Positions 1-64,000 are shown, counted from the first letter of the stretch. The stretch: DNA of 64,000 nucleotides from Waddliaceae bacterium (GCA_963724325.1 CAVRUH010000007.1:96001-160000); one strand, 5' to 3'. The notes: a model not told the origin generated them from the letters alone. Program-made: numbers and translations.

Positions 1-346
1 TAATAGTGGCTGAATCGTCTGTCACTGGGAACATGCGCCCATCCTCTTCTGTTTTGAGCGATACACCCCGCGATTCAAACCAATTTACCGTGTCACGCGG
101 CTGAAAGCGTGTAAACGGACTAATGAGCTCCTTGCTACCTCGTGGATAATTTTGAGTCAATGCTCGCGCGTCGAAACAGGCATGGGTAACGTTGCATCTT
201 CCCCCTCCAGAGATACGGACCTTTACAAGCAGGTTCGCCGTTCTTTCCCAGATTTTTACTTCTGCTTCAGGATTCGCTTCCTTTGCGGACAATGCAACGA
301 AGAATCCAGCGGCACCCCCGCCAATAACATAGATTTTTTTATTCAT
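1..346 (-). CDS. HI0933/BaiN-family NAD(P)/FAD-dependent oxidoreductase (3' part outside window)
   Basis: Manual minus-strand translation [23 protein letters not shown]...[14 protein letters not shown]: Rossmann GxGxxG plus the SGGGRCNVT signature. Not in the ORF track because it runs off the edge. Confidence 0.9.
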
Positions 347-450
347 ATCCGGATATTGTAACAATAATCCACATTTTATGAAATCTTTAACAATTCTTAA
401 TGCGGAAACTTTAATGTAAGGATACCTTAACCAAAACCAAGGAGTTTATT

Positions 451-969
451 ATGAATCCAATAATCGGAGGGGGATTCCGTCCCGTCTATACACAACAGAT
501 TGTTGTATCAGCCAGAATAGTAGATCATATCGATGCCCCAGTAGGTACAGATATCTATGGAAATCCTACTGTGCTGTTAGGCAATATACAATATCCCCTC
601 CATTTTATAAATGGACGAAATGCAATCGCTATAAATCCACATCAAATCTTACAGGGATTAGGTTTTCAATTGAATCCTAATACTATTGCTACGGCTTATT
701 TAGTCAATGGTGTTTACTATGTGTTTATCGGTCCAGCGCCTCAACCCATAGCCCCTCGACCCGTTGTAGTGATCAATCATTTGCCTGGTCCCGGCCCGGT
801 TGTTGTTCAACGTCAATACCAAGTTGTTAATCAAGTGCCATTTCCACGGGGGTATCAAGGAGCACCCATGGACAATCCAAGGGATCGAATAGTGCAACCT
901 CAGCCTCAAATGCAAGTTGGCAGAGATCCTAATACAGGTGAGCTTAAAACTCGTATTAGAAGAAAATAA
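451..969 (+). CDS. Hypothetical Pro/Val/Gln-rich protein
   Basis: 172-aa ORF with AAGGAG RBS, followed by a terminator. Confidence 0.7.
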   Translation: MNPIIGGGFRPVYTQQIVVSARIVDHIDAPVGTDIYGNPTVLLGNIQYPLHFINGRNAIAINPHQILQGLGFQLNPNTIATAYLVNGVYYVFIGPAPQPIAPRPVVVINHLPGPGPVVVQRQYQVVNQVPFPRGYQGAPMDNPRDRIVQPQPQMQVGRDPNTGELKTRIRRK

Positions 970-1013
970 AAAAAAGGCCCAAGCTCCATATTGGAACTTG
1001 GGCCTTTTTTTTT
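968..1013. terminator. Bidirectional rho-independent terminator
   Basis: A-run, GGCCCAAGcTCCA-tat-TGGAaCTTGGGCC stem, then T-run, between convergent genes. Confidence 0.85.
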
Positions 1014-1017
1014 GTAC

Positions 1018-1167
1018 TTATCTGCCGATGAGAAGAGCTATACCGGCGATTAAAGCAATCACTCCTATAATGGCAGGAGGAATTGCAATGCTTGTAAGCG
1101 AAACTAATCCGACTAGGATTAAGTAAACTGCTGTGGCAATTATGCCAATGCTACCAGGAAATCTCAT
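1018..1167 (-). CDS. Small 49-aa two-helix membrane protein
   Basis: GGAG RBS; MRFPGSIGIIATAVYLILVGLVSLTSIAIPPAIIGVIALIAGIALLIGR; ends at the bidirectional terminator; below the ORF-track length cutoff. Confidence 0.7.
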   Translation of the reverse strand: MRFPGSIGIIATAVYLILVGLVSLTSIAIPPAIIGVIALIAGIALLIGR

Positions 1168-1316
1168 AATAACTCTCCAAATTTTATTGTTTATCTGCTA
1201 AATATTTTTTTTAAAACATACGTTCATTTATTGGCAATAAAAATTTTTATTGATTCCTTTTTTTTTTGATGGTATACCCAATCTCAACCAATTATCCAAA
1301 ATATTAGGAGGAAATC

Positions 1317-2321
1317 ATGAAAAATAAAATTTTGTGTCTGATGGTTGCAACACTGTCTATTGCACATGTAAATGCCGATAAAGATCAAAAAATGGATCAA
1401 AGAGTCGAACAAAGACCTGATCAAAGAGTCGAACAACGAGTCGAACAAAGACCTGATCAAAGAGTCGAACAACGAGTCGAACAAAGACCTGATCAAAAAA
1501 TGGATCAAAGGGTCGAACAAAGAGCTGAACAAAGATCTGAGGAAAAAATGGATCATAGACGGGAAGATGTTCAAAGAGAGGCGCCAATGATAAGGCCTCC
1601 TGAAAATAAAGTAGTCAATAGGCCTGTCACCAGAGAAATGATGACTCAAAAAAATCAAGACTGGTCAAAAAGAGGAAAAGACGTGCGCAACCACTTTAGA
1701 GATTATCGAAAAAATCACCACGTTTTTGATAAACACTATTGGGATAACTACTATCATGGTCACAACTACTGGCATTTTCATGACAATATGAACTGGTGGG
1801 CAGTCGCTACATGGCCAACTATTGGCGTTTGGTTTTCAAACAGATGGGAAAGCCCTATTTACTACTATTACGGTGACGACGGCGTTGTCTATTACAGCCC
1901 AAATGGATCCAGTTACGATCTATCACCTGTGCCGTCAAGTTCATCATTTATTGCAAAAGCAAACGCCATCCTTCGCAATATGCCAAAAATTGATCCTTCA
2001 AAGCTCGAATGGATGCCGCTAGGCATCTTTTCACTCGAGACAAATAGATCTAACGACAATCCAAATGATTACTTCACAATAGCTGTAAGTAAAGAAGGTA
2101 TAGTCGGAGGCGCCTATGTTGACCCATCTACCGATGAAGAACAGTCTCTAGAAGGCTACGTTGACCAGGATAGCCAAAGGGTCGTATGGAGAATCATCGG
2201 TCAAGATTTGCCCATCTATGAAACTGGGATCTACAATCTAACTAAAGATGAAACAACAGTATTAATTCACGAATCAAGTGGAAGACCTCAAGTAGGTACT
2301 TTGGTTAGACTGCAAGAGTAA
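1317..2321 (+). CDS. Secreted protein with 4-aa tandem repeats and a conserved PVC-type C-terminal domain
   Basis: AGGAGG RBS; signal peptide; (D/E)Q(R/K)x repeats; His/Trp/Tyr-rich segment; C-terminal WMPLGIFSL...ETGIYNLTKDE resembling Planctomycetes/Chlamydiae hypothetical proteins. Confidence 0.75.
   Translation: MKNKILCLMVATLSIAHVNADKDQKMDQRVEQRPDQRVEQRVEQRPDQRVEQRVEQRPDQKMDQRVEQRAEQRSEEKMDHRREDVQREAPMIRPPENKVVNRPVTREMMTQKNQDWSKRGKDVRNHFRDYRKNHHVFDKHYWDNYYHGHNYWHFHDNMNWWAVATWPTIGVWFSNRWESPIYYYYGDDGVVYYSPNGSSYDLSPVPSSSSFIAKANAILRNMPKIDPSKLEWMPLGIFSLETNRSNDNPNDYFTIAVSKEGIVGGAYVDPSTDEEQSLEGYVDQDSQRVVWRIIGQDLPIYETGIYNLTKDETTVLIHESSGRPQVGTLVRLQE
1383..1560 (+). repeat. Coding 12-bp tandem repeat (GATCAAAGAGTC / GAACAAAGACCT variants)
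   Basis: About 15 degenerate 12-bp units encoding DQRV/EQRP/EQRV. Confidence 0.85.
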
Positions 2322-2324
2322 AAA

Positions 2325-3614
2325 ATGGATCCTAATAAAATAGTAGGATGTCCTTCAAGCCCAACACAACCGGTGTTGGGCTTGAGCGATATTTTTCAGC
2401 GCGGTGGCCAAGCAATAAAAGCGCTAAAAAAAAGCGCTCAAATCATTAAAAATGACGAAGCGATTACAGAACTATCAATAAAGCTAACAGAAATTTGGCA
2501 GAAAATCGCTTTCTACCGAATGCAGAAAAAGCACAATCTATGTAATGATGTGTCTGAAGACTATAATGAACTCATTGCCAATACAAAACTCCATCATCGC
2601 ATAAACTCACTATTACACATTTTTACAGCTGAACCAAAGACAATACCCGATTCAATGGAATCTGTGCCGGCAATTAAATCTTGTTATGACTCAATTTTTC
2701 GATATTTGAAATATCAGGATGCAAATCCCATAGAATTTGCTGATGCAGATCCATATAATCCAGAGCTTACATACTGGGAATTGCTTCTGCAAATACGGGG
2801 TCGATGCCAAAAAATCGAAAACATCCTTGATGAACGAAAATTGACTGCAAAAATTATGCAAGAATACTTCAACCTTAAAAGACAATTAAAAAAAGCTCAA
2901 GATGAAGAGCATAATTTACTTAACGAATCTAAAATGAAAAGCAATATGATACTAGAGATCCAAAAAAAATTGAATGATGACAATGAAAATGTGGAACTCA
3001 AGCATATGCTACGAGGCGCCGAAGAAGAGGAAGATAGGCTTAGAGGACTGCTAAAACAACAAAAAGAAGGGATCTCGCTGCTCCAAAAGGAATACGAAAA
3101 TAAAATAAATGAGTTTCAACAAGTTACAAAGAAAGAAATAGAGGCCAATGAACTCCAAATGCTCGAAACACAGAAGAAACTCAGAGAGGAGAATCGAGAA
3201 CTTAGAGAGCAAAATGGTAACCTGCGTACAACAATAAAAGAACTATACACCCGTATTGACGAACTGTCAGAGGCATCAAAAAAACAGCCAATATTATCAC
3301 CTATACCAGAGCTAAAAGAAGAAATAGTCGAGGTTGTCTCAGAAAAAAAACAACCAGATCAAATTTCTGTCCTACAAGAAGAAATCAAGAGGCTCCATGA
3401 GGAAAATATCTTTTATAAAAGTGAATTCCAAGACGTTCTACAACTCCAAGAAAGAGCGCGAAATCAATTAAAAGAAAAAGATGCTCATGCCCAGCAAATC
3501 GAACAACTCAAAAAAGATACCCTAGATTTTTTTTCTACCGTCCACAATCCAGAGAATCGCGATAAATCGATCGTGGAATTCTTGATGAATGTGAAAAAAA
3601 CGCTTGAACTTTGA
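2325..3614 (+). CDS. Coiled-coil hypothetical protein; C-terminal half paralogous to 8188..9426
   Basis: Long E/K/Q/L heptad region; shared blocks EEEEDRLRG/EEEERLGG and ERARNQLKEKD/ERAQAKMLEKD. Confidence 0.75.
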   Translation: MDPNKIVGCPSSPTQPVLGLSDIFQRGGQAIKALKKSAQIIKNDEAITELSIKLTEIWQKIAFYRMQKKHNLCNDVSEDYNELIANTKLHHRINSLLHIFTAEPKTIPDSMESVPAIKSCYDSIFRYLKYQDANPIEFADADPYNPELTYWELLLQIRGRCQKIENILDERKLTAKIMQEYFNLKRQLKKAQDEEHNLLNESKMKSNMILEIQKKLNDDNENVELKHMLRGAEEEEDRLRGLLKQQKEGISLLQKEYENKINEFQQVTKKEIEANELQMLETQKKLREENRELREQNGNLRTTIKELYTRIDELSEASKKQPILSPIPELKEEIVEVVSEKKQPDQISVLQEEIKRLHEENIFYKSEFQDVLQLQERARNQLKEKDAHAQQIEQLKKDTLDFFSTVHNPENRDKSIVEFLMNVKKTLEL

Positions 3615-3663
3615 ACATCAATTCTGGTACATTCTCTATCACAAAACTACAAGGAAATGTGCT

Positions 3664-4746
3664 ATGAAATCAATTTCGCTAATTGCAGCAACCTCAATAC
3701 TACTGACTGGGTGCGCCGGTCAGCTCGGACCTTCAATGATGAAGAGAGACAGTCTTTCATATAATGAATCACTTCAAACTGCTGTGGATGAACAGCTTCT
3801 ACTGAATATTGTTAGACTAAAATACCGTGATAACCCAATATTTCTCGACGTAGGTACCGTTTCATCTGCATACGAATTCAATAGAGCTGCAATAGCAGGC
3901 TTTTCTATCGACCTGAATACCTTCGAAGGGACTAAATTCAACCCAACCGTTTCCGCCAGCTGCACCGACAAACCTACAACAGTATATCAACCCCTAAAGG
4001 GCGAAAGCCTCGTAAAGCAAATGATGTCCCCTATAACATTGCAAACAATGTATCTTCTGAATTCTTCAGGTTGGAGAATTGATAGAATTCTTCGTTGCTG
4101 CGTACAGCGTATGAACAATTTAAAAAATGCCGTGTCCGCTTCGCGTCCAACACCAAGCCTCGCACCCGATTACCAAGATTTCCTTGAAGTCACACAACTT
4201 TTTCATGAACTCGAAATCCAAGACAATATCGATATCGTAGCAGAAAGAAGCTCAACAAGCGATAAATTCGATTTCGTCATTAAAATCGACCAAAATGATT
4301 CAGATCGCCGAGTTGTAGAAAGAATCTGGACCTTGTTGGACCTTACTCCTGAGACATATGTCATCAGAATGGTGCCTTTCCATAGTCGTGAACATGTTGC
4401 AAATGAACTGTTAATAGACACCAGATCGCCTCTAAGCGTTTTATATTTCCTTTCACAAGGTGTTCATGCTCCAGAGTGTGATACATATTACGGGCTAGTA
4501 ACATTGACAAGAGACGCTGAAGGCAATGTATTTGACTGGGAGAATGTGCTTGGTGGTATTATGACCATCCATTCAAGTCCATGTGTGGAAGAAAGAACCG
4601 CAGTTAGTGTTAACTATAGAGGAACTAACTTCTTTATTAGAGACAATGACTTGACGTCTAAGTCGACCTTCTCTCTTCTCGCTCAGTTGATGGCTCTTCA
4701 GACCGGCAATCCTGTCGTTCCGATTCTAACCCTGCAGCTCAACTAA
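3664..4746 (+). CDS. Putative lipoprotein, conserved hypothetical
   Basis: ATG at 3664 with AAGGA upstream; lipobox LLTGC; LLLNIVRLKYRD.P.FLDV motif. Confidence 0.7.
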   Translation: MKSISLIAATSILLTGCAGQLGPSMMKRDSLSYNESLQTAVDEQLLLNIVRLKYRDNPIFLDVGTVSSAYEFNRAAIAGFSIDLNTFEGTKFNPTVSASCTDKPTTVYQPLKGESLVKQMMSPITLQTMYLLNSSGWRIDRILRCCVQRMNNLKNAVSASRPTPSLAPDYQDFLEVTQLFHELEIQDNIDIVAERSSTSDKFDFVIKIDQNDSDRRVVERIWTLLDLTPETYVIRMVPFHSREHVANELLIDTRSPLSVLYFLSQGVHAPECDTYYGLVTLTRDAEGNVFDWENVLGGIMTIHSSPCVEERTAVSVNYRGTNFFIRDNDLTSKSTFSLLAQLMALQTGNPVVPILTLQLN

Positions 4747-4758
4747 GTTTGATGCAGT

Positions 4759-4819
4759 CACGGCGTGGAATAAGGGATTGTAAAATTTATTTCCTTACAA
4801 TCCCTAAATCCACGCCGTG
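4759..4819. repeat. REP-like inverted repeat (25-bp arms, 2 mismatches)
   Basis: CACGGCGTGGAATAAGGGATTGTAA ... TTACAATCCCTAAATCCACGCCGTG between convergent genes. Confidence 0.8.
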
Positions 4820-4928
4820 TCCAATGTTCTTCCATACCCATCAACCTAAAATATTTTTTACCACGGAGATAGCCGAGGTAGCAAGACAGATCTCGGTGTT
4901 AATTTTTTTAGGTTGTTGGATATTTACT

Positions 4929-5228
4929 TTAAGTTGATAATATTGCAACAAGGTTGGATTGTGAATTGATAAGTTCTTGCTTTTGTTGGCGGGAGAGTTT
5001 TTTGATGGCAATTTCGCGCTTGGTAGCTGCGGAGCGATTTGGTTGTTGCTCGCGGTATACAATATCCTTTACATCAGAAAAATGAAAAAATCGCGCACCT
5101 TTTTTTCCATTCTTATGTTCATCTAAGCGACGATCTAAATCAGTTGTGATTCCAGTATAGTACTTATCAGACTTAGCCCGAATAATATACACTTCCCATG
5201 CCTTGTTTTTTATGGATAATTTTGTCAT
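4929..5228 (-). CDS. GIY-YIG nuclease family protein (UPF0213/YhbQ-like)
   Basis: VYIIRAKSDKYYTGITTDLDRRLDEH...A.KRE..IKKL. Confidence 0.9.
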   Translation of the reverse strand: MTKLSIKNKAWEVYIIRAKSDKYYTGITTDLDRRLDEHKNGKKGARFFHFSDVKDIVYREQQPNRSAATKREIAIKKLSRQQKQELINSQSNLVAILST

Positions 5229-5391
5229 TTTTTCTCAATCATATCTTTCCTAATGAATAAATAAAAGTACTTCTTAGAGTCAATTCAATCAAAATGCTAC
5301 ATATATAACAGTAATGTTATTAATTATGATTAATATATCATTGCTTTAAATTATTATATTATGATATAATTTATTTTAAAATGGTGATAAA

Positions 5392-8088
5392 TTGGATTTT
5401 AATAATGTTAGATATAATTATTCTGATGATGCTGGCGAATGGGCAAGTCCTCTCAAACCTGTTTTGAATAAGAGAGAGCGTCATTTAAATAACAGAATTT
5501 GTGCAGTAAAGAAGCTCCGGCTAGATGACGATGTACCCCACAAAATTGAAATAACAGATATTTTTATACCAAACTATGATCAATACAATTTTCACACCTT
5601 GCCTGCAGAAGGAAACTCCAAAGATGGCATGACTATTCGACATCAAATAACAGAAATAGAAAAAATGTTACACTTTATCGATAATGATGAATTAGCAAAT
5701 ACATGTCGCAAAAGAATAAAAACAATATTGCTTGAAAATTTCGATTTTGAATACAAAATATCAGAATTAAGCATGATAATATTCTATCTAGATAACGAGC
5801 AGGATATACCAGATAACAAATCGCTTCTTGCTTTCAGGGCTAATGCGTTACAAAAAGAAGTGGATTCATATATTGAAAGTCACAAAATACAAAGATTGGA
5901 TTATAGAATTCCCGACGGAGTAACTCATTATTTACTACGTGCATTTGTTCACATGGTATTAACATCTGCCCAGGTTTATAACCCAGGTGGACTCGTTGCT
6001 ATCGCAAGACTTTTGACGACAACTCATTGTCAAATCGCAAGATACTTACAGCCAGAACACGTAGACCATATTGTCACCTTAGTTCGACAAATTCTTTCAA
6101 ATTGTCTTTTTGAAAATCTATTCCAGGAACAACACACTATTCATCAGTCTCTTGAAGATATCATTAGACTAGACTTAAAGCTCCCTAAAACTCAAAAAAT
6201 TGAATCTATTCATATTATGTACGGCTGTCTCATGGCTCTTTTTACAGATGTTCGACAGAAAGACGAGCCAAATTGCTATGCAATCAGTACTCTGATTTAT
6301 GCAATTCAAAATAATGCCCACACCGTTATGAGTCAAATGCTCAAATGGCTTGCATCTGGTCATTATTCAATTGGATTTTTAAATACTATACCGATTCGTC
6401 CCCTTGTTGAGCTCCGTTTATCGAATTCTAAGGATTTTGAAATACTTGTGGACCCAATACAAACTCAGAAAGCATTAACAATACAACACATTGTAAAGGT
6501 TTTAAATTTACCACAAGTTGATAGTTTCAAAAATAAAAAAGTTTTACTACGAGAGCTTTTGAATGGAGCCGAAAAGGGTGGCTTTGAAGAACAAATGTTC
6601 TACTGTTATAAAAATAGTGGATTGGTGAATATGCAGATTGCTCTTATTGAGTTTATATATACGAATTCTGATGAAGTCAAGATTCCTCTGCGAAAGAAAA
6701 TGATTGATGCATGTATCAGAGCTATTGTAGAAGGAGGATTTGGTAGATCTGAAAATGTTATCCTTCAACGATTAGAAGTAAAATTAAGAGATCGATTGTG
6801 GTTGGAAAGCCGTAATGAAAAAGAAGTCAATTATAATCACTCTATACTTACTGTAGGATCTAAAGAAATTATGAAATTAAAAGCAAATGGTGAGAAGCGA
6901 GATGCATTTTCAGGCCTATTTAGAAATTCTCTTAGAGTATTTTCGATTAATTCTAATAAAGAATATAATCAAATTAATAGTATTTTAGAATTGAAAAAAG
7001 TGTTAGTAGAAGAAATAAATGAAACTTTTGATCAATTATGTATTTCGGAAGAGAAGTTTAAAGGAGAAAAGAAAAAAATCCTAAAGGCTGTTGATTCAGC
7101 ACGATTCATAGATTATTTAGTGAAATTTTGTGCTGCTGAAATTGGTGATGAACAAATTAAAGCAATTGATTTAAAAGTGGCAGACCTCTTCATTCTAAAA
7201 CAGCAAGGCGGTAATTCTCATGAATCTTTAAAATCGGTTTATGGAATAGATGCATGTATTCATCGAACTCATGACTGTGAAAATCCTAATCAATTTTTAA
7301 AAAGTTTATTGGATTGGTTTAAGTCGAAGGATTCGACAAAAATCTACGAGATCCCAAAAATTGCGATGCAGAGTAATGGGCACGTTTGGACTCTTACGCC
7401 AAGTCTTTGGGAGCCGCTATTGCAACAGCCTAAAAATTCATTTGATGACTTTATAAAGCATGCTATATACGACCCAGCACAGAGTAAATTAAATAAATAT
7501 GCATCTTCAAGGCTTATTGATCGTGTTATTTCTCGATATTCTAGCGATGAAATTGATATAAAAAACATGAGCTTTTATTTTTTCAACCAGCGTAAAATGA
7601 GTCTTCGGAATTTTAGAGATAGGTTGATTAGAAGGGTACCAGTAGACGACATTCTAAAGATTAAAGATATCATCGAAGATGAGTATTCGAAAATATCCAT
7701 TAATCAATGTGATTTGGATGCTATCCTGAAACAATTGAATATTAGAGTAGAGCATAATATCTTTCAAAAATTATTAAGTGCTGTCACAGATAGGGAATTA
7801 ACACCAGTATCATTGGCTAAGGAGTTGCGGCTTAAGCTGATTAAAGAAGGTATTCAAGTAGTGGATCCATTCCAACTTGAGCTATTGATCTGTAAACATA
7901 TGCAACTTCCATTACCGGTGAATATCGGTGATTTAAATTGGATGAAACATGATATACACTATCATCTTATAATAAAAATAAGTTTTGTCTATGAAGAAAT
8001 CAGATTTTTTGAACGAAGAGACACTATTGATGTTATGAGTAAAAAAGATGCACATACTCATTTTTCCATCTATCATCCAAATTTATAG
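5392..8088 (+). CDS. Large hypothetical protein with possible papain-like catalytic motifs
   Basis: 898-aa ORF; RQKDEPNCYAIS, QGGNS, GHVWTL and GDLNW motifs. Confidence 0.65.
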   Translation: MDFNNVRYNYSDDAGEWASPLKPVLNKRERHLNNRICAVKKLRLDDDVPHKIEITDIFIPNYDQYNFHTLPAEGNSKDGMTIRHQITEIEKMLHFIDNDELANTCRKRIKTILLENFDFEYKISELSMIIFYLDNEQDIPDNKSLLAFRANALQKEVDSYIESHKIQRLDYRIPDGVTHYLLRAFVHMVLTSAQVYNPGGLVAIARLLTTTHCQIARYLQPEHVDHIVTLVRQILSNCLFENLFQEQHTIHQSLEDIIRLDLKLPKTQKIESIHIMYGCLMALFTDVRQKDEPNCYAISTLIYAIQNNAHTVMSQMLKWLASGHYSIGFLNTIPIRPLVELRLSNSKDFEILVDPIQTQKALTIQHIVKVLNLPQVDSFKNKKVLLRELLNGAEKGGFEEQMFYCYKNSGLVNMQIALIEFIYTNSDEVKIPLRKKMIDACIRAIVEGGFGRSENVILQRLEVKLRDRLWLESRNEKEVNYNHSILTVGSKEIMKLKANGEKRDAFSGLFRNSLRVFSINSNKEYNQINSILELKKVLVEEINETFDQLCISEEKFKGEKKKILKAVDSARFIDYLVKFCAAEIGDEQIKAIDLKVADLFILKQQGGNSHESLKSVYGIDACIHRTHDCENPNQFLKSLLDWFKSKDSTKIYEIPKIAMQSNGHVWTLTPSLWEPLLQQPKNSFDDFIKHAIYDPAQSKLNKYASSRLIDRVISRYSSDEIDIKNMSFYFFNQRKMSLRNFRDRLIRRVPVDDILKIKDIIEDEYSKISINQCDLDAILKQLNIRVEHNIFQKLLSAVTDRELTPVSLAKELRLKLIKEGIQVVDPFQLELLICKHMQLPLPVNIGDLNWMKHDIHYHLIIKISFVYEEIRFFERRDTIDVMSKKDAHTHFSIYHPNL

Positions 8089-8187
8089 GTAATGCTGTAT
8101 TTTATCCATATTAACAAATAAAAAAAGTAGATCTTTGAATTTATTGTGTCATGTTATATAATATAGATATGCAAAGTGAGGTAAAAA

Positions 8188-9426
8188 ATGAATAAATTAG
8201 TAAGCTTTTCAAATAATTATTTAGGAATTAATACAGGTGTTGAACAAGTCAAAAAACCTAATCCAGCTTTAAATGTATTAAGGGTCGCAAGCTTTATTTT
8301 GACAGTAGGCCTTCTACCCGCATTTTGTAGTATTGTTTTGTTACTCGCTGGCCGGGTCAAACCAATCAATAAAGAATCTGCTCCAGAAGTAGTTAAAGTT
8401 ACCGAACAGGCCAGTAAAGTTTTATTTAATAGATCTAGTGAAGTTGAAAATGACTCTCAAGTCCAAAAGGACTTAGAAGAGGAGAATCAACGATTAAAAA
8501 CAGAACTGGATGTGCTAAAGCAGACTCCTTTGCCAAAGCCAGTTGCTATTCACAATGAAAAACTTCAAAAAGATCTTAATGATGCAAGAAGAGAAAATAT
8601 AGAATTAAAAGAACAAATTGAAGCATCAAAGGATGATTCTCTGCCAGATTTGGAAGTTGTTATAGATGAACAGCTTCAAAAGGACCTGAATGCTGCCAAT
8701 GAGAAAATGGAACAACTAACAGAAGAACTTCAACGATTAAAGGATAGTAATTTGCTTGAGTCGCCTGTGGCATTAGGACAACCATTGCCTAATGTTGATA
8801 ATAATGAAGAGCTTCTACGAGAATTAAAAACCGCCCAAGAAGAAGAAGAAAGGCTTGGGGGCGAAGTAAAACAGTTAAAAGAGGTAATTGGTCGACTGAA
8901 CACCAGTTTTAAAGAAGAGGCAGCGAATATGAAAGCCGAACACGCACTGTTATTAGAAAATAATAAGCATAGCCAAGATCAAGAATTGAATAAATTACGC
9001 AATGCCAATGAAAGAATGAGAACCGAAAATAGTGAAATTCAACATGAAAATAAGAATTTACATAACCAGATTGCAGATCTGGAAAGTCAGTTGAAAAGAT
9101 CGCCGAAATCCTCTCCAACTATAGTGCGAGAGCAGACTGAAATTGAGATCATGAAGGGAGATGATCAAAAATTGCAAATCAAAGACTTAAAGGAAGAAAT
9201 TGTCAAATTACGTAATGAAAATGCATCTTTGATAGCAGACGAAAAGGCTGTAGTGGCTACCCGCGAAAGAGCCCAGGCTAAGATGTTAGAAAAAGATACT
9301 AATGCTGATCAACTTGAAGAATTAAAAACTGCTTTAAATACATTTATGAACGATTACAATGCAGATAATGATCCTGGCGATCTGACACTAAAATTCATTC
9401 AAGAAATGCAAAAAAAATTGGTGTAA
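8188..9426 (+). CDS. Inc-like/T3SS-effector-like protein (N-terminal hydrophobic hairpin + coiled coil)
   Basis: LRVASFILTVGLLPAFCSIVLLLAG near the N-terminus, then a long coiled coil. Confidence 0.65.
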   Translation: MNKLVSFSNNYLGINTGVEQVKKPNPALNVLRVASFILTVGLLPAFCSIVLLLAGRVKPINKESAPEVVKVTEQASKVLFNRSSEVENDSQVQKDLEEENQRLKTELDVLKQTPLPKPVAIHNEKLQKDLNDARRENIELKEQIEASKDDSLPDLEVVIDEQLQKDLNAANEKMEQLTEELQRLKDSNLLESPVALGQPLPNVDNNEELLRELKTAQEEEERLGGEVKQLKEVIGRLNTSFKEEAANMKAEHALLLENNKHSQDQELNKLRNANERMRTENSEIQHENKNLHNQIADLESQLKRSPKSSPTIVREQTEIEIMKGDDQKLQIKDLKEEIVKLRNENASLIADEKAVVATRERAQAKMLEKDTNADQLEELKTALNTFMNDYNADNDPGDLTLKFIQEMQKKLV

Positions 9427-9454
9427 ATTTTTATAGAGTTTTACTAATTGTTAT

Positions 9455-9982
9455 TTAGGATTTTATCTTATGCAACTTGAGGCCCATAAAGATCATGGCA
9501 AGCCCAAGGAATAGGAAATAGATCCCAACATATAGCCCAAGAACCCAAAGTGAGTTATTTGGCCAGCCATTCCAAATGAGAAGACCAAGAATCACAGATA
9601 AGATACCATTCAATAGAAGACCACTCCAACGAAGTATCGACCAATATCTCAAGGCATAGACTATCCTGAGGGCCCCTTCAACAAAGAAATATATGGCAAG
9701 TAACAAAGTCAAGGTCACTGTTGCAACAATCGGGTGCAAAATAATCAGTGCTCCTGCAATAAATGTAATAATGGCTCCAATATACCCGACGAATTTCAGT
9801 GAATCCTCAGTCTTATATGTTCTGGCAAATTGAACTATCCCGCCAATCATCAAAAGTGATCCTATCAAGATTTCAATGCTGAGCGTCATGATCTGAGGCG
9901 AACCTAAGGCAAATACTCCTAATAGGAATAAAACAATTCCCTCAAATAGAAAATACTTCCAAAATGTTTGTATAGATTGCAT
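9455..9982 (-). CDS. HdeD/DUF308 family membrane protein
   Basis: Six hydrophobic helices, F.FEGIV..LLG, WP..SLWVLG. Confidence 0.85.
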   Translation of the reverse strand: MQSIQTFWKYFLFEGIVLFLLGVFALGSPQIMTLSIEILIGSLLMIGGIVQFARTYKTEDSLKFVGYIGAIITFIAGALIILHPIVATVTLTLLLAIYFFVEGALRIVYALRYWSILRWSGLLLNGILSVILGLLIWNGWPNNSLWVLGLYVGIYFLFLGLAMIFMGLKLHKIKS

Positions 9983-10054
9983 CTGACGATCTCCATTGTT
10001 TGTTTACCAAATTTAAGATGTATCAGATTTCTGTAATTTTCTCAAATAAAAATT

Positions 10055-10456
10055 TTATTCTTTAGGAGGGGAGCGCATTTCTTTCTTTGCAGAATGTCGA
10101 TGTTTTTCCTCGAGCATTTTTTCTTTTTGGCGACGTGTTCTTCGTTTTTTTTGCCGACGAATTTTTTCAAATTCTGATTGTTTTTCTGTTTTTATTTTGA
10201 GTATTTGTGATTCAATTTTTTCACATAGCAGGCGACGAGCTTGGAAGCGGTTGTCCTCGCGTGAACGGGACTTTTGGCATTTGACTTCGATGCCTGTGGG
10301 GATATGTTTAAGATAGACGCAACTGGAGGTTTTTTGAAGATTTTGGCCGCCGCGACCGGTACCCAGAATGAATTTCTCGATAAGGTCCTCGGCAGTTATG
10401 CCGAGGCCTTCCATTCTTTCGAGAAGTTCGTCCTGTTTATCTTTTTTTACTGTCAC
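10055..10456 (-). CDS. arfB: Peptidyl-tRNA hydrolase/ribosome rescue factor (RF-1 domain, ArfB-like)
   Basis: GTGRGGQN motif, HIPTGIEVKCQKSRS, basic C-terminal tail. Confidence 0.75.
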   Translation of the reverse strand: MTVKKDKQDELLERMEGLGITAEDLIEKFILGTGRGGQNLQKTSSCVYLKHIPTGIEVKCQKSRSREDNRFQARRLLCEKIESQILKIKTEKQSEFEKIRRQKKRRTRRQKEKMLEEKHRHSAKKEMRSPPKE

Positions 10457-11597
10457 TTTTTTTGATGGTCCTTAATTTAACCTTTGGCTTTACAGGTTTT
10501 TTCTTTACTGGAGCAGCCTTTTTGGTTTTTTTTGGGGGGGTAATTTTTCTCAGGGGTGTTTTTGGCTTTTCAGCATTTTTTGCTTTTACAGCAGGCTTTT
10601 TTGCTGGGGGAGGGGATTTTTTGACTTTTTTGGGTTTTTCTTCAAATTCCTCATCCTCATCTTCTTCATCATCATCGAAAAAGTCATCTTCTTCCAAGTC
10701 CTCGTCTTCGTCTTTGTCCATCCATTTGCTGGAAAGTTCGCGGAGGGTTGCAAGTTTTGCGTTGATGGATTCGATGCTTTCTCCGAATCCATGGCCATTG
10801 ATTGTTTTCTTATTAGCCATGAGGGCTTCTTTGGATTCAAACTTGGCTGAGAATGTTATGTCGGATGCACTTGAGATTTCGGGTGTATACAAAAAGGGTC
10901 TTGCGGCATTTGGTACGGTGACGAAGATATCAGTGGTAACATGAGGTTCGATTTCAAGTTTAAGTTGTTGTTTTGGAGGTCTTCCTCTTTTGGGGCGTGG
11001 GTTAAGGGCTTCATTTGAGTAGTAGGTCTTAGCTTTTGCGATCATTGCCTTGCGGGCGACTTCAATTTCTTTGGGAACTTTAGCTTCGAAAAGATTACGT
11101 TTGAGTTTTTCTATGAGGCTTGTAGTCATTTCGAGATCTTCTTCGAAGACGAAGTGAAAATTATTGCTTCGGAGCCATTCAATGATTCTAATTCTGGATC
11201 TTTCCTGATAAAACTGCTGCCATTTTTCGAGCTCGTGGAGGTGGTCATAAATAAATTCAATAAAGTGTTCACGGGCTTCTTTCGATTGAATGATATCAAG
11301 TAGTTTTTCTTTGGTGTCAATATCGTAAACTTTTTCATGAACGAAATTTTCCATGATTTTCTTCCCTTCGTAAAAGCTCATTTTGGGAATCATTAAATAG
11401 CGTTCTTTGTTTTTTTCGATATCTTTTTCGAGAGCGACGATTTCATCATTTGATTTATCGAGATCGACATAAATGATGAATCCTTCGATACGATCTATAT
11501 AGAAATCTCTTTCGTCATCTGATTTGGCAAAGGCATCCATCAGGCGATGACACCTGAGAAGTAGGGGGCCTTGAGCTTTTTTTTGCAATGTAGACAT
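10437..11597 (-). CDS. UPF0158 family protein (chlamydial CT429-like)
   Basis: LMDAFAKSDDERDFYIDRIEG, EALNPRPKRGRPPKQ; acidic then Lys-rich tail; synteny with dapF-clpP. Confidence 0.9.
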   Translation of the reverse strand: MSTLQKKAQGPLLLRCHRLMDAFAKSDDERDFYIDRIEGFIIYVDLDKSNDEIVALEKDIEKNKERYLMIPKMSFYEGKKIMENFVHEKVYDIDTKEKLLDIIQSKEAREHFIEFIYDHLHELEKWQQFYQERSRIRIIEWLRSNNFHFVFEEDLEMTTSLIEKLKRNLFEAKVPKEIEVARKAMIAKAKTYYSNEALNPRPKRGRPPKQQLKLEIEPHVTTDIFVTVPNAARPFLYTPEISSASDITFSAKFESKEALMANKKTINGHGFGESIESINAKLATLRELSSKWMDKDEDEDLEEDDFFDDDEEDEDEEFEEKPKKVKKSPPPAKKPAVKAKNAEKPKTPLRKITPPKKTKKAAPVKKKPVKPKVKLRTIKKSDSKKR

Positions 11598-11645
11598 GTT
11601 TATCCTATGGAATGATAATATAATGACAGTATAAAAGAAATGGAT

Positions 11646-12440
11646 CTAAATTGCAAACTCTCCGCGAAAAATAAAAGTTGCAGGTCCGGTTGATGTTACG
11701 TTATCAATGGATTCAAATCCAATTTCAATGGTTTCTCCGGAGCGAGTATTCACCTCCACGGGCGAAGGTATTCCGTATTTTTGGCTTGCGGCAATGGCAA
11801 CTGCTGTCGCACCAGTCCCGCACGCCATTGTTTCGGCTTCGACCCCTCGTTCATAGGTGCGCATCCATATTTGTTTTTCGCAAACGGTTGCAACATTGAA
11901 GTTTGTCCCCTTGGGTTGGAATTGGGGGTGGTGCCGAATTTTTGGACCAATTGTAGCTAAATCGACTTCCTCAATGTCCTTTACAAAGTGAACAGCATGG
12001 GGAACTCCGGTGTCGATATAATCGACCACAAATGGGATGCCTTCAACATTTACAGTGAGGTTTGTTTGGTGGTTTGATGCTCGTCCCATCCCGATTTTGA
12101 CTTTATTCTTTAAAAGTTCAATGATAATTTCTCGTTCTTTGGCTTCGATGCGAAATTTTTCTCCGAGAATATTTAGCTCTTTTAAGAATTTTCCATAACA
12201 ACGCATCCCATTTCCGCACATTTCGGCTTCGCTGCCGTCGGCATTGAAGATACGAACGCGGAAATCGGCTATTTTTGAATTTTCAAGGAGGATGATTCCA
12301 TCAGCACCGATGCCCTGGTGACGAGAGCACAGTTTTTTTATTATTTCCAGAGTGGGGGAAAACGACAGCTCTCGATTATCAATGAGAACGAAGTCGTTTC
12401 CGCATCCGGAGTATTTCGAAAAGTGAAATGTGGTCATCAT
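11646..12440 (-). CDS. dapF: Diaminopimelate epimerase
   Basis: [43 protein letters not shown]. Confidence 0.97.
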
Positions 12441-13030
12441 TCGATTTCTTTAAAGGTGTTGACGATTCCATCGATTAGGCCATAGTCTTTGGCTTCATCG
12501 GCTGACATCCAGGTGTCACGGTCGATGGCTCTTTCGATAACTTTTGGGTCTTTCCCGGTACTTTCCACATAAATTTCAACGAGTTTTTGACGGGTTTTAA
12601 GGATTTCTTTTGCGTGAATATCCAGGTCAGTGGCTTGTCCTCTAATAACCCCCATATTTCTGGGTTGGTGAATCATGATTCGCGCGTTTGGTGTGGCAAA
12701 GCGTCTTCCTTTGTCAGCGCAGAGGCTTAGGACTGAGCCCATAGAGGCGGCAAGGCCAGTGATGAGAGTCGTGATGGGGGATTTGACCATTTTAACTTGG
12801 TCCCAGATGGCGAAGCCATCATCTACAGAGCCACCTGGGCTATTGATGACAAATAAAATCGGTTTACCAGGTTCTTTGAAGTCTAGGTACCAGAGCTTTC
12901 GGATGAAAGCCTCGGCGGTTTCGTTATCGATTTGGTCTGAGATGAATAAACGTCTATTCTCTAGAAGTGCTGCATCGATTCGGTCGTCAATTTTTACGAA
13001 GGGGACATCTTCTTTTGGTAGCTTTGCCAC
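12437..13030 (-). CDS. clpP: ATP-dependent Clp protease proteolytic subunit (ClpP1)
   Basis: [30 protein letters not shown]. Confidence 0.97.
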
Positions 13031-13138
13031 AGTTTTCTCCTATGATTGTGTCATTACCTTTAATTATGGATGGATCCGCACCTTTTTTCAAGCTTTATTC
13101 TTTGACAATTTTTCTTTTTCGAGGCAATATGCGGAAAT

Positions 13139-14296
13139 ATGATCTCAAAAGTATGTTTAATTACAGATTGGAATAGATACAACGAGCACCGCCATTTTAT
13201 TGCGAAATTGGTGGAGGCTCTTCGCCGTAAAGGTGTTGAGACCATGGTTGTTGACTCGGAACGTAAGCCGCTTAAGGCTGAGAATTTTTTTTCATTTGAA
13301 ACTAATCCTCCTGAATTTACTTGTTCGTTCAATAAGCTGGAAAAGACAAATACAGGTGAATTTATCTGGGATGTTTTTAAGTTGCCTCATGTTGCCTTTA
13401 CTTTGGAACCCTCGTTTTATTCCATTGATTTGATAAAAAGTAATTATTCGATTATTTCTTGCAGCGATCGTTTTGAGGCGGCTGCATTGCAAACTCAGTT
13501 TGCTCGGGTTTTTTTCTTTCCGCCTGGAATAGAGCAAGACATCGTCATTGATGACAAAGTTGAGCGAACCTATCCTGTGGTATTTTTTGGCAGTTGTTAC
13601 GATTATGAAGCGTATCAGAAAGATTGGGAAAAGAAGCTTCCTAAGGAGCTGTGGAAGGTGTTGGACTTCGCTATTGATCTAGTTTTTACGAACAATACGA
13701 TTTCATTGGCTGATGCTCTAGGAACGGCATGGGTGACTTCTCATTTGGATGTATCTTTGGGAAAGGAATACCTTCTAGTGATGTGTCATTATTTGCATCG
13801 GTACGTAAGTGGAAAAGATCGGGTGGAGCTCATTCGCAGTATCCGCGATGCGGAAGTGCACATTTTTGGAGCGGACATTCAAGAAGTGGGAAATGATGGA
13901 AAAGGGTGGGCAGAATATGTTGGGGATTGCCCGAATGTGAAGTTGCATGCTCCTGTTGATTTTTCTGACAGTTTGGATATCTTAAAACAGTCAAAGATTT
14001 GTTTGAATAGTACGCCTTCGAGTAGAAATGGAGCACATGCAAGAGTATTTGCGGGTGCAGCTTGCGGGGCTTTGGTGTTGTCAAGTGAGAGCCTTTATTT
14101 GCGCGAGACTCTTTCTGATGGGGAAGACATTCTTTATTATCGCTCCAAGCATTGGAACGATGTTAATGCCGTGATTAATGATTATTTGGCGGATGGCAAA
14201 AAATTGAATAAAGTTGCCAAAAGCGGTCGTAGCAAGGTCATGGAGCACCACACATGGGACCACCGTATCGAACTTCTCCAGCCTCTAGTCCCCTAG
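13139..14296 (+). CDS. Glycosyltransferase, CgeB/DUF3880-like
   Basis: VVFFGS, SKICLN, R.F...ACGALVLS, HHTWDHR C-terminal motif. Confidence 0.85.
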   Translation: MISKVCLITDWNRYNEHRHFIAKLVEALRRKGVETMVVDSERKPLKAENFFSFETNPPEFTCSFNKLEKTNTGEFIWDVFKLPHVAFTLEPSFYSIDLIKSNYSIISCSDRFEAAALQTQFARVFFFPPGIEQDIVIDDKVERTYPVVFFGSCYDYEAYQKDWEKKLPKELWKVLDFAIDLVFTNNTISLADALGTAWVTSHLDVSLGKEYLLVMCHYLHRYVSGKDRVELIRSIRDAEVHIFGADIQEVGNDGKGWAEYVGDCPNVKLHAPVDFSDSLDILKQSKICLNSTPSSRNGAHARVFAGAACGALVLSSESLYLRETLSDGEDILYYRSKHWNDVNAVINDYLADGKKLNKVAKSGRSKVMEHHTWDHRIELLQPLVP

Positions 14297-14312
14297 GGTG
14301 TGTTGCGGGGGA

Positions 14313-14450
14313 CATTTCATAAAACTTTTTCAATGCAAAGGAATAAAAGGCGCGAAGGCGCAAAGGAGGAATAGGTTGATGATTTAACCTCTTCCTCCTT
14401 TGCGCCTTCGGGCCTTTTATTCCTTTGCGTTGAAAAAGTTTTATGAAATG
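14313..14450. repeat. Long palindrome / MITE- or REPIN-like element (65-bp arms, 3 mismatches, 8-bp loop)
   Basis: CATTTCATAAAACTTTTTCAA..GCAAAGGAGGA.AGGTT and its reverse complement, between convergent genes. Confidence 0.85.
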
Positions 14451-14464
14451 CGATTTGCGTCCTA

Positions 14465-15403
14465 TCAATTTATCGCGATTAAATCTACGCACAAGGCATG
14501 GTACAGCAAGCCCTTTGAGCCGAGGCCTGTTATGACCCAGGTGCGGGCATCTACTTGTCTAACCACAGGATGATGGTCAAATGTTGCTGCTCTTATTCCT
14601 GCCCGGCAATCAATAATCCTTGCATTTGCCAAAGCTGGAATCATGGCAACATACTTCGGCCGCAATTCATCAAGCGCAGTCTTCAGATCAGGCCCCTCAT
14701 TTTCAAATTTTTTTTCAAAGGTGGCGCCGACAATGCAGCTTTTTTTGTCCGGATTCATCACAATATAGGCCTGTGAATTCACTGGAAAGGGGAGAGGCGG
14801 TAAATCTTGGGGCCACTCAAGCTCCAGCAACTGTCCTTTGATAGGATTCAATCGAATATCTGCAAGCTTTGATGCAGCCGCTCCATTCGCAATGATCACC
14901 TGATCAAATGAAGAGAGCTCATCAAGACTTTCTATATGCCTTTTTTCAAGAATTGCTCCTTCGCAGCTTTTCCAAAGGCCTTCTAGATAGGCTTTTGTGT
15001 TTACTGTCCAAGCTGATGAGATAAATATTCCTGGTCGAGACACTGTTCCAGGGACTAGTTCATTACATTTTTCGGCAGAACACCATTGCACATCGGGATA
15101 TTTTTGGGCACATAAAGCATAGTCTTCCGCTTGCCAACCGGTAAGTGCTAGCCTTAACATCCCTGATTGTGCAGCAACGGATGGTTCAAGCGATTTTATA
15201 AGCTTTAAAGTAGCTTCCATCCCTTCTTTCCCCATCCAATTGAGCTTGGAGTGTGCTCCGGCATAAGGGTGAAGAAGTCCTGCAGCAATGCCTGAGGGGC
15301 CGCCAGCTATCCCTTTGGGATCAAAAAGTGTGATTTCTTGATCTTTTAATCTCCATGCTGCAGCCACACCTGCCAGGCCTCCTCCGATGATTGCGATTTT
15401 CAT
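14465..15403 (-). CDS. FAD-dependent oxidoreductase (DAO/MnmC-like)
   Basis: KIAIIGGGLAG, SGIAAGLLHP, PIKGQ, GLGSKG. Confidence 0.88.
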   Translation of the reverse strand: MKIAIIGGGLAGVAAAWRLKDQEITLFDPKGIAGGPSGIAAGLLHPYAGAHSKLNWMGKEGMEATLKLIKSLEPSVAAQSGMLRLALTGWQAEDYALCAQKYPDVQWCSAEKCNELVPGTVSRPGIFISSAWTVNTKAYLEGLWKSCEGAILEKRHIESLDELSSFDQVIIANGAAASKLADIRLNPIKGQLLELEWPQDLPPLPFPVNSQAYIVMNPDKKSCIVGATFEKKFENEGPDLKTALDELRPKYVAMIPALANARIIDCRAGIRAATFDHHPVVRQVDARTWVITGLGSKGLLYHALCVDLIAIN

Positions 15404-16392
15404 AGTGGTATAATTTTCCAGCAGCGATGGATTTTTTGATTGTGGAAATCTACAGGAATTGTTTTTGCCGAAATATCAATGATCGTGCAAGGTTTAAATT
15501 GCTCAGCATCGAAATTGAATTTGCGAGAATTAGTGCTGAAAAATAAGATCCCGCCTGGAGAAAGCAGCTTAAGTCCCTTGGTGATGAGCGAAATGTAGTC
15601 GATTTGAATATCGAACATCTCTTCCATCTTTTTAGAGCGGGATATTGTCGGCGGATCGATCACAATGATATCGTATTTCTCTCCCGAACGGATTTCATCA
15701 TCTAGGAATTTAAGGCAATCTTCTCTAATGAATACATGATTATTGAGAGAGATGTTGTTGAGCGCGAAATTATCTTTCCCCCAAGCGATATAAGTGTTTG
15801 ACATATCGACACTTTTGGTGAAGGAGGCTCCGCCTAGAGCTGCATGAACACTAAAAGAGCAAGTGTAAGCAAATAGATTTAAGACCTTTTTGCCAGTAGA
15901 AAGTCCGCCTACCATTTTGCGGGTTTCCCGATGATCCAGAAACAAACCGGAGTCTAGATAGTCGTTGAGATTTATTTTAAATCGGATGCCATACTCAAGT
16001 ACATTAAAAAAGTCTTTAATTTCATCTACCTTCTCATATTGCTCGGTCTTTTTTCGCTTGATCCTTGTCCGCCAGTGGATTGTTTTGGGTTCTACATTAA
16101 AAATGGAACAAATGGCCTGCTCTGCTTCATCCTTGAGCTCAATAGGCGGTTCATCGCTATCCCTTGTACTAGTAAAAAACTGTACACAGAAACGACCATC
16201 GTAATAGTCAATCACAATAGGATATTCTTTAATGTCACGATCGTAAATGCGAAAACAATTCGTCACTGTCCGCTTTGCCCATTTCCGGACGTGGCGGTAG
16301 TTTTTTCTCATTCGATTTTTCAGAGGAGAACTCTTGTCCTCCCCATCAGAGATATCTGGTAATGTTACACTAGCTTCCATCATGCCAACCAT
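15400..16392 (-). CDS. Class I SAM-dependent rRNA methyltransferase (RlmK/RlmI-like)
   Basis: FRIYDRDI, DSGLFLDHR, LNLFAYT, VDMSNTY, IDPPT; the start may instead be 16383 or 16380. Confidence 0.88.
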   Translation of the reverse strand: MVGMMEASVTLPDISDGEDKSSPLKNRMRKNYRHVRKWAKRTVTNCFRIYDRDIKEYPIVIDYYDGRFCVQFFTSTRDSDEPPIELKDEAEQAICSIFNVEPKTIHWRTRIKRKKTEQYEKVDEIKDFFNVLEYGIRFKINLNDYLDSGLFLDHRETRKMVGGLSTGKKVLNLFAYTCSFSVHAALGGASFTKSVDMSNTYIAWGKDNFALNNISLNNHVFIREDCLKFLDDEIRSGEKYDIIVIDPPTISRSKKMEEMFDIQIDYISLITKGLKLLSPGGILFFSTNSRKFNFDAEQFKPCTIIDISAKTIPVDFHNQKIHRCWKIIPL

Positions 16393-18038
16393 TATACATC
16401 ATCGATGAATAAAAAAAACTTCCTATCTTTCTCCCATCCTGCCCATCCTGCCCCATCACTACTCAATTGGCAATTTTCATAAAGCATTTTCGGTGATATG
16501 CAATGCATGATTTTTACCTCGCCTTTGGTTATGATAATTTTTTCAACTATTAAACGCACTAGTTTTTGCTTCTCATTGAATGGCAAATCTGGAGCCGATT
16601 TTTTAACTCTTTCTAAAATACTTTCAAAAGCATGCTCCCAACCGGATCCTATTTCTTTCATAAGTTTTAAATTTAATCGTTCCTTTTTCTCGTTCTCAAG
16701 TTCGCCTCTTCTTTTTTCTAACCCCTGGGCTCTTTGACTTAGAGAAGTTAAATCTAATAAACCACTTTGATATGCATCTAAAAGTCGCTCTCGTTCTTTT
16801 ATAAGCTTTTCTAATTCTTTTCTCATCGAAATTTCCTGCCTCTCGATTTCCTCGATATTTCCGCTTTCCTTTTCTCTTCTTTTAAACTCTTCCTGCAACA
16901 TAAATGGATTTTGAAGCATTTGAATTATTTCATTATAGACCAAATCATCGAGCTCATCCTGCTGTATATATCCATTAGAACATTTTGGTATTTTATTATC
17001 CGAATGGCTTCGACAATGATAATAATTTTTACTTATTCCCTTATATCTTCTCATTCTTTTATAAAATTGACAACCACATTCGCCGCACGTGATTAATCCT
17101 TGAAGCAAGGAAGGTTCTTTGGTATTTCTTAAGGCTAATTCTTTATTTTTATTTATATATTCCTGTGCTGTTTCAAAATCACTTTCACTAATTATAATTG
17201 GAATATTTATCTCGTACCAAGAGTCTTCATTAGTTTTTTTTCGTGGATTTTTTGGCTTCAGCCGTCTTAAGCCTTTATAATGCCTTATTTTATCTATACC
17301 CTCATACTTTTCTGATTTACCATAGGCTGCAGTGCCTATATAAGCCTTATTTTTTAATATCCCTAAGATGGTTGCTGGAAACCAATAGGAATTTCCTTTT
17401 GGGCTTTTAATTTGGACCTCGCTCAACCTTCGACAAATTCCATTTAATGAAAGCCTCTCATGAACATATAAATAAAATATTTTTCTTACAACATTCGCGT
17501 CTGTTTCAACGATTTCAATCACCGTTTGACGTTCATTTTTTATCCTCTGATAGCCATATGGTAGCTTAGGAAGAATAGCTGGATCTCCGCTTTTTGCTTT
17601 ATGAATAGTACCTCGACGAGATCGATCTAATATTAATGCTCTTTCATATTCAGCAAAAATCCCCTGAAAATGAGTAAACATTATTGCTTCAGGAGTGTCA
17701 CCTTGAGGAACATTTCTAATGAAAAGAACCTTCACTCCACATCGTCGAAATTCATCTAACAAAATAAGTTGATGAGGATAATTTCTGGCTAACCTATCTG
17801 GTGCATAGATCAAAATCGCGTCGACAGACTCTGTTCGTATCAAATCTCGTAAATCATCTAAAGCAGGTCTTTGAAGACTTTGACCACTTATACCGTTATC
17901 AAGAAAAAGCCACGTTTCTGGAATTTGATATCCTTCTTTGAGTCCAAATTCTCGAAGAACCAATTCTTGACTTTCGATCGTTTCATCTTCTTTTTGCTTC
18001 TGTGAGGAGACTCTGGCATATATTGCGGCTTTCTTCAT
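16392..18038 (-). CDS. Large serine recombinase (resolvase + recombinase + Zn-ribbon + coiled-coil domains)
   Basis: AIYARVSS catalytic Ser, DNGISG, RPAL, DRLAR, PYGY, LLQGLITCGECG, YYHC..C; last 18 codons lie outside the element. Confidence 0.95.
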   Translation of the reverse strand: MKKAAIYARVSSQKQKEDETIESQELVLREFGLKEGYQIPETWLFLDNGISGQSLQRPALDDLRDLIRTESVDAILIYAPDRLARNYPHQLILLDEFRRCGVKVLFIRNVPQGDTPEAIMFTHFQGIFAEYERALILDRSRRGTIHKAKSGDPAILPKLPYGYQRIKNERQTVIEIVETDANVVRKIFYLYVHERLSLNGICRRLSEVQIKSPKGNSYWFPATILGILKNKAYIGTAAYGKSEKYEGIDKIRHYKGLRRLKPKNPRKKTNEDSWYEINIPIIISESDFETAQEYINKNKELALRNTKEPSLLQGLITCGECGCQFYKRMRRYKGISKNYYHCRSHSDNKIPKCSNGYIQQDELDDLVYNEIIQMLQNPFMLQEEFKRREKESGNIEEIERQEISMRKELEKLIKERERLLDAYQSGLLDLTSLSQRAQGLEKRRGELENEKKERLNLKLMKEIGSGWEHAFESILERVKKSAPDLPFNEKQKLVRLIVEKIIITKGEVKIMHCISPKMLYENCQLSSDGAGWAGWEKDRKFFLFIDDV

Positions 18039-18274
18039 GATGGAGCTCCTGATTGATGGATGACCGAATTGATATTGTGCTGTTGAGCAATATCGCTAAG
18101 CCCTTGATTAATTTTGCTCTTTGATTCCTCTGAGGGTGATATTCGAGTACAATTTTTTGGACTTTGATGCATTTTGACAATGTTCTGAGCCTTGTTTCGA
18201 GAAGAATATTTACCGATTGTACTTCTATCAAACATTTTCTCAAAACAAATTTTGCCAATTGAGTATTGATGGGG
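16451..18274 (-). mobile_element. Minimal serine-recombinase IS-like element (1,824 bp)
   Basis: TIRs CCCCATCACTACTCAATTGGCAA (16451-16473) and TTGCCAATTGAGTATTGATGGGG (18252-18274), 22/23 match; TG on both sides (16449-50, 18275-76); removing it restores a REP unit. Confidence 0.88.
18035..18235 (-). CDS. Small ORF upstream of the recombinase (ATGA overlap); an alternative frame 17983..~18180 is also open
   Basis: Stop codon overlaps the recombinase ATG; in frame with the recombinase across the predicted circle junction. Confidence 0.35.
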   Translation of the reverse strand: MFDRSTIGKYSSRNKAQNIVKMHQSPKNCTRISPSEESKSKINQGLSDIAQQHNINSVIHQSGAPS

Positions 18275-18550
18275 TGCCGCTTGCGATCATGCATATCCTG
18301 TTATTCCCTAAGGAAACAGGATATGCATGATCGCAAGCGGCAGGATATGAAGGATAGGAAGAAAATAGGAAGAAAATAAAAGGTAAATAAAAAGGCAGTT
18401 TAAACATATAACTATCCTCTCTTTTCCCTTCTTATCCTTCGTATCCTGCCGCTTGCGATCATGCATATCCTGTTATTCCCTAAGGAAACACGATACGCAT
18501 GATCGCAAGCGGCATGATGGGCAGGATGGGCAGGATGGGAAGAAGATGTA
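18275..18550. repeat. BIME/REP-like mosaic: two ~70-bp palindromic units plus CATCCTGCC / GGCAGGATG flanks (left flank displaced to 16411-16450)
   Basis: TGCCGCTTGCGATCATGCATATCCTG-ttattccctaaggaaa-CAGGATATGCATGATCGCAAGCGGCA at ~18275-18342 and again at ~18447-18514. Confidence 0.88.
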
Positions 18551-18595
18551 AAAAAAAGTGGATAGTAGATATTGCATTGGTGTATAGTGTTGAAC

Positions 18596-19138
18596 ATGAA
18601 GAAAGATAACAATATTCGCAATTTGCTTGGTGTCCTCGGGGCTGCAGTCTTCGGAGCCTGCTTGCTAAGCTATTTACTGGTAGTCAATTTTGGACCTTCC
18701 GGCAGATACAAAGTAGCCAATATCCTCCTCGAACCTATAATCGCTGAAAAAGTTGACTTTTACGATGGTAAATCGCGCTATATTTTTCAACGATTTGAAT
18801 TCCTCTATTTTGACCAGACAACAAATAAATGGGATCGCGAACAGCTTTCCGAAGATCAATATAAGAAAATTTATGCGATCATCAAGAGCGAACTAAGCGT
18901 TTTATCTGTAACTGACGAGGTACGCGGCATGTTCAGCCAAACAAATCCAGCGATTTTATCAATCGTCGTCCGTAATGAATCCAAAGAAAATACAAAGTCA
19001 TTGCAAGAAATGCAAATTGCCGATCATGGTGACTATTACCGTATCCTTTTAAGAGATGACTCACCCACGCCAAACTGGGTCTATTTTTACCATCCTCAAA
19101 TTCTCGAACAAATGAAGCATGCAATCAAAAATGAGTAG
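18596..19138 (+). CDS. Hypothetical protein with N-terminal membrane anchor
   Basis: ATG at 18596; single TM helix; overlaps the next gene. Confidence 0.7.
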   Translation: MKKDNNIRNLLGVLGAAVFGACLLSYLLVVNFGPSGRYKVANILLEPIIAEKVDFYDGKSRYIFQRFEFLYFDQTTNKWDREQLSEDQYKKIYAIIKSELSVLSVTDEVRGMFSQTNPAILSIVVRNESKENTKSLQEMQIADHGDYYRILLRDDSPTPNWVYFYHPQILEQMKHAIKNE

Positions 19139-19922
19139 CGGAAAATTATTATTTCTTGGGACTGGCGGTTCTTTGGGTATTCCTGTTGTGGGATGCTCCT
19201 GCGATGTATGTCGATCATCATCACCCAGAAATAAAAGGCTTCGTCCTTCAGCCCTTATTCAGCTTAACGGCAAAAATATACTGATAGATGCAGGACCCGA
19301 TTTCCGCTATCAAGCCCTCCACAATAACATAATGAACCTCGATGGCGTCATTCTCACTCACTGCCACCACGATCACACTGCCGGTATTGATGAACTGCGC
19401 GTTTTCTATATGTATACTCACAAACCCCTGCCATGCCTCCTCTCTGCATTTTCTGCTGAAGACCTGAAGATTCGCTACGCCTATGTCTTCGGCAAGAGCG
19501 ATGTACGAAAATTAGTGCCTCGCATAGCATTCCAAGAACTAAAAGGGGAAAGGGGAGAGGTAGATTTTATCGGAATCAAAATAAAGTATATGACATACGA
19601 TCAAATGGATACCCCCGTGAATGGATTTCGCATTGGCGATTTGGGCTTCATTACCGATATTCGGGAATTCCCTGTGACTATCTACGAGGACTTAAAAGGA
19701 GTCAAAACATTGGTCTTAAGCGCCCTGCGTGAAGAGGGTTCGCCTATGCATTTTAGCTTTCGCGAGGCCATTGATTTTGCCCATAAAATTGGAGCCCAAA
19801 ACACCTGGTTTACCCATGTCGCTCATGAAGTGGACCATGAAAAAATGAGCGCTTTGCTGCCCCCGGGAATGGCTATTGCGTATGACGGACTTGAAATACC
19901 TTTTGAATATGGAGATGATTAA
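19131..19922 (+). CDS. MBL-fold metallo-hydrolase (PhnP/YycJ-like)
   Basis: FLGTGGSLGIPVVGCSC.VC, LIDAGPD, THCHHDH; adjacent to hflX as in chlamydiae. Confidence 0.9.
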   Translation: MSSGKLLFLGTGGSLGIPVVGCSCDVCRSSSPRNKRLRPSALIQLNGKNILIDAGPDFRYQALHNNIMNLDGVILTHCHHDHTAGIDELRVFYMYTHKPLPCLLSAFSAEDLKIRYAYVFGKSDVRKLVPRIAFQELKGERGEVDFIGIKIKYMTYDQMDTPVNGFRIGDLGFITDIREFPVTIYEDLKGVKTLVLSALREEGSPMHFSFREAIDFAHKIGAQNTWFTHVAHEVDHEKMSALLPPGMAIAYDGLEIPFEYGDD

Positions 19923-21221
19923 ATGAAAGATAAAGAAGGTTTCTACAGAGAAGATGAAGAGAAGCGGGCTCTGCTTGTTTCAGTGTATGAAGGACCCTCT
20001 TTCAGAACCATTTGCGAAGAACATTTAGATGAACTCGAATTCCTCTGCAAAACCTATGGTCTAGAAATACTGGGAAAAATCCCATGCCAAGTGAAAGAGC
20101 ATAATGCTGCAACCTTCGTATCGACAGGAAAACTAGAAGAGCTTGTTGCTGAATCAGAAAAACTTAAACCCGACATCATCGTATTTGATGACGAGATTTC
20201 ACCCGCTCAACAGCGCAACCTGGAAGAGATTTTTCACATTCCAGTGATTGACCGTACCGAAGTAATTTTAGGCGTATTTGCTCAAAGAGCCCATTCTAGA
20301 GAAGCTCAGCTCCAGGTTGAATTAGCACAAGTGAAATACCAATCTCCACGCCTAAAAAGGATGTGGACTCACCTTTCACGTCAACATGCCACCACCGGCG
20401 GCGGCGCCTACCTTAAGGGAAAAGGTGAAAAACAAATTGAACTCGATAGGCGCCTCGTAAAAGATCGCATTGTACATCTTCAAGACGAAATAGAAACAAT
20501 TTCTAATCATCGAAAAGTCCAACGACAGGCGCGCATCCGCGCCGGCATCCCCACATTTGCCATTATCGGCTACACCAATGCAGGGAAATCAACGCTTCTC
20601 AATGCCCTCACTGATGCCAACGTTTTTGTTGAAGATAAACTTTTCGCCACTCTCGACACAACAACTCGCAAATTTGTATTCCCTAATCATCAAGAAATTC
20701 TTTTGATCGATACCGTAGGATTTATTCGGAAATTACCTCACCTAGTCGTTGCCGCCTTCCGAAGCACCCTCGAAGAGGCCCTCCAGGCCGATATCCTGCT
20801 CCACATCGTAGATGTCAGTCATCCAATGGCCGACGAACAAACTAACGCTACCTTCGAAGTCCTTAAAGAGCTAGGCGCCGAAAAAAAACCAGTGATTACT
20901 GTCCTCAATAAGATCGATAAATGCGAAAATACCTTGATGATCACCCGAATGAGAGTAAAATATCCCAAAACTGTCCAGATCTCTGCCTTCAATCGCACGG
21001 GGTTTGATCAACTGCAAGAAATGATGATTGCAGAACTTACCCACCTCCGTACTATCATGAAATTGCGTATTCCACAGTCAGATTATGCAGCTGTCAGCGA
21101 AGTCCTTCGCGAAGGAAAGGTGCTCGAACAAACCTACGAAGAAAACGATATCCTCCTGCAAGTTGAAATCCCGCCAGAACTGGCGAGCAGACTAAAAAAG
21201 TACGAACAGCTCGATGAGTGA
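19923..21221 (+). CDS. hflX: GTPase HflX
   Basis: GYTNAGKSTL, DKLFATLD, DTVGF, NKID. Confidence 0.97.
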   Translation: MKDKEGFYREDEEKRALLVSVYEGPSFRTICEEHLDELEFLCKTYGLEILGKIPCQVKEHNAATFVSTGKLEELVAESEKLKPDIIVFDDEISPAQQRNLEEIFHIPVIDRTEVILGVFAQRAHSREAQLQVELAQVKYQSPRLKRMWTHLSRQHATTGGGAYLKGKGEKQIELDRRLVKDRIVHLQDEIETISNHRKVQRQARIRAGIPTFAIIGYTNAGKSTLLNALTDANVFVEDKLFATLDTTTRKFVFPNHQEILLIDTVGFIRKLPHLVVAAFRSTLEEALQADILLHIVDVSHPMADEQTNATFEVLKELGAEKKPVITVLNKIDKCENTLMITRMRVKYPKTVQISAFNRTGFDQLQEMMIAELTHLRTIMKLRIPQSDYAAVSEVLREGKVLEQTYEENDILLQVEIPPELASRLKKYEQLDE

Positions 21222-21906
21222 CCTAGTTTATTCAATCAGAAATCTGCCAGAACAAGACCGTCCACGCGAACGTTTATTGCGTCATGGACCAGAATCACTG
21301 TCGACTGCCGAGCTTATTGCAATCCTCCTCGGAAGCGGCACCAAAACGATGCCTGTTCTCCAACTCGCGCACGAAGTGGTCGCTAAGTTCGGGACAATTA
21401 ATCGTCTTGCAGAAGCCACTATAGAAGAATTGTGCGAAATTAAAGGCGTGGGACCTGCCAAAGCGATACAACTGCGAGCAGCACTTTCCTTGGGAAGTCG
21501 AGCTAGCACAGGCCTAGCACCCCAAAAAATGAGAATAAGATCACCCGCCGATGCTTATGAACTGCTGCGCAGCGACCTTGCTTCCGAAAAACGGGAACTT
21601 TTCGTCACTATTCTTATGGATATTCGTGGTTGCGTCATTAATCACCAAGTGGTTGCCATCGGAACCCTCTCCTCAGTATCCCTGCATCCCCGAGAGATAT
21701 TTTATCCAGCCATTAGACACAAAGCCGCCAGCATTCTGCTAGCTCACAACCATCCCAGCGGCGACCCAACCCCCTCAAAAGAGGACCTGGACCTGACTTC
21801 CTCCCTAATTGATGCCGGAAAGCTCATGGGCATTCCCGTTAATGACCACATCATTATCGCCGAAAAAGGATTCATATCCCTTCGTGAGCGTGGTTTTAAG
21901 TTTTAG
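21214..21906 (+). CDS. radC: RadC/JAB-domain DNA repair protein
   Basis: RPRERL, ELIAILLGSG, HPREIF, AHNHPSGDPTPS.ED, DHIII. Confidence 0.93.
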   Translation: MSDLVYSIRNLPEQDRPRERLLRHGPESLSTAELIAILLGSGTKTMPVLQLAHEVVAKFGTINRLAEATIEELCEIKGVGPAKAIQLRAALSLGSRASTGLAPQKMRIRSPADAYELLRSDLASEKRELFVTILMDIRGCVINHQVVAIGTLSSVSLHPREIFYPAIRHKAASILLAHNHPSGDPTPSKEDLDLTSSLIDAGKLMGIPVNDHIIIAEKGFISLRERGFKF

Positions 21907-21974
21907 AAAAAAAACTTTTCACTAAATACGCATCTGTGCTACAACGAAATCATGTAAATAAAAATGGAGTATAC

Positions 21975-23162
21975 ATGATTACCAATGTGGTCTTAGATAT
22001 CGATGGAGTTTTAGCTGCCAGGAATGCAGATTGTCTTGAGAATGCAATATTCTTTAAAAATAAAGGCATGATAATGACAGTAATCAAAACGCATTATATT
22101 TTTCCAGGGGTCATTGAATTCATAAAATTTTTATTTGAAACCAAAGATGTTAAAGTTTCTTTTTATAGCTCCGGTGCTGAAATACGAAATGTAGATTTTG
22201 TTAAAAATTTATTAAAAATTTGTGTAGAGAAATCTAAATATAAAGAATTAAAGAAAAAAATAACTATTTTATCGAAAAATGATTTGGTTAACTGCATGCA
22301 ATACGAATCTAACGAACAATATAGACTTTATGGAATATCCCCAGGAAGTAATCAAAAAGATATTAAAAAGGTAATTCTTAAAGATGGAGGTCTATTAGAA
22401 AATTCTGTTTTAATCGATGATGATAAGTCATGTATTGCTTGTGGCCAGGCTAAAAACATATTGCTTGTAGAGGCTACTAAAGCTAAAAATTTTTCAAAAT
22501 TAAAATCCAATCACAAGTTTTGTCAGCCTAATGGATACGTATTTTTACCCTGTTATTTAAACAAGGAAATTGAAGAGTATGATGTGCGAATGGTAAAACT
22601 TGGAAAACACATTTTGATATTGAAATCAGATGAAAATTTTGAAGTTTGTTTCTTACATAAAGAGTTCGGATATCAAAAAAAAACTATAAATATAAAGGAA
22701 ATTCCACAACTTGTTGAATTATCCAACAATTTTGAAATGGGTCGTTACCGTGTAAAAGATTACGAGTTGCTAAAAAATATTTGCGAGCTAGTTAATGTCT
22801 TTGGTGGACATATGCAAAGAATATGCAAAGGCCCTAATCGCATTTTCTACGCCGCAGGCCTGCTATCAACTGCCCTTGAAGAATCAAAAAGAGAAAAAAT
22901 TCCTATCTCTGAGGTCTTATTCAGGAAACAATTCAAATTGAATGAAGATGGTAAAACTTATCAACCAGATTTCAATACTGTGCATAAAATGGAGAATCTC
23001 TATTGGCTGGGATTAGAAAAATTGAGGGCATTCAATCCTAATCTGCAATTCACTAATCCAATCAATTATGTCGAATGCATCAAGCTCCCTATATCCGAGG
23101 ATGAAAAATTAGAACTAGAAAAATTTATCAAAAATGAAGAGACCGGTTGCTGCATTATGTAG
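21975..23162 (+). CDS. HAD/NIF-like phosphatase with C-terminal CaaX box (candidate effector)
   Basis: GGAG RBS; VVLDIDGVL (motif I), YSSG, LIDDD (motif IV); ends GCCIM-stop. Confidence 0.7.
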   Translation: MITNVVLDIDGVLAARNADCLENAIFFKNKGMIMTVIKTHYIFPGVIEFIKFLFETKDVKVSFYSSGAEIRNVDFVKNLLKICVEKSKYKELKKKITILSKNDLVNCMQYESNEQYRLYGISPGSNQKDIKKVILKDGGLLENSVLIDDDKSCIACGQAKNILLVEATKAKNFSKLKSNHKFCQPNGYVFLPCYLNKEIEEYDVRMVKLGKHILILKSDENFEVCFLHKEFGYQKKTINIKEIPQLVELSNNFEMGRYRVKDYELLKNICELVNVFGGHMQRICKGPNRIFYAAGLLSTALEESKREKIPISEVLFRKQFKLNEDGKTYQPDFNTVHKMENLYWLGLEKLRAFNPNLQFTNPINYVECIKLPISEDEKLELEKFIKNEETGCCIM

Positions 23163-23195
23163 GCTAAAACGTACTGATAAACTCAAGGAATATAT

Positions 23196-23948
23196 ATGGA
23201 AGCACCAGCAACATTAAACGCTACAAATACTTGTATTTTTTTTCAGAGACCTAAAGAGATTTGTATTGATGAGGAACTTGTAACTCGTTATTCCACCTCT
23301 CAAAAAATTGAAACTTTAATAGCAGATCTAAAGGAAAAAGGTCCACTTATTGGGCTCGGAAAGATCGGACCCAACTGTTACAATGAACCCTGTTTTAAAT
23401 TGAAACATAAATTTGAGGGACAAGACATCTATGGTTGGAAACCAGGTCTAGAACGCAAAGACCGCCCCGCCTCAAGCTACGTTATTGTTTTGGGCGCACA
23501 AAAAATAGAAAATCGAGCATTTGTCTATTTTACTCTGTCTCTGGATATCACACCAGACACTAAAACCTATTTTAGAAAATATGTCCCATCACCCATCGAT
23601 ACCAAAATATATGTGGTTTCACATAAGAAATTTGGAGATTATTTGACAGATTTATATGCCCCTGGAGTTAATCTTGAAAAGAAATATTTGGATCAACTGA
23701 TCTCAATTGAGCCATTAGATTCAATTCTTGATCGAGGTGAAGTAGAAAAGCGCTGTAAGGCAATAGGACAAGCGATATTTGATGAATACAAATCTAGAGC
23801 ACGTGGTGATAGTTTAGCAGGACGTGATGGCGTGGCTAAGATATGCGATAGTCTTCGAAATGCCTGTCTTGACGGTCTTCTTCGTAAGCAATACGTAGAA
23901 AAAGCTTGGGCAGGAATAGGTGACGATAACTGGTTTTGGATGCCCTAA
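23196..23948 (+). CDS. Hypothetical protein
   Basis: 250-aa ORF, AAGGA RBS; C-terminal AWAGIGDDNW. Confidence 0.7.
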   Translation: MEAPATLNATNTCIFFQRPKEICIDEELVTRYSTSQKIETLIADLKEKGPLIGLGKIGPNCYNEPCFKLKHKFEGQDIYGWKPGLERKDRPASSYVIVLGAQKIENRAFVYFTLSLDITPDTKTYFRKYVPSPIDTKIYVVSHKKFGDYLTDLYAPGVNLEKKYLDQLISIEPLDSILDRGEVEKRCKAIGQAIFDEYKSRARGDSLAGRDGVAKICDSLRNACLDGLLRKQYVEKAWAGIGDDNWFWMP

Positions 23949-24068
23949 AAAATGCTATATTTTATTATTACCTAATTAGTACATAGGGCAAAATTGGCCT
24001 TTTTTGATTTGTCAAATTGTGTTATAATTTTTGCATAATATTAGAAATTTTTAGGTAAAAAAAATATC

Positions 24069-25424
24069 ATGAATGCAATTATCAGTGCTTTTCATTCAAT
24101 TTCGACTAGATTTTATGATGGTATCAGAAGAAAAGAATATTCGGGAGATATCGTAAAAATATTACCCGCAGGTGTGCTAGAGATAATTTTAGAGAAACTA
24201 TCAGTACATGAGCTGGCTGTATTTCAGACAGTTTCTAAAGATTGGAAAGAAAAAGTAGATGAATTCTATAAAGAAAAATGTATTACCCTAATGAAGCCCA
24301 ATGGAACATCTTGGCAACATCATGCTTATCTTTTGGCAAAACAAATCACTCATATTCAAAATAAACGATTTTTAGACCATGATCTGCGCATCTTTGTAGA
24401 CAAGCCCAATGCCTATTACGGACTGTTACGAAGTGGTGAATACATCTGTGCTTATCAACATTCAATTTCTAATTTGAAAGTAATAATTTATAGGTCTGAA
24501 GGTGATCACAAGGCTATTTTTGATAAAGACTTCGAACTAATTAAGCAAGGTGACATAACCATCCGGGGTTTTAACTACCCTGATTTATTTGTTTTAGAAA
24601 AAAAACGTCCTGGCAGGGTGGTTGGATTGGATGTGAAATACGAGATGGATAGCGGTAATGTATATGGGCATGATGATGGTACCTGGAATTGTACGTTTAT
24701 ACAATATCATCATGGATATTTAATTCGCGGTGGAAATGAAAATGGTGTTAATTCTATTAGAATATTCCATTCCGGATTTAATGCTGAATGGGATGACCCG
24801 GCCTATTATTCTGATCTTTGTTTGATTGCTCATGAAAAAAAACTTTTTTACGCAGGTCATCAGGGAGTCCTCATCATTCGAAAACTAGTTAGCCCCTTTG
24901 AAAGAACGGTACTTTCACCAGCTGTAGAAGAATTATCTCAGGAAAATTTACAATTATTTTATAGTCATAATGCAAAAGAGGAGATTCCTAAAGGCCTTGA
25001 GCTTAAATTCGAACTTTTAAGGGATCATATTAGCTCCATTGTAGTTGATGGCACCTGCGTTGCTACATGCACAAAATCGGCGATTAGAATTTGGAATATT
25101 TCTTCTGGGAAAATGATTCAAAAAATTGCTTTGGAAGGGGAATTTCGCTTGATACATCTTGAGGGTCATCTTATCATAGCTCAAAAGAGTCCTGATTATT
25201 TGTGTGTATGGAATGCTTTCACTGGGAAGTTAGTGGCAGAAATATGGATGCCAGATACAGATTGCACACGGTTGGCTACTACTTTTTATGATGGAAAACT
25301 CTACTATTTAAAAAAAGATGGAGATGTTTACAGGTTAGCGTATACACCGTTGGGCCTATCTAAGCCATTGAAAAACCGTTTTCCGGCCTTTACCGAGGGA
25401 CGATTTTTAACGAATAATCCTTGA
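24069..25424 (+). CDS. F-box + WD40/beta-propeller-like protein (candidate effector)
   Basis: LPAGVLEIILEKLSVHELAVFQTVSKDW F-box; IRIWNISSGK and LCVWNAFTGK WD-like ends. Confidence 0.8.
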   Translation: MNAIISAFHSISTRFYDGIRRKEYSGDIVKILPAGVLEIILEKLSVHELAVFQTVSKDWKEKVDEFYKEKCITLMKPNGTSWQHHAYLLAKQITHIQNKRFLDHDLRIFVDKPNAYYGLLRSGEYICAYQHSISNLKVIIYRSEGDHKAIFDKDFELIKQGDITIRGFNYPDLFVLEKKRPGRVVGLDVKYEMDSGNVYGHDDGTWNCTFIQYHHGYLIRGGNENGVNSIRIFHSGFNAEWDDPAYYSDLCLIAHEKKLFYAGHQGVLIIRKLVSPFERTVLSPAVEELSQENLQLFYSHNAKEEIPKGLELKFELLRDHISSIVVDGTCVATCTKSAIRIWNISSGKMIQKIALEGEFRLIHLEGHLIIAQKSPDYLCVWNAFTGKLVAEIWMPDTDCTRLATTFYDGKLYYLKKDGDVYRLAYTPLGLSKPLKNRFPAFTEGRFLTNNP

Positions 25425-25484
25425 CTTAAAAATCAATTTTTGATAAATTATTGTCTAATTTAATATTTAAGATTATGTATAAAT

Positions 25485-26312
25485 ATGCTGGATTGGCAGG
25501 GGATTGTTCAAAATTATATTATAAAGTATTCAAATCGAATTAAGGCTGCAACACAACCTTTAAAGGATCATTTCGGAATTGGATACTTCACTTATCATCG
25601 CATTGATGACGAAGGGAAATATTCCGTGCTCGTGGACAATCCCATATGGGCAGAACACTACGTGGGCAATCAAATGTATCTTAACGATCCTTATTTAAGA
25701 CAATCAAAAGTTTATAGACCTGGATTATGCTTAGTAGATACCAATGGGTCTGCACAGTTCAAAAAAACAGTAATGAAAGAAGGAAAAAAAATTCTCGACC
25801 TAGATGTTGGCGTGATGCTTATCCAGAAGGAGAATAATGCTGTAGAATTTTTCGGATTTGCAGGAAATAAGAGCACGAGTTCCCTCCAAAATATCCATTT
25901 GAATCATTCACATCTATTAAAATCTTTTGCTAATCATTTTAAAACTGAAATGAGCAGTACTATTGCAAATATGAATGAGGAAGGCATTTTCCTCCCGCAG
26001 CTTAAGGGAAAAGACTTTTTCGCAAATCAATCCATTTCTACCGAAATTGATCATGTATCACGCCTTGGCTTCTACAAAGATATTGGACTAAAATGCGACT
26101 TTGAGATGTTCGACAAGCTTACGTCTCGTGAACTTGATTGCTTGAGATTGCTCCTCGAAGAAAAATCGGCGAAGGAAACAGGTGTTGCCCTGGGAATATC
26201 TCGTCGCACTGTCGAGTCTTATCTGGATAACATTAAAGCAAAATTCTCCTGCTGGGGAAAATATGATATCCTAAAGATAGCCAGGACCTTTCGCGATGTT
26301 GGTCTTATATAG
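25485..26312 (+). CDS. LuxR-family regulator with N-terminal ligand-binding domain
   Basis: C-terminal LTSRELDCL...SAKETG..LGISRRTVESYL.NIK.K HTH; W...Y......DP in the N-domain. Confidence 0.88.
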   Translation: MLDWQGIVQNYIIKYSNRIKAATQPLKDHFGIGYFTYHRIDDEGKYSVLVDNPIWAEHYVGNQMYLNDPYLRQSKVYRPGLCLVDTNGSAQFKKTVMKEGKKILDLDVGVMLIQKENNAVEFFGFAGNKSTSSLQNIHLNHSHLLKSFANHFKTEMSSTIANMNEEGIFLPQLKGKDFFANQSISTEIDHVSRLGFYKDIGLKCDFEMFDKLTSRELDCLRLLLEEKSAKETGVALGISRRTVESYLDNIKAKFSCWGKYDILKIARTFRDVGLI

Positions 26313-26317
26313 ACACC

Positions 26318-26334
26318 ACCGTAACCGTTACGGT
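26318..26334 (+). promoter_or_regulatory. Lux-box-like palindrome upstream of the GNAT promoter
   Basis: ACCGTAA-ccg-TTACGGT, 22 nt before TATAAT (26357-26362, extended -10). Confidence 0.65.
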
Positions 26335-26382
26335 AAAATATTAATTCGTGCTTTGTTATAATATGGCCTAAAATATCCAACA

Positions 26383-27105
26383 ATGGAGGATGAAATGATT
26401 AAATTTGATGTGCTTCAAGCGTATGAAAAATGTTATGATGCAATGTTACCTGCGCAGGAAAAAGGAAAAGATGGATTTGTCTGGTTTACCGGACTCCCAC
26501 ACCCAATTTTCAATGCTGTCTTGCATCTCAGATCCAATGCCAATTTAGCTGAAAGAGTTGATGCTCTTATTGCAAAGGCGCCGAGCGGGGTTCCACTATC
26601 TTTTTGGGTTCATGATCAGAATGAACCTGCCAATCTTGCAGAAATTTTAAAGGAGAGAGGATTTAAATTATTAATGAACGTGCCATTAATGATTTGGAAG
26701 GTTCAAGATGTAATTTTATCAAATTGCGAGATAAAATTAGATCACACAGAAATATTCTATGATCTTTTAGCTAAGAATTTTCACTTGGATGAAATAACGA
26801 AAAAAAGCTTCGTGAAAATGTTGTCCGATTCAAAAGCCGAGAATTATGTGGTCTATATTGAGGGCCGTGCAGTGGGTACAGGGACGCTTTTTCCAACCGG
26901 AAATACAGCCGGCATATTTAATATCTCAACCTCAAGAGAATTTCAAAGGAGAGGCTGCGGCAAGGCAATGATGCAATTTCTTATGAAGCGGGCTAAGGAA
27001 TTAGGCATGGAATATTTAATACTTCACAGCACCCCAGTTGGAATAAAGTTATATTCCAGCTTAGGATTTGAAAAGTGCCTCGACGTCGAAATGTATACCC
27101 ATTAA
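26383..27105 (+). CDS. GNAT family N-acetyltransferase
   Basis: GIFNIST..EFQRRGCGK, LYSSLGF. Confidence 0.9.
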   Translation: MEDEMIKFDVLQAYEKCYDAMLPAQEKGKDGFVWFTGLPHPIFNAVLHLRSNANLAERVDALIAKAPSGVPLSFWVHDQNEPANLAEILKERGFKLLMNVPLMIWKVQDVILSNCEIKLDHTEIFYDLLAKNFHLDEITKKSFVKMLSDSKAENYVVYIEGRAVGTGTLFPTGNTAGIFNISTSREFQRRGCGKAMMQFLMKRAKELGMEYLILHSTPVGIKLYSSLGFEKCLDVEMYTH

Positions 27106-27797
27106 TCAGTTAATAGATCGGCCAATTTTTGAGGTTGGGTGATCATTGGATAGTGACCTGAGTCAAGGAGGCGACAACGGATACCGAGCTCCTTGGCTCG
27201 CACAAGCATTGGGTTTAAAGCGCTGTCTTGAGTACATTTAATGTAAATTTTGTCCAAGTTTTTAATAGCATTATTTTTTAAATGTATTGGCTGTTGAAAT
27301 GTTTTGAGGGGATGGGGAGTGCTATAAGCGTTAAATCTTTTTATGTCTTCTGGGTCGCTTAAACCACATTTTTCCGCTGAAGCTGGTTGCACCTGCCAAC
27401 CTTCCCCATTATCTTTCGCACTATTATAAAGATGGTCGACGATATTTTGGTCGATGATGTCAAACATGCTTTCCCCATCAAATGGAAGAAGGGCGTCTAC
27501 ATAAATGAGCTGTTTTATTTTTTGGGGAACTCTATCTGCAACGCCTGTGATTACCATCCCTCCATAACTATGTCCCACGAGGTTTATGTTGTCTAAATCT
27601 TCGTAAATTATTGTGTTTACAATGTCTTCGATATGTAAATCTAGATCGATATTTTTATGACTTAGATGTTTTCTTTCTCCCAATCCCGTAAGAGTTGGTG
27701 TTAGAACTGTTTGTCCAGTTAGTTCTAGGAATGAACGCACTTTGTTCCAGCACCAACCACCTGACATACCACCGTGAACCAGTAAAAAAATCGACAT
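27102..27797 (-). CDS. Alpha/beta hydrolase (esterase)
   Basis: FLLVHGG..GGWCW, GHSYGG nucleophile, SGHYPM; start at ATG 27797. Confidence 0.9.
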   Translation of the reverse strand: MSIFLLVHGGMSGGWCWNKVRSFLELTGQTVLTPTLTGLGERKHLSHKNIDLDLHIEDIVNTIIYEDLDNINLVGHSYGGMVITGVADRVPQKIKQLIYVDALLPFDGESMFDIIDQNIVDHLYNSAKDNGEGWQVQPASAEKCGLSDPEDIKRFNAYSTPHPLKTFQQPIHLKNNAIKNLDKIYIKCTQDSALNPMLVRAKELGIRCRLLDSGHYPMITQPQKLADLLTD

Positions 27798-27905
27798 AAG
27801 GTAACCTCGAGACAGGATTATACACCGTCTTAAGATATGTTTCAATATTGAAGGTTATTGCGCAATATGATAACCTGTTTATAAACAAATTTTTCAGGAG
27901 TGAGA

Positions 27906-28244
27906 ATGAAAAAAATAATTTTTTCGGCTTTTCTATTGTTTGTCTTTAAAGTCAATGCTATGGAATACGAAGTTCAATTTGAAAATAGTAAAGTTGTCAT
28001 TGCGAAGGTTAAAATACTGCCTCACGAGGAAATTGGTTTGCACCGCGATGATTTTAATGAAGTGATTGTTGCGCAAAAAGGTGGAACGATCACACGTCAG
28101 GAACCTGATGGCAGGCTTGTAGAAATTCATTTTCCTGCAGGAGAGGCCGTTTTTCGCCCCATAGATCCGCCAAACGAGCTACACAAAAGCTTCAATAACA
28201 GCAGTGAACCCTTGGAGCTCATTGTCATTCGATTAAAGGATTAA
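27906..28244 (+). CDS. Secreted cupin-domain protein
   Basis: Signal peptide; P.EEIGLH.D...H...N cupin motifs. Confidence 0.75.
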   Translation: MKKIIFSAFLLFVFKVNAMEYEVQFENSKVVIAKVKILPHEEIGLHRDDFNEVIVAQKGGTITRQEPDGRLVEIHFPAGEAVFRPIDPPNELHKSFNNSSEPLELIVIRLKD

Positions 28245-28255
28245 ACGAGTGAACT

Positions 28256-28293
28256 TGGAGTAAAGCCGCACCCATTGGGAGCGGCTTATTCCA
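28256..28293 (+). terminator. Probable terminator hairpin
   Basis: AAGCCGCaCCCattGGGaGCGGCTT just after the cupin gene. Confidence 0.5.
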
Positions 28294-28385
28294 AATTTCT
28301 TTGCATTTTCAACTTTGAAATTGTTGTTGAAAATAATGTATCAATTTTGGTACTATCAAACTATAGAGGTAAGGGATGAAGAAGA

Positions 28386-28733
28386 GTGAAAGATCGACCC
28401 AAAAAAATTCTCGATGTGTTGTTTTATTGTGAATCGAATGGCAATGAACCGGTAAGAAAATGGCTAAGATCTCTCGATAAAGAAGTTAGGTCTATCATTG
28501 GTAAGGATATTTGCACCATTCAGGAAGGATGGCCTCTTGGAATGCCCTTAGTTGATAATCTAGGTTCAGGGCTATGGGAGGTTCGTAGCACAATCCCAAG
28601 GGGGATAGCACGGGTTATTTTTGTGATGAGGGAGTCTCAAATGATTCTTCTTCATGGAATTATTAAAAAAACTCAGAAAACGCCTTCGCAGGATAAAGAA
28701 ATTGCAATAAGGCGTTCGAAAAATATTGTTTAG
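28386..28733 (+). CDS. Type II toxin, RelE/HigB (Gp49/DUF891) family
   Basis: FY...GNEPVRKWL, GWPLGMPLV, GLWEVRS, LLHG.IKKTQKTP. Confidence 0.9.
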   Translation: MKDRPKKILDVLFYCESNGNEPVRKWLRSLDKEVRSIIGKDICTIQEGWPLGMPLVDNLGSGLWEVRSTIPRGIARVIFVMRESQMILLHGIIKKTQKTPSQDKEIAIRRSKNIV

Positions 28734-28742
28734 GAGTTAAAA

Positions 28743-29024
28743 ATGGGAAAACATAAACATATTGGCTCAAAATTTGATGACTTTCTCGAAGAAGAGGGAA
28801 TCCTCGAAGAGTGTAAAGAAGAGGCTGCAAAACGCGTACTTGTTTGGCAACTTGAGCAGGAAATACAAAAACAACATCTCACTAAAAACGAATTTGCAAA
28901 GCGGATGCACACTAGCAGGGCGGCTGTAAATAGGATTTTAGATCCACAAAAATCTTCTACACTCAGATCTTTGAATGCAGCTGCTCGAGCTGTAGGAAAA
29001 CGACTCAAAGTATCACTTGTCTAG
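28743..29024 (+). CDS. XRE/HigA-type HTH antitoxin
   Basis: HIGSKFDDFLEEEG, A.RM.TSRAAVNRILDP; toxin-first gene order. Confidence 0.88.
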   Translation: MGKHKHIGSKFDDFLEEEGILEECKEEAAKRVLVWQLEQEIQKQHLTKNEFAKRMHTSRAAVNRILDPQKSSTLRSLNAAARAVGKRLKVSLV

Positions 29025-29081
29025 CTTTGGATAACATAAATTGGAGGGCTAGAGTATCTCCATTGAGTTGTGGCAGCATTG

Positions 29082-31991
29082 TTATTCTCTCCGATAGTTT
29101 AAAATTTCAGAGGACTTGCTCATCTTCACTAAGAGAAGAAGATTCTTTTTATCTAGGGCAAGATGTTTTGGAGTCACCCCTTTCTTGTTTTTGATTTCAT
29201 AGCTAGCTCCTGCATCAATTAAACGAAGTGCTGCCTCATAATTATCACATTCAATGGCGCAATGTAAGGGAGTATTTCCATCATAGCTTCTATAATCCAA
29301 CGGATGTCCCAATTTTATCAGTTCATCTACAAGCGCAAGCGATAATTTAATATTCTTGGATTTTTGAATGTCTACAGCATAATGGAGAGGGCTTGGCTCT
29401 CCATCTCTGATCCTTTGTTTTCCTCCATGCTTCCAAGCAAAACGGATCATGTCCCTGAGGACTTCCAACCGTTCGAAGGAGATATTTTTGTTTTCCTGAG
29501 AAACGTAATGAAAGCCGAACAATTCAATTTTTATATTATTAATTTCTAGGCGTATGAGCCTTGACTTAACTTCTTCCCATTGAGCTTGCGAGGGACACAT
29601 CTTCCCAAAGGCCATGTAAATACTACTAAGGGCATCTTCATCAAGCAAATGAAAACCCGCTTTAATTTGATGCTTGGTAAATAGGATGTCATATACCTTG
29701 CAGCGGTGTTCTTCAGAAAGTTTAAAGAAGCAAGAATGGTTCTTGCTAAGTCCATTGAAAAGTTCTCTCAAGGCACATCCATATATAGCCTTCTTATCTT
29801 CATCGTTGTAGTTTTGTGATATTTCTTCTAACAGATGAAAAAGAACCAGGTAGTGTGTTTGCTTTTTTTTGTTGCTTGCAAGTTTGAAACAAATGTATTC
29901 AAAAAGATTATGATCTCCATAACGATGAAAAATCCATCTTGGATGATTCAATAGAAGCTTAGGAATAATAATCCCAGCATCCTCAGATGATGCAAATTTG
30001 AAGAGGGGGACATACCTCTCAATGTAATACTGATTGGGTATGATTTTTAAGATTGCCTCGAAGGATTCCAAGTTGTCTTTATTGCATGATTTAATTACAT
30101 AACTAATGATATTTCCTTGATTTTCTTTTAAAAATTCATTTCTTACTGACTGAGGGAGTTTTCCCATTATTTCAATAAATATCTCCGCATAGTTTTGAGC
30201 TATTAATTCTAACAAAAGATGAGTCGATGTTGTATCAATAATAAAGTCAGTTGAAATGCTCCTATCTACAAAATTCTTAATTAACTGATTGAGAATTTCA
30301 TTTTTTATTATCGGATCCTTTAATTGCATAATCAATTTAAATTGATATGCTTTCCGAACAGGATTGTCAAGTAAACATCTATTGTTGGTTTTATTTATAA
30401 GATATTTAACAACTTCAATATGTCCTTTCATAATGGCAGCCATCACAGGAGTTAGCATCATCATCTTAGTCTTGAAGATGTCCTCTTCTTCTTCTGTAAG
30501 TGAATAAGAAAAAGTTAACCCCCTAGGCAAATCATATGGCCAATTCTCAATTTCTTTCAGCTTCCCAAATTTGCAAGCAATATAGAATCGAAAATAATCC
30601 TCTGTGATTGTCGAAAGAGATGCACCTCCATCTAGAAGGGCTTCAATGATTTCATCCAATGTGTTAACTTCAAAATATCCTTGCAATTTCAGTGCATTCA
30701 CTTGAAGTCCATTCTCTATTAGGAATCTAATGGCCTTTCCGCTTTGAGGCAGGTTCCGTTCGCAGATTAACTGTAATAATGTGGTGTCGCTTGAAAAGTC
30801 TGCTCCGAATTCCTTAAATAGAGTAAGCAAAGAATAAATTTCTTTGCCAGTGCTGCATCTTTCAATTTGACAGAAGACTGGTGTTCTTTGTACTCCATTT
30901 AGTTCATTGGGTTTTTCTCCTATTTCCAATAAACGACGCACATAATTCATATGAGATATATGTAGAGCAGTATTCTCAGTTTTTTTGTTTTTTTGACCCG
31001 GAATGTATGCGCCAAATTCATATAAAATTCTGGGAATCGCATCGGATCCATCTTTTTCTAATATTAGAAAAACGTTGTTTTTGATGGTTTGCAAGTCACC
31101 ATGTGAACCTAAATATTCGAGAACAAATGCATTTATATTAGACCCATGAATATGGAATTCAAGTGGTGTTCGTCCTTTTTCATCTCTTGCGGTCACTGAA
31201 GCCCCGTTTTCAATGAGTAAAATAAGAATTTCTTTCATCTCATCGGACCAATGAAAATAAAGAAAGCAAAATGCATGATGCAATAAACTAGGTATATTTC
31301 CAGGTTTAGCACCTGCTTGAATAAGTAATTTAACACCTTGGAGGTGAGTACAACATTCCAGAAATAGATCGTCTAGAATTTCTTTAGAAGGAAATATCTT
31401 AAGTAATCTTTGAATCTCTTCGTATTTCTTGATTCTAAGTAAAGCTAAGAATAGATTTTTAATTTCGGCTTTATTCACTTTTTCGAAGGTATATTCTGCA
31501 AAAACTTCTGCATTTTTATCGCATATGTATTCTAAAGCACACTTTAGAACTGTCTCTTCAGAGTATTCAAGGAAGCGTTTTTTGTCACTCATCGGAGTAA
31601 CAGCCCACACTTGATAAAGAAGTTCATTTGAAATAGCATATTTTAGGATCCAATTAGAATTGATGTTATGCAACAACCATGAGCAAAGCATAGGAGCAGG
31701 AAGTATATTAATGGATTCGGCTTTAAGATGTCCCAATGAGAAATTACATCGTAGCCCTAAGAAATTGAGAGCTATGTAACAAATCCGTGCAAGTTTGGCG
31801 TCTTTTGTTTCATTTAGCCATTCGACTACAATATTCGTATTAAAAATAGAATTTTTGATTCTAGAAATCTGTTTTGTCCAAAACTCATAACCTAATGCTT
31901 TGACACGTGCATCTAAACCTTTGCAGCATGGAGCAAGCCTTGCAACATCATTTGCAGAGAAGCGCTCTAAAAATATTCCGATCGGTTCCAT
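29082..31991 (-). CDS. Ankyrin-repeat protein with degenerate F-box-like N-terminus (candidate effector)
   Basis: GRTPL, TPVMAAIMKGH, DGNTPLHCAIECDNYEAALRLIDAGA; N-terminal FLERFSANDVARLAPCCK. Confidence 0.85.
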   Translation of the reverse strand: MEPIGIFLERFSANDVARLAPCCKGLDARVKALGYEFWTKQISRIKNSIFNTNIVVEWLNETKDAKLARICYIALNFLGLRCNFSLGHLKAESINILPAPMLCSWLLHNINSNWILKYAISNELLYQVWAVTPMSDKKRFLEYSEETVLKCALEYICDKNAEVFAEYTFEKVNKAEIKNLFLALLRIKKYEEIQRLLKIFPSKEILDDLFLECCTHLQGVKLLIQAGAKPGNIPSLLHHAFCFLYFHWSDEMKEILILLIENGASVTARDEKGRTPLEFHIHGSNINAFVLEYLGSHGDLQTIKNNVFLILEKDGSDAIPRILYEFGAYIPGQKNKKTENTALHISHMNYVRRLLEIGEKPNELNGVQRTPVFCQIERCSTGKEIYSLLTLFKEFGADFSSDTTLLQLICERNLPQSGKAIRFLIENGLQVNALKLQGYFEVNTLDEIIEALLDGGASLSTITEDYFRFYIACKFGKLKEIENWPYDLPRGLTFSYSLTEEEEDIFKTKMMMLTPVMAAIMKGHIEVVKYLINKTNNRCLLDNPVRKAYQFKLIMQLKDPIIKNEILNQLIKNFVDRSISTDFIIDTTSTHLLLELIAQNYAEIFIEIMGKLPQSVRNEFLKENQGNIISYVIKSCNKDNLESFEAILKIIPNQYYIERYVPLFKFASSEDAGIIIPKLLLNHPRWIFHRYGDHNLFEYICFKLASNKKKQTHYLVLFHLLEEISQNYNDEDKKAIYGCALRELFNGLSKNHSCFFKLSEEHRCKVYDILFTKHQIKAGFHLLDEDALSSIYMAFGKMCPSQAQWEEVKSRLIRLEINNIKIELFGFHYVSQENKNISFERLEVLRDMIRFAWKHGGKQRIRDGEPSPLHYAVDIQKSKNIKLSLALVDELIKLGHPLDYRSYDGNTPLHCAIECDNYEAALRLIDAGASYEIKNKKGVTPKHLALDKKNLLLLVKMSKSSEILNYRRE

Positions 31992-32009
31992 CTAAATCTA
32001 TCCCCTTAT

Positions 32010-34736
32010 TTATTGATCAATAAACAATGCCTTTGCAACTTCAAAGTTACCTTCTTCGCAAATAATCTTGTACATAGAAGCATTCGGAGAATATCCTTTC
32101 TTAATTAAATCTCGAATAAGAGAAATCCATTTTATACAACAGGCAGTGTGCAATGGGGATTCATAGGGCCAGACTGCTCCATATTCCATCACATCAATAA
32201 AAACCATTCGAGCAATTTCATCGAAATTTGGGTGTTCATTTGGGTCGGGCTTGAAATCACCATCTTCGAACATGTGTAAAGGCGACAGTCGTTTGTAATA
32301 GAAATGTACTTTTAGATGTTTGGCTGCTCCTTTTTCACAAGCATATTGGATCATCTCTTTTAATACTGCCCTGCATTCATTCCACTCACCTTCACTTTGG
32401 GGCTGGTGATCCTTCCAAAACTGTCCAAATTTTCGAGCGGCCCAGCATAGACTATGCAGTACTGTTCCCCCCTTATCAATAGGATTTGGGAATTCTGGTA
32501 TACGATCCAAAGCCTTCCTTATGGCATTCCAGAATGGGCGTCTTGGCCATGAATTATTGCATGTATAGAAGGAATTGATTGGCCATTTCTGATTTTCGTC
32601 AAATTCAAAACATGAAAGAATGGAACTATATTCTTCCTCGCTCAGGTTTGCACTAGAACCTTGCCTTGCAAACAAATTGAGAGCTTTCTCGATCTCTTCC
32701 TTCCCATTTTTGTCATCTTTTGCAAGTGATATTGCCTTTTTGAGAAGCTCCAAGACACTATTTGAAGGACGATAAAGAATAAGATTCACGACGAGCATCT
32801 TAATGCACATGGAAAAGTTAAAAACTTCTGGATTGAGAAGAATCCATGTTGCGACCTTATCTTGAAGTTTTGAATTTTCAAAAATAATATCCAATAGATG
32901 GACAAAATATGCTGCACTGGTTTTACTGATATCTATCATGTATTGATCAAATTCTATCTCACTAATTCTTCCTCCGATGTATTCTCTGGCTGGATTGTGA
33001 AAGTACCATTTAATACAATCAGAGAAAATCTTTACTTTTTTTTCCTGGCTGAATTTATCGGCGATAGTTTTATAGAAAACATACCCATTTTTTTCAAATA
33101 TTTCTGGCAAGTTTGGATTACAGGCAATTTGCTGCCTCTCAAGCAACTCCATTAAAGGATCAATCAATGTCAGGTCCTTTACGTCATTGATTAGACATCC
33201 TCCATCATTGATATCAAGAATAGGATGACAGTGTTCAAGTAGATAGAGGATTTTTTCCTTATTGCCGACTTCAATTTCTTTACGCAATGCCTGACCGGCG
33301 TTTATACCTGTGAGATGTTCAATCGATATTTTACCCAAATCGTATAACCTTTCAAATGCCCGTTCAGGTTTGATATGCTTAAAGGTACCATCTTTTTCAC
33401 AAAAAGTTTCCCCATGTTTTAAGCAGTATTCTAGTATTTTAGTATCATTTTTATATAGATGAATGACAGAGGGACCTCCCTCGTAAATAGGTCCTAAAGG
33501 ATATCCCGCTTCCATTATAAGAAATCGTACGATAGCATAGTCGCACGAATACTTACGGTCTTGTAATTCATGCAGTAAAGATTTCCCATTAGGCATAGGG
33601 CGCCTAAAATCGAACAAATGCTCGTGAAATACGCGCAGAATACCCATGGGTATATTATTATTTTTTTGGCTTAGAATTTTTTCAAGTGGTAAATCACCAT
33701 ATTTGTCTGCTGCATAAGGGTCGCATCCTGCATAAAGAAGGATATCGACCATTTGCTCTCTATGTTTATTTTTAATATGGTCATCTCTGATTATTCGATT
33801 CAAGAAATTATTTTTATTTTCATTTTCCCTCGGAAAAAGAATTTCCAAAACGCGGAGACTTACTAATGGAATCTTTTTGTCAGAACAGGCTTTTGCTACA
33901 TAGGGTCCTAATAAGGTACCCTCTAAAGAATTGCCATGATCTATAAACCAGCGAATGAGTCTTACGGACATTTTGGACCTTTTTTCTAAAAAGCTGTATA
34001 AAAAATCATCCGGAATTTTCCTGCCGACACTGATGGCATCTAGTAATTCAATCATGATGTCGTCACTGAATTTTTCTGTTACAAATAACATCCACTTGAA
34101 ATCGGTTACCTGAAATTTAAGATCTAGTAATTTTTTGATGACAACATAATTTTCAGACTGCAGGGCATAGTACAAGGGGTTGCCTTTGAGGTTTTTGGCA
34201 AATGGCAGAACTTTAGCTATGCCATCTTGATTTCCAGTCCGAAAAAATCCTATCAGAATGTACCTAAGGAGGTCTTCTTTTTTGTTATTTTCAGTAATGT
34301 CTTTAATCCAACCCCTATTCAGGAATTCCATAAATGTCTTGGTGCATGCTTCAAGTTGGAAAGCGTAAATATTCGCATTGGTAGAGAGGTCTTCGATAAT
34401 CCATCGAGAGATTTTTGGGTAAGATAATTCCTTATTTTCATCAGAAAGTGAGTGCCATAATGATGAAATGTCATTGAATTTCAGACTTTCCTTATTGCGT
34501 ACTACCTCAACCCAAGCAATTTTTATGGCCAAAGGTGCTCCATTTGTAATCCTAGACCAGTTCACGTATGAAGAGTGAGCGTCTTTTAACCAAATCTTTT
34601 TTATAACCTCTTGTGCAACTTGTATTGTTTCATCACTATCTTGATGAATGATCGTATGAGACCAAGCAGTAACGGCCTTTGTAAAATTATCTTCCAATTG
34701 TCTTGGAGATAGAGGTGTAGAAGTGGTGGGTGTCAT
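32010..34736 (-). CDS. Ankyrin-repeat protein (paralog of 34811..37585)
   Basis: NPLYYAL, DKYGDLPL, GGTVLH, ESPLHTAC; S/T-rich N-terminus; AGGAG RBS. Confidence 0.85.
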   Translation of the reverse strand: MTPTTSTPLSPRQLEDNFTKAVTAWSHTIIHQDSDETIQVAQEVIKKIWLKDAHSSYVNWSRITNGAPLAIKIAWVEVVRNKESLKFNDISSLWHSLSDENKELSYPKISRWIIEDLSTNANIYAFQLEACTKTFMEFLNRGWIKDITENNKKEDLLRYILIGFFRTGNQDGIAKVLPFAKNLKGNPLYYALQSENYVVIKKLLDLKFQVTDFKWMLFVTEKFSDDIMIELLDAISVGRKIPDDFLYSFLEKRSKMSVRLIRWFIDHGNSLEGTLLGPYVAKACSDKKIPLVSLRVLEILFPRENENKNNFLNRIIRDDHIKNKHREQMVDILLYAGCDPYAADKYGDLPLEKILSQKNNNIPMGILRVFHEHLFDFRRPMPNGKSLLHELQDRKYSCDYAIVRFLIMEAGYPLGPIYEGGPSVIHLYKNDTKILEYCLKHGETFCEKDGTFKHIKPERAFERLYDLGKISIEHLTGINAGQALRKEIEVGNKEKILYLLEHCHPILDINDGGCLINDVKDLTLIDPLMELLERQQIACNPNLPEIFEKNGYVFYKTIADKFSQEKKVKIFSDCIKWYFHNPAREYIGGRISEIEFDQYMIDISKTSAAYFVHLLDIIFENSKLQDKVATWILLNPEVFNFSMCIKMLVVNLILYRPSNSVLELLKKAISLAKDDKNGKEEIEKALNLFARQGSSANLSEEEYSSILSCFEFDENQKWPINSFYTCNNSWPRRPFWNAIRKALDRIPEFPNPIDKGGTVLHSLCWAARKFGQFWKDHQPQSEGEWNECRAVLKEMIQYACEKGAAKHLKVHFYYKRLSPLHMFEDGDFKPDPNEHPNFDEIARMVFIDVMEYGAVWPYESPLHTACCIKWISLIRDLIKKGYSPNASMYKIICEEGNFEVAKALFIDQ

Positions 34737-34810
34737 TATGCAGCTCCTATCTTTGTTCGATTTTTTCTTTTCGCAAATAATAATACATTCAGAATTTTAA
34801 TAATGCCATT

Positions 34811-37585
34811 TCAATCTATTCCTCTATTTTTTTGATCAATAAGAAATGCTTTTGCAACTCGCAAGTCACCATTTTGGCTAATGATATCGTAGACAGAGTT
34901 ACCGTATTTATCTAGAGCATCCAGAGAATGCCCTTTCTTAATTAATTCTCGAAAGAGAGAAAGCCATCCAATGTGGCAGGCAGTGTGCAAGGGCGTTTCA
35001 TTTGGAGAGATTGCTCCATATTCCATCACATCAATAAAAACCATTCGAGCAATTTCATCAAAATTTGGGTGTTCACCAGGAATTTTCTCCAAACGACTAT
35101 CTATGAACATGTGCAAAGGGGACTGTCGTTTAAAACAGTAATATGCTTCTAGATGTTTGCATGCTCCTCTTTCACATGCATATTGGATCATCTCCTTTAA
35201 GACTGCCTTGCATTCATTCCACTCACTTTCGCTTTGAGGCTGTTGATCCTTCCATGATGACCCAAAAGATCGAACGGACAGACATATTTTATGAAGTACT
35301 GTTATCCCTTTGTTATTTGGATTTGAAAAGTCGGGTATACGATTAAAAGCCTTTCTTACTGCATTCCAGAATGGGCGTCTCGGCCATGTTTTTTGGCATT
35401 CATAGAATGATTTCACCGGCCATTCCTGATTTTCGCCTAATTCAATACATGAAAGAATGGAATCATATTCTTCCTCGCTCAGGTTTGCACTAGAACCTTC
35501 AATAGCAAACCAATGCATAGCTTTTTGGATCTCTTGCCTGCCATTCTCAGTCTTTTTAGCAAGTGCCATTGCTTTTTTGAGAAGGTCGATTACATGGTTT
35601 GAGGGTCGATAAAGAATAAGATTTGCAACAAGCATCTTAATGCACTTGGGAAAGTTAAAAACTTTCGGATTAAGGAGAATCCATGTTGCGATCTCATGCT
35701 GATGTTTTGCTTTTTCAAAAAGAGCATCTAGTAGATGGACTAAATATTTTGCACTAATTTTGCTGATATCTGTAATGAATTGATTCCACTCTAGCTTATC
35801 AATTTTTTCTCTGAAGTATCCTCCAGCTGGGGTGTCATAGGGGTTCCATTTACTTTCATAAGACAAAATCTTTACTTTTTCTTCATGGCTGAATTTATCG
35901 GCTATTGTTTTATAGAAAACATACCCATTTTTTTCAAATATTTCTGGCAAGTTTGGTTTACAGACAATTTGCTGCCTTGTAAATAACTCCAGTAAGGGAT
36001 CAATCAAGGTAAGATCCTTTACGTAATTGATTAGATATCCTCCATCTTGAATATAAAGAATAGGATTACAGTGCTCCAGAATATAGAGAATTCTTTCCTT
36101 ATTGCCGTTTATAATTTCTTTATACAATGCCCGACCGGCAGTTTGTCCTGTGAGAGATTCTATCGGCTTTTTACCCAAATCGTAAAGCCTGTCAAATGCA
36201 CTTTCAGGTTTAGTGTGCTTAAAGGTACCATCTTTTTCACAAAAAGTTTCTCCATGCTCTAAGCAGTATTCTAATATTTCATTAAAGTGTGAAAATAGAT
36301 GAATGATAGAGGGACCTCCCTCATAAATGGGTCCTAAAGGATATCCAATTTCCATTATAAGAAATCGCATGATTTCATAACTAATAATATGCGTCTTGTC
36401 TTCTATTTGGTGCAGTAAAGATTTGCCATTAGTCAGTGGGCGCTTAAAATCGTACTGATGCTTACAAAATACCTTTAGAATATCCATAGCTATGTCTTCT
36501 TTTTCCCATCCTAAAATTGCTTCAAGAGGAAATTCGCCATATTGATCTTTTTCATAGGGGTTACATCCTGCATAAAGTAGGATATCGACAATTTGCGGTT
36601 TAGTTTCTTTTACAATATATTTATCATTAAGCATTCGATTTATACAATCATCTTTATTGTCATTTTTCCAAGGAAAAACACATCTTGCCATGTGGAGATT
36701 GGATAGAGGAATCTGGATATCAGGAGAGGCCACGGCCACATAAGGACCTAATAAGGTATCATCTAAGGAATTACCACGATCTACAAACCATCGAATAAGT
36801 CTTACGGACATTGTGGACCTTTCCTCTAAAAAGCAGCGTAAAAAATCATCAGGAATTGTCTTGCCGACATAAATGATATCTAGCAATTCAATCATTCTAT
36901 CGTCACCGAATTGTTCTGGTAAAAGCAACATTGATTTGAAATCGGTTACCTGAAATCCTCGATCAAGTAACTTTTTGATGTCATCATAATCTCCATTCCG
37001 CAGAGCAAAGTATAGGGGGTCATAGTTGATATTTTTGTCAATTTTCAGAACTTTATTTATGCCATCTTGATTTCCAGAACGGCTAATTCCTATCAAAATG
37101 TACCTATAGAGCTCTTTTTTCTTATTACTTTCAGCAATGTCCTTAACCCAACCCCTATCCAGGAATTCCAGAAATGTCTCCGAGAAGCTTTCAAGATAGA
37201 AGTTGTAAATTGACTCTTTGGTGGTGAGGTCTTCAAGAGCCCGCTGAGCCCACTGTGATATTTTTGGATATGCTAATTTTTTATTTGCATCAGAAAGTGA
37301 CTGCCATAATGATGAAATATGATCGAATATCAAACATTCATTATTGTGTGCTATCTGAACCAAAGCAAATTTTATTGCCAAAGGCGCTCCCTTGGTTGCA
37401 CTAGACCAGTCCAAAGATTTTGAGTGAGTGTCTTTTAACCAAATCTTTTTAATTATCTCCTGAGCAACTTGTATTGTTTCAGCACTATCATCATGAATGA
37501 TCGTATGAGACCAAGCATTAACGGCCTCTGTAAAATTGACCTCCATTTGGGTTGGAGATATTGTTGTAGAAGTGGTGGGTATCAT
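34811..37585 (-). CDS. Ankyrin-repeat protein (paralog of 32010..34736)
   Basis: DPLYFAL, DQYGEFPL, GITVLH, ETPLHTAC, DKYGNS; AGGAG RBS. Confidence 0.85.
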   Translation of the reverse strand: MIPTTSTTISPTQMEVNFTEAVNAWSHTIIHDDSAETIQVAQEIIKKIWLKDTHSKSLDWSSATKGAPLAIKFALVQIAHNNECLIFDHISSLWQSLSDANKKLAYPKISQWAQRALEDLTTKESIYNFYLESFSETFLEFLDRGWVKDIAESNKKKELYRYILIGISRSGNQDGINKVLKIDKNINYDPLYFALRNGDYDDIKKLLDRGFQVTDFKSMLLLPEQFGDDRMIELLDIIYVGKTIPDDFLRCFLEERSTMSVRLIRWFVDRGNSLDDTLLGPYVAVASPDIQIPLSNLHMARCVFPWKNDNKDDCINRMLNDKYIVKETKPQIVDILLYAGCNPYEKDQYGEFPLEAILGWEKEDIAMDILKVFCKHQYDFKRPLTNGKSLLHQIEDKTHIISYEIMRFLIMEIGYPLGPIYEGGPSIIHLFSHFNEILEYCLEHGETFCEKDGTFKHTKPESAFDRLYDLGKKPIESLTGQTAGRALYKEIINGNKERILYILEHCNPILYIQDGGYLINYVKDLTLIDPLLELFTRQQIVCKPNLPEIFEKNGYVFYKTIADKFSHEEKVKILSYESKWNPYDTPAGGYFREKIDKLEWNQFITDISKISAKYLVHLLDALFEKAKHQHEIATWILLNPKVFNFPKCIKMLVANLILYRPSNHVIDLLKKAMALAKKTENGRQEIQKAMHWFAIEGSSANLSEEEYDSILSCIELGENQEWPVKSFYECQKTWPRRPFWNAVRKAFNRIPDFSNPNNKGITVLHKICLSVRSFGSSWKDQQPQSESEWNECKAVLKEMIQYACERGACKHLEAYYCFKRQSPLHMFIDSRLEKIPGEHPNFDEIARMVFIDVMEYGAISPNETPLHTACHIGWLSLFRELIKKGHSLDALDKYGNSVYDIISQNGDLRVAKAFLIDQKNRGID

Positions 37586-37653
37586 TGTGCAGCTCCTATC
37601 TTTGATCGACTTTTTCTTTTGGCAAATTATAATGCATTCTGAATTTTAAGACC

Positions 37654-37670
37654 ACCGTAATCTTTACGGT
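37654..37670 (-). promoter_or_regulatory. Second lux-box-like palindrome, upstream of the ankyrin gene promoter
   Basis: ACCGTAA-tct-TTACGGT, 22 nt before minus-strand TATAAT (37631-37626). Confidence 0.6.
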
Positions 37671-37688
37671 ATACAGACTCCTAATTTC

Positions 37689-37837
37689 AGAGGGTGCATT
37701 AGATTCTTGTATGGAGCGACCCAATTCATTGGGTCTTTTTCCGAGTCCAATTCATTGGGCTCGGTAGGGGACGATACCTTGCCATTCACATTGCGAAGGT
37801 TCAGATGGGACATTCTGCCGCAAGCAAGTTTTTCATA
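37689..37837. repeat. 149-bp direct repeat X, copy 1 (copy 2 at 38189-38337), containing two CCCAATTCATTGGG-type hairpins
   Basis: 4 mismatches between copies; GACCCAATTCATTGGGTC and CCGAGTCCAATTCATTGGGCTCGG. Confidence 0.92.
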
Positions 37838-37944
37838 CGGAGCAACAATCAAAAACGGACATCCATTATTATCTTTCGGTAAAAGTGTCATAGTGTAGAT
37901 ATTTTAACAGAATTGATCTATGAATTCCCTGACATTTAGATTAT
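37838..37944 (-). pseudogene. 107-bp duplicate of the prpD 3' end and dus 5' end (original at 39268-39374)
   Basis: 3 mismatches; encodes MTLLPKDNNGCPFLIVAP then runs into repeat X. Confidence 0.9.
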
Positions 37945-38219
37945 TTAGTGAGGCATTACGGCAATTGACTGATGATGAGCGAAAAATGTTGCATATAAAA
38001 ACCTTTGGATCTGCTAAAATAGTATCCTCGAAAGGTGTAGGTAGTGCAGTGAATTATGTAAACACTAGAGATTTGGTGCCATTGATTTCGGGCTGTATTG
38101 GTGTTATCAGAAGCATGTTTGACAAGGACTACGATGTCCGCGAAGACGATTCTGAGTCCTATGAGGAGGCCCTTCGCATTGTCCGTGAAGAGGGCGCATT
38201 AGATTCCTGTATGGAGTGA
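37945..38219 (+). pseudogene. 3' fragment of an unknown gene convergent on dus
   Basis: Open frame whose apparent N-terminus is borrowed from the duplicated segment. Confidence 0.45.
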
Positions 38220-38337
38220 CCCAATTCATTGGGTCTTTTTCCGAGTCCAATTCATTGGGCTCGGTAGGGGACGATACCTTGCCATTCACATTGCGAAGGT
38301 TCAGATGGGACATTCTGCGGCAAGCAAGTTTTTCATA
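38189..38337. repeat. 149-bp direct repeat X, copy 2 (REP-like doublet downstream of dus)
   Basis: Matches 37689-37837 at an offset of 500 bp. Confidence 0.92.
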
Positions 38338-38343
38338 AGTTCC

Positions 38344-39321
38344 TCAGGAACCCAGGTTACTCTTCATAGTTGTTAAAATACGGTCCATAAATGATTCAAA
38401 ATTAGGGCTGACTGTGGTGAGCATTTCTTGACGCTTCGCAAGCAACAAAGGACTTCCCTTAAAGAGAAAGCTCAAAAGCTGCTTCATTTTATTGATTTTA
38501 TTCCTCTCAGACATATCTTCGACCATCTGAGCGCGATACACATCAATATAGCGATGCAAAGCTTCTTGATCATTAACATGCGTCGTTCCAGCAAAATGAG
38601 CTTTAATCTGATGAAATATAAAGGGATTAATCAGGCTTCCTCGGCCAATCATGAGAGCATCGCATTTGGTCTCCTGAAGCATCCTCAAAGCATCTTCAAC
38701 ATCGAGTATATCACCATTCCCCACCACAGGTATTTTAAGCAGCGACTTTGCCTCCGCAATCAAATCCCACTTCGCCGGCGGTCCATATCCATCCACCTTA
38801 GTACGGGGATGCAGCGTTATATAGCTCGCCCCGCTTTCTTGAGCAGCCAACAAATTCTCTCTAAATAACGAGGTGTCTTCAAATCCCGACCGCATTTTAA
38901 TGGTCACCGGAATATTCACGGCCTTTACCATCGCTCGTGCATTTTCATGGAGAAAATTAGGGTCCTTAAGCAAGCTCGATCCTGCTCCACGGCCAGTGAC
39001 AGTATTTGATGGGCAGCCGCAGTTGAGGTCGATCCTGTGCGCACCACGTTTGGCGATTTCCTGCGCCATAGCTCCCATGAGCTCAGGGTCAGAGCCCATC
39101 ACCTGTGCTGCTAGAGGAATAGGTGTTGTCTCTTTCGGATCATACCTTTTGGCTAAGCTTTGCACATGAGCGTTCGAAGGAACTCTAATAAAATCAGTTA
39201 CTGCCTCATCAAATCCGCCCACAGACGCAATCGCCTTTCTAAAAGCGCGATCTCCAACTCCTTCCATCGGAGCAACAATCAAAAACGGACATCCATTATT
39301 ATCTTTTGGTAAAAGTGTCAT
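38344..39321 (-). CDS. tRNA-dihydrouridine synthase (Dus family)
   Basis: APMEGV, IDLNCGCP, GAGSSLL, LHPRT, GNGDI, MIGRG. Confidence 0.95.
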   Translation of the reverse strand: MTLLPKDNNGCPFLIVAPMEGVGDRAFRKAIASVGGFDEAVTDFIRVPSNAHVQSLAKRYDPKETTPIPLAAQVMGSDPELMGAMAQEIAKRGAHRIDLNCGCPSNTVTGRGAGSSLLKDPNFLHENARAMVKAVNIPVTIKMRSGFEDTSLFRENLLAAQESGASYITLHPRTKVDGYGPPAKWDLIAEAKSLLKIPVVGNGDILDVEDALRMLQETKCDALMIGRGSLINPFIFHQIKAHFAGTTHVNDQEALHRYIDVYRAQMVEDMSERNKINKMKQLLSFLFKGSPLLLAKRQEMLTTVSPNFESFMDRILTTMKSNLGS

Positions 39322-39333
39322 AGTGTAGATATT

Positions 39334-40737
39334 TTAACAGAATTGGTCTATGAATTCCCAGACATTTAGATTATCAAGGCGATTTTTATCTTGAAATAGA
39401 GTCACTAGCTCGGCTGTTTTATCATGGGAGAAGTGGGATTTCAAATTGTGTCTAAATTTCTCATAAAGGAGGGGCAATCCTTCTTCTCTTCTTCTTTTAT
39501 GTCCAATAGGATACTCGATCTCTACCGGTTCTAATATAGTTCCGTCTTTGAAGGTAATGGTAATTTTATTCGCAATCGACCTTTTTTCAGGATCACGATA
39601 GTCTAAACTATATTGATTATTCTCAATTACATGCATTTTCTCTCTCAATGGATCTATCAAAGGGTTAGCTGCGGCCTCGGGCTCATAGTGCTCAGCCTTT
39701 AATTTTCCATGAATCATCCCAATGGCCACCATGTATTGCAAACAATGATCACGATCGGCAGGGTTGTTCAAAGGCCCTTTCTTATCAATAATTCGAATGG
39801 CGGATTCATGTGTTTCGATGTCAATTCTTTCAATCGTCTCTAGCTTGCCTTTTAGAAGGGGATGTAACTTAATGGCTGCCTCTACGGCTGTTTGTGCATG
39901 AAATTCAGCAGGAAAAGATATTTTAAAAAGGATGTTTTCAATCACATAGGAATCTAAATCTCGTGGAATTGTAAAAGGGCTTCCTTCAAATAGGACGTCG
40001 TAAAATCCCCATTGTTTTGCCGATAATGCCGTCGGATACCCCATTTCCCCTTGGAGCGCCATCAGTCCAAGCTGCACACCGCGACTGGTAGCATCGCCTG
40101 CAGCCCATGACTTTCTCGATCCTGTATTAGGCGCATGTCTATATGTACGTAGGGGTCCTGTATCAATCCAGGCATTCGAAAGAGCATTTTTAATCTGTTC
40201 TTGAGTGCCCCCGAGCATTTGTGCAGCCACTGCTGTACTCGCAACCTTCACCAAGATAACATGGTCGAAGCCAATGCGATTAAAACTGTTTTCAAGCGCC
40301 AATATTCCCTGAATCTCATAGGCTTTCACCATCGCAGTAAGCAAATCCCGCACCTTCATCGGAGAATTTCGTCGACTCATATAATCCCCAACTGCCAAAA
40401 TGGCTCCTAGATTGTCTGAAGGATGTCCCCATTCTGCCGCAAGCCATGTATCATTATAGTCAAGCCAACGTATCATGGTCCCTATATTGAATGCTGCTCG
40501 AATCGGATCCAAAATATACTTCGTACCTGGGACGCGCGATCCATTTGGAACCACAGTTCCTGGTATAACTGGACCAAGAAGTTTGGTGCATTCAGAAAAA
40601 TCTAAGGACAAAACCGCACATCCGATCGAATCGGCAAGGCATGCCCTTGCTGTATCGTAAGCTAGTTCGCTTGTGATTGATTTATTAAAGGCATAATCGG
40701 CGATAATTTCTATCGCCTCATCTACCGCTTTTTCCAT
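39334..40737 (-). CDS. prpD: 2-methylcitrate dehydratase
   Basis: [57 protein letters not shown] coupling to prpC. Confidence 0.96.
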
Positions 40738-41858
40738 TAACGCTTCTCCAACGGAATCCATTCTCTAGGTTCTGGTCCTATGTAATTGCAGTTTGGTCTA
40801 ATCAATTTATTGTGGGCTCGTTGCTCCAAAAGATGTGCCGACCAGCCCGATATCCGCGCCATGACAAATAGGGGAGTAAACATTTCAGTCGGAATATCAC
40901 AATAATGATACGCAAGTGCACTGTAGAAGTCAAGATTTGGAAATAATTTCTTTTCATCCCACATTACCTTTTCAATCCTTTCTGCAATTGCAAAATAGTG
41001 CTCATGAGAATGGTTGTGACTAAGTTTTCGAGCCCATTCTTTAATGATTGGCGATCTCGGATCGGACGTAGTATATACCCTGTGACCAAATCCCATAATC
41101 AATTGCTTCTCCGCCAGCATCTTCTTTACTCCTGCCTCAGCCTGGTCCGGAGTTTTGAATTTTTCAATTAACCTTAAGGCATATTCATTGGCTCCGCCAT
41201 GTAGAGGACCTCGCAAGGCTCCTATTCCACCGCAGATGCACGAATAGAAATCGGACAAAGTACTTGCGATCGTTCGAACAGTAAAAGTGGAAGCATTAAA
41301 TTCATGTTCGGCATAAAGAATTAATGAGGCATTAAGACATTTTCTTTGTTCTTTAGTGGGCTCATGTCCTAAAATCAGATGCAAAATATGCCCTGCAAGA
41401 GATTCTTCATGAGTATTAAGAGAAACAAGCTCTTTTGTCTTATTGAAGTTGTACCAATAGAGTAATATCGAACCCATCGAAGCAATGAGCCGATCTGCTA
41501 CAGCAAAGGGATCCCCGCCAATTTTTTCGGGTTCAAAATTTCCCATCAATGAACATCCAGTTCGGAGAACATCCATCATGTTTGCATCATCAGGAATGAC
41601 CTCTAGGATGGTTTCAATTACAGTTGGAAGCTCTCGCAACGAACGCAACTTTTGCTGATAAGCAGCCAATTCTTTTTTATTGGGCAGGTTTCCACGAAGC
41701 AAAAGCCATGCTACTTCTTCAAATGATGCATTGGCTGCTAGTGCATCGATGCTATAGCCCCGATATTCAAGCGTTTGATCCGTAGCTCCGCAAAGGCAAA
41801 TGCTTGAATCACCCGCAATAATACCAGCCAATCCGCCGCTCTTTTTCGTGTCTACCAT
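40737..41858 (-). CDS. prpC: 2-methylcitrate synthase / citrate synthase II
   Basis: [41 protein letters not shown]; coupled to prpD. Confidence 0.9.
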
Positions 41859-42161
41859 ACCAACCTCCTTTAAAATTTAAACTAACATAAATCGAAATTT
41901 TTTGGAAATATATTGCATAAAAGCATTATTTAATGTTAAATTGTGTCAAAAAAAGGGAATATGATGAATATTGATATCAATACCTGATCATATGATAGAA
42001 CAAAGGCGATATAAATTTTATAAAGCTATTATATCTAATCTCAATAATTTGGGAATGAAGTTTAAAGATACAAGTTTTGAACAAGAACTCCGAGAAGACA
42101 TGCCTATCCTTAAGCGATCTCTTAGGTATTATATTTAATTTCGGAGAAACTGTTGCAAACT

Positions 42162-43952
42162 TTATTTTTTTATCACACGCCGCCGTAAATTTTTTCTTTG
42201 TATCACTAACCAAATCAGATATATTCCAAGAGCTGTCCCCCAAATAATCAGTCTAGGTACATTGAATATAGGGTAAGGCTTCTGAGCAGGAAATCCCCAG
42301 CGCTCTCCAGGCGGCCACAATATAAAACTTGGCGCCCCTTGCAAATTGTCTTCTGGAATAAACCCGAAAACTCTGCTGTCTGCACTGATAGCATGGTTAT
42401 CTCCAAGAAGCAAATACTGCTTCTCAGGGACCTTCAACCCAAATGCACGAATAAAATCGACATCAAAATTACCATCTGTTTTGAGAGGCGCGCCACGATC
42501 CAAAAATCCAACGTACTGCTTATTTGATTCTTTCTCCTTTTCCTTATCAGTGAATTTTTGCAGCAATGGATCGCCCTTCTTCAAGAAAGGGGCCCCCATC
42601 ACATACAAATCACCATCTCGGTAATAAGCATATCGGTGTGGTAAATAAGTGACTTTTTGAGTATGCGGCACCATTGTCGGATGAAGTTCCATGCAAATAT
42701 TAAATAAAACCAAAACATTTTCTGGTGTGTGCAGATTCAAAGGATGATCTAGTGGTAGATCATGCAAAATACCCCCCCAACCTACTGAACTGCCCTTTCC
42801 AAAATAGAACTCATAAGTTCCATCCGGAACTTTTGGAAATGGAAATCCCCGGATCCTACTCTTGTCCACCACAAATCGCGCAGTATACATATTTTTCATC
42901 AACGCATCAAGCTGCTCTTGCTTCAGTGGTATCAAAGAAGGGGATGTAGGTACAGAAATATGACCATGCGACTCATACTGGACATCTTCTACCCGTGGCA
43001 GGCGAGGGGAGTGATTCAATAGCAAATACAGGACCCCATCTTCCCCCAATTCTTTTTTCATTTCATCAGGCACTTCACTAGGCAATAAGAGCTTCGCCAC
43101 CGCAAAGTTTCCAATTCCCCATATGTCAGAAAAAGTCTCAATCTTATCATGCTTTTTACCAGCCGCCGAAGGTTCATCTTGAATCCATTGCGAACCATTA
43201 TAGATCTCTCCCTTTCCCGAATTGATATCATAACGTGCCAAAGGTTGCTTTACCAATGCATACTCAATGATATTTCGCTTTAACCTGCCATCCAAATACA
43301 TGAAAGGAATATTCTCAATTTTTTCCATCCACGGACCCGTGAGGAAGTCCATTAAAGGCTTGCCATCCCGGTCCACAGCATAGATCTTTCCACCATAAAA
43401 ATAGATACTGTCTCCAGGCTTCCCAGCCATCCTCTTAATATAACGTTTTGTATAGGGAAAAATCTTAAAGTAAGTCGTTATATCATCCGCCCCAGGAATA
43501 TTCTCACCTGACCAAATCACAACCCCCGTATTTTGTACCAAATCGGGGTCAAAATAAAAATGCTCAGTCTTCAATGGTATATTCAGCCCAAATGCCGTTT
43601 TAGTAACTGTTAAATGATCCTGCTCCCGAAATGTCGGCCGCATCGATCCCGATGGAATTTCGTACAACTCAAACCACATCTGCCGCACCACAGTAGCAAT
43701 CGCCAATGCAAATACTAAAGCAAAAACGATCTCAACAACATAATCCTTTAATGACTTCCCAAAATGCTTCTTAGCTATAGTCTCAAGCTCCCTTGCCAAA
43801 CGATCCGCCTCAGGGCGATTCAAATCCACTATTGCCTGATCCAACTTCTCCATTTCAGCCTGAATTCCTTGAACATCCCCATTTTTCTGTACCCACTTAT
43901 AACACCCTTTCAAAATGTTTTTTGACTTTCGCAAGCTATATGTTTTGCTCAT
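42162..43952 (-). CDS. lepB: Signal peptidase I, long chlamydial type
   Basis: FELYEIPSGSMRPT, YIKRMAGKPGD, LGDN..ISADSR.FG. Confidence 0.95.
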   Translation of the reverse strand: MSKTYSLRKSKNILKGCYKWVQKNGDVQGIQAEMEKLDQAIVDLNRPEADRLARELETIAKKHFGKSLKDYVVEIVFALVFALAIATVVRQMWFELYEIPSGSMRPTFREQDHLTVTKTAFGLNIPLKTEHFYFDPDLVQNTGVVIWSGENIPGADDITTYFKIFPYTKRYIKRMAGKPGDSIYFYGGKIYAVDRDGKPLMDFLTGPWMEKIENIPFMYLDGRLKRNIIEYALVKQPLARYDINSGKGEIYNGSQWIQDEPSAAGKKHDKIETFSDIWGIGNFAVAKLLLPSEVPDEMKKELGEDGVLYLLLNHSPRLPRVEDVQYESHGHISVPTSPSLIPLKQEQLDALMKNMYTARFVVDKSRIRGFPFPKVPDGTYEFYFGKGSSVGWGGILHDLPLDHPLNLHTPENVLVLFNICMELHPTMVPHTQKVTYLPHRYAYYRDGDLYVMGAPFLKKGDPLLQKFTDKEKEKESNKQYVGFLDRGAPLKTDGNFDVDFIRAFGLKVPEKQYLLLGDNHAISADSRVFGFIPEDNLQGAPSFILWPPGERWGFPAQKPYPIFNVPRLIIWGTALGIYLIWLVIQRKNLRRRVIKK

Positions 43953-44647
43953 TTTTCAACCTTCATTGGAGATTTTAAATTTCTGCCCGAATCCACAGTT
44001 CTCACTCTTGCCTTTCCAATAAATCCTCGCACCTGCAACCAATAAGGGAAGTAGGAGGGATAGTTGGAACTAGCCTCAGGGAGATACACAGTAATAGTTT
44101 TATCAGATAACTCAGACGAGTCCTTGGGCCAGTGTGCCTCGTATTCATTAAATGAAACTTGCGGTACTTCTTTGCCTTCAAAAATCAGTGCAGGCTGCCA
44201 CACCTTGGAGATAATTCCCGATGTTCTCTTTCGATCCTTATATGCAACTTCATTCAGTTTTAAACTTAATAATTGCGACAAAAAGTTATTCGCTTGCGAC
44301 ATGTCATACCACGTTTCATTGGTATAGCTATAATATTGCATCATCTTCCCTGTTGAGGCATTGATCGTATACATCACCCAGCACGTATGACCCGGCGCCC
44401 TCCGCTCGACCCACTCTTTCCAACTCATGCCACCACTTTTTCTACTGCTTGGAACCGTAACTTCTTCCAAAGTAATCGTTTCGTCAGTCTTAGCCTTGAT
44501 AATCATGACAGTATAATTTTGATTCTGCTGCGTCACCAAATAATCTCCAGCAACAGCATTTTTCAGATTGTCTTTCAGATAAACAAACGACCCCTCAGCA
44601 AATAGCATCAGCGGAAACAGGAAAAATATGAATAAAACCTTTTTCAT
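43949..44647 (-). CDS. Conserved chlamydial exported protein (CT021-like)
   Basis: Signal peptide; AHWPKDSSELS, FPYW, VDSG; upstream of lepB. Confidence 0.75.
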   Translation of the reverse strand: MKKVLFIFFLFPLMLFAEGSFVYLKDNLKNAVAGDYLVTQQNQNYTVMIIKAKTDETITLEEVTVPSSRKSGGMSWKEWVERRAPGHTCWVMYTINASTGKMMQYYSYTNETWYDMSQANNFLSQLLSLKLNEVAYKDRKRTSGIISKVWQPALIFEGKEVPQVSFNEYEAHWPKDSSELSDKTITVYLPEASSNYPSYFPYWLQVRGFIGKARVRTVDSGRNLKSPMKVEK

Positions 44648-44727
44648 AATGAGTAAATTATAGCCTGCAACAACTATTGTGACAAGAGAATCTTGAGTTT
44701 AAAGCCTAAGAATGTTATATATTTTAC

Positions 44728-46191
44728 ATGCCATCAACAGGAATATACAACCAGCCTCTAGCATTATTGACCGATCTTTATCAATTGACCATGTCCTATG
44801 GCTATTGGAAAAATGGGCTCGATAAAAAAGAAACAGTTTTTCAACTGTTTTTCCGTAAACAACCCTTTAAAGGTGGATTTACCGTTGCCGCAGGCCTCGA
44901 AATGGCCATAAAATTCATCGAAAACTTTAAATTCGAAGAGAGTGATTTCGCATATCTCGCAACACTTAAAGACTCCACCGGTCACAACCTATTTACCCCT
45001 GATTTTTTTGACTACCTCCGTGATTTTAAATTCACCTGCGATATCGACGCCGTTCCTGAAGGTACTATCGTTTTTCCATACGAACCTCTTCTTCGAGTCA
45101 CCGGACCTCTCATCCAATGCCAACTTCTCGAAACACCTCTGCTTAATCAAATTAATTTTCCCTCGCTCATTGCGACCAAAGCTGCTCGAGTCTGCCTTGC
45201 TGCCAAAGGAGACAGCGTCATGGAATTTGGCCTCCGCCGGGCTCAAGGGATCGACGGAGGCATGTCGGCCAGCCGCGCTGCCTATATTGGCGGCTGTTCA
45301 TCCACCTCAAACGTCCTCGCCGGAAAACTCTTTAATATCCCCGTCGCCGGAACCCATTCACACAGCTGGGTCATGATATTCGAAAAAGAAGAAGAGGCTT
45401 TTAAAGCCTATGCTAAAGCCTACCCTACAAATAGCGTTTTTCTCGTCGATACATTCAACACCATAGAAGGTGTTAAAAAAGCAATACGCATTGGAGAATG
45501 GCTTCGCTCACAAGGGAATGAATTGGCCGGCATCAGACTTGATTCCGGAGACCTCGCTCAACTTTCTATCATCAGCCGCAAAATGCTTGACGATGCTGGA
45601 TTTAAAGATGCCAAAATCGTAGCCAGCAACGAACTCGATGAAACTATCATTAACGAATTAAAGCAACAAGGAGCTCAAATTTCGGTCTGGGGAGTAGGGA
45701 CCAACCTTGTCACAGGTAAACATCAAGGCGCGCTCGATGGAGTATATAAGCTTTCAGCAGTACGTGATCCAGGTGAACCATGGCACTACAGACTTAAACT
45801 TTCTGAGCAAATGACAAAAATATCCGACCCTGGAATCCTTCAAATCCGCCGCTTCAAAACGGACAATGAAAACATCGCAGATGCCATCTACGACATACAT
45901 TCTGATGTCTCCAATGGATGCGTCATCTATGATCCGTTAGATCATACTCGTGAAAAAAAATTGGGCAATGGAATGGAAAGCGTCGATCTTTTAGTACCCA
46001 TCATGCGAAAAGGACAAACCGTATATAAATTTCCTAAACTTTCTGATGTGAGGCAGAATACCCAAAAGGAACTTAATCAATTTGCGCAGGGGATAAAGCG
46101 ATTTTTGAATCCCCATCTCTATTTTGCTGGAATTGAAAAGTCTCTTTATGAGAAAAAAGTTGAATTAATTAAGCATATACGGAAGTTATGA
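44728..46191 (+). CDS. pncB: Nicotinate phosphoribosyltransferase
   Basis: LLTDLYQLTM, EFGLRRAQG, GTHSHSW, LVDT, GIRLDSGDL. Confidence 0.96.
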   Translation: MPSTGIYNQPLALLTDLYQLTMSYGYWKNGLDKKETVFQLFFRKQPFKGGFTVAAGLEMAIKFIENFKFEESDFAYLATLKDSTGHNLFTPDFFDYLRDFKFTCDIDAVPEGTIVFPYEPLLRVTGPLIQCQLLETPLLNQINFPSLIATKAARVCLAAKGDSVMEFGLRRAQGIDGGMSASRAAYIGGCSSTSNVLAGKLFNIPVAGTHSHSWVMIFEKEEEAFKAYAKAYPTNSVFLVDTFNTIEGVKKAIRIGEWLRSQGNELAGIRLDSGDLAQLSIISRKMLDDAGFKDAKIVASNELDETIINELKQQGAQISVWGVGTNLVTGKHQGALDGVYKLSAVRDPGEPWHYRLKLSEQMTKISDPGILQIRRFKTDNENIADAIYDIHSDVSNGCVIYDPLDHTREKKLGNGMESVDLLVPIMRKGQTVYKFPKLSDVRQNTQKELNQFAQGIKRFLNPHLYFAGIEKSLYEKKVELIKHIRKL

Positions 46192-46805
46192 AAGCATTAT
46201 TAGTCGTGGATATTCAGAATGACTTTCTTCCTGGCGGAGCTTTGGGGGTCAATGGAGGCAATGAGATTATACCAATTGTTAACGCTCTTTTGGAAAAGCC
46301 CTTTGATCTTATTGTTGCATGTAAGGATTGGCATCCTTTGAATCATTGTAGTTTTGCGAAGACGCATAATAAAAGGGTAGGGGATCAGATTGAACTTATG
46401 GGAAGAAAGCAGATACTCTGGCCGGTGCATTGTGTTCAGAATACCTTTGGAGCAGAATTTTCTTCAAAACTTGATTCTTCGAAAATTGAAAAAACCTTTT
46501 TGAAGGGGACAGAGGCGCAAATTGACAGTTATGGGGCTTTTTTTGATAATGGCCATTTGCGTTCGACGGGACTTGATGATTATCTTAAGAGTAAAAAGAT
46601 TACGGACCTTTACATAGCTGGATTGACAACGGATTATTGTGTGAAGTATACTGTGCTTGATGCGTGTAAACTGAAATATAATACTTACGTGATACAGGAT
46701 GGATGTCGTGCAGTCAACCTCAATCCTGGTGATGGGGTAAATGCTCTCGATTTAATGGCTCAGTCTGGTGCGCACATAATTAATTCGATAGAATGTATAT
46801 TTTAG
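46188..46805 (+). CDS. pncA: Nicotinamidase/pyrazinamidase
   Basis: VDIQNDFLPGGAL, DWHP, WPVHCVQ, GLTTDYCV. Confidence 0.95.
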   Translation: MKALLVVDIQNDFLPGGALGVNGGNEIIPIVNALLEKPFDLIVACKDWHPLNHCSFAKTHNKRVGDQIELMGRKQILWPVHCVQNTFGAEFSSKLDSSKIEKTFLKGTEAQIDSYGAFFDNGHLRSTGLDDYLKSKKITDLYIAGLTTDYCVKYTVLDACKLKYNTYVIQDGCRAVNLNPGDGVNALDLMAQSGAHIINSIECIF

Positions 46806-47068
46806 CTGTGAAGGTTGTTCCTAATGCATCTAAAAGTGAGATTCTCGCCTGGGAAAATAATGAGCTTAAAATTCGTCTTCATGCAGTGCCTGACAAGAAT
46901 AAGGCTAATTTAGAGTTAATTAGACTGCTGTCGATCACCTTTAAGATACCTAAGTCGCAAATTCAAATAGTTTCTGGGAGTACATCACGTCATAAAAAGT
47001 TAATGTTGCCTGATTTTTCTCCATTGCAGCAGAAGATTCTTGTTGATTTTCAATTTCCGCAATGTTAG
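46793..47068 (+). CDS. DUF167/YggU family protein
   Basis: VKVVPNASKSEI, LKIRL.A.P...KAN, GSTSRHK. Confidence 0.88.
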   Translation: MYILAVKVVPNASKSEILAWENNELKIRLHAVPDKNKANLELIRLLSITFKIPKSQIQIVSGSTSRHKKLMLPDFSPLQQKILVDFQFPQC

Positions 47069-47090
47069 TCTATTTGCATATCCTTTAGGG

Positions 47091-47164
47091 GGGGCAATAG
47101 CTCAGTCGGTTAGAGCAGCGGACTCATAACCCGCGGGTCACTGGTTCAAGTCCAGTTTGCCCCA
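47091..47164 (+). tRNA. tRNA with CAU anticodon (probably tRNA-Ile2; elongator Met not excluded)
   Basis: Cloverleaf GGGGCAA/TTGCCCC, D-arm GCTC/GAGC, loop CTCATAA, T-arm ACTGG-TTCAAGT-CCAGT; resembles bacterial Ile2; CCA not encoded. Confidence 0.93.
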
Positions 47165-47779
47165 CATTTTTTTTACAGGACAAACTTATGACACTCATAG
47201 AATCCAAAATGGAATTTGCCGAAAGGAACCATGCGGTACTTCTATCCCTAGAGGCTCAGATTGTAGCGCACTATCAAAAACGTCCTCGCCTTCATGATCA
47301 CAATGTGATTCGCGTTTTAGAGGCTCTCATAAAGCACTTTAGGGCTTTAGCGACAAATTTCCCATTGCCTCAGCATTCATTATCTGAATTCGAGGGTGAA
47401 ATTTATCTTAGCATTCAATACAATCTAGAAAAATCGGAAGCCCTAACTCCGAATGATTCCTGTGTCCTTTTAAAGTTCCTCAAAAAATCTGTAGAGCTAA
47501 ACAACAAGAGATCGGGCTCACAGGGTTACTTAAACTTCATCAGCCGCTTCATCGAAGTTGAAATAGAGGATTAGAAACCCGAGTCACTCACCTTATTAAC
47601 ATTAAAATATGTGAGTTAGGCTTCCGCATTCCCTAAATGGTTATTTTCAAGAAAAACTTATTTGTTTTTACTCTTCAATAACACAATTGATTTTCAGTGA
47701 CTTATCAGCTTTAAAGCATAATCTTCACGTGTTCAAGAAGAGCCTTCGTTCGCTTCGCTCACTACGGCCAGATGCGCCC
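47123..47779 (+). repeat. ~657-bp direct repeat, copy 1 (tRNA 3' half + 128-aa gene + AT-rich arm)
   Basis: Near-identical to 55270-55927; the first ~250 bp also at 60444-60695. Confidence 0.95.
47188..47574 (+). CDS. Conserved hypothetical 128-aa helical protein (att-proximal gene, copy 1)
   Basis: AGGA RBS; KFLKKSV...GSQGYLNFISRF. Confidence 0.8.
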   Translation: MTLIESKMEFAERNHAVLLSLEAQIVAHYQKRPRLHDHNVIRVLEALIKHFRALATNFPLPQHSLSEFEGEIYLSIQYNLEKSEALTPNDSCVLLKFLKKSVELNNKRSGSQGYLNFISRFIEVEIED

Positions 47780-47819
47780 TCCCTTATTTTTTGCCTTAGC
47801 GAGCGCAGCGTGCGAAGGC
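47740..47819. repeat. Imperfect GC-rich hairpin (left arm only at ~55890-55911)
   Basis: GCCTTCGTTCGCTTCGCTCACT ... AGCGAGCGCAGCGTGCGAAGGC. Confidence 0.55.
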
Positions 47820-48035
47820 ATTTCTACACAAGAAGTCGAATTCACCAATTAGGCTCTTCGGGCAGACGACAACTGAGTAATTGATATTTTTGAACCAAAA
47901 CAATGCTCGAGAGGATATGAAAAAGACGAAACAAACACCAGCTATGATATCCTTATGAAATTAAGGAATGGATTCACTCGTAAAAATAAAATATAAGATT
48001 ACAGTAAAAAATATAAATTTAAAAAATAGGAGAAT

Positions 48036-48752
48036 TTACTCATTTGAATTTACTGCCTCAGTTTTTCCAAAGAATTGATTATATGCATCTTCGGAAACAA
48101 AAAACTGCTTCCAATATTTTTCGTTATAAAGATGGTCTTCGGAGGTTATGTTCTTACTCACTAGTTCTATTCCTGACTTATACGTGTTTTTACGGTTTTT
48201 AAGTTCGTTTTTGATTGCTGCAAGTTTAATGATCTTCTGAATAGAAATTTTTTCGATTTCATCAACAACAGATTTCCCTGAAATCTTTGAAAGTAAATCC
48301 GTTTGTTGGAAGTAAAAATTTCTATATTCTTTATGACCAGCGCTAATCGTTAAATTTAGATATACTAATGCCAAGAAAGGGTCTAGATTTTCATTAGCAT
48401 ACATTTGAGACACTTCAAATAAAGCTGGGGGATATCCCAAAGAGGCAGCCATTTTAAACTGCTGATTTGCCGCTTTCCTGTTTATTGATGTCCCAGTTCC
48501 TGATAACGAACACTGACCTGCAATATACATAGCAATCTCATCGCCATCAAGAGCAGCATCAAGAACCTTGCTAAGTTCAAATGTATCAGAAGTTTGAACG
48601 CTTTGCAGAAACTCTTCTAAGCCTTTTTTTTCTGTATTAGATAGCTGGAAACCATCTGAAAGATCGCTTTTAGGTGATTCTGAAGAATGGACAGTTGACG
48701 ATCCCAATGCCATTGCAAATACAGTCATTCCTATTGCTATAAGTTTAAACAT
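48036..48752 (-). CDS. Secreted SEL1-like repeat protein
   Basis: AAAGGAG RBS, signal peptide, AALDGD..AMY.AG...SG.G...N...A...F..AA.LG. Confidence 0.8.
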   Translation of the reverse strand: MFKLIAIGMTVFAMALGSSTVHSSESPKSDLSDGFQLSNTEKKGLEEFLQSVQTSDTFELSKVLDAALDGDEIAMYIAGQCSLSGTGTSINRKAANQQFKMAASLGYPPALFEVSQMYANENLDPFLALVYLNLTISAGHKEYRNFYFQQTDLLSKISGKSVVDEIEKISIQKIIKLAAIKNELKNRKNTYKSGIELVSKNITSEDHLYNEKYWKQFFVSEDAYNQFFGKTEAVNSNE

Positions 48753-48879
48753 ACAAGACACTCCTTTACAATTAGTTAGACTAGCATATACAAATATCAA
48801 CAAAACATCAAACTATTAAATCGTTTAATTGTTTGACTTTCTTGAATGATCATGCCAATCTTGTGGCATAAACTCAAAA

Positions 48880-49112
48880 AAAGGTGGGTCTTGGTTGTTA
48901 CAAAGCGAAAAGTATCCGGAGGCAAGCGCCGTGATACAGGGAGAAAATGCCTAGATACATTTTTAAGTTTGAAGCAAACTTGCCTTAAGCTGCATATTAA
49001 TTTTATTACATTTCTTAAAGACAGGGTGTGTGAGCAAAACGAGATTCCTCGGCTTGCTGAAATCATTCGCGGGCGTTCTTCAAAATCCCAAAAAACCACT
49101 GAGGCCACTTAG
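48880..49112 (+). pseudogene. IS66-family transposase C-terminal remnant
   Basis: VTKRKVSGG.R..TG...DTFLSLKQTC.KL.INF..FL.DR. Confidence 0.75.
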
Positions 49113-49122
49113 AACCAAACTA

Positions 49123-49380
49123 GGTCCAATTCACAGACATAGGTAACACTTTGATTCACAAACATAGGTAACACTTTTCAAAATATGGTATAATACTCTC
49201 ATCATTAACAATTTAGGGAGTATTTATGCCTTGGGAGAACTTGAAAGTGGAAAATCTTAGGTTAAAACTGATTCAATCCTTCTTGAAGGGTGAAGAGACA
49301 ATGACAGACTTATGTTTAGAGAATGGAATAAGTCGAAAAACTGGGTATAAATGGTTAGCGAGATATGAGAAATATGGGGC
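49123..49380 (+). mobile_element. IS481-family left end + transposase N-terminal fragment
   Basis: Tandem CACA(G/A)ACATAGGTAACACTTT motifs; MPWE...LC..NGISRKTGYKWLARY..YG HTH. Confidence 0.8.
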
Positions 49381-50242
49381 CACTGTGCTTATGGAATGCA
49401 ATCAATTGGAAACTTGGCTTTTTGAATCACCAGAGCCTTCTGAAACAGCATCGACTAATGCAGCACACTGCATAAAATGTTGGCGTGATTATCTTGAAAT
49501 TAAAGATGCTTACTATGGGGATTTTGAGGAGTTTGAGTTGCCTGAGCCGAAAGAGGGAGAAATTCTGCAAGATTATATCATGCGCATGGCAAGGTTGGTT
49601 GAAGAGGAAGGAAAAGGGTCTAGACTTGAGTGGCGTGCGCTCAAATCCTTTTTGGGTTACATGCGAAATTTGGCTCATGAAGAAATTGCTTTCATCGAGC
49701 AAATCTTTCCTTTTAAAATGAATATCCACGATTCAAGGATTATTCGACTGATTGAGCCGGAGGTTTACCCGATCTCACAGGCAATTGCCGCGGACATTCT
49801 CAAGGAACTGGCCAGGATGTGTAAATATGGAAGGCCGAATGCTAAGCATGGGGCTGCTGAAGCACTTGGGTTGTGCTGGTTGTGTTTATCAGCATCGCGC
49901 ATGCGATTGCCTATCACTCTCACTGATATTCATGGCACGAAAAAAACGTCAGTTTTTGCCGATGAAAAATGTGCTAAATTGCTGGTACCAACTATCTTTG
50001 GAAATAGGTCTCTAAGAATCTCGCGACGACTGGCAAAATACCTGTCAGCGCTTGCTGGGATTTCATCAATAGATCCAAGAAAAACTATTCTGCAGAGGCC
50101 TAAGAGGTCATTAATGAGAGTATTGGATAGAGCTATTGAAAATCTTAGACTCGATCCAAAATTAGGAAATATAACTTTTGTAACCTTAATTTCTTCGCCC
50201 GACATCTCGGGTGGCGATCATCGTTATGTCCGTAATTCTTAA
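49226..50242 (+). CDS. Chimeric ORF: IS481 HTH fused to a hypothetical domain with possible degenerate tyrosine-recombinase-like fold
   Basis: First ~51 aa are IS481-like; the remainder has no DDE motif. Confidence 0.55.
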   Translation: MPWENLKVENLRLKLIQSFLKGEETMTDLCLENGISRKTGYKWLARYEKYGATVLMECNQLETWLFESPEPSETASTNAAHCIKCWRDYLEIKDAYYGDFEEFELPEPKEGEILQDYIMRMARLVEEEGKGSRLEWRALKSFLGYMRNLAHEEIAFIEQIFPFKMNIHDSRIIRLIEPEVYPISQAIAADILKELARMCKYGRPNAKHGAAEALGLCWLCLSASRMRLPITLTDIHGTKKTSVFADEKCAKLLVPTIFGNRSLRISRRLAKYLSALAGISSIDPRKTILQRPKRSLMRVLDRAIENLRLDPKLGNITFVTLISSPDISGGDHRYVRNS

Positions 50243-50272
50243 TAGATAAAAAGTGTCCATCGCTGTGCCGAC

Positions 50273-50542
50273 GTGATTCGATCCATTTCATTTACAATGA
50301 GCGCAATTCCGAAATTAACAACATCAGGAGGCGCCAATGAGCGATTATCAGTATTTGGATATAAATCAAATTGTAGAGGGTGGCAATACCCCTTTTCATT
50401 AGGGCAATTACGTCACTACCTAATTATGCGGCACAAAAATAATCTTGAGATTGCAGTCCGAAAGATTGGAAAGCGGCTGTATTTGCGTAAGGATCTTTTT
50501 GAACAATGGATAGAAGATCAAAAGGAGAGGAAAAATGGATAA
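50273..50542 (+). CDS. Excisionase/AlpA-like small DNA-binding protein (start uncertain)
   Basis: YPFSLGQLRHYL..R..NNL..AVRKIGKRLYLRKDLFEQWIE. Confidence 0.65.
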   Translation: MIRSISFTMSAIPKLTTSGGANERLSVFGYKSNCRGWQYPFSLGQLRHYLIMRHKNNLEIAVRKIGKRLYLRKDLFEQWIEDQKERKNG

Positions 50543-50913
50543 TTTTCTCCTCGATGAAAAAGGTGTTTGGTTTGCGCCACCCACACATTCCCTTGGTAGA
50601 TCATCACGGAAGCAAGGGAACCCTGCAAGATTGGCAACAATATATTGCCAAATTTTGTGTGGACAATTCGCGACTTGGCTTTTGTGTAAGTGTGGGGTTT
50701 ACTTCACCCCTTCTTTATTTGTTAGGGGAAGAAAATGGAGGTTTTAACCTTCGAGGACCGAGCAGCGGAGGCAAAACAACTGCGCTAAAAGTTGGTCTCT
50801 CAACTTATGGAAGTGAAAAGATGCTCCATTCGTGGCGAGCTACATCAAACGGTCTTGAATCAATTGCGGCCCTTCACAATGATTGTCTCCAAGGAGTTGC
50901 AAGTCTTACTTAG
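50535..50913 (+). pseudogene. DUF927 (primase/helicase) fragment, frameshifted and truncated
   Basis: GTLQDWQ, GGFNLRGPSSGGKTT Walker A, SWRATSNGLE..AALHND. Confidence 0.8.
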
Positions 50914-51175
50914 GAAAAATGGATATTCTGATGCAAAGGAAATATCAGCCAAACTCATTGAGCTCTATTCCCGACAGAATCAACGCTTGGAAGAGGACAT
51001 TCAAAAGCTAATTAAGCAAAAGCTTACGAATGACACATCAAATAAACTCACCTTCATGCTTGGTTTGATCCCTACAGTGGATAACACAGACAAAGTCCTG
51101 AAATATGAGCGCTCCCTACAAAAATCGATTTTCCAGAACCTCCTTATGTTGAAAAAACTGCAAGGGGCTTTCTAG
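50890..51175 (+). pseudogene. 3' remnant of a hypothetical island gene
   Basis: No credible start; DKVLKYERSLQKSIFQNLLMLKKLQ C-terminus. Confidence 0.45.
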
Positions 51176-51277
51176 AAATGGGTCTGTTTTGGAAAAATGC
51201 AAAGTTAAAAAAACTGTCCTATGACTATGGCGACCTTCTCTAAGTGTATGGGGCAATGTCACTTGCAATTAGGAGGA

Positions 51278-52285
51278 TCAGAAGGTGCCATAGAGGTAGT
51301 TCCAATATGCCGTGAATATTTCAGACTGTTCTGAGGTCAGAGGCTCAACAATAATAAAGCTTTCATCACTGCGTGTAAATGAAGATTGTGACCAGTTTGC
51401 CGAACCATTAACCAAAATACTGTTATCGATGCACATAAGCTTATTATGCATGAAGCTTAATTTTGGGTTGACCTTAACCTCTATCCCTGCCGCCATTAGC
51501 TTTGGTAGATTTCCACCAAAATCAGGTGCTACCACCTGTACTTTTATTCCTCGTTGGTGGGCTTTAATTACTGCATTTGCAAGATCATTGTTGGTCCAAA
51601 CCATCATGGCAATATGGATGCTTGTATTCGCTTGATCGATTTTTTCAATGAGAAATTGTTTAGATTGCTCGTTGATTGACTTTTCTACTTTTTTTTGTGG
51701 AAACCCATCATGAGGCAGAAGACAAAAATAGATGTCTTGACTGAGTAGAGAAATAAGTAATGGTCCATGTTCGGTTCGGTGAGCACTTAAGCGAAATATA
51801 TCTGCTTCGTGATGAAGATATTGCGCTAACTCAGTTGAATTAAATCTTACCATTAAATTTTCTTGGGTTTGATATGCAGATGTTGTAAAGTTTGCGGATC
51901 CAATCCAAATTTCACTTTCATCTACAACCAGTATCTTGTGATGAAGATGACCTTCTCCTGTCGTCCTCGTCACAATTTCAATATTTGGCAGCTTTTTGCT
52001 TGCAATTTCACCTAAATGGTCTCTATCGATCACGACTGTGACTTTTAATCCCTCGTTTGCTTTCTGATTGAGTGCTGCGATAATTTCGGGATCAGATAGG
52101 CTGAATGTAATAATCAGAATTGATTTTTCAGCGTGAAGAATGCTTTCCTTTATCGAAACGCTTAAGTGTTTACGGTCTTGGGTATGATATAGCTGTGCGT
52201 CAGCTGCTACTGTAGCTTCAAGGCTGCCTACGCAAAATACCATAGCTGCTAATAGACTGAAAATTGATAATTTAAATTTTAACAT
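51278..52285 (-). CDS. Secreted phospholipase D / Nuc-like protein with two HKD motifs
   Basis: Signal peptide; HHKILVVD..WIGSANFT and HNKLMCID..NGSANWS. Confidence 0.9.
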   Translation of the reverse strand: MLKFKLSIFSLLAAMVFCVGSLEATVAADAQLYHTQDRKHLSVSIKESILHAEKSILIITFSLSDPEIIAALNQKANEGLKVTVVIDRDHLGEIASKKLPNIEIVTRTTGEGHLHHKILVVDESEIWIGSANFTTSAYQTQENLMVRFNSTELAQYLHHEADIFRLSAHRTEHGPLLISLLSQDIYFCLLPHDGFPQKKVEKSINEQSKQFLIEKIDQANTSIHIAMMVWTNNDLANAVIKAHQRGIKVQVVAPDFGGNLPKLMAAGIEVKVNPKLSFMHNKLMCIDNSILVNGSANWSQSSFTRSDESFIIVEPLTSEQSEIFTAYWNYLYGTF

Positions 52286-52299
52286 GGTTAACCTTCCTT

Positions 52300-53259
52300 T
52301 TAATTATTCCAAGCTTGCAATAGATTTTGTCTCAATTTATCTCTCCTCATGGGGTCGAATGTAGAAGATTTGATTAAATTGCGAAGTTCGAGCTCCCAAA
52401 TCTTAAGCTTGCCAGGCTGAATTTTTGTATAACGTTTTATGATAAGCGGTGATGTAGGATTAAGTACCCCACTAATGCCTAAAACAAGTCGCAATTCTTG
52501 TGGAAATTCATCTGAAGGAGTGTCGAGGAAATATTCACTGATCAATTGATTCTCAGCAATGAATCCATTGGGATATGATGCATACCCCACTGTATTTCCA
52601 AAAGCATATAAAGAGACAGAGCTATCAAAAAATTGCAGAAGAACGCCGGCTTTACTGTCCAGATGTTGATGTGAGATAGTATAAGCCACCTCTATCAATG
52701 ATGAGTCCATTCCAAGTTCTTCGAACATGTGTTTCAAGTCCTTTCGCTGTTGATAGGTGTCGCTACCTACATTCTTCGTAAAATTTAAGACTGAGTTTAA
52801 CCCTAGGCGGTTGTGATTCGAGTAGATGCAGAAGTTCAAGGGGAAAGTACTTTCTGCGACCAACTGCGAATAGTGTATTTCACTTACAAATACCCGTGAA
52901 AAAACTTCTAGAGATTCTAGAAAGTTGTTTTTTTTAAATGGCGTTGAAACGAAATGAAAATCCTTTCTGATGGGCACATCTAGGACCTCTTCGACAATTA
53001 TACGAATAATGTCTTGGTAAACTAGAAAATCTAAACTGTCTCCATGATATCCCATGAAGCTGATATTTTCCTGAGCTATAGCTTTATCGAATAACTCACG
53101 GTAATCTAATCCAACACCTTTTCCTTTCAGATTATACTTAATCTGATCGAGTCCAACAAATGCAACATATTGCTTTGAAGGAGATTCAAATTCAGCACCA
53201 TGGATTCTGATGGTCCCACAAATAAATAACAAGCTTAAAAGTAGGATTTTATTATTCAT
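52300..53259 (-). CDS. Secreted hypothetical protein, paralog of 53252..54274 (possible ADP-ribosyltransferase-like fold)
   Basis: Signal peptide; FMGYHGDS..YQDIIR, RKDFHF, LLQFFD, FPQELRL, LNP.SPL.I.R. Confidence 0.7.
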   Translation of the reverse strand: MNNKILLLSLLFICGTIRIHGAEFESPSKQYVAFVGLDQIKYNLKGKGVGLDYRELFDKAIAQENISFMGYHGDSLDFLVYQDIIRIIVEEVLDVPIRKDFHFVSTPFKKNNFLESLEVFSRVFVSEIHYSQLVAESTFPLNFCIYSNHNRLGLNSVLNFTKNVGSDTYQQRKDLKHMFEELGMDSSLIEVAYTISHQHLDSKAGVLLQFFDSSVSLYAFGNTVGYASYPNGFIAENQLISEYFLDTPSDEFPQELRLVLGISGVLNPTSPLIIKRYTKIQPGKLKIWELELRNLIKSSTFDPMRRDKLRQNLLQAWNN

Positions 53260-54274
53260 TTTTTTCTCTCCACATGTTCAATAACAATTCACGATACTGT
53301 ACGACTTTTGTTTCATCGTAAGGCAGTGTTCTGATTGCTTCACGTAAGTTAGATTCATACTCATTGATTAGTTCGGGATCATTCCTGTCAAAGCGCATGA
53401 TATATAGAGGGGAATACGGATTTAGAGTGACGGAGTTGTTAATGACAAGCCGGAATTGTGCAGGAAAAGCTGTAGAATTAACGCCAAGGAATATTTCGGA
53501 CATTCTTTTCTCATTGAGAATTGGACGTCCGCCGGGCAAGGCATTATAGCATAATTGATTTATCAAATCATAATGATTTTGAAATGCATTGTGATGAGAA
53601 AAGTCGAAGAATTGGAATAACACAGCATTATCCATGGTCATCAAAGGGTTGCCTATTGCAAATAAATCAGGTATCGCTTCGGTTGGTATTCCTAAAGAAT
53701 CAAATAAATAATTTAGTTGAGTTTGGAATCCAACGGTCGTTGCAGATCTATTCCTTGTAAACCAGTAGACAGTGCATTCCCCAAAGTTATCGAAATTCCC
53801 AAAGAGTGAATAATTCATCGACAACAACTGCTCTCGTTGTTCTGGTAACGCGTCAATCACTGCAGGATAGTCTTTCAGGAATTGCTCCTCACTTTCCCGA
53901 TTTAGCATAGGTTTTCCTGGGATGCGCAGAAAGTGAAAGTCTTTTCTAATATGGATCTCGCAAATTTCCTCTATTATTATCCGAATAATATCTTGATAAA
54001 TACGAAATCCTTGAGTGCTGCTATGGTATCCAAAAAAACCAAGCTCTTCGTGGGGAATGATGTGCTCGAAGAAATTGCGATGCTCCAAAGACAACCCGTT
54101 TGTCTTCAGCGCTTGCAATATTTTCTCGTAATTGTAAAATCCGCAAAAGCGATTTGTTGGGGATGCATATACGGCTTCGGTTCGAATCGGCATATCGAAA
54201 TCTACGATTGCCGGAGTGGCAAGCAATGATAAATTACAAAGTGCAATTAAAATAAATAAAATTAATCTAATCAT
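53252..54274 (-). CDS. Secreted hypothetical protein, paralog of 52300..53259 (possible ADP-ribosyltransferase-like fold)
   Basis: Signal peptide; FFGYHSS..YQDIIR, RKDFHF, SMNYSLFGN..GECT, FPAQFRL. Confidence 0.7.
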   Translation of the reverse strand: MIRLILFILIALCNLSLLATPAIVDFDMPIRTEAVYASPTNRFCGFYNYEKILQALKTNGLSLEHRNFFEHIIPHEELGFFGYHSSTQGFRIYQDIIRIIIEEICEIHIRKDFHFLRIPGKPMLNRESEEQFLKDYPAVIDALPEQREQLLSMNYSLFGNFDNFGECTVYWFTRNRSATTVGFQTQLNYLFDSLGIPTEAIPDLFAIGNPLMTMDNAVLFQFFDFSHHNAFQNHYDLINQLCYNALPGGRPILNEKRMSEIFLGVNSTAFPAQFRLVINNSVTLNPYSPLYIMRFDRNDPELINEYESNLREAIRTLPYDETKVVQYRELLLNMWREKNE

Positions 54275-54425
54275 AATTATTTAACCAATATATTTAAGAT
54301 GAATACATTTTAACAATTATCAATTTATAAGTCAATCATAAACATGCATTTTTATATCGATTTGAATGGACCAATGCAATATGCTTTGTGGGGATAAGTC
54401 TAAATTCAACCATAAAGGAGAAATT

Positions 54426-55019
54426 ATGTTGAACAGTTTTATCCGAAAGTTTTTATTTATCATTGTTCTTACGACATCGCTGTCATCCCCTATTTTTGCT
54501 GTGGATGACTTTCAAGTTGAGTATCAACCACAGGTCATCGAAAAAGTAATTCAGTTTGAGAAGAAAAGCATCTTAAAGCAAAAAGCAAATGGATACCTAT
54601 ATGTCGAAGTGTCTCGAGATTTTATTGCCGAGGCTCTTCCTCTAATTGATGCCCCGGGAAAAATTGTACACCCGAGTCATTATACTAGCAAGAAAGGGAT
54701 TGGAGCCCATATCAGCATTATTTATGAAAATGAGTTGATTGAACATGAAATCTGGGAGATCGATGAGTTGGGGCAAGAGTTCACATTCTCGGTCATGGAG
54801 TTGAGGACGGTAAAACTAAATGACAATAACAAGATGAAAAAACTTTGGCTTTTGGCAGTAGCTGCTCCCGAGTTAGAGAAACTTCGTGAGGGTTATGGTC
54901 TATCATCCCGTTTAAAAAACCATGATTTCCATATAACAATAGGAACTCAAGTACCTGGTAAAGTCTATGTTTTATTCGATGAGATAATCATTGAAGAGGA
55001 GCTGGAAGAAGCAGCATAA
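54426..55019 (+). CDS. Secreted 2H phosphoesterase-family protein
   Basis: AAAGGAG RBS; signal peptide; two Hx(S/T)x motifs GAHISII and DFHITIG. Confidence 0.75.
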   Translation: MLNSFIRKFLFIIVLTTSLSSPIFAVDDFQVEYQPQVIEKVIQFEKKSILKQKANGYLYVEVSRDFIAEALPLIDAPGKIVHPSHYTSKKGIGAHISIIYENELIEHEIWEIDELGQEFTFSVMELRTVKLNDNNKMKKLWLLAVAAPELEKLREGYGLSSRLKNHDFHITIGTQVPGKVYVLFDEIIIEEELEEAA

Positions 55020-55133
55020 GGCTGATTCCAAAGATAAAATCGATTTGGTAGCCTAACAACAGGGGATTCGAATGCCTCTTTTGTGCTTTTGCTCAACTTC
55101 AGTTTAAGCACGACTTTCACAACTATCCTTCGC

Positions 55134-55311
55134 GTTGCAATGGCGGTGCAATGATTTACCTATTTATCCAATAATATCCATCAGAAACCAGTTGCAATTT
55201 GATTGCATATCCTTTAGCATGTTACTCATAGCGGTTGGATGGTGTTGATTGGAGTGGAAGTCCCCCTCCCTCATAACCCGCGGGTCACTGGTTCAAGTCC
55301 AGTTTGCCCCA
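55134..55311 (+). other. attP-like junction between islands A and B (arm + tRNA 3' half 55270-55311)
   Basis: tRNA identity starts exactly at the 7-nt anticodon loop CTCATAA; upstream 48 bp match 60396-60443 at 42/48; GTGCA-type short repeats. Confidence 0.85.
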
Positions 55312-55927
55312 CATTTTTTTTACAGGACAAACTTATGACACTCATAGAATCCAAAATGGAATTTGCCGAAAGGAACCATGCTATACTTCTCTCACTGGAG
55401 GCTCAGATTGTAGCGCACTATCAAAAACGTCCTCGCCTTCATGATCACAATGTGATTCGCGTTTTAGAGGCTCTCATAAAGCACTTTAGGGCTTTAGCGA
55501 CAAATTTTCCATTGCCTCAGCATTCATTATCTGAATTCGAGGGTGAAATTTATCTTAGCATTCAATACAATCTAGAAAAAACGGAAGCCCTAACTCCGAA
55601 TGATTCCTGTGTCCTTTTAAAGTTCCTCAAAAAATCTGTAGAGCTAAACAACAAGAGATCGGGCTCACAGGGTTACTTAAACTTCATCAGCCGCTTCATC
55701 GAAGTTGAAATAGAGGATTAGAAACTGGAGTCACTCACCTTATTCACATTAAAATATGTGAGTTAGGCCCTCCGCGTACCCTCAATGGTTATTTTCAAGA
55801 AAAACTTATTTGTTTTTACTCTTCAATAATGCAATTGATTTTCAGTGACTTATCAGCTTTAAAGCATAATCTTCACGTGTTCAAGAAGAGCCTTCGTTCG
55901 CTTCGCTCACTACGGCCAGATGCGCCC
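55270..55927 (+). repeat. ~657-bp direct repeat, copy 2
   Basis: Near-identical to 47123-47779. Confidence 0.95.
55335..55721 (+). CDS. Conserved hypothetical 128-aa protein (copy 2)
   Basis: Two aa differences from 47188..47574 (V17I and S->T in EKSE/EKTE). Confidence 0.8.
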   Translation: MTLIESKMEFAERNHAILLSLEAQIVAHYQKRPRLHDHNVIRVLEALIKHFRALATNFPLPQHSLSEFEGEIYLSIQYNLEKTEALTPNDSCVLLKFLKKSVELNNKRSGSQGYLNFISRFIEVEIED

Positions 55928-56042
55928 GGCGTTATTAAAGTAGACCCAACTGTCTAGCTAAAAAGAGGAACATTTATTATTATGTGAAAGTTTGCGAAGT
56001 AATACCGAAAAATAATGTTCTCCATTGAGATTAGAGAGATTA

Positions 56043-56369
56043 TCACAAGACAAACTCGATAATTAGACAAAAAGTGTAGACCATTCCTAAAAAGAGTAGT
56101 GGCAGCAAGTGATAAAGTAGAAAAACAGGCAGGGAGGGATCATGGAGATGCTTCCACCCTTTATAGATTCCAAAAGGTGATGAGAGTGGCGATAGAAGTG
56201 TAATAATTATGAAAGTCATTATCGTTTTTGGATAATCAAGTTCATAATCCGCAAATCCCATGGGTAGAATCCATGTAATAAGTAGCAATAGGATAAAAAG
56301 AAATATGTTTAGGACGGTGAAACCTCTTGCAAGATAAAGCCTGATACTAGCCTTTTCTATAAATTCCAT
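56043..56369 (-). CDS. Hypothetical three-TM membrane protein
   Basis: AAGGA RBS; three hydrophobic segments. Confidence 0.55.
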   Translation of the reverse strand: MEFIEKASIRLYLARGFTVLNIFLFILLLLITWILPMGFADYELDYPKTIMTFIIITLLSPLSSPFGIYKGWKHLHDPSLPVFLLYHLLPLLFLGMVYTFCLIIEFVL

Positions 56370-56538
56370 CTATTAATTCCTTTAAGGTTCTCTGATACTG
56401 CGGATCGTCAAATCCATGCTGTGGACCCGAACTCTTTTGCTGATAGATTATCCGAGTATTCCTAAGTTCTTCAAGCCTTTTTTTATATCCATTGAATTTT
56501 TCCTTCTTATAGATTTCGTACTCTACTCCACTAAACAT
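56347..56538 (-). CDS. Short hypothetical protein or gene fragment
   Basis: AGGAG upstream; lies in a co-oriented three-ORF run. Confidence 0.35.
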   Translation of the reverse strand: MFSGVEYEIYKKEKFNGYKKRLEELRNTRIIYQQKSSGPQHGFDDPQYQRTLKELIDGIYRKG

Positions 56539-56577
56539 AAGAATTGCTCCTAGAAGTTGTTTTAAAAATATATTTTG

Positions 56578-57852
56578 TTATCTAATGTGAAAAGAAGATA
56601 CTAACTTATTCCATTCTTCGGAAATTTGTGGAGTTTCGCTATTAAAAGATTGAGTAATTTGATAGAGTCTTCTTTTTTTGAGCACAAACAATGTTCTATA
56701 AATTTTACCTGAATTTTCTGCTAGAAGCTCAATAGAGGGACAACCTTCATGCTCGCCTAAGTTCCAAGATAAAACAATCATTTTATTGCTCAATCCGAGC
56801 CAAGCTAGATCAATGGAACCGTTTTTATCCATTTGACTTTGAATCTCGTTTATCAGCATAGAGATTGAAGGGTCAGAATATTCAAGAATAATTTCGCTAA
56901 ACATCGTCATATTTAAAACTTTCAGCTCAGGGTCTTCAAAATCTGGGTGATTAATCTCTTTTAGAATACCCATATAAGTAACCATTGGTAAAGTGACAAT
57001 GGATTCGATAAAATAGCCGCTGTCACCATACTCTCCAAATAAAGTCTTGGGAGCGAAAGGCCCAAGTCTAGAATAGAAAATTCTGTGATAAATGTTATAT
57101 TTTGGAGGAATATTAATGTCATAAGTGTTCCGACCCAATAAGATATTGCGTTGTACAGTTTCACAAAACAAATTTGCCCACAAAAGTTTATGCCAATCAT
57201 AGTTGAGAATGCTTTGATACTGTCGGTATGATTCTGTAGTAGTTATCCAAGAAGGAATCATTGTGTTTTGAGATTCAATTTTAAATCCTAAATGATATGC
57301 GGGTGTTCCCGAAAAAGCTGGATATATTCCCCATGCAGAAGCTAAATAGAAGATATTTTGAATTTCTAGGCGATATACGAATTGATTTATAGCAACAAGG
57401 AGTCCACGCCGTTCAGATAAATTTCGAAAATTTACGCTAAAATTTGTGGCGCTATTATCGCAATAATACACAGACTCTTTGCCATAAACATGTCCTTTTT
57501 TAAAATAGGAAAAGCCGTCGTTTTCAATTTTATTTAAAAGATCATCCATCCAACTTTTATATTTTACTGAGTCATTTGCTATTGAATTTGGAAGTTTATA
57601 AATCCAAACTTTAAAAGGACCCATGTGTGTTTCACTATAATAATGGGTGATTTCCACATTTTCTTCATGATAGCTTTCCATTCTAGTAGCATCCCAAGTG
57701 TGAAGAGTAATGCGATGATCTTTTGGCCCTGGAATTTCTATTGTATATCCCTTGTTAAGCGATAGAAGCCCCATCAAGTCTATTGCTATTCCCCCAGATA
57801 AAGACCCAAAATGCACCAAAATAAAAAATGAGTATATTAATTTTTTCATCAT
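56578..57852 (-). CDS. Hypothetical exported protein
   Basis: 424 aa, N-terminal signal-like segment; C-terminal beta-rich end (YQIT...SSFHIR). Confidence 0.65.
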   Translation of the reverse strand: MMKKLIYSFFILVHFGSLSGGIAIDLMGLLSLNKGYTIEIPGPKDHRITLHTWDATRMESYHEENVEITHYYSETHMGPFKVWIYKLPNSIANDSVKYKSWMDDLLNKIENDGFSYFKKGHVYGKESVYYCDNSATNFSVNFRNLSERRGLLVAINQFVYRLEIQNIFYLASAWGIYPAFSGTPAYHLGFKIESQNTMIPSWITTTESYRQYQSILNYDWHKLLWANLFCETVQRNILLGRNTYDINIPPKYNIYHRIFYSRLGPFAPKTLFGEYGDSGYFIESIVTLPMVTYMGILKEINHPDFEDPELKVLNMTMFSEIILEYSDPSISMLINEIQSQMDKNGSIDLAWLGLSNKMIVLSWNLGEHEGCPSIELLAENSGKIYRTLFVLKKRRLYQITQSFNSETPQISEEWNKLVSSFHIR

Positions 57853-57995
57853 AATGTCAATTATTTTACAGTAATTGTTCTAATAGTGCAACTAAAAAGA
57901 CGAGCTAACGGCAATTAGGAGTTTGTTAAATAAAAGATCAAAAATAGAATAGGGTGATTTTGGCCCCAGAAATATTTTTTTTGAGCTCCAAACTG

Positions 57996-58265
57996 ATTTG
58001 AGTTTTTGATCAGCTGATAAAATATTTCAGGGCAAAAGCAACTAATTTTCCATTCCAAGAGTCTAAATTTTCTTTGCCTATTGAAAATGATTTATATGAT
58101 TCGCTTAAGGAATGTCTTGAGGAAACTGAAGGCAAAACAGCTAATGAAGCATATAACATTTTTAAATTCTTAAAAAAATCAGTCGAATTTTGGAACAGAG
58201 AAGGGGGCTCTCAAGGCTGCCTTACATATATATCGCGCTTCATAGATGTTGAAGAAAAAAAATGA
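57996..58265 (+). pseudogene. 5'-truncated diverged paralog of the 128-aa att-proximal gene
   Basis: I*VFDQLIKYFRAKATNFP...KFLKKSVEFWNREGGSQGCLTYISRFIDVE aligns to IRVLEALIKHFRALATNFP...KFLKKSVELNNKRSGSQGYLNFISRFIEVE. Confidence 0.85.
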
Positions 58266-58545
58266 TGGGACCCGGGCGTGAAAAACTGACATTTTAAAGT
58301 AAGCATACGCGTATTAAAAGTAAGCGCATATGCACGCCCGACCCCAATCATTTCTAAAGTTATCTTCGATGCCCCTGGCAACATCTTTAGGGTCATCAGG
58401 GTCAATCTAAATAAAAAAAATCTTAATATGTATCCTACTTAAAAATTTAAAAAATCCTCCCAATTTAACCCCCCCTTGTTTTCAATGCAAAATCAGATAG
58501 AAAAATTTTAATTCAAGGGTTTATGTCTATTTTGTTGGCTAGGGA

Positions 58546-58585
58546 TTACAGTGCGACACCTACAGCGTAATCTACAGCGTAATCT
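58546..58585. repeat. Tandem 12-bp repeats CTACAGCGTAAT x2 (+1 degenerate); integrase arm-site-like
   Basis: 58560-58571 and 58572-58583. Confidence 0.55.
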
Positions 58586-58647
58586 CCATAAGTCTGCAGA
58601 AGTAGTTTCCACGAATAGTACCATCACAGAGAGGTGTTACCCATACC

Positions 58648-59409
58648 TTAGACAATAATTAATTCTAGAAATGATTTTTGGTGAGCTTTGGGACGCAAAT
58701 AGGGTTCCTTTTTTGTATGAACAACGATTGCGTAGAGAATTCCTGCTTCCGCAAGAGCTATTGCTTCTTTTTTAAGAAGCCACACACTGTCCTCATGTGA
58801 ATTACCAACTAAAAATTCAGTAATGACATGTCGTTTATTGACTCGAACTCCCTGAACTTTCTTTACATCAATATATTCCTCACGTCCCTCTCTCCATCCT
58901 TCATGTTTTTTCATAGCATCAAGCAATTGTTCATATTCTTTGTCGTTTAGGGAACGAATCGTGCGATCCATATCAAATTTAGTAAAAAATTTAATCGCTT
59001 TTCGATAGTTAATGACTTCTTCTGTATCGGGTTGTCCCTTTTTGACACCAGTGTAAGTACGTACAAATTCATTGAGGGTGCAATCAATATACATATTGCC
59101 TTCTTTTAAACGTAAGGCCTGTGCCCTTCTACCAGTTTCATAATCAGGATAAACTGCAAACCTATAATCTTTGTTTTCTTTATTAGGTATCTTCCCAGCG
59201 GAACCGATAGCTCCGTTCCTTTTTGCGAAATCTCCCATTGCGTGATTACCAGGATTATTATTTCTCCATGATCTAGTACTTGCTTGATCCACTGGCTGTT
59301 CTGGATAGGCTTTCCAAAAGCGCTTTAAATGATTCCCATCTTCATCATAATAGATGACCGAATTTTCTGGCCCTTCTACAACTTTTATCCATTTATTTTG
59401 AGTCTTCAT
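58648..59409 (-). CDS. Lysozyme-like (RNNNPGN motif) protein with DUF3892-like C-terminus
   Basis: RSWRNNNPGN, FAVYPDYETGRRA, AMKKHEG; C-terminal WL.KKEAI.LAE.G...VH....YLR. Confidence 0.7.
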   Translation of the reverse strand: MKTQNKWIKVVEGPENSVIYYDEDGNHLKRFWKAYPEQPVDQASTRSWRNNNPGNHAMGDFAKRNGAIGSAGKIPNKENKDYRFAVYPDYETGRRAQALRLKEGNMYIDCTLNEFVRTYTGVKKGQPDTEEVINYRKAIKFFTKFDMDRTIRSLNDKEYEQLLDAMKKHEGWREGREEYIDVKKVQGVRVNKRHVITEFLVGNSHEDSVWLLKKEAIALAEAGILYAIVVHTKKEPYLRPKAHQKSFLELIIV

Positions 59410-59577
59410 ACATTTACTTCAGGTTTAATCAACAAAATAGAATAAATTATAAATTATTAATTTTAAATAACTTGTCTACGAATTATAGCAGATTAGGAGA
59501 AATTTTTCTAATCAAAAATAAATGGTTCAAAATGGTCCCCTTTTGGTAATATCGCCTCTTCTTGGTAGGGAGAAATT

Positions 59578-60273
59578 ATGGTTGATGCAAAACGTATTAA
59601 CAGAAATGGTGCATGGATTTCTTTTTCTATAGCTCACAGCCTCCTTATTTTTTTGGGAATACTCGTTGTTGGGTGTGAAAAAAACGGTGAGATTGACGTA
59701 GATGATCTCAATTCTGAGAAAAATATTTTTATTAGTAGGGTTCTTGATGCAGAGCTAGGCGAGGGACCTTTTTTTATAAACTATTCGTTGAGTACAGTCT
59801 TTTTTTCACAAGATATTGTAAGCATCTTTGGAGAATTCACACGTTATACAGACTTCCCACATGATCGTAAGCATTATGAAGGAAAAACATTTTGTAGAAT
59901 AAATGGAAAATTCCAATTAATATCTTTCGATGATCTTTTTTCTGCTGAAAAGCAAAAAGAATTTATCAGAAAGTATTGTGAGGATGTTCTCAAGGCTAAG
60001 TCTATAGGCTATTTTGGTGAGGATCCACCTCTTCGCGATCAACTTGATTTAAAGGAAATTCAAACATTTTTAATTCATGAAAATTTTTTTATCATCGTAT
60101 TCCAACGTTATATTGTAGCCGGTCTTGACGATTATCCGACAACATTACGAATTCCTTACAATATTTTGAAGGGTCATATTAATCCAAACATTCCTTTGAT
60201 CACACTCTTAGAAAAAACAGTAAAATCAAATTCTTTTATTTCTTCTTGGGAAGATGTTTTGGGTGGTTCGTAG
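59578..60273 (+). CDS. Lipoprotein, RsiV/DUF3298-like
   Basis: Lipobox LVVGC; YT..PH, ISFDDLF, F.I....F.I.F..Y.VA......L.IPY. Confidence 0.6.
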   Translation: MVDAKRINRNGAWISFSIAHSLLIFLGILVVGCEKNGEIDVDDLNSEKNIFISRVLDAELGEGPFFINYSLSTVFFSQDIVSIFGEFTRYTDFPHDRKHYEGKTFCRINGKFQLISFDDLFSAEKQKEFIRKYCEDVLKAKSIGYFGEDPPLRDQLDLKEIQTFLIHENFFIIVFQRYIVAGLDDYPTTLRIPYNILKGHINPNIPLITLLEKTVKSNSFISSWEDVLGGS

Positions 60274-60308
60274 ACACACACGAAGCCTCTCTTTTTATTG
60301 CATTTCCC

Positions 60309-60485
60309 GTGCACTGGCGGTGCAACGGTGCAGTACTTTATCCATTTTCAACCGTCAAAATTCGGTAGCAATAAATACATAAGTCATTTATTATCTTACT
60401 CAAAGCGGTTGAGTGGTGTTGATTGGAGTGGTAGTCTTCCTCCCTCATAACCCGCGGGTCACTGGTTCAAGTCCAGTTTGCCCCA
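60309..60485 (+). other. attP-like junction between islands B and C (arm + tRNA 3' half 60444-60485)
   Basis: Third copy of CTCATAACCCGC...TTGCCCCA; GTGCA repeats; TAAGTCATTT IHF-like site. Confidence 0.85.
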
Positions 60486-60507
60486 CATTTTTTTACAGGA
60501 CAAACTT

Positions 60508-60695
60508 ATGACACTAATAGAATCCAAAATGGAATTTGCCGAAAGGAATCCTGCAATACTTCTCTCCCTAGAGGCTCAGATTGTAACGCACTATCAAAAA
60601 CGTCCTCGCCTTCATGATCACGATGTGATTCGCGTTTTAGAGGCTCTCATAAAGCACTTTAAGGCCTTAGCGACAAATTTCCCATTGCCTCAGCA
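60508..60695 (+). pseudogene. 128-aa gene copy 3, truncated by an IS481 end
   Basis: Identity to copy 1 stops after CCTCAGCA at 60695. Confidence 0.88.
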
Positions 60696-61467
60696 GGTGC
60701 GGTTACAGACATAGGTTACACTTTTATTGTTAAAATGTTATATAAAAAGCAGGGGGCAACTAGCCCCCTGCCAAAAAAACATCCGTCACCCATCGTCTCT
60801 CGGTCGCAGCGGGGAGTTTTCTTCTTGGTACCAATAATTATACTATGTATGGTCAAAAGATGCATTAGGAAAATACACAAGAAAACATCTAGAATTTTGA
60901 GTTTTGAGGGAGCTGTGGGGGTTTCTTCTTGGTCGGGGGTTTGGGGGCTGGCCCCCAATATATTCACTTCCGATCGTTGTCATTAGCGCTGCCTCCTTCT
61001 CTTAACTTTTGGTTTTTCAAGCCCTTCCTTTACAAGTTTTCCTAAGTATATAGGTCCATAATAAACATCATATTCCCCCTGTTCATTAGCCTTAAGACCA
61101 ACATATTCTCCAGTAAGCGTTTGTCCAATATAATGATCATTCTGATGTAACCATAAACAACCACTTGCACAAATCTTTCTAACAATCATTTTTTGTGTGT
61201 CGTATTCTGGTTTCCTTAAAACTCCATCCCAAGTCCGTAAGGATTTAGTATAAACACTTGCTGGTGTTTGCATATTCAAGGCTTCATGAGGCCTTTCAAA
61301 GTTATATTCGTCTAAGAATTTGCTGTTCGCTTGTATTTGCAATACAAGGGATGCTTTAGCAGGGTTTGCTACTTCTTGTTGTAGTGTAGAATGGAATCTC
61401 TCGTGCCTTCCATTTTCCTCAGGATGTCCTGGATTTATCCACTCAGGGATAACTCCAGCTTTAATTA
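60696..61467 (-). mobile_element. IS481-family remnant (transposase C-terminal half + right end)
   Basis: PGHPEENGRHERFHSTL, YNFERPHEALNMQTPASVY; end motif ACAGACATAGGTTACAC matches 49133-49149. Confidence 0.85.
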
Positions 61468-61781
61468 GATTGGCGTGATTTAGTCGGAATAGCAACGTAG
61501 ACAAAGTGAGGGATTTGTGTGGTGATTTCGTGATAAGCCAAAGCAGAGATCAGGCATATAATTCCGTTAGGAATTTTTTTCAAAACAAGAACAAGATCAG
61601 GCTAGGAAAAGTCTGGGATTTCAATTAGCCCATAGACTCCTCTAGCTAATTGTTCCAAGAGCCCCTCATCTCACATCTGATATAGTGTGCGTGGGTGAAT
61701 GCCCAATTGGATAGCTTCACCCGAGCGGAGGAGTCCCTGGTGTGATTTAAAGTGCTTGATCGCTATCTGTTTTGCATTCAT
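61468..61781 (-). pseudogene. Type IV TA AbiEi-family antitoxin pseudogene (two internal stops, truncated)
   Basis: Manual translation MNAKQIA...GIHPRTLYQM*DEGLLEQLARGVY...FS*PDL...GIICLISALAYHEITTQIPHFVYVAIP. Confidence 0.85.
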
Positions 61782-61829
61782 GGATAGTAATGTCGGTAAA
61801 TGTTAACATTTTACTACATTCTTATCCAT
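61780..61829. promoter_or_regulatory. Imperfect palindrome, probable AbiEi operator
   Basis: ATGGATAGTAATGTCGGTAAATGTT / AACATTTTACTACATTCTTATCCAT directly upstream of the AbiEi remnant. Confidence 0.55.
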
Positions 61830-61871
61830 ATTGCAGAGTATTCCTATGAGCTCTTACTGCCTAGAAACAAC

Positions 61872-62650
61872 TTAAAGTTCTAAAAGCTTTTTCATAGTTT
61901 TTTCAAAATGAAGCTTACGTAGCCTGCCAGAGGGGTCTTGCGCTTCCAATTTAACCCAGTCATTTGGAGAGGCATTGTCAAGCCAGATTCGTAGATTTTT
62001 CTGAAGAGTTTTAAACCATTTCGGATGCTGTTTTGCCAATACGTTGAATTCAATTAGAGCCCGATCAGAAAAATCGCCTAATTGGGAAGTGACATACCAA
62101 ATACCATAAAGATCCTTAAGAATCTTTAAAGCACTTTTGCGTTTCGTAAAAGTAAGCCCCTTATGGAATATCCAAGCACCTGGTGTAACTACATTTCCTG
62201 CAATGTTTGAGTGGGTATGAAACTTTATGGTTGTCTGCAAGCTTAAGGTTAAATAGCTTAGCGGTTGGGCAACCACACCAGCAATGACGACATTTTTATT
62301 TTTGTTTTCCTGACTAGAGTCATCCGTCAAAAATTCAATTTCAATTTCAGCGCCTGCAATTTCCTTCACATAGGCTTCTGTCGCAGGATCTCTAAATCTT
62401 TAAAAACATGATTGAAACCTGCTTCTCGAAGATAATTTTGAATGTTCTTTTTCGAAATTTGTGGGATTTTCCTTGGAATAAGAGAATCGATATCTCTTGT
62501 TCCTACTGGAGGGTTCTTTAATTTTGGATCAGCTAGATAAAGCTTGTAGATAAAGAGTGCAAATCCACCTCCAATGACGATAAAATCTCGCCATGGACCA
62601 ATAGATTCTAAAAATTCTGAAATGATTTTGTCTTCTTGATTAGATGTCAT
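61872..62650 (-). pseudogene. Nucleotidyltransferase toxin (AbiEii/GSU2403-like), split by a frameshift near 62388
   Basis: VIGGGFA...TRDID NTase motif in 62366..62650; continues PATEAYVKEI...HKGL....KDL in 61872..62369. Confidence 0.8.
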
Positions 62651-63379
62651 GACGATTTACCACTTTTATAAATACGCTTAAGCTCTGGAAGACGTTCTGC
62701 CATAAATTCTGCTTGTTCTTGTCCACGTAAAGGAAAGTGATATAAATCCAAAAAAGTCAAAATAGAAGGAGAGACATTGATATCTAGATTTGAGTCAGAA
62801 GCATGCTTAAGCAAGCTTTTGTAGTAAGGTTCTATAAGCAAAACTTCATAGCCTCTTTCTTGAGGTTCTAATAGTAGCTTTTTCTCAAGTTGTGGTCTAA
62901 CCAAAGGATCAAGCAGGTATAGTTCAAGAGTGTTTAAGTTGGTGTTTTTATATCCATGCGCTTCAGCAGCAGAATGAAGAGCCAATGCTACCTTATTGCT
63001 TAGATTTGACTTTTTAATTGCCTCTAAAAGCTCTGCTTTATCTTGGAACCCAGAACGATAAGTTCTCATTTTGCATTTTTTTACGATGCTGTAATGTTCT
63101 AGCCAGCTTTCAAGAAGGCGTTTGGGATCTTTCAAGAAAAACTTTTTGGCGGTTCTTATTCCTTCGGCTTGCAAAATTCCTTTTAAAACTAAAGTCCCAA
63201 AGACGCGTTGTACTGATCCAAGACTTACCCCAGCTTCTTTAGACACATTTCGCACGGATAACTCTCGACTCTTTGATGCCTTCTCTCAGCAACCAATCAA
63301 GAACCACGGCAGATTTGTCCGAATAGATATTCCCTTCCACAGGTTTTTCATTCGAGCCTATCAAAAACCGACCTTCCAT
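62647..63379 (-). pseudogene. AbiEi-like winged-helix antitoxin, frameshift near 63270
   Basis: AAGGAGG RBS + ATG 63379 (MEGRFLIG...IYSDKSAVVLDWLL) shifts into RELSVRNVSKEAGVSLGSV HTH; C-terminal VSP.LTFLDL....RGQEQAE. Confidence 0.8.
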
Positions 63380-63392
63380 ACGACCTCCTTAT

Positions 63393-63448
63393 CTGTTCAT
63401 TATTTTATACTGTTCAATATTTATGGAACAGTATAAAATATGGAACAG
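63393..63448. promoter_or_regulatory. 23-bp inverted repeat, probable AbiEi autorepression operator
   Basis: CTGTTCATTATTTTATACTGTTC / GAACAGTATAAAATATGGAACAG (21/23). Confidence 0.7.
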
Positions 63449-63490
63449 CGAATATTAACGTAAAAAGTTTAAAGAAACAAGGAGAGTCTA

Positions 63491-64000
63491 ATGACGAACA
63501 CAACAAATTCTTCAAGTCAAAAACAAATCAGAATGCCAGTACCTGTCGATTCCTTAATCACCATTCTACATAATATACAATTGAAAATTGATTCAGCTGC
63601 TGGCGCTGCAACAGCGCTAGAGCTCCGGCTGCGAATTATCGCTCAGATAGAAGAGAAAGTTCGAGATGAACTAAAGAAAAATACAAAAGACCCTTTTCAT
63701 CAGGCAACTCTTAAACATCTCATTTCAGCAGTCCTTGAGGTATTTCAAGATAAACTTGATGCAACCGAGCAAAGTATAATAAAACAATGCCGCCCCCCTC
63801 GCAATAAAACTGCGCATGGCAGCTTTGCTGAGTTAATGATCGAACTGGCAGGGGAGGCTTCTGGTAGACAGCTTGATAATCGCACATTGAAACCATTACC
63901 TTTAGCAGAAGATGATATAATTGAAGGAGCAATATGCATTGAGAGAAATGGTGGTTTAGAGGATTTTTCAAAACTTGCAAACCGTGCAGTATCAATTCTT
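63491..64000 (+). CDS. HEPN-domain-like protein (3' end outside window)
   Basis: AAGGAG RBS; open to the window end; ATALELRLR and RNKTAHG (Rx4H) motifs. Confidence 0.65.
   Translation, partial: MTNTTNSSSQKQIRMPVPVDSLITILHNIQLKIDSAAGAATALELRLRIIAQIEEKVRDELKKNTKDPFHQATLKHLISAVLEVFQDKLDATEQSIIKQCRPPRNKTAHGSFAELMIELAGEASGRQLDNRTLKPLPLAEDDIIEGAICIERNGGLEDFSKLANRAVSIL

Follow-up and report, generated by a model that had tools for sequence, protein, structure and literature searches.

A recurrent pair of proteins with predicted export and a predicted ADP-ribosyltransferase-like fold, encoded beside phosphodiesterase genes in environmental chlamydiae

Gene organization of the locus

The window analysed here is a 64,000-nt stretch of DNA from a Waddliaceae bacterium (GCA_963724325.1 CAVRUH010000007.1:96001-160000), and all coordinates are counted from its first letter. 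Four intact ORFs and three further features define the locus:

47091-47165, plus strand: tRNA-Met (CAT; ARAGORN), at which cassette 1 integrated and which forms its left end
51278-52285, minus strand: PLD-superfamily phosphodiesterase with two HKD motifs, 335 aa (PLDc_2 profile)
52300-53259, minus strand: parB, the B-type paralog, 319 aa (ORF call)
53252-54274, minus strand: parA, the A-type paralog, 340 aa (ORF call)
54275-54425: AT-rich spacer separating the divergent parA and 2H genes, with a promoter-like site
54426-55019, plus strand, frame open from 54366: 2H-SAK phosphoesterase (PF22547) transcribed away from parA; 197 aa when started at ATG 54426, 217 aa when counted from 54366
55270-55312, plus strand: partial tRNA-Met copy comprising the 3' half, starting in the anticodon loop; right end of cassette 1 (direct repeat D1 and alignment)

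A preliminary description of this DNA had listed the same four ORFs, three closely linked on the minus strand and one divergent, and its coordinates were reproduced exactly. The parA and parB ORFs overlap by 8 nt, and a gap of 14 nt separates parB from the PLD gene. The strongest promoter-like site of the region (54335-54307, TTGACT-17-TAAAAT with TG) is oriented towards the minus-strand operon; it is a consensus match only, and the number of promoter-like sites in the region does not exceed that in shuffled sequence (18 versus 13.9, sd 3.9).

The four genes are the cargo of a decayed integrative cassette inserted at a tRNA-Met gene of an environmental chlamydia. The cassette spans 8.1 kb and is bounded by members of a direct-repeat family, D1 (47123-47422, 55270-55569 at 98% and 60443-60742 at 76%), which begin in the tRNA-Met anticodon loop at position 47123; a further partial tRNA-Met copy lies at 60443-60485. 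The decay that had been noticed around the four genes is real, as the cassette holds a 135-aa DUF927 fragment covering profile positions 146-243 of 284 only, an ORF with a transposase-like HTH alone, and many short overlapping ORFs. Earlier caution about the adjacency to pncA/pncB was also justified, and we regard this adjacency as incidental: the cassette carrying the module went into tRNA-Met, a gene that happens to lie after pncA.

Predicted export and the two linked phosphoesterases

All four proteins begin with a short charged region followed by a hydrophobic stretch, with a maximum 10-residue Kyte-Doolittle mean of 2.5-3.6, against 1.85 and 1.18 for the cytoplasmic controls pncA and pncB, which lack the pattern. 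By this hydrophobicity heuristic, combined with inspection, the N-termini are Sec-like, in agreement with the signal peptides read earlier on all four. The same heuristic assigns Sec-like N-termini to orthologs of the four proteins, to a poly(ADP-ribose) glycohydrolase (PARG, from an internal Met) and to a Ppx protein (in genome G089) encoded at related loci. ParA, ParB, PLD and 2H are accordingly predicted to be exported by Sec, and would be carried past the inner membrane.

The PLD gene matches PLDc_2 (PF13091) in two stretches (E 7.5e-45), and both HxK(x)4D motifs, intact, as well as GSAN can be read in its translation. The closest solved chains are 4ggj MitoPLD (3.3e-12), 1byr Nuc (2.1e-9) and 6ehi NucT (6.4e-8). 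The nearest NCBIfam models are those for NucT; with 82 bits versus 297, the protein does not reach the cut-off of any NucT equivalog, and assignment to NucT was rejected. Judged from its profile and motifs, the gene product is a two-HKD PLD-superfamily phosphodiesterase of the Nuc/NucT/Zucchini kind. It retains the HKD motifs of these closest solved relatives; however, Nuc, NucT and Zucchini (MitoPLD) are single-HKD enzymes, whereas here two HKD halves are fused in one predicted exported chain. Nucleic acid, cardiolipin or an ADP-ribose adduct are candidate substrates.

The divergent gene matches the 2H-SAK profile PF22547 over positions 2-119 of 124 (E 1.7e-17; 64.3 bits versus a cut-off of 27) and carries two Hx[ST] motifs, AHISI and FHITI. 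An AAGGAG ribosome-binding site lies 7 nt before ATG 54426, and starting there gives the protein a classical signal peptide; ATG 54426 is probably the true start. The two HKD motifs and the two Hx(S/T) motifs had both been recognized previously, and the profile matches, the latter above its gathering cut-off, bear out the two class assignments.

A co-inherited pair of paralogs

An alignment of ParA with ParB covers 302 residues at 33% identity (E 5e-43), and neither has a match in Pfam, NCBIfam or PADLOC. The family profile finds no match among PDB sequences at E≤10, and ART (ADP-ribosyltransferase) Pfam models match 0/26 family members even at E≤10. The conserved motifs in ParA are Y83-H84 (strand 1), D112-F-H-F-L-R117-x-P, S152-x-N154, Q221/D224, Y243, Q273-x-R275, L284-N-P and R294; their counterparts in ParB are Y71-H72, P140-x-N142, Q209/D212, Y226, E255-x-R257, L266-N-P and R276, while ParB lacks the Arg of the DFHFLR loop. 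The two types differ systematically at three conserved sites, with R117 lost in B, S152 replaced by Pro and Q273 by Glu.

Conservation was counted in 145 family representatives in ParA numbering, except for the Tyr-His motif, which could be counted in 101 aligned representatives (Y83 in 101/101, H84 in 91/101). N154 is kept in 125/145, Q221 in 129/145, Y243 in 116/145 (with Phe in 12 more), R275 in 126/145, N285 in 136/145 and R294 in 125/145; position 273 is Gln in 109 and Glu in 23. The His of the YH motif is replaced in some paralogs, by Thr in the A-type copy of C5, by Tyr in 5/36 B-type sequences and elsewhere by Asn. The motifs described earlier from this single locus, GYH(G/S), S/P-x-N and Q-x-R or E-x-R, are thus genuine and conserved family-wide.

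The A and B types form separate clades (support 99/99 and 100/99, respectively), and members of a third clade of the family are found alone. For 19 of 28 close parA orthologs there is a parB ortholog whose longest contig is exactly as long, which points to a shared contig. ParA and ParB are a co-inherited and probably co-translated pair belonging to an unannotated protein family.

Predicted structures resemble the ADP-ribosyltransferase superfamily

AlphaFold models of ParA (pLDDT 90.4, pTM 0.86) and ParB (pLDDT 90.4, pTM 0.87) were built independently, and each was aligned by VIA (VIA-align) to 48,161 PDB representatives. For ParA, all 39 of the 39 chains at Z≥2 belong to the ART superfamily, and for ParB 48 of the best 50 of 56 chains at Z≥2 do so, with Z at most 3.5 and 4.1, respectively, values below 8 that by VIA's own warning may reflect mere common arrangement. 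The ParA matches include DarT, diphtheria-toxin homologues, RES, ParT, Tpt1, pertussis toxin, LT, Rhs Tre toxins, PARPs and exotoxin A, and those listed for ParB include OspC3/CopC, SopF, Arr and Scabin. DarT chains head the ParA list (Z 3.5, 3.4 and 3.3) and rank second for ParB, for which the top match is diphtheria toxin (Z 4.1, 14% identity, 104 residues aligned). The entries for CNFy, AvrPphF ORF2, 6b, CC0527 and VPA0770, whose titles do not carry the label, we take to have the ART fold. A Foldseek search of the PDB gave no match at E≤0.001.

In both models the aligned range opens 7 residues ahead of the conserved His, and the diphtheria toxin range likewise opens 7 ahead of His21 (toxin numbering). 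In the ParA model, Y83-H84 ends a predicted strand (80-86; Y71-H72 is the ParB equivalent) and Q273, assigned by strand order, starts another (273-277). Strand order and the starts of the aligned ranges would place H84, Y243 and Q273 in a candidate NAD+ pocket, and the conserved Y243 and S152-x-N154 are candidates for the second-position Tyr or Ser of ARTs. The candidate third catalytic position is Gln rather than Glu in most members, and Arg275 occupies the place of the second (catalytic) Glu of [QE]-x-E ARTs. The predicted structures are best described as a much-elaborated ART fold, similar to known members at weak scores, in which the modelled core retains Tyr-His at the end of strand 1, a conserved Tyr, a Gln (A-type) or Glu (B-type) assigned to the start of strand 5, and then a near-invariant Arg. 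The ART call, previously offered as tentative and open to refutation by a different fold, is favoured by two models that retrieve essentially ART-superfamily structures alone; with Z no higher than 4.1 and no ART sequence-profile match, it stays a cautious one.

Recurrent gene neighbourhoods and distribution

Strong homologues of all four genes are present elsewhere, so the gene set observed in the window is more than chance. The A/B pair was found at 14 distinct loci. The PLD gene lies directly downstream at 7/14, immediately after parB at six loci besides the present one. A 2H gene lies within 2 kb at 4/14, with adjoining 2H orthologs in L009, in L057 and, as a gene split over two frames, in L051. 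A Ppx/GppA-family protein adjoins the pair at 3/14 loci and PARG at 2/14 (L006 and L073); of these two, one is a second A/B pair in the same Waddliaceae genome, operonic with a microbial-type PARG, and the other is a metagenome pair with an adjoining PARG ortholog. At least one of PLD, 2H, Ppx and PARG occurs at 11/14 loci. Of the remaining three, two sit on short contigs, and one well-flanked pair (G048) has none of these partners. In one relative, P0049, a NUDIX domain is fused at the C-terminus (E 3.8e-16), a fusion seen in 1/75 long relatives scanned.

All four gene types occur together in G089, a chlamydia of another family, and subsets occur at 10 further loci. The earlier proposal of a four-gene module, which would have fallen had the genes never co-occurred elsewhere, therefore holds as to recurrence and fails as to a fixed set: the conserved unit is the A/B pair plus a variable accessory enzyme. 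The 2H-SAK domain is common in the phylum regardless of the ART-fold family (131/401 genomes), and cross-tabulation places it in 14/32 family-positive and 117/369 family-negative genomes.

Among the genomes searched, the family is confined to environmental chlamydiae (32/400 phylum genomes). Its domain occurs twice in a giant multidomain protein of 7623 aa, and two giant-virus proteins are structural look-alikes. Since the closest orthologs (about 70% identity) lie in another chlamydial family, same-genus copies being more distant, the pair has the look of transferred, accessory cargo and not of core metabolism.

Comparison with known systems

In DarT-DarG, an ART toxin that modifies DNA by ADP-ribosylation is accompanied by a macrodomain eraser. 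The pair shares with DarT-DarG the top-ranked DarT matches of ParA and the coupling of an ART-fold gene to a macro-fold ADP-ribose hydrolase at the two PARG loci. However, ParA and ParB have no DarT profile match (Pfam, PADLOC), are predicted to be exported rather than cytoplasmic, occur as a pair, usually have PLD and not a macrodomain as the partner, and carry about 150 extra insertion residues. A DarTG toxin-antitoxin identity was rejected on the missing PADLOC/Pfam match, the Sec-like N-termini and the restriction of PARG to 2/14 loci. With diphtheria-toxin/PARP-type (H-Y-E) ARTs, the proteins share the Y-H-G ending core strand 1, a conserved Tyr and, as assigned by strand order, an amide or acidic side chain opening strand 5, but Gln predominates at this third position and a near-invariant Arg comes after it. 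ParA and ParB further differ in their large helical insertions and family-specific DFHFLRxP loop, and in lacking receptor-binding or translocation domains.

The KptA/Tpt1 pathway runs from an ART-fold RNA 2'-phosphotransferase through a 2H cyclic phosphodiesterase to Macro or Nudix. The catalytic set of Tpt1 consists of Arg and His, which several conserved ParA/ParB arginines beside the His recall, and both structural match lists contain Tpt1 chains. Strand 1 carries Tyr-His here versus Arg-His in KptA/Tpt1. PF01885 (PTS_2-RNA) matched none of 26 family members and was not found in the 150 phylum genomes searched, the controls E. coli, D. radiodurans and M. acetivorans being positive; membership of KptA/Tpt1 was rejected on the missing match, while a similar way of working is possible. 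The enzyme classes are the same, an ART fold with 2H, macro-fold PARG and a NUDIX fusion, and this logic of ART, 2H, Macro and Nudix has been published for KptA-centred NAD+/ADP-ribose systems, including a KptA-Nudix fusion (PMC9503650). Export of ParA and ParB, as predicted, would exclude cytoplasmic RNA repair.

In the SidE-family effectors of Legionella, a mART domain works with a phosphodiesterase domain. The likeness lies in the genetic coupling of a predicted ART-type step with a phosphodiesterase for which ADP-ribose pyrophosphate is a conceivable substrate. In contrast to SidE, the phosphodiesterase here is a separate HKD/PLD enzyme rather than the SidE PDE fold and the coupling is by gene order only.

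A possible NAD-based chemistry outside the cytoplasm

We give an even chance to the reading that ParA and ParB represent a new ART-fold family using NAD+ outside the cytoplasm, with linked hydrolases preparing substrates or processing ADP-ribose products. Both proteins would leave the cytoplasm by Sec, and in the periplasm, inclusion lumen or host they may bind NAD+ and either transfer its ADP-ribose or simply set it free. A phosphate-bearing acceptor (a nucleic-acid end, nucleotide, phospho-lipid or phospho-sugar) is attractive because several arginines are conserved, and a host protein is equally possible. The linked hydrolases, likewise predicted to be exported, could act before or after the ADP-ribose step: the Nuc/Zucchini-type PLD may make or cut phosphodiester-linked substrates or adducts, the 2H enzyme may open cyclic phosphates such as ADP-ribose 1''-2'' cyclic phosphate, and at other loci the Ppx/GppA-family phosphatase, PARG or the fused NUDIX domain may trim or remove ADP-ribose derivatives. 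The suggestion in the preliminary description of an exported system that writes and erases marks gains from PARG beside two A/B pairs and from the NUDIX fusion, and loses from the general abundance of 2H-SAK, the weak Z scores and activities that are predicted only.

The same enzymes might instead serve nutrition. Periplasmic 2',3'-cyclic phosphodiesterases of other bacteria have a role in scavenging, and a nucleotide-auxotrophic chlamydia could export a battery, active in the periplasm or inclusion, that degrades host nucleic acids, NAD+, poly(ADP-ribose), polyphosphate and cyclic nucleotides and then import the pieces, the ART-fold proteins being NAD+ glycohydrolases or ADP-ribose-binding hydrolases that write no mark or signal. 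The linked enzymes are all hydrolases with Sec-like N-termini, the closest relatives of the PLD are nucleases, pncA-pncB in the genome could use released nicotinamide, and NADase versions of the ART fold (RES) are known (PMC9503650). We nevertheless consider scavenging unlikely, as the family is patchily distributed (32/400 phylum genomes), rides a mobile cassette, has its closest orthologs in another chlamydial family with same-genus copies more distant, has its domain twice in the 7623-aa protein, and has look-alikes in giant viruses; nor does a simple NADase need a strictly co-inherited A/B pair. It is also conceivable that the fold is kept as a scaffold or binding module, as it is in some effector domains, and that the neighbouring enzymes are unrelated exported proteins on the same islands. 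Several structural matches (CNFy domain 4, AvrPphF ORF2 and protein 6b) are ART-fold domains without known transferase activity, an Arg stands two residues past Q/E, and the His is lost in some paralogs. Such a non-catalytic role seems quite improbable to us, given that about ten polar residues are kept at 75-100% in 145 divergent representatives, as is typical of an active site, and that the same phosphoesterase and ADP-ribose hydrolase classes recur beside the pair in unrelated contexts, once as a fusion.

The tight pairing itself could reflect an exported ART toxin directed at competitors or the host, with a degenerate sister copy keeping it inactive until release. The tandem overlapping genes stay together at 14 loci, A and B differ systematically at R117, S152 and Q273, and the domain is found in a giant multidomain protein. 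Immunity proteins, however, are normally cytoplasmic and unrelated to their toxins, whereas here both members retain nearly the full conserved set and predicted signal peptides, and the third clade of the family occurs alone; according to one study, intracellular bacteria are mostly without immunity proteins (PMC3482391). A toxin with a paralogous inhibitor is the account to which we attach very little probability.

A pair with a predicted ART fold and predicted export, recurring beside enzymes that cut phosphodiester or ADP-ribose bonds, suggests NAD-based chemistry of an undescribed kind outside the bacterial cytoplasm. A bolder version, for which we see only a small chance, is that ParA and ParB act as the two subunits of one exported ADP-ribosyl writer, from a new ART clade common to environmental chlamydiae and giant viruses of protists, and that together with a dedicated HKD phosphodiesterase they perform a two-step chemistry. 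This chemistry would be new for PLD enzymes: a phosphate-bearing or host target would be ADP-ribosylated and the adduct then cut or transferred at a phosphodiester bond, giving a phosphoribosyl-type linkage as in SidE. Instead, the system might write and erase a host immune signal derived from a nucleotide, and under both versions 2H, PARG, NUDIX and Ppx would be interchangeable erasers.

Four genes for putatively exported proteins at 51278–55019

The ORF listing returned four open reading frames exactly where the preliminary description had placed them, and its PLD and 2H assignments were confirmed by Pfam.

Genes of the module (window coordinates)
51278–52285, minus strand: PLD, 335 aa; Pfam PLDc_2, E 7.5e-45, in two stretches
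52300–53259, minus strand: parB (B-type paralog), 319 aa; no Pfam match
53252–54274, minus strand: parA (A-type paralog), 340 aa; no Pfam match
54366–55019 (open frame), plus strand: divergent 2H-SAK gene; PF22547, 64.3 bits against a cut-off of 27

NCBIfam gave only sub-cut-off, NucT-like matches for the PLD and none for ParA, ParB or the 2H protein, and the matches of the latter to dUTPases among PDB sequences (E 0.02–0.04) were taken as chance. ParA and ParB are paralogs, sharing 33% identity over 302 residues (E 5e-43). Translation of the 2H gene likely starts at ATG 54426, since AAGGAG lies 7 nt upstream. Signal peptides had been claimed for all four proteins, and a hydrophobicity heuristic agreed, finding Sec-signal-peptide-like N-termini on all four and on neither PncA nor PncB. 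A promoter scan of the region was uninformative, its 18 sites comparing with 13.9 (sd 3.9) in shuffled sequence, and no terminator there was convincing; the expression look-up listed no RNA dataset and four soil-metagenome DNA runs from one study, with small shares of 0.06–0.11.

A new family with a predicted ART fold

ParA and ParB form a new, unannotated family. Word-indexed searching retrieved 41 ParA relatives and 53 ParB relatives. They lack Pfam domains, and where one has a name it is 'hypothetical protein', in Chlamydiales bacterium STE3 or a chlamydial MAG. Searched with the family profile, a set of 1.84 billion representatives yielded 632 proteins at E≤0.001, 115 of them at E≤1e-30; a name look-up for ten diverse relatives returned none. 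Pfam at E≤10 on 26 alignment members yielded scattered single matches, read as noise, and no ADP-ribosyltransferase (ART) family; the family profile matched no PDB sequence at E≤10, and the best ESM Atlas score, 0.85, fell under the useful range. No description of the family was found in the literature searched, outside subscription journals and supplements. None of the sequence methods, PADLOC included, ties ParA and ParB to an ART family.

AlphaFold models built from 26- and 36-sequence alignments (ParA and ParB, respectively) were confident (pLDDT 90.4 for both; pTM 0.86 and 0.87). Foldseek with the ParA model found nothing in the PDB at E≤0.001, and its top rows, Tpa1, topoisomerase I and PI5P4K, were set aside at TM of about 0.1. 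An exhaustive VIA-align comparison with 48,161 representative PDB chains, counted at Z≥2, matched ParA to 39 chains, every one of the ART superfamily, with a best Z of 3.5, values below 8 being able to reflect a common arrangement. Among them are DarT, diphtheria-toxin homologues, CNFy domain 4, RES, ParT, Tpt1, pertussis toxin, LT, Rhs Tre toxins, PARPs and exotoxin A. ParB matched 56 chains, and 48 of the best 50 listed belong to the superfamily (best Z 4.1, diphtheria toxin); the other two of those 50 are Avs3 and a PTS transporter. In both models the matched stretch extends from shortly before the first core strand to the sixth and begins seven residues ahead of the conserved His, as it does relative to His21 of diphtheria toxin. 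An ART fold is thus predicted for both paralogs, weak in score and exclusive in kind, with the weight on exclusivity. The tentative ART call of the preliminary description gains from structural matches that are almost all of one superfamily, and is held back by their low scores, the missing sequence-profile link and the empty PDB Foldseek search.

Conservation was counted over 145 near-full-length representatives in an alignment to the family profile; the N-terminal part of about 44 forms with long inserts stayed unaligned, leaving about 101 sequences to be counted there.

Conserved positions (ParA numbering)
Y83, end of strand 1: 101 of 101 aligned
H84, end of strand 1: 91 of 101 aligned
Q94-D95 and E102-E103, helix after strand 1: Q94 95, D95 97, E102 78, E103 73 of about 101
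D112-F-H-F-L-R117-x-P119, family-specific loop: F113 101, P119 98, R117 90, H114 68 of about 102
S152, strand 2: 110 of 145
N154, strand 2: 125 of 145
Q221, strand 3: 129 of 145
Y243, strand 4: 116 of 145, plus 12 Phe
Position 273, start of strand 5: Q 109, E 23
R275, strand 5: 126 of 145
N285 (L-N-P), after strand 5: 136 of 145
R294, strand 6: 125 of 145

The four helix residues Q94, D95, E102 and E103 are all invariant in alignment A1. B-type members differ systematically from A-type members, with Pro in place of S152, Glu in place of Q273 and no R117.

Copies and distribution

The genome (11 contigs, 2.37 Mb) carries five family copies: two are the window pair, two form a second pair elsewhere in the assembly on a different contig, and one stands alone. 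The second pair (contig C5, locus L006, 5229–8363) has the inverted order B then A and lies directly upstream of a 420-aa microbial-type PARG (PF10021, E 1e-21) with a hydrophobic N-terminal segment after an internal Met; in its A-type copy, Thr replaces the conserved His. The single copy adjoins a protein kinase and a tyrosine phosphatase. Eukaryote-type Ser/Thr kinases adjoin stand-alone members at L007 7267–10770 (contig C1 of the same genome) and L017 5606–7933, the L007 kinase carrying a fused FGE-sulfatase domain, with a low-molecular-weight tyrosine phosphatase encoded next after it.

The family occurs in 32 of 400 scored genomes of the phylum, in none of the 24 from the small-genome genus g8, and all 13 titled genome records with it are chlamydial; among the genomes searched it is restricted to amoeba-associated chlamydiae. 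A tree of 34 sequences resolved a B clade (100/99) containing every downstream pair member and the upstream member of the inverted C5 pair, an A clade (99/99) and a clade of stand-alone copies (100/100). The window ParA joins its ortholog from genome G089, outside the resolved A clade. For 19 of 28 close ParA orthologs a ParB ortholog lies on an equally long contig, from which we infer co-location.

A metagenomic relative, P0137 (7623 aa, Ala/Gly-rich), contains two family domains, at about residues 1811–2288 and 3652–4074. Among predicted viral structures, the ParA and ParB models shared their only hits at E≤0.001, two uncharacterised proteins of giant viruses, each with a Foldseek probability of 1.00: A0A481Z173 of Mimivirus LCMiAC02 (ParA E 1e-9, ParB E 8.5e-7; TM 0.39–0.54) and A0A1V0SG32 of Hokovirus HKV1 (ParA E 2.9e-7, ParB E 3e-7; TM 0.49–0.53). 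In IMG/VR viral contigs, none of 178 pattern matches was confirmed with the family alignment.

A pair-centred, variable module

Fourteen distinct A/B-pair loci were found, and at least one of PLD, 2H, Ppx/GppA and PARG occurs at 11 of them, the others being G048, which is well flanked, and two short contigs.

Partner genes at A/B-pair loci
PLD directly after the pair, 7 loci: window, G089, G128, G399, L068, L069, L076
2H-SAK within 2 kb, 4 loci: window, G089, G201, L009
Ppx/GppA-family gene adjoining parA, 3 loci: G089, G128, L076
PARG adjacent, 2 loci: own C5, L073
HAD hydrolase, 1 locus: L009

Among 75 long relatives scanned, one has a C-terminal NUDIX domain, one a sub-threshold EF-hand_3 and the others no family above threshold; the 150–200-residue insertion of the 450–540-aa forms matches no known family.

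Only one other genome, G089, unites the four gene types as the window does. Though of another chlamydial family, it has the orthologs closest to those of the window (about 70% identity). The 2H-SAK ortholog there (L051, 9045–9724) is split over two reading frames by a frameshift or an assembly error. 2H-SAK is found in 131 of 401 genomes of the phylum, none of 14 control genomes and none of 25 from g8, and in environmental chlamydiae often as tandem double-domain proteins of 350–440 aa. Cross-tabulated, it is in 14 of 32 genomes with the family and 117 of 369 without, an enrichment that is mild at best and drawn from related genomes. These numbers speak against a tight four-gene unit. What is conserved is the A/B pair with changing partners, a variable module centred on the pair and carried here by a mobile cassette.

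That cassette is anchored in tRNA-Met, downstream of pncB and pncA.

Features upstream of the module (window coordinates)
44728–46191: pncB
46188–46805: pncA
47091–47165: tRNA-Met, integration site

Direct repeats start from the tRNA anticodon loop (47123–47422; copies at 55270–55569, 98%, and 60443–60742, 76%), each running on into the same small gene (128–160 aa, without a Pfam family). These tRNA-anchored repeats make the module the right-hand cargo of an 8.1-kb cassette, with at least one further cassette behind it, and together with the closest orthologs in another family indicate horizontal transfer. The remainder of the cassette is decayed, as the preliminary description had it; a DUF927 fragment of 135 aa lies in it, as does an ORF whose sole recognised domain is a transposase-type HTH. 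The same description had allowed that adjacency to pncA/pncB might be coincidental; the att structure accounts for it, since the integration site placed the module there, and a functional tie was dropped. All named relatives of window proteins are chlamydial.

The tandem cassettes open with the 3' half of the tRNA, from the anticodon loop on, followed by the small gene (47123–47788, 55270–55936, 60443–60742 and also 58002–58262), the repeats being 98%, 95% and 76% identical. The ORF at 49226–50242 (338 aa) combines an N-terminal IS481-type HTH with a C-terminal part that matches no family and terminates in H-R-Y; this could be what is left of the cassette recombinase, or a diverged version of it. 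The second cassette carries a 424-aa ORF (56578–57852) with a signal-peptide-like N-terminus and no Pfam or NCBIfam family.

Possible function

ADP-ribosylation plays a central part in bacterial toxins, in defence systems and in the manipulation of hosts, and time and again a newly found ART clade has come with new chemistry: ADP-ribosylation of DNA bases, RNA phosphates or ubiquitin, and ADP-riboxanation. The modelled order His, Tyr, Gln/Glu on the right strands resembles that of the H-Y-[EDQ] ART clade; the predominance of Gln and an Arg two residues past the Gln/Glu are both atypical. The number of conserved arginines would suit an acceptor that carries phosphate. In PMC9503650, KptA-centred NAD+/ADP-ribose systems are marked by an ART-fold enzyme combined with enzymes of the 2H, macro-fold and Nudix kinds; their 2H enzyme opens the 1''-2'' cyclic phosphate of ADP-ribose, and fusion of KptA to Nudix is known. 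The present family is likewise linked with 2H, macro-fold PARG and NUDIX. Pfam and PADLOC placed the paralogs in neither KptA, DarT nor a defence system, and a search of 150 genomes of the phylum did not find PF01885 (KptA). Environmental chlamydiae, according to PMC3482391, deploy toxin-type domains on their hosts while lacking immunity genes. From this enzyme combination and toxin-domain use we read the pair, with about an even chance, as enzymes that would use NAD+ outside the bacterial cytoplasm, around which PLD, 2H, Ppx, PARG and NUDIX might prepare substrates or process products.

Plain nucleotide and NAD scavenging is considered unlikely. That the fold has been reused without catalysis seems rather improbable. 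A toxin with a paralogous inhibitor would give the systematic A/B differences a role, and we regard it as very improbable. Anti-phage defence was dropped because PADLOC gave generic PLD (DrmC-type) matches only and the proteins are, heuristically, exported.

If the pair does act on NAD+ in this way, it and its partners would belong within the known ART/ADP-ribose-processing kind. The undescribed exported system for writing and erasing marks or signals that the preliminary description put forward is partly supported, through the predicted ART fold and the additional PARG and NUDIX linkage, and is sharpened to a variable module built on the pair. What makes the family worth pursuing is its size (632 clusters, E≤0.001) at zero annotation, its confident models and conserved two-paralog design, and a partner set (PLD, 2H, Ppx/GppA, PARG, NUDIX) that points to extracytoplasmic NAD+/ADP-ribose processing. 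The chlamydial range and giant-virus look-alikes would place it in the host–symbiont–virus arena, where effector chemistry often arises, and because the proteins are small and soluble-looking the hypothesis is directly testable with recombinant proteins.

Elsewhere in the window, three consecutive large paralogous genes (29082–37585; 969, 908 and 924 aa) encode C-terminal ankyrin repeats, and ankyrin-repeat proteins of this kind are typical host-directed candidates.
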